Source of the DNA: Eledone cirrhosa
Taxonomy: Eukaryota
Direction of reading: 5' to 3'
Length of the DNA: 64,000 nucleotides
NCBI GenBank assembly: GCA_964016885.1
Contig: OZ024741.1
Span: 73,842,001-73,906,000 of the forward strand
The notes below the pieces were generated by a model. That model worked only from the letters and a program-made list of their open reading frames with translations. It was not told where the DNA came from and ran no database searches. The stretch's first letter is position 1, and the number at the start of each line of letters is the position of its first letter. Position numbers and translations under genes: made by a program. Below are positions 1 to 64,000 of this stretch, piece by piece.

Positions 1-700
1 TTTATTCATCTATTTGCCCCTCTACCTTCTTCTCTCTATCCTATTTCTACTTGTGTTTGTCTATCATACTCGTCTGTTTCTCCCCATCATTCTTCTCTCT
101 ATCCTACGATATATCTACTTGTGTTTTTCTATCATATTCTATACATCTTATTTTTAGCTGTAATAATTTTCTCCTTCTTCTTTCTCTATCTCTTTTTTCT
201 TTTTCCTTCTTCGTCTTTCTCTATCTCTTTTTCTTTTTCCTTCTTCGTCTTTATTCTTCCCTTCCTTTCTCTCTTTACTATATCTATCCCCCTTCCATTT
301 TTTCTCTCTATATCTTTATTATTAATATTATTATTGATGTGGTAATTTGAATTTGTAAATTGCCGGTTACGCATATATTTATATTTTTTGAAAGTCTCTA
401 AAGATATGATGGGGCCAACATGTATTTTAAATTGAGTGGCTCTACTTTCAGTGTTTAGCAATTTTTAGACAACTCTATCAATGAAACAATTGTTAGACTG
501 TAAATAAATCTCCTTTTTTTGTACTGTTGACCATGTTATTCTCCACTTTTTTCAATTACATAGGAATACAAGTAAAATCATAAACTCGTAAACCTCTTGT
601 TGAGTCATACAACGCAGTACGCTAAAACTATCCATGATAAGAAGTATTCACAACTTCTAATTGGATTACCTATAGCGGTATCTTGTTATCCTATATATAT

Positions 701-802
701 AACGAAGGAAATGTGGTAAGGAACCAGGTGGACCATAACGCACCAAAGTACTCAGAATTAGCCGTCGAAACGGCTTGAGCTCAGCCGTCGTGGTCCTACT
801 CG

Positions 803-805
<3 letters not shown>
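701..805. repeat. Fold-back fragment of a short interspersed repeat (probable PLE pLTR 3' end) in (TA)n
   Basis: Blocks aacgaaggaaatgtggtaaggaaccaggtggaccataacgc and gaattagccgtcgaaacggcttgagctcagccgtcg recur at 25321-25656, 52541-52610 and 55472-55680, with a diverged relative at 13262-13310. Confidence 0.6.
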
Positions 806-849
<44 letters not shown>

Positions 850-852
<3 letters not shown>

Positions 853-1119
853 ATACATAAAGGACCTTCGCCAAAGTTGCTGACTATCCAGACAAGTTAT
901 TTGCTCTTCTAAAATAAATTTCCGTTTCTTCCTTTTCTTATTCTCATCCATCCTTCTATTTCTTCTGCTATCTCTTATTCTATCTTCCGATGAAGGACTA
1001 ACGCCAGACACATTAAGACTCTCTTCCTACCGTATCAAGCGTAAATCTTGTATATGTATTATATGTATTCATTGTATTGTACTATTCTCCTGTGTTGTCT
1101 TCCCTTGTTGACTTTTCGC

Positions 1120-1120
<1 letters not shown>
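850..1120 (+). mobile_element. PLE 3'-end/pLTR fragment with degenerate hammerhead (983-1018)
   Basis: tcttccgatgaagg...ttaaga followed by tatcaagcgt; same layout as 13390-13630 and 20340-20510; flanked by (TA)n. Confidence 0.55.
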
Positions 1121-1151
<31 letters not shown>

Positions 1152-1152
1152 A

Positions 1153-1226
<74 letters not shown>

Positions 1227-1242
1227 TGCGTGCGTGTGTGTG

Positions 1243-1319
<77 letters not shown>

Positions 1320-1324
1320 TGTGT

Positions 1325-1401
<77 letters not shown>
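1119..1401. repeat. (TA)n(TG)n microsatellite
   Basis: Direct reading. Confidence 0.97.
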
Positions 1402-1404
<3 letters not shown>

Positions 1405-1708
1405 CAATCACTACGCAGAAAAATAAACATATGTGCTACAGCAAAATCTAAGACGGAATGTACCAAACAAATTGATGTCGAGTACGTGGAAGTAGAATAA
1501 ATTATTTGTCCAACCGTAGAGATTGAAACGCAATGAATTAATACATGGAAGAGCCCCTCCTATGGAAGGAATCTTCAAGGAAAACATTGGGGGAAAATGG
1601 TTTTTTGACATTTAATCACGTGTAAGAAGCATTGAATAAATGCAAATATGAAAATAATGTTAACATTTGTATATTTCCATCATCTTCTGTTCAGTGTGTG
1701 TATACACT

Positions 1709-1802
<94 letters not shown>

Positions 1803-1844
1803 CATACAAGCCACAACAGAAACACAAACCCTCCATTTCAATTT

Positions 1845-1884
1845 TACTTTTAAAAAGCATAAGAACTATGAAACCGGTGAAGTA
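1845..1884 (+). ncRNA. Degenerate hammerhead, U3:A8 family
   Basis: UUACUU-UUAAAAA-GCAU aagaa CUAU-GAAA-CCGG-UG-AAGUAA; stem I UUACUU/AAGUAA; flanks homologous to 29990-30085. Confidence 0.45.
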
Positions 1885-2470
1885 AATAAATAAATATTCT
1901 TAACAGACCCCAGTTTCATTTTCGATTTCTTTTCCTTATATATATATAACCACTAAGCCGCGTATATATATACTACCGCTCGAAATATTATTTAATTAGT
2001 ATATATTATTTCATTTAGAGACTACACATAACAGCTATTCAGTTTTTAAATAATTTTAAGCCTGTACAACTTATTAAAACATCAAGAACGTCATTATCGA
2101 ATCTAAGTTTTATATTTGTGTTACTGTAATAATTTCTAATCTCTCAATATTTCGCTTCCATTAAAATATGAAATTTACAGCTCACCAATAAGTAGGTTTA
2201 GCTAGCCTCCAACAAAGTTGTGTGCGATAGGAGGTTTCTGCTATACTTTAATGATAGAGATTCCAGTCGTATCATGAACAGTAACGTGTCTTACTCCTGA
2301 ACACAATGCACCGCCTGGTCCTGGAATTGAACCCACGACACTATAATCATGAGTTCAACACTCTAACCACAATGTCACGTGACCTCACGTCTGCCACTGG
2401 CGCAGTCGAACTTCTTATATTCGAACTTCTTATATATAACAAGTATATCCTTCTTTTACAACTCTATTTC

Positions 2471-2783
2471 CATCACCACCAACACTACAACCACCACCAC
2501 CACAACCACTACCACCACCACCACTACAACCACAACCACCACCACTACAACCACTGCCACCATCATCACCTCCACAACCACCACAACAACCACTACCACC
2601 ACAACCACCACCATCACCACCATCATCACCACCATCATCACAACCACCACAGCCACCACCACCACAACCACCACCACCACCACCAGCACCACCATCACCA
2701 CCAACATCACCACCATAACAACCACCACCACCACCACAACCACCACCTCCACCGTCATCACTACTACCTCCACTGCCACCAAT
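2471..2783. repeat. (CAC/CAT/CAA)n trinucleotide low-complexity repeat
   Basis: Direct reading. Confidence 0.95.
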
Positions 2784-3115
2784 AACAAGAACTGTACGTA
2801 GAGAGTGACGTGGTGGCGAGGTGATGTCTATTCTGGTATTTTCCTTTGTTAATAAACACACATATTGAAAGGAGATTTCTTCAATAATGCTTCGAGAGAG
2901 ACCAAACGATGAAACGCTGTGTAGCCGAAGATCAAGTCTTCTATTTTGTTATCTGTCTCTGAACCGGAAGACACATCAATATTATTATTATCATCGTCAT
3001 CAACATCGTAGTCATCATTATCAACATCATCATCATCATCAACAGCAAGATCAACGACATCGACAACAATAATAGCATCAACAAAAAGTAACGACAACAT
3101 ATGTACATAATTCCA

Positions 3116-3384
<269 letters not shown>

Positions 3385-3593
3385 TTCGTTTCTGAATTTG
3401 TTTAGCAAGATTCTTTATCTGAAATCATGTGTTGAAACCGATATTGTTATACTTTGGGAGGGTCATGTTGCCAATAAGAAACACACGCACCAGTTGCTTT
3501 CACTTCAATTTATTATAATAAATTTATAATAAATTTATAAATTTATAAATTTCTGGTTGGTTGGTTCCACAACCAGATAGTTGTTTATATATT

Positions 3594-3636
3594 GTCATAG
3601 TACTTTCGTCACACACTCTGTGACCTCTTCAGTGAC
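3594..3636 (-). ncRNA. Minimal type I hammerhead ribozyme in the PLE1 3' pLTR
   Basis: GUCA-CUGAAGA-G-GUCACA gagug UGUGAC-GAAA-GUAC-UA-UGAC; intact core, palindromic stem III (AGUACU). Confidence 0.85.
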
Positions 3637-3838
3637 TGGGGATTCCGTTTCTTTGTTTCTGTGCCTCTCCTTTGTTCTGTCCTACGCCATTTTGTTTCTG
3701 TGTGTGTGTTGTGTGCTCAGTCTGCGCATGCGCCACATCCGGGTGTCTGTGTGTGTTTATGTTCATTTATTTATTTGTTTCTTTACATGTTACTGGTTGG
3801 TTGTTTGTTCTATGTGTGTGTGTGTTTTCATTTTGTCC

Positions 3839-6679
3839 TTAATTGTAAGTTGTGATGTTGCTGTTCCACTCATATTTTCTATTTAATTTTGGTTGTAATT
3901 CTTTTATGTTTATTGCCTCTGTGATTTGTCTAAACATTGCGTCTTTTCTGTGTGTAGATTCTATTTTTATTTCTATGTTCTCTAATTTACCCTTGTGTTC
4001 TATTTTAGCATGTTGGTAGAGTACAGACGATTCTTTACTATCTTGAAGGTCTCGCCAGTGTTCATTTATCCGTTCCCCTACACTACGAGCTGTCTCACCT
4101 ATGTACACTATATTTTTGTCTCTACATTGTCCTTCGGTACATCTTATGCTATACACTACATTTCTAGTTTTACAGTTAATATGGGGGCTTATTTTACAGG
4201 TTATACATTTCTTATCTATACATGAGGGTCTTTGAAAAGGGTATGTCTTGCTGATAAGTGTTTTACGGAGGTACCTGGTCTTTCTACTATCTTAATATTG
4301 AGTTTATGTTTATCTAGGGCCCTTCTAAATTTGTAAACTAATTCACCTCTAGGGGTTGTATCGATGAACATTACACTCTGTTATTTATTGCTATCATACC
4401 ATGAGTTTATTCTATTAGCCTTGTTCCTAGTTCTTTCTATTCTATTCCAAAATTTGCTCCTATACAAGGGGCAGGTCCCATTTATGTCATTATTTACCAT
4501 TTTTTCCCATTTGGTTCTGGCTCCTCTATACACTCTGATTTTATCTCTCTGATTGTAGCCAGAGAACTGCATACGGTGGATGAAGTGTTGTATGTGTCTC
4601 TCTAGTTCTTCGGGGTTGCACATGCGGGACACGTTTCTCATCACCCGTACCAAATCCGCAATCAGTATGTTGATTTTGGTATGGTCCGAAACGGCCGAGT
4701 TTCGGTGGATCAGATGTTTGGAAGTCATGGGTTTGGCATAATGGGAATGGAGGATTTGTTTTTTGTTATTAATGGTATCTAACCAGACCCCTGTGTCTAG
4801 TACATGTAATCGATGGTTGGGGTGTTTACTTGGGTAGTCTATAGTAACTCTAATGCTCTGGTGGATGGAGTTAGCTATTTGCTGGATGCTTTCCATTGTG
4901 TTTTTCTCTAGTTCCTGACTGTTCTCTAGTGGGGGTGTCTTAACTACGATGTTTATATCATCTACGTAGCGGGAGTACATGATCAGGGTTAAGGGGTCTT
5001 CTAATTGTTCTTTAAGTTTAAGTTTAAGTCTACTGTCCCACCATACCATGAATAAGTTAGCTATGTCGCCTGTAATGCTAACACTAATGGCTGCTCCTTC
5101 CTCTTGGGCATATGTTTTTCCATTAAATTTGAACATATGCTCCTTAAGGGTTAGTTTTATGCTGGCCCCTACCGTATGTGCAATCATTTTCTTCAGTTCA
5201 TCGTGGTTTTCGGGTGTCCGTATGGCTCTGGTCCACCCGTTCCATCTATCTGTGTGGGTTTTCTTGGTCATTGAGGTAATGGTAGGTGGTCTCCCTCTTG
5301 CTGGTCTTGTAGGGCACAGGTTGCTAAGGTCATATGTGTCTAGGTAATTATTACTATAAGTAAGTTTAAGTAGGAGTCCCAGCTCACTGGTATCAATCCC
5401 ACGGAACTCAACATTGCTCTCACTGATCATTTCTACGCATTTCTCCACAGCAAAATCCACGTCAATAGATGGATACAGGGACACAACATCCATACTACCT
5501 ATTATGCAGTTTGTTAGGTCCCTAGATCGGTTACTCTCGCCGATTCTGCTGAGGAGGTCCTCCGTGCTGTCACATACATCTGGGGACATTTCAATGATGG
5601 GGCGTATGATCAGGGAGAGGAAGTAGGACAGTCTGTAGTTACTAGCAATGTTAGCTCCACAGACTGGCCGTGTTGGTGGTCCCGCGACAGGGTCACTGCC
5701 CGTTTTATGGTCTTTTCGAAGCCCATACAACGCCGGCACGTCATTGTTCCAGGCCTGGAAGTTGTTGGCAGTCCTTTTGTTGGGCTGCATTATATTCGTC
5801 CACATCACCATGTGGGCATTGAGGGCTTTTTCTCTATCCTCATGCTCCTGTGGTGTTACCTCTCTTGTGTTAGTGATGTGGGGTTGCATTGCCTGGATGT
5901 AGTTTGGCAGGCTGTCAACCGACATTCTGCCAGACTTATCTGTTGGAAAGCATGCTATCTCCCCATTACGCGAGCGCTGCATGAGCTTACGCAAGCCATT
6001 TGCAGATTTTTCTCCCAGTTGCTGGGCCTCCATTCTATTATGCTTCTTGCTATACTGTTCTATAATATTTCTAAGTTCGGATCTAGCTATACTAAATTGT
6101 GCTTCTGTTTGTTCATCGACCTGCGACGGCAATTGCGTGCGTTTGTTAAATGGTAAAGTCGTGGCGTGGACTCGTCGCAGGTCGAACGATTTATCGGAGG
6201 GATTATAAAAAGTAGAGTTCCAGGCTGCTGCTTTATGTGTACTAGTGCTATTGTTATTGTTATTTGTGTTGTTTCTATTTCTATTTCCACCAACAGCCTC
6301 ATGGTTGTTTCTATGTCTCTCATAATTACTCCTGTCTCTTTCTACTGGCTCATTGTTGTTATCTACCTTATTTTGTGTGTCTGTGTGTTCGTCTTGGTTA
6401 TTTTCTTTGTCCTTAGTCTCCCTTCTCCTTTTAATCCTATTACTTTCCCTTATTTCTGTGATTTCTGTGCTACTGTCATTACTTGTTTTCTGTGTCTGTG
6501 TGTTTGTTAAGATTGTGGTGGTGGTGAGAGGCATTGAATGTGTGTGTGTTGTTGTTTTTGATGTGTGCTGTTGTTGATGTGTGTTGTTGTTGTCTCCGTG
6601 TGTGTTATTATTGTTGTGTGTGTTGTTATTGTTGTTTGTGTCTGCGTGTCTGTTGTTGTTGTTTCTGGGTATGTTATTG

Positions 6680-6711
<32 letters not shown>

Positions 6712-7584
6712 GGTGGTGTGTGTGTTGTTGTTATTGTTGTTTGTGTCTGTGTGTCTGTTGTTGTTGGGATGTGTGTTGTATATGTGTGTGCGTATATTGT
6801 TACTTTTGTTTTTGTTTTTGTTTTTGAGGCTCCAGCGTAGTTTTGTAAATGATTTTTCTATTTCTGACAGACAACTAATCATATTTACCTTCTTGAATGT
6901 CGCAAATTTCGGTGGTAGACGTAATACAGATAACTCATCGTCATCTATTACCGTGTTGCCGTATATATTTGTGTTGTTGTTGTTGTTGAACTCATCTGTT
7001 AATGAGGTGTCGGCCATATTTATACCGTCAATTTTGTCGGGATATCTATTGGTATTCTCTACAGTATCCTGATTTAGCTTTATCTGCTTAAGCCACTTTA
7101 GTTTCTTGTTAAAGTGCTTATCACATTCTTGAGTAATGTACTGTTCTTCAGGACGTATAAGGCTTATAAATATTAGTTTCTCTCTTGGTGTGGTGATCCT
7201 AGCTATTTCTTGTATTAGGTTACGCTTATGTTTTTCTTGATGACTTAATTCTCTATAGATCTTCTTTTTTATGTTTAGAATTAGTGTTCGTTTTAGCCTA
7301 TCTGCTTGTTTTTTGGTGAGTTGTAATCTTCTTACGTCGGTGTTGATGGTGTTGGTGTAAACTCGGGACGAGGCACATTCTTTTATGAAGTGTAGTTGTC
7401 GAGATGTTATGGATTTTCGTAGACAACAGAACATGGTGGTTTTCAGTATCTTGTTAGCCTGGCTAAGGCTTACGATATTTCGTTTCTGAATTTGTTTAGC
7501 AAGATTCTTTATCTGAAATCGTGTGTTGAAACCGATATTGTTATACTTTGGGAGGGTCATGTTGCCAATAAGAAACACACGCAC
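3839..7584 (-). pseudogene. PLE reverse transcriptase-GIY-YIG endonuclease ORF, interrupted
   Basis: 1067-aa ORF with PTRPVCGA, GSMDVVSLYPSID, YSRYVDD and HYAKPM. A stop at 4381 is followed in frame by QSVMFIDTTPRGEL...KIVERPGTSVK, then a frameshift near 4255 leads into C..C...NVVYSIRC...VYIGETARSVGERINEH (GIY-YIG). Confidence 0.9.
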
Positions 7585-7691
7585 CAGTTGCTTTCACTTC
7601 AATTTATTATAATAAATTTATAATAAATTTATAAATTTATAAATTTCTGGTTGGTTGGTTGGTTCCACAACCAGATAGTTGTTTATATATT

Positions 7692-7734
7692 GTCATAGTT
7701 CTTTCGCCACACACTCTGTGACCTCTTCAGTGAC
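7692..7734 (-). ncRNA. Hammerhead in the PLE1 5' pLTR (stem III palindrome mutated)
   Basis: GUCA-CUGAAGA-G-GUCACA...UGUGGC-GAAA-GAAC-UA-UGAC. Confidence 0.7.
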
Positions 7735-8034
7735 TGGGGATTCCTTTCTTTGTTTTTGTGCCTCTCCTTTGTTCTGTCCTACGCCATTTTGTTTCTGTGT
7801 GTGTGTTGTGTGCTCAGTCTGCGCATGCGCCACATCCGGGTGTCTGTGTGTGTTTATGTTCATTTATTTATTTGTTTTTTACATGTTACTGGTTGGTTGT
7901 TTGTTCTATGTGTGTGTGTGTTTTCATTTTGTCCTTAATTGTAAGTTGTGATGTTGCTGTTCCACTCATGTTCCACCCGGATGTGGCGCATGCGCAGACT
8001 GAGCACACAACACACACACAGAAACAAAATGGCG

Positions 8035-9702
8035 ACTTATGTCGGACAGACGGGACGTCGCCTGGCGGACCGAGTCACGGAGCACCTCCGAGATATTCGT
8101 CTCGGGGGCAGTTCCCCCATCGCCCGCCACTTTGGTGGCCCTGGACACTCCGCACGCCATCTCACAGTCTGTGGCCTACTCCAGTGCCACGGAACACCCG
8201 CCCATCGCCTTACGGTCGAACAACGAACTATCTTCATCTTACAGACCCACACTCCCCCCGGCCTGAACTCCCCACCCTTATTCCTTTAGCGTTCGACCGC
8301 CCCCCTCCCCCCACACTTATCCCCCACTAACACCACTAACACACCCCTGCTTTTCACCGCCCACCCCACACTAACAATACTAACACCTCCACTCCACCCC
8401 TCATCTGACCACCCTTCCCCAACTAACATACTAACATCCCTTCCCTCCCCTCTTCTCCTCCTCCCCCTCCTTATCACACGCACACACGCACCCACTTACA
8501 CCACCCACCCCACACGCAACTAACATCACTAACACCCACCAACCTCACGCACACGTACCCACACACCCTTGTACACCACCAACTCTACACACCCTACCAC
8601 CACTAACCCCCACTCACACCTGCATTCAACCCCTCCCCACCTCCCAATTACTAACACCCACTAACACCTCTTCACCAAACTACACACACACCAGTACACC
8701 ACACTCCCTCCATAGAACCACACACACCCTTCTCTCCCCGCTCCACCCACACCCCCGCTCCACACTCACTCATCCCACTAACACCCCTACTAATACACAC
8801 ACACACCTACCCATACTCGCCCCCTTCCCATTCCACCGACTGCTGCTATGCCCTTCTGACCACCTCCCAGCACCAACAGACCACAGCACACCCACTGCTG
8901 ACCACTTCCTGTTGCGCGCGCACCCCCACATCTCTCCTCTTCCGACCACCGCTTCATGGATTACCCACACGCAGAAATTGACTTATAACCAATCCTCCAA
9001 AATCCTTGGAACTTACCAACTTTTCAACCATCCTCTTACGTCATCACCTACATAACTCACCCACACACACACCCCCCAAAAAATGTTTTTCTCCACACGC
9101 CACCCACACCCACACCCACACCCACAACACGCTTTAACCCCACACACACGTGCTTCCCACCACATATTTACACCCTCAGCCTCCTGATTCCTCTCCCCCA
9201 CCCCCTATCCACACACGCACAGACACTCCGACCCACAAAAACACCCCCCACACACACCTCTTCCTGAACATGCAACCCCGTTCTTCCCCCAACCCTTACT
9301 TTCACATACACACACACACACACACACACGCACACCTACACACACACACCACCTTCAGCCCTCCCCGCTCGGACACCCCGTCTCCCTCTCCCCACTCCAC
9401 CCGCCACCTGTTTACGCCCCTTTTAATTTCAGTTTATTTTGATCATACCTTTATTTTTAAATTTTCTCATTCCTTGTATTTTGATCATGCTTTATTTTTA
9501 TATTTTTTATCTTTTTTCGCTATATGTCTCTCCACCACTCCCCTACACACCTTTTGAACTCTGTTCCCACACACTTCTCACCTGAGGAAGGGCTTATGCC
9601 CGAAACGTCGTCCCCCACCTACCCCCACTCTCCTGAGCGTGAAATTAATAAACATTTATTGTACTGCCTCTCTGTTTTGTCCCTGTAAAAAATTTTTTTC
9701 AT
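8035..9702 (+). mobile_element. 5'-truncated PLE (PLE2, Neptune-like): GIY-YIG C-terminus and long C/A-rich 3' UTR
   Basis: TYVGQTGRRLADRVTEHLRDI...PIARHF...EQRTIFILQTHTPPGLN (to 8289); hammerhead at 9579-9612; ends at (TA)n; second copy at 35500-37270. Confidence 0.85.
9579..9612 (+). ncRNA. Minimal hammerhead in the PLE2 3' end
   Basis: AC-CUGAGGA-A-GGGC uuau GCCC-GAAA-CG-UC-GU; stem I very short. Confidence 0.7.
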
Positions 9703-10232
<530 letters not shown>

Positions 10233-10320
10233 ATAGTAATAATAATAAAATTGAAGACTAAAATCCAGAGAGGGCTCGATAAGGAAAATATATATCAAAT
10301 ATATAAGAACCGAAGAGCAA

Positions 10321-13136
<2,816 letters not shown>

Positions 13137-13141
<5 letters not shown>

Positions 13142-13630
13142 AATAAAAGATGAAAAAGAAAGATAGAGTGTGAGAAGCGGAAGAAACGGAAAAATATTGA
13201 GAAAAAAAAACACACGTGTGTAGTCAGTCAGCTATTTTGGAGATATATATATATTATAAAGTGTAGGGACCCCGACGGCTCAGCTCTTACCGTTTCAATA
13301 CCTAATTCCAAGTATGTATGTATGTATGAGTGTATGCATTTATGTATGTATGTATGTATTATGTATATATGTGTATATACACATATATATATCTCCAAAA
13401 TAGCTGACTGACTACACACGTGTGTTTTTTTTTCTCAATATTTTTCCGTTTCTTCCGCTTCTCACACTCTATCTTTCTTTTTCATCTTTTATTTCTCACT
13501 CTATCTTCTGATGAAGGACTAGTGACCGAAACGTTAAAACTCTTTTCATGCCATATCAAGCGTTAAACTAATGTATTTCTTTATCGTACAGTGTTATTTG
13601 CTTTGTTATTTCTGTTTACGTTTTGCATAC
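13137..13630 (+). mobile_element. PLE pLTR fragment with inverted copy (13137-13250 vs 13385-13498) and hammerhead 13504-13540
   Basis: tcttCTGATGAaggactagtgaccGAAAcgttaaaa; inverted arms read directly. Confidence 0.7.
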
Positions 13631-14091
13631 ATATATTCATATATATACAAACATCACACACACACGTGTGTGTGTGTACCTGTAACTCAAAGGGATAGCA
13701 TTGTGTCTCGCTGAATCTCCCTTGGAACTACATTAAGATGTACGTGCTTGTGGAATGCTTAGCTACTTGCACGTTAATTTTACCCCAACAACGGCAACGA
13801 CTAGACACTGCACACTCATCATATAGAGAGAGTACTTTCAATACAACAGAAAACATTGAAAGTCAGTGGATTGACAGAATCGTTAGAATGTCGATCCAAA
13901 TCGTTAGCGACATCTGTTTCGTCTCCTTATGTTGTGACTTCAAATCCCACCGAGGTTGACTTTGCCTTTCGTCCTTCCGAGGTCGATGACATAAAGTGTC
14001 AATAAAGTTCTGGGTGGGTATAATCGACATTCTTCTTCCCCTAAATTGCTGATCTTGTGCCAAAATTAGAAACCATTATTATGATGAGCGC

Positions 14092-14375
14092 AGTAGTGGT
14101 AGCACGTGGCCTAGTGATACCCGTGTTCGACTTACGATCATAATGTTGTGAGTTCGATTCCTGGACTGGATTGTGTTGAGTTCTTGAGTAACACACTTCA
14201 TTTCACGTTTCTCCAGTATAGTCAGCTGAAAATGAGTACCAGCAATACCTGGGGGTTTAACCCAGCGATGGATTGGCGTCCTGTACAGTCTTGTACTCTC
14301 AGTCACTTAACGCCACTGAAACCGGGATAATCACCGGCCTGGTGAGCCTCCGGGCTCCAGACAGACTTTAAACTT
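14092..14375 (+). mobile_element. tRNA-derived SINE with Meta/MESC-like central domain
   Basis: A box TGGCCTAGTG, B box GTTCGATTCC; body gcgatggattggcgtcctgt...gaaaccgggataa..ccggcc; second copy at 29501-29781; fragments near 2270-2375 and 49110-49195 (minus). Confidence 0.75.
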
Positions 14376-14489
14376 TTACTAGATTGACTGCATTAGTAGA
14401 GCGCTAGTTACTACGGTTTCAATTCTGAATTGAAATCATGCAGAGGTTGACTTCACTTTTTATCCTTCTAGGTTCAATAGAATATAATT

Positions 14490-14797
14490 TTTTCTACTTT
14501 TGGCACAAGGCCAGCAATTATCCCAGTGTATTACTGGTACTTTATTTTATCGACCCCGTAAGTATGAAAGGCAAAGTTAACCTCGGCGGGATTTTAACTC
14601 AGAATGGCAAGGGCCGTAACTCTATGCGTCAAAGCATGGTGTCCGACCCTCTACCGATACTGCCAATCCACCGCCATTAATAGAGTTTCTACTTTTGGCA
14701 CAAGACCAGCGATTACCCCAGTGCATCACTGGTACTTTATTTTATCGACCTCGTAAGGATGAAAGGTAAAGTTAACCTCGGCGGATCTGAACTCCAA
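14490..14797 (-). mobile_element. Two tandem copies of the abundant tRNA-derived SINE (family S1)
   Basis: Consensus ggattggcagtatcggtag...gagttcaaatcccgccgaggttaactttgcctttcatcc...gccttgtgccaaaagtagaaacaattatt with A and B boxes; more than 12 copies in the window. Confidence 0.85.
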
Positions 14798-15966
14798 TGG
14801 AATATAATAGCAGTATAGTATTGGTGCTGATTTCATTCCCTGTTTACTTCACACAAATCATATATGAAAATGGCGCTGTAACGGATAAACAGGCAACAAT
14901 TATATACATACGACTCTTTACCTTCTGAGTTCAAATCTAGTGGTTGTAGTTTTTTACCTCTCGTGCTCCCAGGGTCAACGCGGCAAAATACCAGTCAAGT
15001 ACTACGTTTGATTAAAATTACTTTATCCTCCCCGAACCTTGAAACTATCTTAGAAATGTTATTGTGCTAAACAATCTTGTCTCCAAACAAACAAGTGCAA
15101 CAAATTACACTTCCGGTGCCTCGTTTTCAATCGTGTTCTGTACTTTACATCCGGTTGAACTGAGGCCAAGTTATTTTGGAGTCAGCTAGTCTCAAACATT
15201 CTGAACAAAACACCTTATAGCTTGTCTAATTATGTGTATGTGCGGTGTACATATATGTGGATGTGTGGTGTGTATATGCATAGGTGTGTGTATATGTTTG
15301 TTGTGTATCTTTGTCTGCTGTGTGTGTATGTATGTGTGCGTGGTGTGTGGTGTATGTATGCTCGGTGTGTATGTGTGGCGCGTGTATGTGTGTGTGTAGT
15401 GTGTGTGTATATGCCTGTCGTGTATATATGTCTGCTTTTGTGTGTGTGTGATGTCTGTATATATCTAGTGTGTATGCGTGGTGTGTGTGCATGAACGTAT
15501 ATGTGTTCATAAATGCATATGTATGTACATGTGTAGTGTATATTCATGCTTACTATGTATATATACCTGGTGTGTATGTATGTGTGGTTTGTGTATATGA
15601 GTGTATGTATGGTATAAATATATAAATATATGAATGTGTGTGGGGGGATCTAATGTATATGGGGCGAGTGCACGTGCGTAAGTGTGTAAATGCGTTAATG
15701 AATGCATGTGTGTGGCATGTCTGCACGTATCTGTGTTTATATATGTATATATGTGTGTGTATGTGTATGTATGCACGTTGTATGCATGTATGTGAGTATG
15801 TGTGTATGTATATATTTATGTGTATATGTGTGTATGCACATGTATGTTTGCATGTATGTACGTATGCATTCATGTAGGTATATACATATATGTGTGTGTA
15901 CGCACATGTATGTATGCATGTATGTACGTATGCATTCATGTAGGTATATACATGTGTGTGTGTGTG

Positions 15967-16094
<128 letters not shown>

Positions 16095-16349
16095 ATGCAT
16101 GTATGCAAGTATGTGTGTACTCCAAAAGACATTTATCTCTACAAGTTAATGTTCTAGTATAGTAATATTGTGTTAATGTAGCACAAGAGTACAAATCAAT
16201 TATACTACAGTAGTAATAAGATAGTGTAGTTGTACAGTACTAATATACATCTATACTGTTGTAAGTAACACAGTAGTATAGCTGTATAGTAAGACTCTAC
16301 AACTATAATATCCAGGTACTAAAGTAGTGTTGTATATTAATACTTCTTG

Positions 16350-16608
16350 TAGAAGAAGAAGAAGAAGAAGAAGAAGAAGAAGAAGAAGAAGAAGAAGAAG
16401 AAGAAGAAGAAGAAGAAGAAGAAGAAGAAGAAGATAAAGAAGAAGAAGAAGAAGAAGAAGAAGAAGAAGAAGAAGAAGAAGAAGAAGAAGAAGAAGAAGA
16501 AGAAGAAGAAGAAGAAGAAGAAGAAGAAGAAGAAGAAGAAGAAGAAGAAGAAGAAGAAGAAGAAGAAGAAGAAGAAGAAGAAGAAGAAGAAGAAGAAGAA
16601 GAAGAAGA
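16350..16608. repeat. (GAA)n microsatellite
   Basis: Direct reading. Confidence 0.98.
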
Positions 16609-17600
16609 ATTTTCCTTGTTCCTCCTGATGCAGTTGCTGCTATTGGTGTCATGTATGGGAACGCCTCAGCTGTTGTCCTTACACCTGAGAAACCAACATG
16701 TCTACAATTGATACAAGTGTTTTGCAGTGCGATCCACTTGCTCCGTTCTTTTTATATGTTTGGATTACGCCCTTCGCATAGCCATCACAGATACTGATGG
16801 TATAATCATCAAGAGTCGTCAGAGTCACCGTCAACAAGCTATTGTGCTCCCTGATCTTCATTTTGCAGATGACACCACTCTTCTGGGAAGATACCATCGA
16901 ATCAGCTTAGGACCTCTGCCATCATCTCACGACTCGATTCCAAGAGGTGGGTTTGTTTTTCAATACTTCAAAAATTAAATCTTTGCATTTGGATCCATCC
17001 GTTCTCAGTTCATAACATGCCTCGGACTGTTCACCTATTCAACTGGTTCAAGAATTTAAATATCTGGGTGGTTACATTGACTCTTGGCATGATATGACCA
17101 CCAGAATTGGTCAAGCATGGAGTGCAATAAATTCACTACAAAGGGTCTGGAATATCCCAATATCTTGAAGGGCAAAGTTTTCAAAATTATGGTCGAAACC
17201 ATGTTACTATATGGTTAAGAATCCTTGTCTCTCAGTATCGCTCGATCAAAGAGACTTGATGGGTCTTACACCAAGATGTCGTGTGTGTTGATCAATATTT
17301 CATGGAAAAGTCACACTACCAATAAAGTTCTTTATGATGATCTTCCACGAGTTTCATCGAAAGTTCAATCCCGTCGCTTGGATTTTGCTGATTATGCTTC
17401 CAACCGCGATGAACATACAGAGAAACTGCTTCTCTGGTCACTAGATGCAAAGCGTTGGGTAGAACGTTCAAACATAACAATCTGGACTGTGTTGGCGAGG
17501 GACACAAACCTCATTAGACGAGATCTTCTTGTTGCGATGAATGATCAGGAAATCTGGAAGAAAAGCGTTGTGCATTCTTCACCTTCAATGGAAGAATGAT
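16609..17600 (+). pseudogene. Degenerate 5'-truncated RTE-type LINE reverse transcriptase
   Basis: Frameshifted motifs VLQ.DPLAPF, FICLDYALR, DLHFADD, EFKYLGGYI and KRLDGSYTKM..LINISWKSHTTNKVLY. Confidence 0.75.
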
Positions 17601-17842
17601 CCAATATTAATACAATGCAGTTATGCTATTTTATTATTGCTGTTGTTGGGCCTCTGTTGGTTCAGAGGACGAGTGTTAGATTGTGGGGACGGGCGGGATT
17701 GAAGTGGAAAAAATGTCTTTAGATAAAAATAACAGGTCCAATCATGTTGACATCTCTTGCAAAACTGTTGATGCCGGCGTTTTGTGTATGATTTATTTTT
17801 TAGAAAAGTGGATGATGGCAGGTTGCCATTGGGAAACCTGGC

Positions 17843-18369
17843 AACGTTTCGGACGCTGGTCCTTCATAGAAGAAAGAATGAGAAATGAGATAGATTGAGG
17901 GGACGGGCGGGATGGAATTGGAAAAAATGTCTTTAGATAAAAATAACAGGTCCATTCATGTTGACATCTCTTGCAAAACTGTTGGTGCTGGCATTTTGTG
18001 TGTGATTTATTTTTTAGAAAAATGGATGATGGAGCCCGTCTACCTGAAATGGAAAAAAAAAAACGTTTTGTAAAAAGAGCTGGGCAACCTGGCAACGGTA
18101 ACATTGCAGGGCCCACTGTAGTATTTTAGGGGTCAATACTTTGCTTTCAAAAAATACCTGAAATCTAAGAGTAAGAATAAAATGTTTTTAAAAATCAAAT
18201 AAAACAATTAAGCAAAGCATTTGGTCAACCAATTCCTCAGGGAATTACTAGAAACCAAAATATATGATAGTGCAATTAGCTGGAATCAGTGGTTGTACCT
18301 TTTACTAAATCTAAAGCTTACTGTATTCATTCATGCATGCAGACATACATATATAAACACACACTCGCA

Positions 18370-18464
<95 letters not shown>

Positions 18465-19603
18465 GCGCGCGCACAAGCATATATCTCTATCTATTAATCA
18501 CTCTCACCACACCATCGCTACTTCCATCTTCATTAAACCAACAGACGCCTAATCTTACCTCGACTTCACCTCCTCTCAGCCAACCCACACCAAACACTCC
18601 ATACCCTATTCCCGATTCCTCTGTCTTCGTCGACTCTGTAGCCAGGACGACGATTTCGAAAGCCATTCCCTTTGCATGGCTTCCTGCTTCATCCAGCATG
18701 GATATCTCCCCACCCGCGCCCGTGAAACAGACCGCACCACAGCCCTCTCATCTCACCTGTGTTCCTTTCCCTCTCACCTACCACCCCATCACCTTATCAC
18801 TCCGGCGACATATCCTCCGTTCTTTCCGTATCCTCTATTCTGACCCCGTCACTTTTCGCTTTTTTACAAACTCACCCATTACTACTTTTAAGCGTCCCCG
18901 CAATCTCCGCGACCTCCTGGTTCGCAGTTCCTTTTCGTCCTCTCCCACGACTCCACCTGGCTCTCATCTTTGTTCCCGTTCCCGCTGCAACACTTGTCCC
19001 TTTATTTCCACCCTCACCACTCTTACAGGCCCTAACGGGTCTTTCCGTATCCGCCATTCCTTCACCTGCACATCCACCCACGTTGTCTATGCCCTCCGGT
19101 GTTCCCTTTGCGGGGCTTTATATATCGGACAAACGGGACACCGTATGGCGGACTGTTTTGCCGAACATTTGAAGGACATACAACTCGGTTTGGATACTCC
19201 TCTCGCCCGTCATTTCTGTTCTCCTGGTCATTCTTCCCTACATGTTTCAGTCCTGGGTGTCCTTTTTCATCATGGATCACAGGACTGAACAAAATCTGAT
19301 TCACCACCTTGGGTCCAATTCCCCTCTTCGACTCAACTCACCTCCCCAATTTCTCTAATACCCCGCCCATTATCACACCTCTAGATTCCTATCGCTTTCT
19401 CTTGATCATTAGCAGCTTCTCTTACAACTAATACATGCCGACTATATATATGCTCACTCCACTTTTCCCTTCACTACTCTGTATACACACATACACACCC
19501 TTATATTAACATACTTTTGCTCATAGCTTCGTACTTACATTGCACACACACTCTTTTACTCACACATACACACACATTTATTCTTAGCTTCGTACGGGCG
19601 TAT

Positions 19604-19700
<97 letters not shown>

Positions 19701-20507
19701 AGCTTACGCACGTGTATAGCTCTTTTTAGAAAACGTTTTTTTTTTTTCCATTTCAGTGTTTGGTGTGGGTTGGCTGAGAGGAGGTGAAGTCGGGATAAGA
19801 TTGGGCGTCTGTTGGTTTAATGAAGATGGAAGTAGCGATGGTGTGGTGAGAGTGATTAATAGATAGAGATATATGCTTGTGTGCGTGTGTGTGTGTACGT
19901 GCGAGTGTGTGTTTATATATGTATGTCTGCATGCATGAATGAATACAGTAAGCTTTAGATTTAGTAAAAGGTACAACCACTGATTCCAGCTAATTGCACT
20001 ATCATATATTTTGGTTTCTAGTAATTCCCTGAGGAATTGGTTGACCAAATGCTTTGCTTAATTGTTTTATTTGTTTTTTAAAAACATTTTATTCTTACTC
20101 TTAGATTTCAGGTATTTTTTGAAAGCAAAGTATTGACCCCTAAAATACTACAGTGAGCCCTGCAATGCTACCGTTGCCAGGTTGCCCAGCTCTTTTTACA
20201 AAACGTTTTTTTTTTTTTCACAGGTAGACGGGCTCCATCATCCATTTTTCTAAAAAATAAATCATACACAAAACACCACCATCAACAGTTTTGCAAGAGA
20301 TGTCAACATGATTGGACCTGTTATTTTTATCTAAAGACATTTTTTCCACTTCAATCCCGCCCGTCCCCTCAATCTATCTTATTTCTCATTCTTTCTTCTG
20401 ATGAAGGTCCGAAACGTTAAGACCCACTTTCTGCTATATCAAGCGTTAATCTAATATATCCCGTCCATATACTGTACCGACTGTGTTGTTATTTCTATTT
20501 ACCTTTT

Positions 20508-20510
<3 letters not shown>
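17843..20510 (+). mobile_element. Neptune-like PLE fragment enclosed by about 750-bp inverted repeats (17843-18598 / 19755-20420)
   Basis: PFPLTYHP...FKRPRNLRDLLVRS...CSRSRCNTCPFI...FTCTSTHVVYALRCSLCGALYIGQTG..FAEH at about 18760-19337; hammerhead 20394-20422 (tcttCTGATGAaggtccGAAAcgttaaga). Confidence 0.82.
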
Positions 20511-20546
<36 letters not shown>

Positions 20547-20577
20547 TTACACATACACACGAACTACTAACCAAATA

Positions 20578-20737
20578 ATTGTTTCTACTTTTGGCACAAG
20601 GCCAGCAATTACCCAGGGCATTACTGGTACTTTATTTTATCGACCCCGTAAGGGTGAAAGGCAAAGTTAACCTCGGAATGATTTGAACGCAGAATGGCAA
20701 GGGCCGTAACTCTATGCGTCAAAGCATGGCGTCCGAC
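20578..20737 (-). mobile_element. SINE S1
   Basis: Matches S1 consensus. Confidence 0.85.
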
Positions 20738-20792
20738 TTTGGTATCAATGGATAAAAGACATCTGTCAAATTAATTTGTAATTAAGTTGGTG

Positions 20793-20827
<35 letters not shown>

Positions 20828-20974
20828 GGAGTGTAACTTGGAGTTACTGCGTTATTAAGTTATTGAGTCGGGTAAGATCGATACAGATCGAACCTTGAGC
20901 TGATCAGTGGCGAAACGCGCGTCACCTACCAATAAATGTAATGAAGGAGTAACCAATCGTCTTTGTTATCCTTT

Positions 20975-21013
<39 letters not shown>

Positions 21014-21200
21014 CGGAAAAAATGAAACGAAATTTCATTTCCCACTCTTAGTACGGCTGTTACTTAAATATAAGTATGTACACGTACATACATATATGTA
21101 TACAGACTACAGTAGTATGTATATATATATACATACATGCATACATATATATATATGTACGGATGGATTCACCGAACATTTATTATAATGCTCGGTGTGT

Positions 21201-21295
<95 letters not shown>

Positions 21296-21326
21296 GTATA
21301 TATATATATATATGTATGTATGTATG

Positions 21327-21357
<31 letters not shown>

Positions 21358-21483
21358 AATCTGAGTTTTTCGAATATTAATAATAATATTCGATTCGTTT
21401 GTAAATATGCAAACAGCCTCATTTTTAAAGCCATGTCAGTAGAATGAGCCCCTCATTCTTGCTCTTGTGTTGGCATGTAAACA

Positions 21484-21533
21484 GAACTGCAGACACTAAT
21501 GTTTCTGGGTATTACCCTTCATCAGTGCAGTTC
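21484..21533 (-). ncRNA. Type I hammerhead ribozyme with long stem I
   Basis: GAACUGCA-CUGAUGA-A-GGGU aau ACCC-A-GAAA-CA uuag UG-UC-UGCAGUUC; 8-bp stem I, GUC cleavage triplet; flanks extend the stem (gttggca/tgccaac). Confidence 0.85.
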
Positions 21534-21651
21534 AATGTTCACCTGCCAACTATCAGAGCTAGGGAAAATATATGATATTTTCTAAAGTATACAGTGACTC
21601 ATTGGTCTGATTTGCATATTAGCAGACTGGCTGATCAGTCAATAAAGTAAG

Positions 21652-23280
<1,629 letters not shown>

Positions 23281-23360
23281 TAGCATTCAGACCCAGTCCG
23301 TCACTGTATATAGTTATATTTGGGGAGGGTTATATTGTTATAATATTGCCAGAAATAATA

Positions 23361-23472
23361 ATTGTTTCTACTTTTGGCACAAGGCCAGCAATTATACCAG
23401 TGCATTACTGGTACTTTATTTTATCGACCCCGGAAGGATGAAAGGCAAAGTTAACCTCGGCGGGATTTGAAC
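23361..23472 (-). mobile_element. SINE S1 (another fragment at 23956-24041, plus strand)
   Basis: Matches S1 consensus. Confidence 0.8.
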
Positions 23473-23513
23473 CGCCAGAAATAATAATAAAACACTCTCA
23501 CTGTTTGGTTTGG

Positions 23514-23628
<115 letters not shown>

Positions 23629-24802
23629 CTATCACGCCAGCTGGTTATGGAATCTTGCAAACCTGCCCGCAAGCCGCGATTGACATTGGATATAAAAAAG
23701 AAACGTCTAACATTCACAAAAAAAGACATGAACATTAGACTAAAAAGGAATGGGGCCAACCTCCGATGGGTCATCACTACAGCATCAAATCGGGAGGTTT
23801 CATGGGAAAAGATATGATGAAAGATATACAACACATGAAATGAAGCACCCAGCCAGTCAGTTGGGACAACATTTCGAAATATTAAACTCCGATTTATATA
23901 TTTCTTTGAGAAGGCGCTTAGAACTGTTGCAGAACAAAGTGGAAATACACATACAGAGGTTAACTTTGCCTTTCATCCTTAAATAAAGTACCAGTAATGC
24001 ACTGGGTAATTGCTGGCCTTGTGCCAAAAGTAGAAACAATTATATACATATATACATATATGCGTATTTATATGTGCACATACATTATATACATACGTGC
24101 GTGTGTATTTCCTGATGATTTCCCCGTAGAATGAAAGAACACTAGTCCTGCAGAAGTCACTTATAAATGAAATGTAAATGAAATTATGTACCCTCTCTAC
24201 TTAATGCATTTGTATAGCCGTCCTCAGTGACTATTTTGTTGTTAATTTGTGTCTTTCCTTTATCTTGGCTACAAGTGCGTGGGTTTTATATTGGCCGCAT
24301 GACCTCCTAAAGTATAACAATATAATTGCAAACAATCTCTTCGTTGATGGAAAACCATTCTGCTGAAACTTCGAAGTCACTGCCACTTTTCTACTCTACC
24401 CACAAGTACTGAACGCTCATCCAGTTAGTATCATAACATTCTAAATACTATGATACACCTATGAAACACCTATTCTAACATATATACTAGCATAGTACCT
24501 GGCAAAAACGACGAGGTTTATAGTAAAAACAATTCCATGTAAACATGCTTGAATTCTCGATTATCCCTAACCTCCTCCTTCTTGTCACTGGATATTTGTA
24601 TTTCATTTTAAATTGATTTAAATCAATTAAAAAAGTTAATCATTAACAAACATCTACTAAATCTACTAAATTAGGATGTCTTTGTTCTGTCTATATATCT
24701 ATCTGTCTTCGGACTGCTATTGGGTTTTGTTTAAGTTGTTACTGTTGTTCTTGACCGAAGATAGATACATTGATAAATATACATGTTTATTTAGATAGAT
24801 AA

Positions 24803-24921
<119 letters not shown>

Positions 24922-24942
24922 CATATATATATATACTTATAT

Positions 24943-25245
24943 AAGAATGTTTTAATCTGAAAACGTCTGTTTAAACAGTTATTGTTATACTTTGGAAGAA
25001 TCATGGTGCCAATAAAAGATACTCGCACCTGTTGAATTTCACTTCAATTCATTATTATAATTTGCTAGACGGTTAGGTTAATAATCGGGTGATTGATTAG
25101 TTACTGATTGTCATCACAGTCTGTGACCTCCTCAGTGACTATTTTGTTGTTATTTTGTGTCTTTCCTTTATCTTGGCTACAAGTGCGTGGGTTTTATATT
25201 GGCCGCATGACCTCCTAAAGTATAACAATATAATTGCAAACAATA
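24943..25245 (-). mobile_element. Solo pLTR of a PLE1-related family (partial duplicate at 24225-24336)
   Basis: Encodes MRVSFIGTMILPKYNNNCLNRRFQIK vs PLE1 [26 protein letters not shown]; degenerate hammerhead gtcaCTGAGGAggtcacagactgtga. Confidence 0.75.
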
Positions 25246-25510
25246 TAATTGCAAACTTACACTTGGTAAGCACTCTGAGACAGGTTTTGTTCTCCTATAT
25301 ATATATATATATATATATATAGGAGAAAGTATGACCCGACGGCAGAGCTCAAGCCGTTTCGACGGCTATTTCTAGTCCAGAAATAGCCGTCGAAACGGCT
25401 TGAGCTCTGCCATCAGGGTCATACTTTTTCTTATTACCCACTCTACTACCCTAAGTATTGAGTACTCTGGGGCGTTATGGTCCATCTGGTTCCTTACCAC
25501 AACTCCTTCG

Positions 25511-25579
<69 letters not shown>

Positions 25580-26124
25580 GTCCAGAATTAGCCGTCGAAA
25601 CGGCTTGAGCTCAGCTGTCGGGGTCTTACTGGTTCCTTACCACATTTCCTTCGTTATAATATATATATATATATATGTGTGTGTGTATTGAAATTTCCGT
25701 TGAAAACAGGAAAGGTCATAGAAGTGAAGAGTGCTCTATGTAAGTACCAGAGCAAAATTTAATGTATAAAAATCAATACAATATAATTACCTCATTACCA
25801 GAGGTTTCCCGAATGAGGCGAATACGAAAGAAACGTCTTCATTCGTTCGTCAGACAGACGAGGCAATATAAAACATGGGTAAATACTTGGAAAGTCTCAT
25901 CAAGTAAAGCAAAAAAATATAGACAAATGAATTAGAATATGAAATATATAAAAATCTTTCAATAAATATAGTTAGGTGTGTGTATATGTATGTATATACG
26001 CTCACAGATGTGCATATATGTGTATGCACATATGTATACGTATAGTGAAAAAGTGTGCGTAAATATATAATTTAGGGCAAATGTATCTGTGTATCTGTAA
26101 TCTACAGACAGAATAGATACATCA

Positions 26125-27920
26125 TAATAATAAGTTCATCTTCTCCGATAAAACTAAAAACCTATATGAAGTTAACAATAATTTACACGACCAACTATTA
26201 ATAGATAATATCACCTCTAAATACCAAATAGCTAATATAAATACGTACCATAATATAAATAAGGAAGCTAAAGAATTAGCTGTTTCTTTAAAAATAGATA
26301 ATAAGAGAGAAAAACTTGCTAAACGCAATGCGTACATCACCCTTAAAGATTACAAACCCGACTTTATTAATCGTCCTAGTTGTAGATTAATCAACCCTGC
26401 TAAGACTGATATTGGTCTTGCCAGCAAAAAAATTTTAAATAATATAAATACACACATTAGAAGTAAGTCTAAATTACTCCAATGGATAAATAGTTCTTCC
26501 GTAGTACATTGGTTTAATAATATTAAAAACAAAAATAGTTCTAGATTCACCCAATTTGACATTGTAGATTTCTACCCATCTATCACTCAGACCCTTTTAG
26601 CGAAAGCTTTAAATTTCGCTAGAGGGTTTACTAATATCTCCGATATTGAAGAGAATGTCATCTTGCACGCTAGAAACACTCTACTCTTTACTGATAATGA
26701 CACTTGGGTAAAAATATCTAACCCAGAGAGCCCATTCGATGTCTCAATGGGCTCTTATGACAGTGCTGATGTTTGTGATTTGGTCGGCCTATTCCTCCTA
26801 CATACACTTAAAGAAAAATTTCCTAACCATATTTTGGGGCTTTATCGCGACGATGGTCTAATACTTTCCCATACCACCATAGGCCATAACTCAGATAGAT
26901 TAAGGAAAGACTTAATAAAAACCTTCGCTAGTTTTAATCTTAAAATTACTATTGACACTAACCTTTCCAATGTAGATTTCCTAGATATAAACCTAGATTT
27001 GCCTACTGCTTCTTATAAACCATACCATAAACCTAATGAAAACTTAAAATATATAAATAAAGGCTCGTGCCATCCTCCTATAGTTTTTAAAAACCTTATC
27101 CCTAATATTAGCCGTAGGATCTCCACCCTCTCTTCCTCAGAAGCTATTTTTAATAAGGCATCCCCCTACTATAATAAAGCCCTCCAAAATAGCGGTTTTA
27201 GCGAACCGATTAAATACATACCCAACTATACTAACTCTATTAAACATAAAAACAGGAAAAGAAAAATAATCAGTTAAAACTAATGTAGGCAAAAAATTCC
27301 TAGAGCTCCTAGATAAACATTTCCCTAGAACACATAGATACTATAAGATCTTTAACAGAAACTGTGTCAAAATTAGCTATTCCTGCGGTCCCCCTATTAA
27401 TTCCTATATCATCAACAAAAAATCACCTAGAGAAAATCAAACTTGCTCCTGTAGAATCAAAAGTGAATGCCCATTACAAGGTAAATGCAACACCAAAGCC
27501 ATTGTATATGCGGCTAAAGTGACAACCATCAGCAACAACCATCCAGCCACCAGTGAACGATATGTGGGTATGACGCAAGACAAATTCAAAACGCGTTATT
27601 ACTCACATGTCGCATCCTTTCGACATCCAGAAAAAAAATTTACAACAGCTCTGGCTAGCAGAATTTGGGATTTGAAAGACCAAGGCATCCAATATAAATT
27701 GGATTGGTCAATTTTGAACCAATCTAAAGAATATGCAAGAGGAACAAGAAAATGCACGCTCTGCATAAATGAAAAATATTGGCTCTTGCAAAATCTTAAA
27801 TCACCAAAGACCTGCCTGAACACAAAGACGGAAATTTTCACCAGTTGCCCACACATGAAATCACAGCTGCTTTCCAGCTCATATAAACTTAACACACTTT
27901 CAGATACTTATCCTCCATAA
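26125..27920 (+). pseudogene. PLE RT + C-terminal GIY-YIG endonuclease, frameshifted near 27275
   Basis: ITLKDYKPDF..PSCRLINPAK, FDIVDFYPSI, FDVSMGSYDSA, GLYRDDG, linker CSCRIKSECPLQGKC (CxCx5C), IVYAAKV, YVGMTQDKFKTRYYSH, CTLCINEK. Confidence 0.88.
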
Positions 27921-27989
27921 ACTCTTATTATTCTCTTTATAATTACCCTTTCTGATTTACTTTCATTTTTATCCTTATTATTAATTTCA

Positions 27990-28161
27990 TTTATTTTTAT
28001 TTTTATTTTTATTTTTATTTTTATTTTTATTTTTATTTTTATTTTTATTTTTATTTTTATTTTTATTTTTATTTTTATTTTTATTTTTATTTTTATTTTT
28101 ATTTTTATTTTTATTTTTATTTTTATTTTTATTTTTATTTTTATTTTTATTTTTATTTTTA
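27990..28161. repeat. (TTTTTA)n hexamer repeat in the PLE3 3' UTR
   Basis: Direct reading. Confidence 0.95.
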
Positions 28162-28477
28162 CTTCACATCCACCAATAACCCCCCCCCCCCTTTATTCTC
28201 CGATTCACTTACCTAATATCTTCACTTTCCATTTTTTACTTCCCTATTTCCTTCACTAACTGATTACACAGGTCACTTGCGTTTTCCACTCCAGATATTT
28301 TTTATTTTTATTTTTATTTTTTATTTTTGCGCAGCCAATCTTACAATTTTATAATTTTATATTTGTACTTACTTATCCACAAGTTTTTTACACCCTGTAT
28401 CTATGTGGCTGAACGCCTTAATGTGTGTATACTTTCTATATATGTACATGAACGCCTACGTATGTGCGCGCGCGTGC

Positions 28478-28577
<100 letters not shown>

Positions 28578-29275
28578 ATGTGTATGTGTATGTGTCTTTA
28601 TATCCGTGTTTTTACATCTAGGTTTTATGTTTTGTTTCTTTTTCTTCTCCCCTTTTTTTTACATCCTCATTTTTATGCGTGTGCATGCAAACAGGTCAAT
28701 ATGCGCGAGTGTAAGTATGTGTGTGTGTGTGTGTGTGTGTGTGTACGTATCGAACGTATGGATGTGTAAGTGTGCGTGTGTATATAAGCATGTATATGTT
28801 TGCGCTTCTTTTGTGAGATATACGTGTGTGTGTATGCGTGTACCTTGTTTGTCTTCTTTTCTTAAATTCTTTCTTTCTAAATTATTGTTTCATTTTTATA
28901 AATATATCGAGATTGATACTTTCCTTTAATTATTACACTCCCTTACCTCTTTTACTTCCGCATATAAGTGTACGTGTGTATAGGTGTGTTTATGGACGTG
29001 CCTTCATATTCTTATGATGTATCTATTCTGTCTGTAGATTACAGATACACAGATACATTTGCCCTAAATTATATATTTACGCACACTTTTTCACTATACG
29101 TATACATATGTGCATACACATATATGCACATCTGTGAGCGTATATACATACATATACACACACCTAACTATATTTATTGAAAGATTTTTATATATTTCAT
29201 ATTCTAATTCATTTGTCTATATTTTTTTGCTTTACTTGATGAGACTTTCCAAGTATTTACCCATGTTTTATATTG

Positions 29276-29345
29276 CCTCGTCTGACGAACGAATGAAGAC
29301 GTTTCTTTCGTATTCGCCTCATTCGGGAAACCTCTGGTAATGAAG
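29276..29345 (+). ncRNA. Type I hammerhead with expanded loop II (mirror copy 25790-25863)
   Basis: CCUCGU-CUGACGA-A-CGAAUGA...UCAUUCG-G-GAAA-CC ucu GG-UA-AUGA(A/G)G. Confidence 0.78.
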
Positions 29346-29421
29346 TAATTATATTGTATGGATTTTTAGACATTATATATATATATATATATATATGAGT
29401 GCGTGTGTTGACAAGGTTATA

Positions 29422-29881
<460 letters not shown>

Positions 29882-30015
29882 GTGAGGTTTTTTTTTACAA
29901 AATGAAAAATAACCGAGGTGTCCTACACGAGTGAAAGTATAAAGAAAAAAAGATGAAATCGAAAATGCAACTGGAGTCTTATTTTTTTTTTTAAATATAT
30001 ATATTTATTTGGTTC

Positions 30016-30051
30016 CTTTACCGGTTTCGCAGTTCTTCTGCTTTTCAAAAG
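30016..30051 (-). ncRNA. Minimal hammerhead with U3:A8 core
   Basis: CUU-UUGAAAA-GCAG aagaa CUGC-GAAA-CCGG-UA-AAG. Confidence 0.7.
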
Positions 30052-30083
30052 TAGAGTTGAGATGGAGGGTCTGTGTTTTTTCT

Positions 30084-30151
<68 letters not shown>

Positions 30152-30284
30152 GGTTTGTTGGTTCACCACTGGATAGAATTGGTCATTCCGTATGGTCAAT
30201 CTCGATGTAATATTATGGAGAGTACTCAACGTAATGCAGCTCACCCGTTATATTTATCTGTTATATTCCTTTGTTATATTTCGA

Positions 30285-30342
30285 ATACCTGATGATATCA
30301 CCGGATTCATACGGAACCCGGTCATTGAAATGATCATAGTAT
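30285..30342 (+). ncRNA. Minimal type I hammerhead in a short (TA)n-flanked insert (30149-30390)
   Basis: AUAC-CUGAUGA-...ACCGG...CCGGU...-GAAA-UGAUCA-UA-GUAU; palindromic stem III; AATAAA follows. Confidence 0.8.
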
Positions 30343-30382
30343 AATAAACCTTTCAAGGATTTACACAAGTCCAGCCTACTGT

Positions 30383-30433
<51 letters not shown>

Positions 30434-30442
<9 letters not shown>

Positions 30443-31339
30443 GATCGAGTATCGAAAAATCGGCGCACGAGTTCACGATAAACAATATTCGAAATGAGCG
30501 GCAGAGGGCTCAATAATTCAGATGAATCAGAGCTATAACTATCGTTAAAATACCGTCACACATAGAACAAGTCTAAAATCAACCACACGATAAAAAATCG
30601 ATAATAGAAGATTCGGGACAAACAGATAAAAAATATCAATAAAACAATACATCAATAATTTAAATGAATGTAAAATCATACCCGGACCCACTAGAAAGGT
30701 GTTAAATCTAGCTTCTTGGGTTTCTGTAAATCCTTAGACTGTACTCTATCAGCTCACATATAAATATATAAGACTACTAGAGCAAGCGGAATGGAAGTTT
30801 ACTTCATCAACGAGCTTTTTCCTAGCGGATAAGAGGCTAACCACAAGCGAAATACGCACATGGAATTCGACAAGGGAGATAACCTCTACATCCGCGAAAA
30901 CTATTCGAGGAAATGTGGAAATACACATATCGAATAAGAGTGCTCAATAGACATGTTAAAATAAAACAGGAGCTATTCATCACTCAATAGAATCGACAAA
31001 AAATGAGCAATAAAATTAACTGGTGGATAGCTATGTCCAGAGCTAAAAATATTAGAAAGATCGAGTATCGAAAAATCGGCGCACGAGTTCACGATAAACA
31101 ATATTCGAAATGAGCGGCAGAGGGCTCAATAATTCAGATGAATCAGAGCTATAACTATCGTTAAAATACCGTCACACATAGAACAAGTCTAAAATCAACC
31201 ATACGATAAAAAATCGATAATAGAAGATTCGGGACAAACAGATAAAAAATATCAATAAAACAATACATCAATAATTTAAATGAATGTAAAATCATACCCG
31301 GACCCACTAGAAAGGTGTTAAATCTAGCTTCTTGGGTTT
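30434..31339 (-). mobile_element. Non-coding element with about 290-bp direct repeats (30434-30722, 31049-31339) and a large hammerhead
   Basis: Near-identical direct repeats, (TA)n on both sides, hammerhead fold at 30680-30815. Confidence 0.7.
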
Positions 31340-31471
31340 ATATATATATATAGTAATAATAATAAATTTGAAGACTAAAATCCAAAGAGGGCTCGATAAG
31401 GATAAATATATATCAAATTATTATTACTATTTGGCTCCCTCGGTTGAGCACTCTATTGACTTATATTCATC

Positions 31472-32010
31472 ATGCAGAAACAACATCTGAATATTTCTAC
31501 AAAGAACATACCCGAACCAAGCAGGAAAACATACCTAAAACTCCTGATACAGAAAACAGACGCGTTCATTAAAAGGTTGCGTTGGCGTGCCCTTTATTTC
31601 GATAATCCGCGAAAAGCTGACAACAAACAGGATAAATTTGGGTTTAAAACCTATAATAACCCTCCGTGTAACCCAGCATTGCTACCCTTCGAAAATGATG
31701 TCTTGGAACTCATACGGAGTATCAAATTTCGGAATAGGAGCAATTCCTTCCAGCAGGACCTGAAGAATAGAATTCGTTCTATTAAGGATTCTAATGCCGT
31801 GCACGTCCACTCCGACAAAACTGGCAATCTATATCAAGTGGAGCGCAGTACTTACCATCAACTACTACATAATTCTGTAACCAAGGATTACCGTAAAACT
31901 AATCGGTGCGTCATCAATGAAATCAACGATGCTGGGTTTAAAATCACCTCTGATCTCAACATCCTGGACCGGCTTATTAACCCTACGAAGTCCGATTTAG
32001 GTAGACTTAG
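31472..32010 (+). pseudogene. N-terminal fragment of a PLE3-type ORF with internal deletion
   Basis: ISTKNIPEPS..YLKLLIQKTDAFIKRLRWRA, SDKTGNLY (cf. SDKTKNLY in PLE3), fused to RLINPTKSDLG. Confidence 0.75.
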
Positions 32011-32154
32011 TCAGTTCATCGGAGCTTGCGAGAATGAAGAGAATATACAGGCATGAAAGGAATATACAGGCTACTATATGAAGTAGTAATGGCATTCAGT
32101 TAGAACAATAACAATAATATCAACAATGCTAGCATATTCTCTTCATTCTCGCAA

Positions 32155-32260
32155 GCTCCGATGAACTGACTAGTTATAATTTTGTATTGGCGATCGAGTA
32201 ACGCGAAAACAAGCGGATAGCGATCTCTAGACCTACCAGTTCAGAGAAACAATTGTCACC
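32155..32260 (+). ncRNA. Hammerhead-like motif with CCGAUGA core and long stem II
   Basis: CCGAUGA-A-CUGA...UCAG-A-GAAA-CAAUUG-UC; stem I imperfect. Confidence 0.5.
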
Positions 32261-32669
32261 AATGAGATTAAAAACCTTTTTTGTATAGCAAACCGTGTCA
32301 ATCCTCTTTCCTGATTTATTATATATATATATATATATATACATACACGTGGAATAAAGCGTATGTTAAAAGATTTAGGATAAATTAGCGTAGATATAAA
32401 CTATAGTTTTAGTTAGGTCATAATAGTCTCTAAACCGAAATCTCTGAAGGATGTTTTGATATTTTTCTAAAAGGTGTGTTGCTATCCTCTCGCTATAGAA
32501 CGGTTTAACACAACTACCTGGCCCTTAGTTGCCTTTAGCGGAGTTCACACTGTTGCAGACACTTGATTTGAGGACACCTTTCTCCTTTTCTCCGTTCCTC
32601 TCACCAACCTCCAATGATATTTAGCTGCTACTTCTAGCAGATCAAGTAACAGCCTAGAATCTCTCCACC

Positions 32670-32780
32670 TTTTTCCTTGTTGTAAATGCATGTTGAGACG
32701 TCGATAGATTGTGGTCGACAACAGTCCAATATAACTGTTAGAGTGATGAAGCTTACAACTTTCATGTTTGCAGACACATT
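32670..32780 (-). pseudogene. Small GIY-YIG (PLE) remnant
   Basis: CKHESCKLHHSNSYIGLLSTTIYRRLNMHLQQG. Confidence 0.55.
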
Positions 32781-33185
32781 TGTTGTTGTTGTTTAACCTC
32801 TGGCCAGCCTTTTCGAGCAAGATCTTATTAAAGATGTTCCAGGTATGACCATCCAGTCGATTTGTATATGAAGAAGTACATTGTCAAATGTGTCATTAAT
32901 ATTTTTTAGCATGATAGAATGTGATTTATGGAAAATTTAGCTGATATATCTAGCAGATCAATTAACTTATGGTCAACGGGGTTTAGTGTTTTGTATGATT
33001 TCATTTGTTGTTGTTTAGCCTGCATCAAGGTGACCTAGGTCAAAAGATTCTATGTGAAAGACATTCCAGCTGTGAATATTTCATCACTTTCTGCGGTGCT
33101 TGTGGGAGTGTGTGTTGGGGGACTATACCGCGGGCTACATTATTCAATGTACCTTTTTCTTAAGATGCTAGTGAGTAGTCTAAGG

Positions 33186-33528
33186 CTTGAGTAGGCTAAC
33201 TTTTGGGATCAGGGGACACATTGACTGGGTCATGAACACCAGAGGGCCGTATCATTTATTATTTTCTTCAGTTAGAATTTAGAAAATATAAAATATAAAC
33301 TGCATCATTATAATAGATAAATTAATAAAATGATTAAATACAAAAATCATAAAACAAAGTGTTCTTCTAATTTGTGTCTGTACATTACAAAACATACCAG
33401 AACAAAAACCTAAATAGATCTAGTCTCGGCTTAAGTATTATATACGAAAATTTGTTTTTTATTAATTCGCCGAATGCTTCCACGGGCCGTACAAAACTCT
33501 TTGGTGGGCCGTAATTTACCCATCCCTG
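33186..33528. mobile_element. Old hAT-type MITE
   Basis: 8-bp direct repeat GTCTAAGG at 33178-33185 and 33529-33536; right end ...tttacccatccctg with gggccg subterminal motifs; left TIR degenerate. Confidence 0.5.
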
Positions 33529-33829
33529 GTCTAAGGGATATTCCACTGTTGTTTCTAGCATATCAAGCTACCGTAGAGAGAATCCATTACTTAGTATGAG
33601 CTACTTCCATGTACAAGAGCTCTATATAATCGTATGATGCCTGCGTTGTGTATTATGTAAATGATAGTTCATCAAATCTTATTAGTTTATAAAATTATAT
33701 AAATAAATCAGTTACACACACATGTACACCAGGTCCGAACACAGAGGAACGAAACTCCCACTGTCACCGCCTCCGTCTCCCGCTCTCCCTATTTTTCTTG
33801 TTTATGATAATGGCTAAGGGTTCACTATC

Positions 33830-34112
33830 AGTAAGCATCGGGTTCATAACATTTTGGCCAAGTGTCATTTACCATTGCTTCGAGCCTATCGATGCCTTGT
33901 AAGTGAAATTGGGTAGACGCAAACTGTTTTGAAAGCCGTCTGATGTACTGTACTTGAAATTCAAAGAGTCAGCCATGTCACACACTGTGTCTCGTTAAAA
34001 CACACTGAAACGCATTAACGGTACGTCTGTCTGTGGAATCTCTGCCAATTAAACGTTGATTTCATGAGCAAGCTGTTCGGTTGATTGAACAACTGGAACA
34101 CTCATCTTCGAA
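33830..34112 (+). mobile_element. Third interspersed SINE-like family (fragments also at 13680-13790, 49210-49320 and 50920-51115 minus)
   Basis: Shared block gtctgtggaat.ct.agccacttgcacgttaatttcacgagcaggctgttc. Confidence 0.55.
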
Positions 34113-34231
34113 ACCCATGTGTGTTATATGTGTGTATGCATGTATATGAGTGTGTTATATATAAGTTTGTTTGTTGTATGTGTCGTGTATGCAAGTATGC
34201 AACGTATATGGTGTGTATATGTATGTGTTCG

Positions 34232-34322
<91 letters not shown>

Positions 34323-34425
34323 TCAGGTTATCAATAATGTAGTGATAATATATCGTTACGTTAGAGATGAACAGCGTACGTGCAGGTTTGCTCAACGAGT
34401 ATAGATTATATTCCGGAGAAAATGT

Positions 34426-34712
<287 letters not shown>

Positions 34713-34893
34713 CGAAAGAAATGCTTTCCTCCAGTGGTTTCCGTTATGGACACGACCATCAAATGAGATATGCGATCTCGCAGGGAAGACAATTAAAAAA
34801 TTTCCCTTATGGAAGGATTTACGGCGCCAATTGTATGAAGGAGAACATTTTTTAGGGTCATCTGTTATCAGTAAGTAACTAGCGGTCATTATA

Positions 34894-35071
34894 GGTGGAT
34901 TGGCAGTATCGGTAGAGGGTCGGACGCCATGCTTTGCAGCATAGAGTTACGGCCATTTATGGTCTGAGTTATCCCGCCGAGGTTAACTTTGCCTTTCATC
35001 CTTACGGGGTCGATAAAATAAAGTACCAGTAATACACTGAGATAATTGCTGTGCCTAAAGTAGAAACAATT
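34894..35071 (+). mobile_element. SINE S1, near full length
   Basis: A box TGGCAGTATCGG plus S1 body. Confidence 0.85.
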
Positions 35072-35438
35072 ATAAATACGTTGTTGTGTGGACCTATCAT
35101 CATCCAGTTCCCTGCTACTTTGTCTGTAAACACCGCCTCCCATATAAGTTTACTACTACCTCTGCTGGCTACATACTGTCTGACTTCAACTTGTCACATA
35201 TGTTTTCGCCTATATTGGTTTCCAGCGTTGTCTTGATACGACCCAAGTCAAAAACAGTTGAGTGTCGACAGATTACCCGCTCCTGCTTTTGCTGGAATCT
35301 ACCTGATGGCGCTGGTCATCAGCTTCCAAAATTCATAGCTCAAGACTTTCAAATGTTTATTCGTAAACATACCGTATATCACTAGATATACAAATACACA
35401 CACACACACACACACAACACACATGCTTGTATGTATGC

Positions 35439-35499
<61 letters not shown>

Positions 35500-35503
<4 letters not shown>

Positions 35504-37270
35504 GGAAAAATTTGAACAGGGACAAAACAGAGAGGCAGTACAATAAATGTTTATTAATTTCACGCTCAGGAGAGTGGGGGGTAGGTGGGGGACGACGTTT
35601 CGGGCATAAGCCCTTCCTCAGGTGAGAAGTGTGTGGGAACAGAGTTCAAAAGGTGTGTAGGGGAGTGGTGGAGAGACATATAGCGAAAGGAAACGGTGCG
35701 AATGAAAAAAAACAAATAAAGATAAAAAATAAAAATAAAGCATGATCAAAATACAAGGAATGAGAAAATTTAAAAATAAAGGCATGATCAAAATAAACTG
35801 AAATTAAAAGGGGGGTAAACAGGTGGTGGAAGGGTGTGGGGTGAGTAGGGGTGGTGGCGGGTGGAGTGGGGAGAGGGAGACGGGGTGTCCGAGCGGGGAG
35901 GGCTGAAGGTGGTGTGTGTGTGTAGGTGTGCGTGTGTGTGTGTGTGTGTATGTGAAAGTAAGAGTTGGGGGAATAACGGGGTTGCATGTTCAGGAAGAGG
36001 TGTGTGTGGGGGGTGTTTTTGTGGGCTGGAGTGTCTGTGCGTGTGTGGATAGGGGGTGGGGGAGAGGAATCAGGAGGCTGAGGGTGTAAATATGTGGTGG
36101 GAAGCACGTGTGTGTGGGGTTTAAGCGTGTTGTGGGTGTGGGTGGCGTGTGGAGAAAAAAAATGTTTGGGGGTGTGTGTGTGGGTGAGTTATATAGGTGA
36201 TTACGTAAGAGGATGGTTGAAAAGTTGGTAAGTTCCAAGGATGTTTAGTGGATTGGTTGTAAGTCAAATTCTGCGTGTGGGTAATCCATGAAGCGGTGGT
36301 CGGAAGAGGAGAGATGTGGGGTGCGCGCGCAACAGGAAGTGGTCAGCAATGGGAGTGCTGTGGTCTGTTAGTGCTGGGAGGTGGTCAGATGGCATAGCAG
36401 CAGTCGGTGGAATGGTAAGGGGGAGAGGATGGGTAGGTGTGAAAGTTGGAGTGAGGAGTGTGTGTGTGTGTGTGTGTGTATTAGTAGCGGTGTTAGTGGG
36501 ATGAGTGAGTGTGGAGAGAGGGTGTGGGTGGAGCGGGGAGAGAGAAGGGTGTGTGTGGTTCTATGGAGGGAGTGTGGTGTACTGGTGTGTGTGTAGTTTG
36601 ATGAAGAGGTGTTAGTGAGTGTTAGTATACGGGAGGTGGGTGGGGGTTGAATGCAGGTGTGAGTGGGGGTTAGTGGTGGTAGGGTGTGTAGAGTTGGTGG
36701 TGTACGAGGGTGTGTGGGTACGTGTGCGTGGGGTTGGGAGGTGTTAGTGATGTTAGTTGCGTGTGGGGTGGGTGGTGTAAGTGGGTGCGTGTGTTCGTGT
36801 GCTTGGGGTTAGGGGGTGTTAGTGAGGTTAGTTGCGGGGTGGTGGGATGGAGGTGTGGGGGTGAGAGGTGTGGGGTGAGGGTTAGTGGTGGTAGTAGGGT
36901 GTGTGTTTAGTGTGAGCGCGTGTATATATGTGCCGGTGGGTGTGTGCGTGTGATAAGGAGGGGGGGTGAGAAGAGGGGAGGGAAGGGGTGTTAGTATGTT
37001 AGTTGGGGAAGGGTGGTCAGATGAGGGGTGGAGTGGAGGTGTTAGTATTGTTAGTGTGGGGTGGGCGGTGAAAAGGAGGGGTGTGTTAGTGGTGTTAGTG
37101 GGGGATAAATGTGGGGAGAGGGGGCGGTCGAACGCTAAAGGAATAAGGGTGGGGAGTTCAGGCCGGGGGGAGTGTGGGTCTGTAAGATGAAGATAGTTCG
37201 TTGTTCGACCGTAAGGCGATGGGCGGGTGTTCCGTGGCACTGGAGTAGGCCACAGACTGTGAGATGGCGT
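35500..37270 (-). mobile_element. Second 5'-truncated PLE2 copy with hammerhead at 35591-35624
   Basis: Reverse complement of about 8153-9702; 3' end abuts (TA)n. Confidence 0.88.
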
Positions 37271-37494
37271 TATAACTTTATCATATATATATATGATAAA
37301 GTTATATCTGCATAAATACAGAGTGTGTAACCGAGACAGCACCAACGTGTAAGTAAACATGCCAGAAAATACGAATTTCCCTGTTATTTGAAAAAAAAAT
37401 GGATAAATATCTTTAATCAGTTTTCGGATTTTATTGAACCCTTATGAGAAGATCTTTATATCATCCAATCAATCACAAGGAAACATATTTCATG

Positions 37495-37544
<50 letters not shown>

Positions 37545-37554
<10 letters not shown>

Positions 37555-37948
37555 TAAACGGAATAGAAAATGCTGACAAATTGTTCACAGTTGAAAAATG
37601 GTTTAATTAGGAATAAAAGAGTATTAGTGATTGTATGGGTTAGTATTCAGTTGTGGTTTTAAGTTTTTAAGTTTTTACCGGTTGCGCATTTCTAAATGCT
37701 TTTCAAAAATAATTTTGAGATAGAGTGTCCGTGCTGTTTGCTCTGATCAGAGCAAACAGCACGGACACTCTATCTCAAAATTATTTTTGAAAAGCATTTA
37801 GAAATGCGCAACCGGTAAAAACTTAAAAACTTAAAACCACAACTGAATACTAACCCATACAATCACTAATACTCTTTTATTCCTAATTAAACCATTTTTC
37901 AACTGTGAACAATTTGTCAGCATTTTCTATTCCGTTTACCAATATATA
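37545..37948. repeat. Perfect ~400-bp palindrome with no spacer; each arm carries a U3:A8-family hammerhead remnant
   Basis: Centre ctctga|tcagag at 37746/37747; UUGAAAA-GCAUUU ag AAAUGC-GCAA-CCGG-UA at 37784-37820. Confidence 0.9.
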
Positions 37949-37985
37949 ATAACTTGTGTGTTACACCTCTATTCTTTTAACTATA

Positions 37986-38041
<56 letters not shown>

Positions 38042-38048
<7 letters not shown>

Positions 38049-38372
38049 TAACAAATGGAAACTATATTTATAAAACCATATTTATTTTATTATACATATT
38101 TCAAGGGCCACCAAGGCAAATTATGGTGCGCTTTCATCAGATAAAATACAATACAGATTAGTTTTATAAATAAATATTGACATACCCTGAAAAAAGACAG
38201 CCTTAACGGTTGGACCTTCCTGGATAGGGTATGTCAATATTTATTTATAAAACTAATCTGTATTGTATTTTATCTGATGAAAGCGCACCATAATTTGCCT
38301 TGGTGGCTCTTGAAATATGTATAATAAAATAAATATGGTTTTATAAATATAGTTTCCATTTGTTAATATATT
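38042..38372. repeat. Inverted repeat of a hammerhead-bearing pLTR end
   Basis: About 145-bp arms with a short spacer; HHR 38266-38331: UAUUUUAU-CUGAUGA-AAG..CACCA/UGGUG..CUU-GAAA-UAUGUA-UA-AUAAAAUA. Confidence 0.85.
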
Positions 38373-38462
38373 GTATATTTACTCCACTAAATTGTTGAGT
38401 GCTTTAAATCAGTTATTAAAACGTTTAAGCTTGTTGAATCCCAACAAATTAAATATAACCTC

Positions 38463-38525
<63 letters not shown>

Positions 38526-38841
38526 ATTCGATCTTAGTATTATTCTGAAATGGTCATACTAATTTGTATATAATTAGCGTTCTTGTTGGTAATTAATTAA
38601 TATATATATTAAGAGGTGCGTGCATGTGTTTTTATACATATGCATATATGTATACATTTGCATGTATACATATATGTATATGTATTTTATTTTATTTTAT
38701 TTTATTTTTATCATGTAACATTTTATATGTAAATTGCCATGCTATTTCATTTGATGAATGTCACCCCACTGTTGATCAATATGCGCATATGTTTTATGTG
38801 TCTCTTGGGTTGAAAAGGAGGTCAAGTATGTTATAAATAGC

Positions 38842-38888
38842 TGCTCCGAAGAATCCAAACCTCGGTTTGGAGGAAACAATTGTAAGCA
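38842..38888 (+). ncRNA. Hammerhead-like motif with CCGAAGA core
   Basis: UGCU-CCGAAGA-A-UCCAAAC cucg GUUUGGA-G-GAAA-CAAUUG-UA-AGCA. Confidence 0.7.
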
Positions 38889-38952
38889 AATAAATGACTT
38901 AAACTGAACTTTGATTACTGTAATCTCTATATATGTATATGTATGTATGTAT

Positions 38953-41900
38953 GTTCTTCTGGTTTTATAATTTCACAAAGTTTTACCAATAGAGAGAGAG
39001 TCGGTTTCTAACATAGACACAAGACTCTCTCATTGGAATTTACACAACATCAACTAGGTAGATATGTATGTATGTCTGCATGCATGCATGTATAGAAATG
39101 GATGTTATTGTATGTGTGGATGTGTATGTTTTGAGTTGTATGTGTGCATGTGTATATGTTTTGTATATGTACATGTGTATATGCAGTTATTAGATGCAAA
39201 ATTTTTGGAATGTTTTACATATTTTACTGTTCCATTAATGGATTGTACTTGTAATTTCTTAACTAGTTGTGTTCGTTCTGTTCCTGTGAAGCCTAGCTTC
39301 TCAAGATTTGTATTGAGGCAGTTACTAACATATCCCAGTACCCCAATAATCACAGGCATAAATCTGAAGGTGTAATCAGGGTGGAGTATGTGCAGATTTC
39401 TCATCAGTTCTGCATAAATGTTCTCCTTTTCACTAATCTTTGATATTATATTGGCATCTGCTGGGCAGCTAATTTCCACTACTGTGCATGTTTTCTTCTC
39501 CCTGTCCCATATCATAATATCTGGTCTGTTATGCCTGCATTTTATTGGGGTTTTTACTGGAACATTCCACCTGTGCTCTTTCATATTATGTACATGGATG
39601 TCTTCCACATTGTTGTAGCTTTTAATGTGTTTATCATCGGGGCTATCTTTTTTACGAACTGCATTGTACAGTGTTTTGGCCACTACATCATGCCTCATAG
39701 GTAGATAGTACCGCGATGACATCTTTGGGCAGCTGCTGATGACATGGGTGATATCCTCGATGTTAGTTCTGCAGAGTCTGCACTTGTTATCACATCTAGG
39801 TGTTTTGCCTGCATCCCTATCTCTTTTGTGAATCAGGTATTTCGTGCTAATCTCCTGTTCCTGGATTGCAAAAGCGTATCCTTCAAAGTGGGAGCCAATA
39901 TAGCGGTTGTTGGTCCAAGATAGACTACTTTCCTTATCTATATTACTCTCACTCTGGAGCTTCCTGGCAACATATCCATGCATGATTTTTTGCTGATAGG
40001 CATGCAGTTTTTCATCCATGGATTCACTGCGATACTGCTGAGTGACATCCCTGGGTGTGAGTTTTTGATTATCACACAGGGAATATCTCTCAAGGAGTTC
40101 CTTCCCAACTCTCATGATCTTATCTGTTTCATGCAGATAGACTTGCTCGAGAAACAGGCTCCTACGCTTCGAGGTTCGCAGATATTGTCGGAGAGATATG
40201 ATGCGACTTTCAAATGTTGTCTGGACTGATGTTAGGCCTCTGCCTCCCTGCTTACGTTTCAAGTAAAGGCGGTCTATGTCACTGTTGATGTGGAAGTTTC
40301 CGGTGTTGTTCAGTATTTTTCGAGTTCCAACATCAACTGCTCGGATTTCGTCTATCGTCCAATTGAGTATTCCAAACGTTGGTGTTAGGACAGGCACAGC
40401 AAACACATTGTGAGCCACTGTTTTGTTTTGCGCAGAGAGTTCCGATGACCAGATCTTTCTTAATCGGGTGTAGTATTCCCTGGTTACGCGTTCTTTATTA
40501 AAGATACCATTATAGGATATGTTCTCATCTATCCCCAGGTATCTGTAGCAGTCCTCATCAGATATCGGTGAAACAGTTAGGCCATTGATGACAATGTTGC
40601 AAGATTTGGTTGTTGTTTTTCCCCGCTTTACAGTCATGTATGAGCATTTATCTTGGCCAAACTCCATTCCTATATCCTTTGAGAACGTTGTAACCAGGTC
40701 AAGATTTTTCTTCATTCCATCCATGTTCTTGGCATAGAGTTTCAGATCGTCCACAAAGAAATTATGGGTTAGGTACGTATTTCTGTCCTCCTGTGAGCCA
40801 ATGATGTATCGATCACATTTCTTGAGCAGAAAGGACAAGGGGTTTAATGACAAGATGAATAATATCACAGAGAGACTGTCCCCCTAAAATATACCCCTGC
40901 AATATTTTAGTTTATCTGTGAAAATAGAGTCCTCCCTCTCTGTCTTTAACCTTAGGATAGTAGCCCAAGAAGAAGACAGCCTCTCTATGGCTCTGACAAT
41001 AATGTCTGGGACTTTAGCAAGTTGGAGGGCCTCTATCATCCAAGAGTGGGGAACAGAATCGAAAGCTTTCTTGTAGTCCAACCAGACTGTAGTCATATTC
41101 CTTCTAAGTTGTCGCACCTCCGACATCGCAGTTTTGTTGATTAGGAGTTGTTCAGCACATTCCCAAACCCTTTTCTTTCCAGCTGCTTGTTCATCTGTGA
41201 TGATGTTATTATTTTCACAGTGATCTTGGAGGAATAGGTTGAGGCAGGCTGTATACATCTTATACATTAGGTTCTGGCATGCAATGGGTCGGTAGTTTTT
41301 TGCCAAGTGGGTGTCTTTGTTCTTGGGGACCAGTAACGTTTGTGCTAATGTCAACCATTCTGGTATAAGTGTATCTCCCTTAAGAACTTGTTGGTAGAGG
41401 TCAGTAAGATACCCCCGATAGAATATTAGTTTTTTGTACCAGTAGCCGACAATCATGTCTCTTCCTGGTGTTTTCTTATCTTGGAGTTTTCCTATCACAG
41501 TCTCAAGGGTACCCTCACTTATTTCGTATGTTTTTGTTGTAGTGTAGGAGCAATAGTTCTTTCGGATTTCTCTTAGCCACACTGCATCTTGGTTGAAATT
41601 CTTCTTTTCACCCCATATTTTGCTCCAAAAGGAATCTATGTCTTTCTGGGATGAGGCCTCAGTGACACTTATCATTTTGCCCTTCATATCTCTATAGACT
41701 GATGTTTGGTTTCGTCTGAATCTTTTATTAAGCACTTTTCTCTCATCTACCTTCTTCAGGTATCGGCGTTTTTCGCTAACAGCTCTCAAATCTTGTTTGA
41801 GGGTGATCAGCTTATATTGGAGAGTTCTTGTTCTACTGTTACCAAACATCGTCTCTATTTTATTTTTCACTCTTTGTTGGTGAGGAGTGAGGTTTTTTTG

Positions 41901-43064
41901 TGTTTGTTTGCATGTAACGAGCATTGTCACATGTCCTATGTTTTTTCGTAGGTCAGCACTCTTTTTTTTCTATTTTAGTTATATATGATGGTATTTTTGG
42001 TGGTGTTTTGTTCTTGTTAATATCTCTGCTATCACCAAGATAATGCTTCACTGTCATTGCTAAGGCATATAAACAGGCGTTGATTTGCCAAAATGTTGGG
42101 GTTTTTATCCGTCGTAAATATTCATCCCCTATTTCGTCAATAACACGTAATATTTCATTATTTGGTTTTTTATTCACCATTGTCATTTTAACACGTTCAG
42201 CCAGAGAAATATTTATACATGAGTTAATTTCTCTCTGGAAGATTTTGTTGAGGGAAATTTTCAATTGTTTATAGTTTTTGATTATCATTATCGATAGTAT
42301 TTTCCACAACTGTCGAGGTAGACTCAGATAGTATACGTGGTGTCACATTTATTCGATTATTATTATTATTTCTTCGATTATTATTATTATCGATAGTGTT
42401 TTCCCCAGCATTCGAGGTAGACTTAGATGGTACAGGCATAGTTGTTTCAAGGCGCTGTTCGACCTGGCTGCTAGGAAGTCTAGTAGCATGGCGATCTGTA
42501 GCACGTGTTGTTGTTTCCATGTTTGTTGTGGGGGACTTACAATTAATAATATTTATCTTATTTTTACGTTCAACAAACGTCGCTTGTTGGCGTAATTGTT
42601 TCGCTGTGAAATAATTTAGCTCTGGGTGCATTTCGTCCCAGTGTAGCTTCATTCTATTCATATAGCCAATGGAGGGATTGTTTTTTGCCATTTTATAACA
42701 ATTAAATAAATCATTATTAAGTTCGCAACTCCAAGAGAAATGCGATTTATAATTTCGGTTTCCTCTGTAGCTACAACTGAATAAAGTTTGATTACCTTCT
42801 TTGTTATTTGTCTTCAATACTTCCTTAATTTTCTTGTTGATGTTGTGTTCAGCCATGCTGTTTGTAGCAAATCCTTGTAAAATGAATTATGTATTTAGTC
42901 GGATATCTCTACGAATTCGAATAAAAGGCGTCTTCAGAAGGGATAGTTAGAAGAATAACCAGTTATTCAACCTGGCTGTAGTTGTGGCATTACTGTCGGA
43001 GATAGTATTCATCTTAAATTTAATAAATAGTCTCCCACGCCAAAATATGTGACTGATCGCGTTG
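38953..43064 (-). mobile_element. R4/Dong-clade non-LTR retrotransposon, family A copy 1, flanked by (CATA)n
   Basis: Full-length layout shared with 56806-61032; both ends in (CATA)n on the sense strand. Confidence 0.9.
39190..42856 (-). pseudogene. R4/Dong-type single ORF: N-terminal domain, RT, CCHC knuckle, restriction-like endonuclease
   Basis: WSCELNNDLFNCY..GYMNRMKLHWDEMHPE; NYRPIAC; WLDYKKAFDSVPH; GIF*GDSLS (nonsense at 40884); FFVDDLKLY; CRLC...HVISSC; RHD; RPDIMIWD..VVEISCP; frameshifts near 42290, 41950 and 39222. Confidence 0.9.
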
Positions 43065-43124
43065 TATGTATGTATGTATGTATGTATGTATGTTTGTATG
43101 TATGTATGTATGTATGTATGTATG

Positions 43125-43152
<28 letters not shown>

Positions 43153-43155
<3 letters not shown>

Positions 43156-43981
43156 TCTCTTTCTCTTAATTTCGAGTATATTTTTTTTGACCGGCCACCT
43201 TCCTGGTGGCAAGGTTGTAAAAGAAAAGAAATTGTCATCCCTTGAATCGCAAGAATGTTTTGCAAATTTTGAAGGTGCCAGCTATCGCAGCCATTTGTAG
43301 ACTATGAATTAGGGAGCTGTGCTTTTTGTCCGCAAATCCAAGTTAAGTCATACTTTGGTCCAAGCGGGTTGGTATATAACCCGTAGCTCCAATAATGATG
43401 GATATGAAGCTAAAGGTGTATCTTGGATACTGGATTTGTAAACTCCTCATCAATGGTCCGTAGATGTCCTCCTTCTCCTGTATTTTTCTTACAACGTTTA
43501 CACAAGTAGGCAGCTGATCTGCACAACAGAACACGTTTTCAATGTATGGTCCCAAACAACAATATCAGGCCGGTTGTGCTTTAATTTTGTGGCAGTTTTT
43601 ATTTTCAGGTTCCACCAGTATTCCTTGGTGCCATCTGTCTCAATATATTCTTCCTCGTTTGTTATTAATTTTGTTTTCCGAAGTGCGTTCCAGATGGTTC
43701 TAGCTATCCCATCGTGTCTCATGGGGAGGTAGTAGCGAGATGACATTCTTTCGCAGCTGGCAACTATGTGGCTTACATCCTCGATCTTTGTTTTACATAG
43801 CCTACATTTATTGTCAGCTGCTTGCCCTCCTCTTTTGTGCAGCAGATATTTGGTAGGGAGTTCTTGTTCCTGTATTGCATAGAGATATCCCTCAAGGTAT
43901 GATGTCATAAACTTGTCGGAACTCCATGCCAGGCTTTTTGAGTGGTTTATCCCCTCTATGGTCTGTGTTTTACGCCTCAAG
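43153..43981 (-). mobile_element. 5'-truncated R4/Dong family B (endonuclease region and 3' UTR) between (CATA)n tracts
   Basis: AIQEQELPTKY, CRLCKTKIEDVSHIVASC, RHD, RPDIVVWD; 3' end nearly identical to 56167-56406. Confidence 0.85.
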
Positions 43982-44045
43982 TATGTATGTATGTATGTAT
44001 GTATGTATGTATGTATGTATGTATGTATGTATGTATGTATGTATG

Positions 44046-44261
44046 ACCTGCGGCTCAGTAGTTACCGTTGATGTTGAGCTTTTCTTCTTTTCGGGTTATA
44101 GCTACTGTCGCTCAAAGAGTGGGATTGGCTCGGTGCACAGTCTTTCCTCACTTTAAAATAATTCTTCACGCACAGGCATTGCACAATAGAATTAATTAAT
44201 AATTATTAATAATGGTATATCGTGCAATGGCCATACTCGGTAACAAGGGGGCAACCATCAT
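44046..44261 (+). mobile_element. Short RTE-derived non-autonomous element
   Basis: Homologous to 61537-61650 and 61250-61390 (minus); ends ...gcaaccatca followed by a tgta-like tail; preceded by (TGTA)n. Confidence 0.7.
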
Positions 44262-44329
44262 GAATGTATATATACAGGCGTGTATGTGTGTGTGTGTGTA
44301 ATGATTGTGTATGTGTCTTGTTATAGTCT

Positions 44330-46590
44330 TGATGCTAGTGGTGGAAGTGTTGACGGGGTTAGATGCTAGTGGTACTCGTAGTGGTGGTGATGGTGTCGTG
44401 ATGTTGCTGGTGGTGGTGTGGTGGTGTTGCTGGTGGTGGTGTGGTGATGTTGCTGGTGGTGATGTGGTGGTGTTGTTGTGGTGGTGTGATGTTACTGGTG
44501 GTGGTGTGGTGGTGTGGTGATGTGGTGGTGTGGTGGTGTTGTTGGTGGTGGTGTGGTGATGTTGTTGGTGGTGGTGTGGTGGTGGTGTGGTGGTGTTGCT
44601 GGTATGGTGGTGTGGTGGTGTGGTGATGTTGCTGGTGGTGATGTGGTGGTGTTGTTGGTGGTGGTGTAATGTTGCTGGTGGTGGTATGGTGGTGTGGTGG
44701 TGTGGTGGTGTGGTGATATGGTGGTGTGGTGTGGTGGTGTTGTTGGTGGTGGTGGTGTGGTGATGTTGTTGGTGGTGGTGTGATGTTGCTGGTGGTGGTG
44801 TGGTGGTGTTGGTGGTGTGGTGATGTTGCTGGTAGTGGTGTGGTGGTGTGGTGGTGTGGTGTCGTGATGTGGTGGGGTGGTGTGGTGGTGTTGCTGGTGG
44901 TGGTGTGGTGATGCGGTGGTGGTGTGGTGATGTGGTGGTGTGGTGGTGGTGGTGTGGTGGTGTTGCTGGTGGTGGTGTGGTGGTGTTGTTGCTGGTGGTC
45001 TGGTGGAGTGGTGGTGTGGTGATGTTGTGTGGTGGTGGTGGTGGTGGTGGTGGAGTGGCGGTGTTGCCTATGGTTATGGTGGTGGTGGTGTGGTGGTGTT
45101 GCTAGTGGATGGTGGTGGTGGTGGTGGTGTGGCGGTGTTGCTGGTGGTGGTATGGTGGAGTGGTGGTGTGGCGGTGTTGCTGGTGGTGGTGGTGGTGGTG
45201 TGGTGGTGTTGCTGGTGGTGGTGTGGTGGTGTTGTTGCTGGTGGTGTGGTGGAGTGGTGGTGTGGTGATGTTGTGTGGTGGTGGTGGTGGTGGTGGTGGT
45301 GGTGGTGGTGGAGTGGCGGTGTTGCCTATGGTTATGGTGGTGGTGGTGTGGTGGTGTTGCTGGTGGTGGTGTGGTGGTGTTGCTGGTGGATGGTATGGTG
45401 GAGTGGTGGTGTTGCGGTGTGGCTGGTGGTGGTGGTGGTGGTGTGGCGGTGTTGCTGGTGGTGGTATGGTGGAGTGGTGGTGTGGCGGTGTTGCTGGTGG
45501 TGGTGGTGGTGTGGCGGTGTTGCTGGTGGTGGTATGGTGGAGTGGTGGTGTGGCGGTGTTGCTGGTGGTGGTGGTGGTGGTGTAGCGGTGTTGCTGGTGG
45601 TGGTATGGTGGAGTGGTGGTGTGGTGGTGTTGCTGGTGGTGGTGGTGGTGGTGGTGGTGGTGGTGGTGGTGGTGGTGTGGTGGTGTTGCTGGTGTTGCTG
45701 GTGGTGGTGGTGGTGTGGTGATGTTGCTGGTGGTGGTGTGGTGGTGTTGCTGGAGGTGGTATGGTGGAGTGCTGATGTGGCGGTGTTGCTGGTGGTGGTG
45801 GTGGTGTGGCGGTGTTGCTGGTGGTGGTGGTGTGGTGGTGGTGCTGGTGGTGGTGGTGGTGGTGGTGTTGCTGGTGGTGGTGGTGGTGTGGTGGTGTTGC
45901 TGGTGGTGGTATGGTGGAGTGGTGGTGTGGCGGTGTTGCTGGTGGTGGTGGTGGTGGTGTGGCGGTGTTGTAGGTGGTGGTGGTGGTGGTGGTGTGGTGG
46001 TGTTGCTGGTGGTGGTGGTGGTGGTGGTGGTGGTGGTGTGGTGGTGTTGCTGGTGGTGGTGGTGGTGGTGTTGCTGGTGGTGGTGGTGTTGCTGGTGGTG
46101 GTGGTGTGGCGGTGTTGCTGGTGGTGGTATGGTGGAGTGGTGGTGTGGCGGTGTTGCTAGTGGTGGTGGTGGGGGTGTGGCGGTGTTGCTGGTGGTGGTG
46201 GTGGTGGTGTGGCGGTGTTGCTGGTGGTGGTGGTGGTGGTGTGGCGGTGTTGCTGGTGGTGGTGTGGCGGTGTTGCTGGTGGTGGTGGTAGTGGTGTGGT
46301 GGTGGTGGTGTGGCGGTGTTGCTGGTGGTGGTGGTAGTGGTGTGGGGGTGTTGCTGGTGGTGGTGGTGTGGCGGTGTTGCTGGTGGTGGTGGTGGTGGTG
46401 TGGCGGTGTTGCTGGTGGTGGTGGTGGTGGTGGTGTGGCGGTGTTGCTGGTGGTGGTGGTGTGGTGGTGTTGCTGGTGGTGGTGGTGGTGGTGGTGTTGC
46501 TGGTGGTGGTGTGGTGGTGTGGCGGTGTTGTTGGTGGTGGTGTGGTGGTGTGGCGGTGTTGCTGGTGGTGGTGGTGGTGGTGGTGGTAGT
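44330..46590. repeat. About 2.2-kb compound (GGT)n / GGTGT / GTTGCT minisatellite
   Basis: Direct reading. Confidence 0.95.
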
Positions 46591-47198
46591 TGTGTGAAGG
46601 AGAAAAAGAATGGATCTGTGAGAGATTGTGGTCGGTGTATGTGTAGGTGTGTCCGGCGCGTGTGTCTTTCGCGTGTATCTGCGCGCGTGCGTGTCTCTAC
46701 GCGTGCGTGTGCGTTCGTGATAAAAGACACGGTTACATAGCAAACGTGACGGTGTGAAACAAAGTCAGGGAGGGGGAGGAGTGAGAGAAGTGGGGGATGA
46801 TAGATAGGTAGATAGATATGGAGATAGATACATAGATAGATAGATGGAGGGATAGACAAACCGACATAGAGGTAGATAGACAGACAAATTGACATACGAG
46901 ACAGTAACACGCTGAGCAGAGAGAAGAGATAAAATAAAGCCTTATTCTTTTATTATGTGTTCTATCAACGTGACGTTATAAAAGGAACATATACTGAGGA
47001 TGTTGTAATACAAGACATCTAGCGCCCTCTGTGCATCATTGAAAAGTTGTTTTTTATATACGTGACAAACAGCCCCTCCAATATAAGCTTGTAGTGGGTG
47101 TGGTATAAAACAGCTATCATTGATTTAAATACAATACCTTGTAAACTTGGTAAAAGTTACACCTCTAAAATTACATATCTCTCTCTGTCCACTATATA

Positions 47199-47234
<36 letters not shown>

Positions 47235-47236
47235 CG

Positions 47237-47380
47237 ATATTAATAAATGGAAACTATATTTATAAAACCATATTTATTTCATTATACATATTTCAGGAAT
47301 ACCAAATTAAATTATGGTATGCCTTCATCAGACAAAATACAATATATAACAGTTTTACAAATAAGCTTTGACGTACCCTT
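47237..47380 (-). mobile_element. pLTR fragment with hammerhead 47275-47339, same family as 38042-38372
   Basis: UAUUUUGU-CUGAUGA-AGG.AUACCA/UGGUAU.CCU-GAAA-UAUGUA-UA-AUGAAAUA. Confidence 0.75.
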
Positions 47381-47426
47381 TTAAAATGCAACCATTATTT
47401 TTGGAAGCCATTTTAAATAGAACTTT

Positions 47427-47488
<62 letters not shown>

Positions 47489-47492
<4 letters not shown>

Positions 47493-47608
47493 TAAAATGA
47501 ACGAAAGATATACACTTTTATCATCTCTATTTATTTCAATATATATATTTCAAAGATGCAGTTTTATGTAGAACATAAAGCAAAACATGTTCTCCTCAGA
47601 CAAAATAT

Positions 47609-47681
<73 letters not shown>

Positions 47682-47797
47682 TAAAATGAACGAAAGATAT
47701 ACACTTTTATCATCTCTATTTATTTCAATATATATATTTCAAAGATGCAGTTTTATGTAGAACATAAAGCAAAACATGTTCTCCTCAGACAAAATAT

Positions 47798-47804
<7 letters not shown>
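47489..47804 (-). repeat. Tandem duplication (period about 189 bp) of a hammerhead-like unit separated by (TA)n
   Basis: Two identical ~125-bp blocks; minus strand reads UAUUUUGU-CUGAGGA...GAAA-UAUAUA-UA. Confidence 0.75.
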
Positions 47805-47875
<71 letters not shown>

Positions 47876-47989
47876 AGAGCGGGGGAACAGGGGAGAGGGG
47901 AGACGATAATTATATTTTTCTCGCCAAACTACCAAAACACACATCTACTTGTATATGCGCTACAATTTATGTACATGTTATTTAGAGAT

Positions 47990-48660
47990 AGGAGAGATAG
48001 ATATAGATATAGAGAGGGGGGAGTTTGGTGGTAATTGATATAGAGAGAAAGGTTGGGAGAGTTGTGGGATATTAGATATAGATTTGGGGGAGAGATTGAA
48101 GTTTATTGATATAGAGAGGGGGATTGGAAGAGAGTTCAGTGCAGTAGATATACAGAGGGGGATTGGAAGAGAGTTCCGTGTAGTAGATATAGAGAGGAGG
48201 AGAGTTTGGTGTTAATTGATATAGAGAGAGGGATTGGAAGAGAGTTCAGTGCAGTAGATATACAGAGGGGGATTGGAAGAGAGTTCCGTGTAGTAGATAT
48301 AGAGAGGAGGAGAGTTTGGTGTTAATTGATATAGAGAGAGGGATTGGAAGAGAGTTCCGTGTAGTAGATATTGTGAGGGGGAGCGTTTGGTGGTAATGAA
48401 TAGAGGGGATTGATAGACATACGTATTGATATATATAGAGAGTTGGAGAATTTGCTAGTGATGGATAGAGTGAGAGGGAATTAGAGAGAGTGTTGTATGG
48501 TAAATATAGAGAGGGGGATAGTTTGGTGGTAATTGATACAGAGCGTGGTTTGGGAGAGAATTCCATGTAATAAATATAGAGAGGGGGAGAGTTTGGTTTT
48601 AACTAATATAGAGAGGGGTATTGAAAGTGTGTTCCGTGTAGTAGATGTGGTGAGAGGGAT
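47990..48660. repeat. GA-rich minisatellite (about 35-40-bp subunits, about 112-bp higher-order repeat)
   Basis: Repeated gggattggaagagagttc.gtg.agtagatata. Confidence 0.85.
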
Positions 48661-48810
48661 ATATATATATGTGTGTGTGTGTGTGTGTTTAATGGTAGCT
48701 ATGATGCTTCCATAGGCGGTATGCCAGTTGAGCACTCTATGTTCTTACAGAGCAGAGTGTGATATAATATACAACGAAAAATCAGTGATGCATCTGGACT
48801 CAGTTTATTG

Positions 48811-48900
48811 TGTGTTACAATTGTTTCGCCGGCAGATAGCTCGAGACACGATCATTGTATGGATCTGTCTGATTCTAGATCTGCAGGTTCTTCGGACATA
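48811..48900 (-). ncRNA. Hammerhead-like motif with CCGAAGA core and long stem II (relative at 54270-54358)
   Basis: UGU-CCGAAGA-A-CC.GCAGAU...AUCUGC.GG-C-GAAA-CAAUUG-UA-ACA; lies within inverted repeats 48774-48812 / 48929-48968. Confidence 0.65.
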
Positions 48901-49607
48901 GGCAATACTTTTGGAACACATTTTTTCACACAATAAACTGAGTCCAGATGCATCACTGATTTTTCGTTTTATATTATATATATATATATATATATAGTAT
49001 ATATATAGAAATAACATATATATATCGTCAAATCGGACCGAGGAAAAGATGTTTCCGTTGGTCTTTCCAATTGCTAATACTATCTATCAGTCGCAACTTC
49101 AGGTAGAAGGAGAAACGTGAAATAAAGTGTCTTGCTCAAGGATATAACGCATCGCCCAGTCCAAGAATCGAACTGACAGCCTCATGATTGCGAATATATA
49201 TATTTACCTATAATTCAAAGGTTCAGCATTGTCACATATTGTATTATGCTGATTCGGCTATGGAAATACGTTAACATTACATTTGTCTGCGGAATACTCA
49301 CCAACTTGTAACCGTATTTCTAATGAAACATACTCTAATTAATGAAGAATTCTGAGGTATTTACTAAAATTATTATTTTATTACTAAGATAGTAACTTAA
49401 CATACGGTTCTTATCGAATAGAATGTTGGAAGATTTTAATTTAAATAGAAACATTTTAAAATGGGTGGTTTTGTTTCAAAGAACCAGAGCTAGTTTTGGC
49501 CTGGTCGGAAGCAAAAACGTTAATTCACAATTTGATGTTAGAAATCTTACGTATTATTCTCGCAGATTACGTCAATATAGTTAAAACATTATTATTTTTA
49601 CTTTATG

Positions 49608-49806
49608 GTCTGAGTTCAAATCCCGCCGAAGTTAACTTTGCCTTTCATTCTTACAGGATCGATAAAATAAAGTACCAGTAATGTACTGGGTAATTGCTGG
49701 CTTTGTGTCAAACAATTATTTTTACTTTTTTTTTTTCGATAAAATATAGTACCAGTAATGCACTGATTTAATTGCTGGCCTTGTGCCAAAAGTAGAAACA
49801 ATTATT
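49608..49806 (+). mobile_element. SINE S1 with duplicated 3' part
   Basis: Matches S1 consensus. Confidence 0.75.
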
Positions 49807-49969
49807 TTTACTTTTTTTTCAATAAAAATAACTTTATTAATATTTAAAAAAACGGAAAAGGAAGGGAAAGACAAGGGCTCCAGAGTCGCAGAAGACTGGG
49901 AGGGGATGAGGAGGGTGATGGGTTCTGGGCCTTAACTTGAACAAAAAATTGAAACCTCATTATGTAAAT

Positions 49970-50420
49970 CAGAGGTTCTCAAACATTTTGGGTTACCAAC
50001 CTCCTCATGCCCACGTAATACCCCCCCCCCCCATTTCCAGCGAGACCTACTTATACGCAAATTGTAAATAATATATCATAAATAAAATCGTTAATTTATA
50101 TATAATGTTTCTACTTTTGGCACAAGGCCAGCAATTACCCCAGTGCATTACTGGTGCTTTATTTTATTGACCTCGTAAGAATGAAAGGCAAAGTTAACCT
50201 CGGCAGATTTGAACTGAGAAAAATAATATAATATTTACTATGTATAAATAAATATTATATATTTTTTATTTTACTATAATTATATACAATATATATCATG
50301 ATATTTAATATACTATTATGTCATCTCTCACCACTCATCCACCACTCCCTTAGGCCCCAGTGCCCCCTGGACCCTCTCAATGCTCCCGATGGGTGGTAGC
50401 ACCCACTTTGAGAACCTCTG
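49970..50420. mobile_element. hAT-family MITE with a nested SINE S1 (50106-50222, minus)
   Basis: Perfect 14-bp TIR CAGAGGTTCTCAAA / TTTGAGAACCTCTG and perfect 8-bp TSD ATGTAAAT (49962-49969, 50421-50428). Confidence 0.9.
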
Positions 50421-50855
50421 ATGTAAATAGATTGAGGAACCATCATCAATGGAAGCAATATAAATACATGAGCTTTTATGGCGAATCAAAACCGGTTCGG
50501 TGGTTGATTCAGTTAATAACATTTATCTTAACCTAAAGGGATTACAACGTCCCATAACTTTCTTCATATTTCCACTTCTTTATCTTCCTCTTTCTCTCCC
50601 TCTTTGCACCAAGTCTCTTCTAAGTCTGTTCCATTCCACTGCTTGAGAACTCAAACCAATGACTAATTAATATCAAAGTTGTCACTGTTCCAAACACATT
50701 AATGAGAAAAATTAATGGGCTCCATTCAGTCGTCCACACCGCCATTCTTTCTCGAATCTGCACGTATGTGTGTAGGGGGGGGGGTATGAAAGAGAGAGAG
50801 AGAGTGTAGTTTTATATATGTGGATAGGAATATGTGTATGTGTGTGTATATATAC

Positions 50856-50921
<66 letters not shown>

Positions 50922-51829
50922 TGCACCTCCATCGTTTCCGACGACGAGTACGCTTGTTGATTCAATGAAAAGAACAGCCTGCTCGTGAAATTAACGTGCA
51001 AGTGGCTAAGCATTCCACAAACACGTGCACTATTAAGGTGGTTCTCGGGTAATTCAACGTGGCACAGTGAATGATAAGGCTAGGCATTTGAATTACAGGT
51101 ACAACTCATTTTTGTCAAACAATTTAAATATTCATCGTTGGAACTGACGGATGTCCAACATACTGCACTGCATACTTGATGGGGACTGGTTGACTGATGA
51201 ATTTACGTACGAAACGAGAGATTTTTTGAGGATATTTAATAGTCTTAGTTTATCGCCAGTAAAACATTTACAGCGATTAATTTCATGAAAGCCCCACAAC
51301 AGGAGTGGGGAAACTTTTCAGCCTGAAGTGATATTTTTAGCTAAAACAATATAACTACCCGACCCCCGTGGAGATTCCATGGTTTAATTAGAAACAACCA
51401 CCAAGTATTAAAGATCAATATGGCATTTTAAGTGCTTTATTTATAAGTTAAATATATATACAAATCACATATTAACAAATGACTGAAACTCCCAAAATAG
51501 AATATTTTATTCATTTTATATTTTTCCTACACACACACAAATATTTACTAACCCCTATTCTCAGCGTGACAGATTTTTTTACACCATACGTAATCTACTG
51601 TTAACAATTTAATATAATAGATATCAGAGCCACATAATTTATTTAAAACAAAAATACATAGAACATAGAAAACATTAATTTACTTTTCCTGCTCAATGTG
51701 ATTTTTTACTTTGAATCTTAAATTGTTTCAGAGTGTCTAAGCCATAAGGTAACACATAAATTTTAAAAACTTGATTCAGTGGAATGATACGTGATGGTTT
51801 CAGACTCTTGCACTAAAAGAACACTAGGT

Positions 51830-52357
51830 ATTCTGAATTCAAATCCTACGAATTCAAATTCCGGAGTCTATAAAATACAGTACCAGTTAAGTCTTAGGGT
51901 CGATACAATCGACTTTCCTCGTCGCCCAAATTGTTGGATTTTTATGCTAATGCTAGAAATAATTATCAGCTGCGGTATATAGTTACGTCCCTTTACGTTC
52001 AAATTCCACCGAGGTTAGCTTTGCCTTACACCCTTACGGGGCCGATAAAGTAAATTACTTGTAACACACTGGAGTCGATAAAATAAAGTACCAGTTAAAC
52101 ACTGGGGTAAATTTAATCGACTTTCACCTCCCAAAAAAATTGTTGGCCTTGTGCCTAAATCAGAAACCATGGATTGGCAGTATCGGTAGAGGGTCGGCTG
52201 CCATGCTTTGACGTATAGAGTTACGGCCCTTGCTATTCTGAGTTCAAATCCCGCCGAGGTTAACTTTGCCTTTCATCCTTACGGGGTCGATAAAATAAAG
52301 TACCAGTAATGCTCTGGATAATTGCTGGCCTTGTGCCAAAAGTAGAAACAATTATTA
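51830..52357 (+). mobile_element. Cluster of three tandem S1-type SINEs of different ages
   Basis: Best-preserved copy 52170-52357 with A box TGGCAGTATCGG and B box GAGTTCAAATCCC. Confidence 0.8.
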
Positions 52358-52478
52358 TTTGCTAACGCAGAACACTACTAGTTTCTTCCGGTAAGTTTTG
52401 TTGTTCTTTAACTCTCTTATTCCAAAATTAGGGATTATAAAGTCTTACACTATTTCTCGCATTTTCTCTCTCTCTCAC

Positions 52479-52530
<52 letters not shown>

Positions 52531-52625
52531 GCAAAGCAAGTGTGGTAAGGAACCAGGTGGACCATAACGCACCAGAGTACTCGATACTTAGGGTAGTAGA
52601 GTGGGTAATAGGAGAGCCCTATTCC

Positions 52626-52680
<55 letters not shown>

Positions 52681-52682
<2 letters not shown>

Positions 52683-52950
52683 TATTCAAAATATTTATAA
52701 ATGAGAAATATTATCATAACCAAAGTATATATTTTATTATACATATTTTAAAGGTACAATGGTGTTTCAGTACGTTTTCATCAGATAAAATATATAAGAG
52801 ATTGGTTATACGACATACCCCTAAGGTCTTGAATCTTCAATCCCTGTACAGGTAAAAACGTACTGAAACACAATTGTACCTTTGAAATATGTATAATAAA
52901 ATATATACTTTGGTTATGATATTTCTCATTTATTAATATTTTGAATAATA
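52681..52950. repeat. Inverted repeat of a hammerhead-bearing pLTR end (HHR 52726-52795, minus)
   Basis: UAUAUUUUAU-CUGAUGA-AAA.GUAC/GUAC.UUU-(G/A)AAA-UAUGUA-UA-AUAAAAUAUA. Confidence 0.75.
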
Positions 52951-53067
52951 TTATAGATACTCCAGATAAAATTTGTCGAGTGTTTCTAATCTATTGTAAA
53001 ATTGAATTCGTTGAATAATGAATGAACCATATAAACTTTTGGTTATATATATATATATATATATATA

Positions 53068-53600
53068 TACTAGCAGAGGTACCCGGCGTTGCTCGGGTAT
53101 TAAATAGCAGTTATGTATACCATTTATGTCAATACTTCAGTGCTGCTTCGAAAACTATACTTTTACAAAATCATCGGCTTTTTCCCAAAGGGGGTTCCTG
53201 CCCCCAGGGGTCCCCTACTCAATTCACATTCATCTGTAGAACAAACGTAGCACGTGTGTCAAGTTTTGTGAAAATCGGTTGCGAACTCCAGAAGTTATGA
53301 CGTTTTGTAGCATTGCACTGCAGTGCTTCAGTCGACTCCAAGGAAGCGGTTGAAAGGGGTTATCTGCCGGGAGGCCCTATAATCAATATCTGGAAAAATG
53401 AAAGTGCCCATGACCATCCGGAGTACATAAGTAACCTATGTCTTAAGTTTGGGGAAAATACTGTAGAAATGCATAAGGCTTACACACGCGCACGTGCGTG
53501 CGTGTATGTGTGTGCTTGTGTGTGTGTATGTATTTGTGTGTGCGTATGTATATGTATGTGTATGTCCGTCGGCGCATACGTATGTACTGACCTAAATCTT
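53068..53600 (+). mobile_element. Probable non-autonomous Helitron/Helentron-type element
   Basis: Starts after (TA)n with TACTAGCAGAG and hairpin TACCCGG-CGTTG-CTCGGGTA; two internal aagttt.g.gaaaat motifs and a microsatellite; right boundary uncertain. Confidence 0.5.
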
Positions 53601-53954
53601 CACTATTTACTTTTACTTTTAATAACCCCTGTCATTTTCGTTTTCAATTTTATTTACATCATTCTTAAACTCCGGGGCTGGAAATCATTCGGTTATTTTA
53701 AATAGAATATTAGTCTAACGACTCCATTTATACCATAAGCTTGGTCTTGTCTTTGCATGAAATTGTTCTTCTCAGTCCACATAACAACGTATTATCCTCG
53801 CTTTTTTCCGTTCATTGCCAAATTCCGTTCACGAACCAAAATATCGTCTTCCTGTTTTCCTTCGGTTGCAAGGTTTCTCGAAATATTTACAACATTCTTA
53901 CAGACTTTGACTCGAATCGATTTGAAATTGTGCAAATGTATAAACATGGAACAT

Positions 53955-53988
<34 letters not shown>

Positions 53989-54022
53989 CAACAACAACAA
54001 CAACAATCTAGCTTTTATAGAT

Positions 54023-54207
54023 AATTGTTTCTACTTTAGGCACAAGGCCAGCAAATTAACCAGTGCATTACTGGTACTTTATTTTATCGACCCCGTAAGG
54101 ATGAAAGGCAAAGTCAACCTCGGCGGCATTTGAACTCAGATCGTATAGGGACGTAACTATGCTGGAAAGCATGGCGTCCGACCCTTACCGATACTGCCAA
54201 TCCACCA
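54023..54207 (-). mobile_element. SINE S1
   Basis: Matches S1 consensus. Confidence 0.85.
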
Positions 54208-54475
54208 TGATATATATATATAGAATAGAAAACGAAAAATCAGTAATGCATCTGAACTCAATTTATTGTGGGTTACAATTGTTTCGCCAGCGGACAGCTC
54301 GAGACGCGATTATTGTGTGGATCTGGCTGATTCTGGACCCGCGGGTTCGACGGACACGTCTAATGATTTCGGAGCATATTCGTGTGCGCGTGTTGGTGGG
54401 TGTTTAGAGAAAGAAAGAGATATGTGTGTGTTTGTGCGTATATTCTGAGAGAGGGGAGAGAGAGAGAGAGAGAGG

Positions 54476-54507
<32 letters not shown>

Positions 54508-54543
54508 TAGAGAGAAACAGAGAGAGAAAGAGAGAGAGTAGTT

Positions 54544-54574
<31 letters not shown>

Positions 54575-54599
54575 ATATATATATATGTGTGTGTGTGTG

Positions 54600-54642
<43 letters not shown>

Positions 54643-54679
54643 ATGTGTGTATGTATATATATATATGTATGTGTGTGTG

Positions 54680-54754
<75 letters not shown>

Positions 54755-54923
54755 TTTAGTACAGCATTAACGAAGCTTTAGAACACGGCCAAGCTAACGA
54801 ATGCAGAATCGGTCTGTAGCTTTAGCACTCAGATGGGGAAAAGAACCCCAGAGTAATAACAATACGTTGAAACAGCTTATCAAATCAGATATAGCGGTCG
54901 TATATATATATAAGCGAGAGAGA

Positions 54924-54986
<63 letters not shown>

Positions 54987-55278
54987 TGTTTGTGATATGG
55001 AAGCAACAGATTTAACTGGAAAATAAATTGTAACCGTATATGTGTTCTGTAAAAATATCGTCCTAACCAGCAACATCACAGTAATTACCATCACAATCAT
55101 CACTACCATTACCAACAACAACATGCCCATAATCAACACCATCAATTCTAACACCCACCCTCCACCACCATCTGTCGGGGTCTTTCTGCAAGTAATTCTT
55201 AATAGGTTAAGGAAACAAGTTTGCCCCGAATCATAGATAGGGAGAATAAGAGATTATACACACACATGCGCGTATATG

Positions 55279-55475
<197 letters not shown>

Positions 55476-55678
55476 AACCAGTAAGACCCCGACAGCTGAG
55501 CTCAAGCCGTTTCGACGGCTAATTCTGAATTAGCCGTCGAAATTCAGAATTAGCCGTCGAAACGGCTTGAGCTCAGCCGTCGGAGTCCTACTCGTTCCTA
55601 TTACCCACTCTACTACCTCAAGTATTGAGTACTTTGGTGCGTTATGGTCCACCTGGTTCCTTACCACATTTCCTTCGT

Positions 55679-55717
<39 letters not shown>

Positions 55718-56007
55718 CGACACACTGTTATTCATATACACATACATTCAGACAGATAGATACATTGATAGAAAGATATACACAGAAGGGAGGAGAAAGG
55801 AACGATATTTTTCAGAAAAGCCCCATCCCCCTTTTTAAAACCCTACTAATATTTTTATAAGGATAAGGAACCATCAAGTTGTGAAATAGTTCAACTGATG
55901 TGGGCAGCATTTATTGACCTACATTCGGGTTCAGCGCTGCTTCTTGTTTTTTCTTTTGTTTTCTTTCACAGCAAAGTTGTATATATATATTTATATCTAT
56001 AAACATA

Positions 56008-56077
<70 letters not shown>

Positions 56078-56166
56078 TACATACATACATACATACATAC
56101 ATACATACATACATACATACATACATACATACATACATACATACATACATACATACATACATACAT

Positions 56167-56406
56167 TGGAGCTACGGGTTATATACCAACCCGCTTGGAC
56201 CAAAGTATGACTGAACTTGGATTTGCGGACAAAAAGCGCAGCTCCCTAATTCATAGTCTACAAATGGCTGCGATAGCTGGCACCTTCAAAATTTGCAAAA
56301 CATTCTTGCGATTCAAGGGATGACAATTTCTTTTCTTTTACAACCTTGCCACCAGGAAGGTGGCCGGTCAAAAAAAAATATACTCGAAATTAAGAGAAAG
56401 AGATAA
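56167..56406 (+). mobile_element. 3' end of R4/Dong family B between (CATA)n tracts
   Basis: Nearly identical to 43153-43392 (minus). Confidence 0.85.
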
Positions 56407-56480
56407 CATACATACATACATACATACATACATACATACATACATACATACATACATACATACATACATACATACATACA

Positions 56481-56690
56481 TGATGGCTGCAAACTCTGCC
56501 AAGAGTATTGCAATCGCTTGTCAGATTAAGATGTGTGGCGCTCGGATATGGCTTTTCAAGCCTGCTAGAGACTTGCACTCCTTCTCACATTGACGACAAC
56601 AATGGATCTCTCTGGCCTCAGGGCTTACATCAGGTTGCCTGTGAACCTTCACAATGCCGTGGAGATCATAGTTCACTGGTTCTCTTTGAA
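56481..56690 (-). mobile_element. 3' end of an RTE-type LINE with (TGTA)n tail
   Basis: Minus-strand frame HCCRQCEKECKSLAGLKSHIRAPH..* (C-terminal C2H2 finger seen in RTE/BovB-type ORFs), then a 3' stem-loop and CAGCCATCA(TGTA)n. Confidence 0.72.
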
Positions 56691-56740
56691 CATACATTCA
56701 TACATACATACATACATACATACATACATACATACATACA

Positions 56741-56774
<34 letters not shown>

Positions 56775-57013
56775 CATACATACATATATACATACATAAT
56801 ACAGTCAACGCGATCAGTCGCATATTTTGGCGTGAGAGACTATTTATTAAATTTAGGATGAATACTATCTCCGACAGTAATGCCACGACTACAGTCAGGT
56901 TGAATAACTGGTTATTCTTCTAACTATCCCTTCTGAAGACACCTTTTATTCGAATTCGTAGAGATATCCGACTAAATACATAATTCATTTTACAAAGATT
57001 TGCTACAAACAGC

Positions 57014-60000
57014 ATGGCTGAACACAACATCAACAAAATAATTAAGGAAGTATCAAAGACAAACAACAAGGAAGGTAATCAAACTTTATTCAGTTGTAGC
57101 GACAGAAGAAACCGAAATTATAAATCGCATTTCTCTTGGAGTTGCGAACTTAATAATGATTTATTTAATTGTTATAAAATGGCAAAAAAGAACAATCCTT
57201 CCGTTGGCTATATGAATAGAATGAAGCTACACTGGGACGAAATGCACCCAGAGCTAAATTATTTCACAGCGAAACAATTACGCCACAAGCGACATTTGTT
57301 GAACGTAAAAATAAATATTATTAATTGTAAGTCCAGTTCAAATCCCGCCGAGGTTTACTTTGCCTTTCATCCTTACGGGGTCGATAAAATAAAGTACCAG
57401 TAATACACTGGATAATTTGCTGGCCTTGTGCCTAAAGTAGAAACAATTATTAATTGTAAGTCCCCCACAACAAACATGTTATCAACAACACGTGCTACAG
57501 GTCGCCATGCTACTAGACTTCCTAGCAGCCAGGTCGAACAGCGCCTTGAATCAACTATGCCTGTAAGAAACTTGACACCACCTGTACCATCTAAGTCTAC
57601 CTCGAATGGTGGGGAAAACACTATCGATAATAATAATAATCGAAGAAATTTGACACCACGTGTACCATCCGAGTCTACCTCGACTATTGTGGAAAATACT
57701 ATCGATAATGATAATCAAAAGTATAAACAATTGAAAATTTCCCCCAATGAAATCTTCCAGAGAGAAATTAACTCATGTATAAATATCTCTCTTGCTGAAC
57801 GTGTTAAAATGACAATGTTGAATAAAAAACCCAATAATAAAATACTACGTGTTATTGACGAAATAGGGGATGAATATTTACGACGGATAAAAACCCCAAC
57901 ATTTTGGCAAATCAACGCCTGTTTATATGCCTTAGCAATGACAGTGAAGCATTATCTTGGTGATAGCAGAGATATTAACAAGAACAAAACACCACCAAAA
58001 ATACCATCATATATAACTAAAATAGAAAAAAAGAGTGCTGACCTACGAAAAAACATAGGACATATGACAATGCTCCTTACATGCAAACAAACACAAAAAA
58101 CCTCACTCCTCACCAACAAAGAGTGAAAAATAAAATAAAGACGATGTTTGGTAACAGTAGAACCAGAACTCTCCAATATAAGCTGATCACCCTCAAACAA
58201 GATTTGAGAGCTGTTAGCGAAAAACGCCGATACCTGAAGAAGGTAGATGAGAGAAAAGTGCTTAATAAAAGATTCAGACGAAACCAAACATCAGTCTATA
58301 CAGATATGAAGAGCAAAATAATAAGTGTCACTGAGGCCCCATCCCAGAAAGACATAGACTCCTTTTGGAGCAAAATATGGGGTGAAAAGAAGAATTTCAA
58401 CCAAGATGCAGTGTGGCTAAGAGAAATCCGAAAGAACTATTGCTCCTACACTACAACAAAAACATACGAAATAAGTGAAGGTACCCTTGATACTGTGATA
58501 GGAAAACTCCAAGATAAGAAAACACCAGGAAGAGACATGATTGTCGGCTACTGGTACAAAAAACTGATAATCTATCGGAGGTATATTACTGACCTCTACC
58601 AACAAGTTCTTAAGGGAGACACACTTATACCAGAATGGTTGACATTAGCACAAACATTACTGGTCCCCAAGAACAAAGACACCCACTTGGCAAAAAACTA
58701 CCGACCCATTGGATGCCAGAACCTGATGTATAAGATGTATACAGCCTGCCTCAACCTATTCCTCCAAGATCACTGTGAAAATAATAACATCATCACAGAT
58801 GAACAAGCAGCTGGAAAGAAAGGATTTTGGGGATGTGCTGAACAACTCCTAATTAACAAAACTGCGATGTCGGAGGTGCGACAACTTAGGAGGAATATGG
58901 CTACAGTCTGGCTAGACTACAGGAAAGCTTTCGATTCTATTCTCCACTCTTGGATGATAGAGGCCCTCCAACTTGCTAAAGTCCCAGACATTATTGTCAG
59001 AGCCATAGAGAGGCTGTCTTCTTCTTGGGCTACTATCCTAAGGTTAAAGACAGAGAGGGAGGACTCTATTTTCACAGATAAACTAAAATATTGCAGGGGT
59101 ATATTTCAGTGGGACAGTCTCTCTGTGATATTGTTCATCTTGTCATTAAAGCCCTTGTCCTTTCTGCTCAAGAAATATGAGGGATACATCATTGGCTCAC
59201 AGGAGGACAGAAATACGTACCTAACCCATAATTTCTTTGTGGACGATCTGAAACTCTATGCCAAGAACATGGATGGAATGAAGAAAAATCTTGACCTGGT
59301 TACAACGTTCTCAAAGGATATAGGAATGGAGTTTGGCCAAGATAAATGCTCATACATGACTGTAAAGCGGGGAAAAACAACAACCAAATCTTGCAACATT
59401 GTCATCAATGGCCTAACTGTTTCACCGATATCTGATGAGGACTGCTACAGATACCTGGGGATAGATGAGAACATATCCTATAATGGTATCTTTAATAAAG
59501 AACGCGTAACCAGGGAATACTACACCCGATTAAGAAAGATCTGGTCATCGGAACTCTCTGCGCAAAACAAAACAGTGGCTCACAATGTGTTTGCTGTGCC
59601 TGTCCTAACACCAACGTTTGGAATACTCAATTGGACGATAGACGAAATCCGAGCAGTTGATGTTGGAACTCGAAAAATACTGAACAACACCGGAAACTTC
59701 CACATCAACAGTGACATAGACCGCCTTTACTTGAAACGTAAGCAGGGAGGCAGAGGCCTAACATCAGTCCAGACAACATTTGAAAGTCGCATCATATCTC
59801 TCCGACAATATCTGCGAACCTCGAAGCGTAGGAGCCTGTTTCTCGAGCAAGTCTATCTGCATGAAACAGATAAGATCATGAGAGTTGGGAAGGAACTCCT
59901 TGAGAGATATTCCCTGTGTGATAATCAAAAACTCACACCCAGGGATGTCACTCAGCAGTATCGCAGTGAATCCATGGATGAAAAACTGCATGCCTATCAG

Positions 60001-60804
60001 CAAAAAATCATGCATGGATATGTTGCCAGGAAGCTCCAGAGTGAGAGTAATATAGATAAGGAAAGTAGTCTATCTTGGACCAACAACCGCTATATTGGCT
60101 CCCACTTTGAAGGATACGCTTTTGCAATCCAGGAACAGGAGATTAGCACGAAATACCTGATTCACAAAAGAGATAGGGATGCAGGCAAAACACCTAGATG
60201 TGATAACAAGTGCAGACTCTGCAGAACTAACATCGAGGATATCACCCATGTCATCAGCAGCTGCCCAAAGATGTCATCGCGGTACTATCTACCTATGAGG
60301 CATGATGTAGTGGCCAAAACACTGTACAATGCAGTTCGTAAAAAAGATAGCCCCGATAATAAACACATTAAAAGCTACAGCAATGTGGAAGACATCCATG
60401 TACATAATATGAAAGAGTACTGGTGGAATGTTCCAGTAAAAACCCCAATAAAATGCAGGTATAACAGACCAGATATTATGATATGGGACAGGGAGAAGAA
60501 AGCATGCACAGTAGTGGAAATTAGCTGCCCAGCAGATGCCAATATAATATCAAAGATTAGTGAAAAGAAGAACATTTATGCAGAACTGAAATGAAATCTG
60601 CAGATACTCCACCCTGATTACACCTTCAGATTTATGCCTGTGATTATTGGGGCACTGGGATATGTTAGTAACTGCCACAATACAAATCTTGAGAAGCTAG
60701 GCTTCACAGGAATAGAAAGAACACAACAAGTTAGGAAATTACAAGTACAATCCATTAATGGAACAGTAAAAATATGTAAAACATTCCAAAAAGTTTGCAT
60801 CTAA
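57014..60804 (+). pseudogene. R4/Dong-type RT-RLE ORF, disrupted
   Basis: 837-aa segment 58081-60594 with all RT and RLE motifs; SINE insertion, frameshifts near 57290, 58095 and 60590; QGD changed to QWD. Confidence 0.9.
57335..57445 (+). mobile_element. 5'-truncated SINE S1 inserted in LINE A copy 2
   Basis: 18-bp TSD ATTATTAATTGTAAGTCC (57317-57334, 57446-57463); site is empty in copy 1 near 42535-42552. Confidence 0.92.
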
Positions 60805-61042
60805 TAACTGCATATACACATATACAGATGCAAAGCATATACACATGCACACATACAACTCAAAACATCCACATCCACACATACAATTACATCCATATCT
60901 ACACATGCATGCATACATACATACCTACCTAGTTGATGTTGTGTAAATTCCAATGAGAGAGTCTTGTGTCTATGTTAGAAACCGACTCTCTCTCTATTGG
61001 TAAAACTTTGTGAAATTATAAAACCAGAAGAACATACATACA

Positions 61043-61494
61043 TGGTGGCTGCCAACTCGTTTTCGAATACGGCCACTACTTTATATCCATGTAGGAGAAC
61101 CCCTACCGATGCGCTGAACGAGTGTGACTTTTTAGTCCAGCCAGCGACTTGAAAACTCTGGTACAAACACTACACTTGTGACAATTATTGACACATAGTG
61201 CTGGGCCCATGGTACCATGTGACGACAAGTGCAGAGAGATCTCCAGATATAAAGCAATGCCTGTGCCGTGAAGTTTTTATAGTGAGCAAAGGCACTGCAC
61301 AAAGCCAGTCCCACTCTCTTAACCAAGATGATATTTACCAAAAAGAAGAACAAGTCAACATCATTGGATACCATCAGGGTTGCAGGTGTTATATCAGAGT
61401 TTTCCTTCTCCTAGAATTCTGCCTTGACAAAGGCTAAGGGGTCATCTCTCCCGGTGATTTTGGATGGCCAGTGACTCTTAAGAGCTCCTTTGCC
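61043..61494 (-). mobile_element. Bipartite RTE-derived short element D (5'UTR part + 3' end)
   Basis: CTAGGAGAAGGAAAACTCTGAT motif of RTE 5' UTRs (61393-61414) joined to HKCSVCTRVFKSLAGLKSHTRSAHR* and a (TGTA)n tail. Confidence 0.75.
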
Positions 61495-61536
61495 CATACA
61501 TACATACATACATACATACATACATACATACATACA

Positions 61537-61812
61537 TGATGGCTGACCCTCGTTATCAAGTATGGACATTGCATGATATAACATTATTAATAATTATCAA
61601 TTAAGCTATCGTGCAATGCCTGTGTGTAGTGAGGAAAGACTGAGCTCCTTTGCCCTTTGACAGGTTTTGTTTTTAGTCCTGCAGGATGTCCAAAGTCACC
61701 CTCCTCACCAAGAAACCTTGGTGGGGTTGCCAGTTTAGTCGCCAACGACCCGACCACGGGACAGGTTGTACTGGGATACATGTTACCAGTAGCACCAACT
61801 GGTGACCTGACC
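61537..61812 (-). mobile_element. RTE-derived short element E
   Basis: Shares ggcaaaggagctc with D and its 3' part with 44046-44261; (TGTA)n on both sides. Confidence 0.7.
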
Positions 61813-61860
61813 ATACATACATACATACATACATACATACATACATACATACATACATAC

Positions 61861-62276
61861 AATGGCTGCATCTCGGTTTCGAGAATTGCCATCCCTTGAC
61901 CTTTTTCTCATACAAGGGTGGCATGAAAGTGACCTTTTAGCCCTGTCAAGTTCTTAGATTCCTTTCAGCATATACTGCAGCGAAAAAAATAAATAAATAA
62001 AAGATCATGCTCACGCAACACACATAAAAGTTGTTTAAATTAAGTGATACTTGTGCTTGAAGCTCTTTTAAGTGAAGAGAGGCCTTGCACTGGCCCAATC
62101 CCACTCTCTGATCAACGATGACAGCTATCCAAAAAGAACAGATCAACAACATTGGTTACCATCGAGTCGCAGGTTTTACATCAAAGTGTTCTGTCTTGAA
62201 TGAACTGAGGTCTCTCCCTCTCAGTGGGCTAACCGCGCGCTCGGGCACCAAACCGAGTTTTTCCATGTTCCCGCGC
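61861..62276 (-). mobile_element. Bipartite RTE-derived short element F
   Basis: Block homologous to D 61280-61390 plus degenerate finger CSIC*KESKNLTGLKGH; (TGTA)n on both sides. Confidence 0.7.
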
Positions 62277-62341
62277 ATACATACATACATACATACATAC
62301 ATACATACATACATACATACATACATACATACATACATACA

Positions 62342-63900
62342 TGATCATATGAAATTTTTGCGCACAATAAAACAATGCCTCGCAATGTGTTTACTGTGCC
62401 TGCCCTAACACCAACATTCGGACAACTCGATTGGACGATAGATGAAATTCGTGCTATTGATGTTAAAATCTGAAAAGTCCTAAACAACACCGGAAATTTG
62501 ACATCAACAGTGACATAGACCGCCTCTGCCTGAAACGTAAGCAGGGAGGCAGAGGCTTAACGTCAGTCAAAACAGCATTTGAATGTCGCATCATATCCCT
62601 CCGACAACATCTACGAACCTCAAAGCGTAGAAGCCCGTCTCTCGGGAAAGTCTATCTGCATGAGACATATAAGATCATGAGAGTTGGGAAGGAACTCCTT
62701 GAAAATATGCCCTGCGTGATAATCAAAAACTCACATCCAGAGAACTTGCTCGGTAGTACCGTAGTGAATCCGTGGATGAAAAACTGCATGCTTATCAGCA
62801 AAATATCATGCAGGGATATGTTGCCAGGAAGCACCAGGGTGAGAGTAATATAGATAAACAAAGTAGACTATCTTGGACCAACAACCACTATATTCCTCCG
62901 ACAGCATCTACGAACCAGCAAGCGTAGAAGATCATCTAGTGAACAAGTCTGTCTACATGAGACAAATAATATCATAAGAGATGAGAAGGAGCTCCTCGAA
63001 AAATTTTCCCTGCATGATAACCAAAAATTCACACATTGCAATGAATCCATGGAGGAAAAGTTGCATGCTTATCAGCAAAAACACATGCTTGGCTATGTTG
63101 CCAGAAAATATCAAAGTGAGATTAATATAGCAAAGCAGTCTATTTTGGTCCAACAACCAATATATTAGCTCTCAATTTGAAGGACACAATTTTGCAATCC
63201 AAGAACAAAAAATAACAACGAAGTACCTGATGCATGAAAGAGATAGGGATGCAGGCAAAACACTTAAATGTGGTAACAGATGCAGACTCTGCAGAATAAA
63301 CATTGAGGATGTCACCCACATCATAAGCAGCTGTCCAAAAATGTCATCACGATACTGTGTAGCTATGAGGCATAATGTAGTTACCAAAACACTATACAAT
63401 ACAATCCATAGAAAGGATAGCCCTGAGAATAAACACATAAAAAGTTACAGTGAGACAGAGGACATATGCATACATAATATGAAAAAGTACTGATGGAATG
63501 TTTCAGTCAAAACCTCAATAAAACGCAAACATAACAGAACAGACATGATGATATGGGTCAGAGAAAAGAAGGTATGCACAGTAGGGGAAATCAGCTGCCC
63601 AGCAGATGTCAATGTAATGCTAAAGATCAGTAAAAAGAACATTTATGCTGAACTAATGAGGAGCCTGCAGATGCTCCACTCTAACTATACCTTTAGATAT
63701 GTACCTGTGCTCATTGAGGCTCTGGGATATGTTACTAACTGCATCGGTACAAATCTTGAGAAGCTGAGCTTCACAGAAGCAGAAAAGGCACGACTACTTA
63801 GGAAGTTGCAAGTACAGTCCATTAATGGATCTGTAAAAATATGTAAAACATTTCAGAAATTCAGCATGTAATAACTGTCAATGCTTAATCAATGCCACAT
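62342..63900 (+). mobile_element. Degenerate 5'-truncated R4/Dong family-A relative with internal duplication
   Basis: Starts after (CATA)n; AVPALTPTFG, CRLCRINIEDVTHIISSC, EISCPAD, ICKTFQKFSM* (63871); segment about 62595-62893 is repeated in diverged form from 62893. Confidence 0.85.
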
Positions 63901-64000
63901 CTTGTTTACGTACATATCCGCTTTTTACAAAGTGCATTGTGTGCGTTTATCGTGGTACCAGCACTAGGAAAGGCGTTATGTATTTGACATAACTGAACAG

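Follow-up and report, generated by a model that had tools for sequence, protein, structure and literature searches.

Arrays and inserts at the locus

The window (the whole 64,000-nucleotide stretch analysed here, positions 73,842,001-73,906,000 of contig OZ024741.1 in the 3.0 Gb genome of Eledone cirrhosa) contains two places where retrotransposon pieces alternate with arrays of a single tetranucleotide repeat. A perfect-run scan of the window's forward strand located seven (CATA)n arrays, the first starting at 56071 and the last ending at 62342, and three of (TATG)n, at 38938-38954, 43063-43154 and 43981-44045. The features of the larger stack are as follows.

56071..56166, + strand: (CATA)n array of 96 nt, 3' of a (CA)n run and 5' of R4-B
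56167..56405, + strand: R4/Dong-type family B, 5'-truncated 3' end (full length ~4.25 kb), 99.6% identical to kin
56406..56481, + strand: (CATA)n array flanked by the 3' ends of B and C
56482..56692, - strand: RTE LINE family C, 3' end, 94% identical to kin
56699..56798, + strand: (CATA)n array of three perfect runs, flanked by the 5' ends of C and A
56802..61031, + strand: R4/Dong-type family A, full length, frameshifted, with RT, CCHC knuckle and RLE motifs in 58042-60591
57335..57446, + strand: nested piece of an unrelated SINE-like repeat inside A; the repeat served as a negative control
61032..61043, + strand: short (CATA)n array flanked by the 3' ends of A and D
61044..61495, - strand: family D, positions 157-610 of a 610-bp bipartite non-autonomous RTE derivative
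61482..61495, no strand: 14-bp target-site duplication, copy 1 (copy 2 at 61642-61655)
61496..61537, - strand: (TGTA)n tail belonging to the nested E' piece, enclosed by the 14-bp duplications (perfect run 61495-61537)
61538..61641, - strand: E'-family RTE derivative, 3' 104 nt, nested in D at a non-repeat site
61642..61811, - strand: family D, positions 1-170, resembling an RTE 5' UTR and containing copy 2 of the duplication
61812..61861, + strand: (CATA)n array flanked by the D 5' end and the F 3' end
61862..62275, - strand: family F, an old RTE-derived short element, at best 83% identical to kin
62276..62342, + strand: (CATA)n array flanked by the 5' ends of F and A'
62343..~63875, + strand: R4-A', an old piece of A-like R4, partly duplicated internally, with 86% and 80% identity to A

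The inserts of the smaller cluster (38938-44262) are three.

38955..43062, - strand: second full-length family A copy, with sense-strand (CATA)n at both ends
43155..43980, - strand: family B, 3' 826 nt
44046..44262, + strand: family E', 3' part (full E' ~580 bp, a bipartite RTE derivative), with (TATG)n on its 5' flank and a merely degenerate 3' flank

Read along the forward strand, the stack thus runs from a B 3' end (+) through a C 3' end (-), full-length A (+), D (-) and F (-) to the old A-like piece (+). A first-pass annotation had described seven consecutive inserts separated by (CATA)n; its families and strands stand, and six of the inserts lie side by side while one is nested. What it had listed as separate D and E inserts is one D element, split by the nested E' piece between 14-bp duplications; in an alignment with a natural D copy of 610 bp, one part covers positions 157-610 and the other 1-170, and the two overlap by the 14-bp duplication. 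"E" as a family of its own is ruled out, being D positions 1-170 plus the nested 104-nt E' piece and its tail. The polarity that it had read in the cluster at 38930-44270 (A -, B -, E' +) does follow the rule of the stack, with (TATG)n arrays on the forward strand.

The arrays do not all have the same origin. The (TGTA)n array in which the nested E' piece ends lies between the 14-bp duplications and was therefore made by the insertion. The array at 56071..56166 lies 5' of R4-B and so is no tail, and the one at 56699..56798 sits between two 5' ends, those of C and A, and so is the tail of neither. At the 3' end of R4-A' (62343-~63875) a search for (CATA)n found none. Identity of the stack inserts to their nearest fetched kin ranges from 82% to 99.6-100%, a spread which indicates that the array has been re-used over a long time.

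The R4/Dong-type and RTE-type families

Families A and B share 50% protein identity. Both carry RVT_1 and zf-RVT matches and the RHD, RPD, VEISCPxD and K motifs, in the order RT, CCHC knuckle, RLE; no EEP match, and hence no APE domain, was detected in either, and their best matches among solved structures are R2 proteins. This is the R4/Dong arrangement of an RT followed by a CCHC knuckle and a PD-(D/E)xK-type RLE, and it is completed by a predicted Myb/SANT-like N-terminal domain without zinc fingers, which in the window copy of A begins at 57014. The domain is conserved in homologs including a Bombyx mori protein, and its model is a three-helix bundle with pLDDT above 90. SANT/Myb-type chains are among its top fold matches (Z 5-6.7, the best value of 6.7 being middling), and the Atlas lead is Myb_Rap1 (0.84); Foldseek returned nothing for the model at E<=0.001. 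The model agrees with the Myb/SANT-type domain that has been reported in R4/Dong elements and argued to direct site choice (PMC7998251). Among named homologs, the one closest to family B comes from Argonauta hians. The B. mori protein, to which its source gives no Dong label, is 34% identical over 94% of the query. An intact full ORF was found neither among the 20 full-length A/B copies nor among the 7 B stretches examined.

In a quick RT tree of the 26 of 80 metagenome loci that gave one segment of 450 aa or longer, midpoint-rooted and built with no outgroup or labelled references, A and B fall in a clade (SH-aLRT 100) with L343, L345 and L344, apart from the (TAA)n-flanked elements. L343 has (CTTA)n on both sides and L345 has it at the 3' end; at L344 no repeat is reached. 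The other clade comprises the B. mori protein and 23 loci; (TAA)n follows 10 of these and (CT)n one, and the remaining 12 are uninformative. A tetranucleotide branch of R4/Dong thus has a thin basis, of two informative loci. Rfam searches on five loci gave 147 matches, repeat-driven miRNA noise with no ribozyme family among them, and a check for a 5' HDV-like ribozyme gave folding z values of -0.3 to -2.0.

Longer copies of family C encode an APE-like domain and an RT; one of them (L260) has an RVT_1 match and a partial Exo_endo_phos match on a 108-aa piece (E 0.0012, below cut-off). The stop codon lies ~50 nt before the element end, so that C has the single ORF, the APE followed by RT, and the short 3' UTR of an RTE element. 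We take the names R4/Dong (A, B) and RTE (C) to be the appropriate ones from domain order, homology and characteristic motifs rather than from labelled references. Families D, E' and F show 68-89% identity to parts of the C 5' UTR and have RTE-like 3' ends. For D the identity is 74-89% in the 5' part and 68-74% in the middle, for F it is 71-83% in the middle, and E' behaves likewise; the D 3' end also encodes a C-terminus resembling that of C. An RTE 5'-UTR part joined to an RTE 3' end, with no small-RNA head, makes all three bipartite non-autonomous RTE elements and fits the published description of such derivatives (PMC5786205).

Junctions, stacks and tails across the genome

In each search, 40 of 597-2627 candidates were scored and the best 30 loci taken. 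Since the queries carried no flanks and the best-scoring copies were used, the sample is skewed to young copies and not to any flank type. A junction was classed by a run of at least 8 nt in the 30 nt upstream of the 5' junction, and the background consisted of random 30-mers from 40 evenly spaced 10-kb genome stretches, of which 1.09% were CATA, 0.95% TATG and 9.48% TA. In those 40 stretches (TA)n makes up 4.96% of bases and is ~9x commoner than (CATA)n.

Among the best-scoring R4 copies (A+B), 88 of 93 5' junctions are CATA, 1 is TATG, 0 are TA and 4 have no such run, a further 24 lying outside the fetched locus and uncounted. Full-length and truncated copies behave alike (55/58 and 33/35 CATA), and 0/93 junctions fall in (TA)n or (CA)n. 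A and B accordingly differ from Dong proper, with its (TAA)n target. The 115 RTE junctions of C+D divide into 61 TATG, 30 TA, 4 TG, 20 with none and 0 CATA. Over background, the enrichment is ~87-fold for CATA in R4, and ~56-fold for TATG and 2.8-fold for TA in C+D. The E' junctions, whose boundaries are rough, comprise 15 TATG, 3 TA, 1 CATA and 10 with none (n=29). The 5' edges of 29 F copies comprise 12 TATG, 2 TA, 2 TG, 1 with both and 12 with none; F was omitted from the junction count because its boundaries are unreliable at 76-83% identity and its start resembles E' sequence, namely that directly 3' of an internal E' repeat tract. With F included, the tally is 73/144.

The controls show no comparable bias. 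The SINE-like repeat gave 4/107, near background. The second control, another RTE-like family, with a (GAT)n end, gave 0/19 with 5 TA, many of its 5' edges being approximate; this family was tallied from loci fetched for other families, its own genome search having given none. In the blind 10-kb stretches CATA stands at the 5' edge of 3/6 R4 pieces and at the 3' end of 6/6, and the three pieces without it at the 5' edge are older copies, 82-91% identical to the references. The proposal that prompted this analysis, of one strand-polarised target shared by two unrelated clades, is therefore borne out (R4 88/93 CATA vs C+D 61/115 TATG and 0 CATA): genome-wide, the 5' flanks were not found to be unenriched, nor the orientation random. 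We are highly confident that the targeting pattern is real, genome-wide and strongly polarised. On the RTE side it is a preference and no specificity, with 30/115 insertions in (TA)n and 20/115 outside repeats.

Neighbouring elements obey the same polarity. Across 4-mer spacers, repeat-linked R4-R4 neighbours share orientation in 36/37 cases and RTE-RTE neighbours in 45/47, and R4-RTE neighbours are opposed in 88/89; this neighbour polarity is partly built in where the spacer touches a 3' end, and the 5' tallies are independent of that effect. A check for random orientation across (TA)n spacers had 2 pairs to draw on. A linked neighbour within 1.5 kb was present at 64/116 R4-centred loci (48 of 116 mixed) and at 37/145 RTE-centred loci (18 of 145 mixed), and 1/40 blind stretches (L239) held a six-member mixed stack that obeys the polarity rule. 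Mixed R4/RTE stacks, as first seen in the window, are thus present genome-wide.

Whether such stacks also grow by themselves, as had been suggested, is a separate matter. Arrays adjacent to an element have a median length of 80.5 nt (n=10) vs 15 nt for free arrays (n=25; p=0.0009), which fits either growth or a preference for long arrays. Of 35 background arrays, 25 lie more than 60 nt from any A-F element; of the 13 that are at least 20 nt long, 7 touch one. The longer arrays beside elements and the one array formed between duplications lend only indirect support to the suggestion, and we regard self-growth as plausible.

The short tandem-repeat tails attributed to RTE elements likewise hold in part: the nested E' piece carries one, but the 3' repeat usually mirrors the target. 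In D, the G contents of the 5' and 3' flanks are correlated (rho 0.61, n=55), and the exact match between a copy's own flanks is 12.9 nt vs 7.1 when permuted (p=0.0005, n=52). Interrupted examples reveal target duplications of ~9-12 nt, beginning at the element's terminal AT. Mirrored flanks and duplications together indicate that the D 3' repeat is mostly duplicated target. D copies in (TA)n targets add no (TGTA) units, so that the case for a long RNA tail in D is unsupported. A new tail between duplications was seen in 1/60 RTE copies with a non-repeat 5' flank (239 examined), namely the window's own. For R4, the 3' junction phase is fixed (ACATACA in 23/26 A, TAACATA in 22/29 B), and the flank-match test detected no target duplication (p=0.83 and 0.34).

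Target choice and comparison with known systems

We suggest that opposite-strand nicking combined with pairing of the RNA end jointly accounts for the polarity, the targets and the stacks, an explanation that we consider rather probable. Nick sites and RNA ends were deduced from the phase of the junctions, in a sequence that is itself periodic. For R4 and RTE junctions alike this phase points to the TpA step of the repeat, at which the two clades would nick opposite strands; base pairing between the RNA 3' end and the nicked strand would then likely prime reverse transcription. A nick on the CATA strand would leave a primer ending in AT, matching an RTE RNA ending in CCAU, and a nick on the TATG strand would leave one ending in GT, matching an R4 RNA ending in AC. 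The R4 RNA (...ACAUAC) would pair only with the (TATG)n strand and mismatch (TA)n, whereas the RTE RNA (...CCAU(GUAU)) would pair with the (CATA)n strand and tolerate (TA)n through G-T wobble. Because a G in the RNA can wobble with T, and a C cannot pair with A, RTE elements would be able to use (TA)n and R4 elements would be excluded from it; RNA-end pairing could thus explain both the polarity and the RTE tolerance of (TA)n. Pairing at the 3' repeat has been proposed for RTE elements before (PMC6007223).

The R4 Myb/SANT-like domain probably adds recognition of the repeat, as the Myb domain does in R2. R2Bm reads an upstream motif with its ZnF, its Myb and a loop of the RT, and the RLE reads the cleavage site (PMC10499050). 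A tetranucleotide-specific RLE, which the first-pass annotation had taken as the implication of the stacks, is then not required: with a predicted Myb/SANT domain in R4, the joint reading of the R2Bm target and pairing of the RNA end, such an RLE becomes one option among three. Repeat would remain on either side of every insert, target duplication, occasional tails and slippage would make the arrays longer, and the stacks would keep attracting both clades.

Target choice might instead lie with the proteins alone, an R4 RLE, or Myb and RLE, reading (CATA)n and an RTE endonuclease independently preferring the other strand, with RNA pairing incidental. The complete absence of R4 5' junctions from (TA)n and (CA)n (0/93) is in keeping with this, as are the variation of targets by lineage among the relatives, (CTTA)n vs (TAA)n, and R2Bm itself, which requires no 3' homology and reads 7 bp at its RLE site (PMC10499050). 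Two unrelated nucleases would, however, have to converge on exactly opposite strands, the D duplications that begin at the element's own terminal AT would be left unexplained, and the second RTE family, with its (GAT)n end, has no TATG preference (0/19); we therefore rate this reading as unlikely, if worth keeping in mind. Less probable still is that the arrays are mostly tails made by elements, on which later elements home in, the shared target being a by-product with no pre-existing microsatellite behind it. One window array was demonstrably created between duplications, moth RTEs make repeats within theirs (PMC2887409), and 7/13 of the background arrays of at least 20 nt adjoin an element. 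But at three arrays in the window every neighbouring element, whether one or two, turns its 5' end to the array, the D 3' repeat copies the D 5' flank, new tails appear in 1/60 cases, and 25/35 background arrays have no A-F element nearby, which together make this account improbable.

The genome is very microsatellite-rich, (TA)n alone reaching 4.96% of bases, and elements could in principle have survived passively in repeat-rich neutral DNA, or the stacks could be mis-joins at repeats. Strict strand polarity, controls near background and the avoidance by R4 of the commoner (TA)n all count against this, and contigs of the public run X2, possibly the source of the assembly, end CATA-like at the A 3' end, with 101 loose ends at 61043. 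Passive accumulation and artefact are largely refuted, and we give them hardly any credence. Returning to opposite-strand nicking with RNA-end pairing, a bolder extension, which we put forward as doubtful, is that a tetranucleotide-reading branch of R4/Dong, on (CATA)n in octopods and on (CTTA)n elsewhere, switches targets through a compact Myb domain and a few RNA-end bases, and that an RTE lineage has turned true microsatellite targeter, the two clades making and lengthening each other's landing pads in a feedback loop that would shape (CATA)n content and transposable element clustering in octopus.

The observed targeting supplies an insertion rule for LINE types, Dong-R4 and RTE, that have been reported among those recently active in octopus; in Octopus vulgaris no recently active LINE group is larger than Dong-R4 (PMC13282606). 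It also bears on claimed somatic LINE activity in octopus brain, since insertions in microsatellites are likely hard to call from short reads. Moreover, the presence of the two clades on opposite strands of a single 4-bp repeat, together with the (TAA)n, (CTTA)n and (CATA)n variants that one enzyme family offers in nature, makes the protein and RNA-end shares of target choice testable.

Microsatellite targeting is already known, and it is the joint use of one repeat by two clades that is unusual. The octopus papers (PMC13282606, PMC9115989) describe Dong-R4 and RTE elements as abundant or active, the target being unnamed in the text available from them; PMC4758252 contributes nothing on the point. 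Our literature search found no (CATA)n-targeting Dong and no shared R4/RTE stacks; Repbase, Kojima & Fujiwara 2003/2004, Xiong & Eickbush 1993 and supplements lay outside its scope and may hold such cases. Togen targets (TG)n, and some HERO families are microsatellite-targeting (PMC4640811). Like A and B, elements of the Dong / R4 clade (Dong of Bombyx mori, DongAg, DongBg, the ostracod Dong) have a single ORF with Myb/SANT-like, RT, CCHC and RLE parts and a microsatellite on both flanks, but A and B group apart, together with relatives flanked by (CTTA)n. Dong targets (TAA)n, and Waldo (WaldoAg1/2, WaldoFs1; R1 clade) targets ACAY microsatellites, which include ACAT/CATA (PMC3812793); Waldo differs in having an APE endonuclease and insect hosts, and sharing with a second clade is undescribed in the part of that source available. 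The RTE clade and its bipartite derivatives (Bov-A type, Ceph-SINE parts) resemble C and its relatives in their APE-like domain and RT and in short elements made of an RTE 5' UTR and 3' end. According to PMC2887409, RTE insertion lacks sequence specificity and the repeat arises within the duplication; the 3' simple repeat has been tied to the first base of the duplication (PMC6007223). C and D depart from these known RTEs in that about half of their insertions went, in a single orientation, into (TATG)n that was already there, and in that most of the 3' repeat comes from the target.

Penelope-like pieces and a low-complexity tract in the window

Several pieces of the window appear to resemble Penelope-type RT/GIY-YIG elements; none of the four scanned had a Pfam match. 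Low-complexity ORFs in 44196-46949 are due to a tandem repeat.

4381-7593 (-), 1070-aa ORF, Penelope-like
26117-27920 (+), Penelope-like fragment
31460-32056 (+), Penelope-like fragment
7945-8289 and 18726-19288 (+), Penelope-like fragments
44196-46949, long tandem tract of (CCA/CAC)n type, degenerate

Short derivatives and a second RTE-like family

In a full-length copy (580 bp; L432:1130-1712) of the short RTE-derived family E', an internal TA/TG tract is followed by sequence resembling the start of F, another such family. Judged from this arrangement, E' may have arisen from a stack of inserts, as a 5' part, a repeat array and an older element. Further short derivatives, in which the 5' UTR of the RTE family C is fused directly to its last ~50 nt, were seen at L438, L164, L106, L203 and L063. 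A second RTE-like family (L124:1-1190 and 18 other copies) ends in (GAT)n, often continuing into (TA)n, which suggests that RTEs of the Eledone cirrhosa genome generally prefer AT-primed insertion.

R4 families A and B and their outside relatives

At L157:1501-3235 and near 1490 of L007, R4 pieces in inverted orientation are joined by their heads, with a CATA spacer between them; these are rare exceptions to the rule that R4 copies share one orientation, and are possibly twin-priming-like events. The 3' UTR of family A holds a degenerate CA/CATA-rich tract (window 60830-60924 and 39063-39190), including a 13-nt perfect run, that is possibly an old, captured target. In L006, upstream of 1501, a full-length A copy follows a (CAGT)n repeat that looks like the copy's own first four bases, tandemly repeated. 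The closest outside relatives of A and B reaching a repeat, on metagenome contigs L343 and L345, are flanked by (CTTA)n, a single base different from the (CATA)n of A and B.
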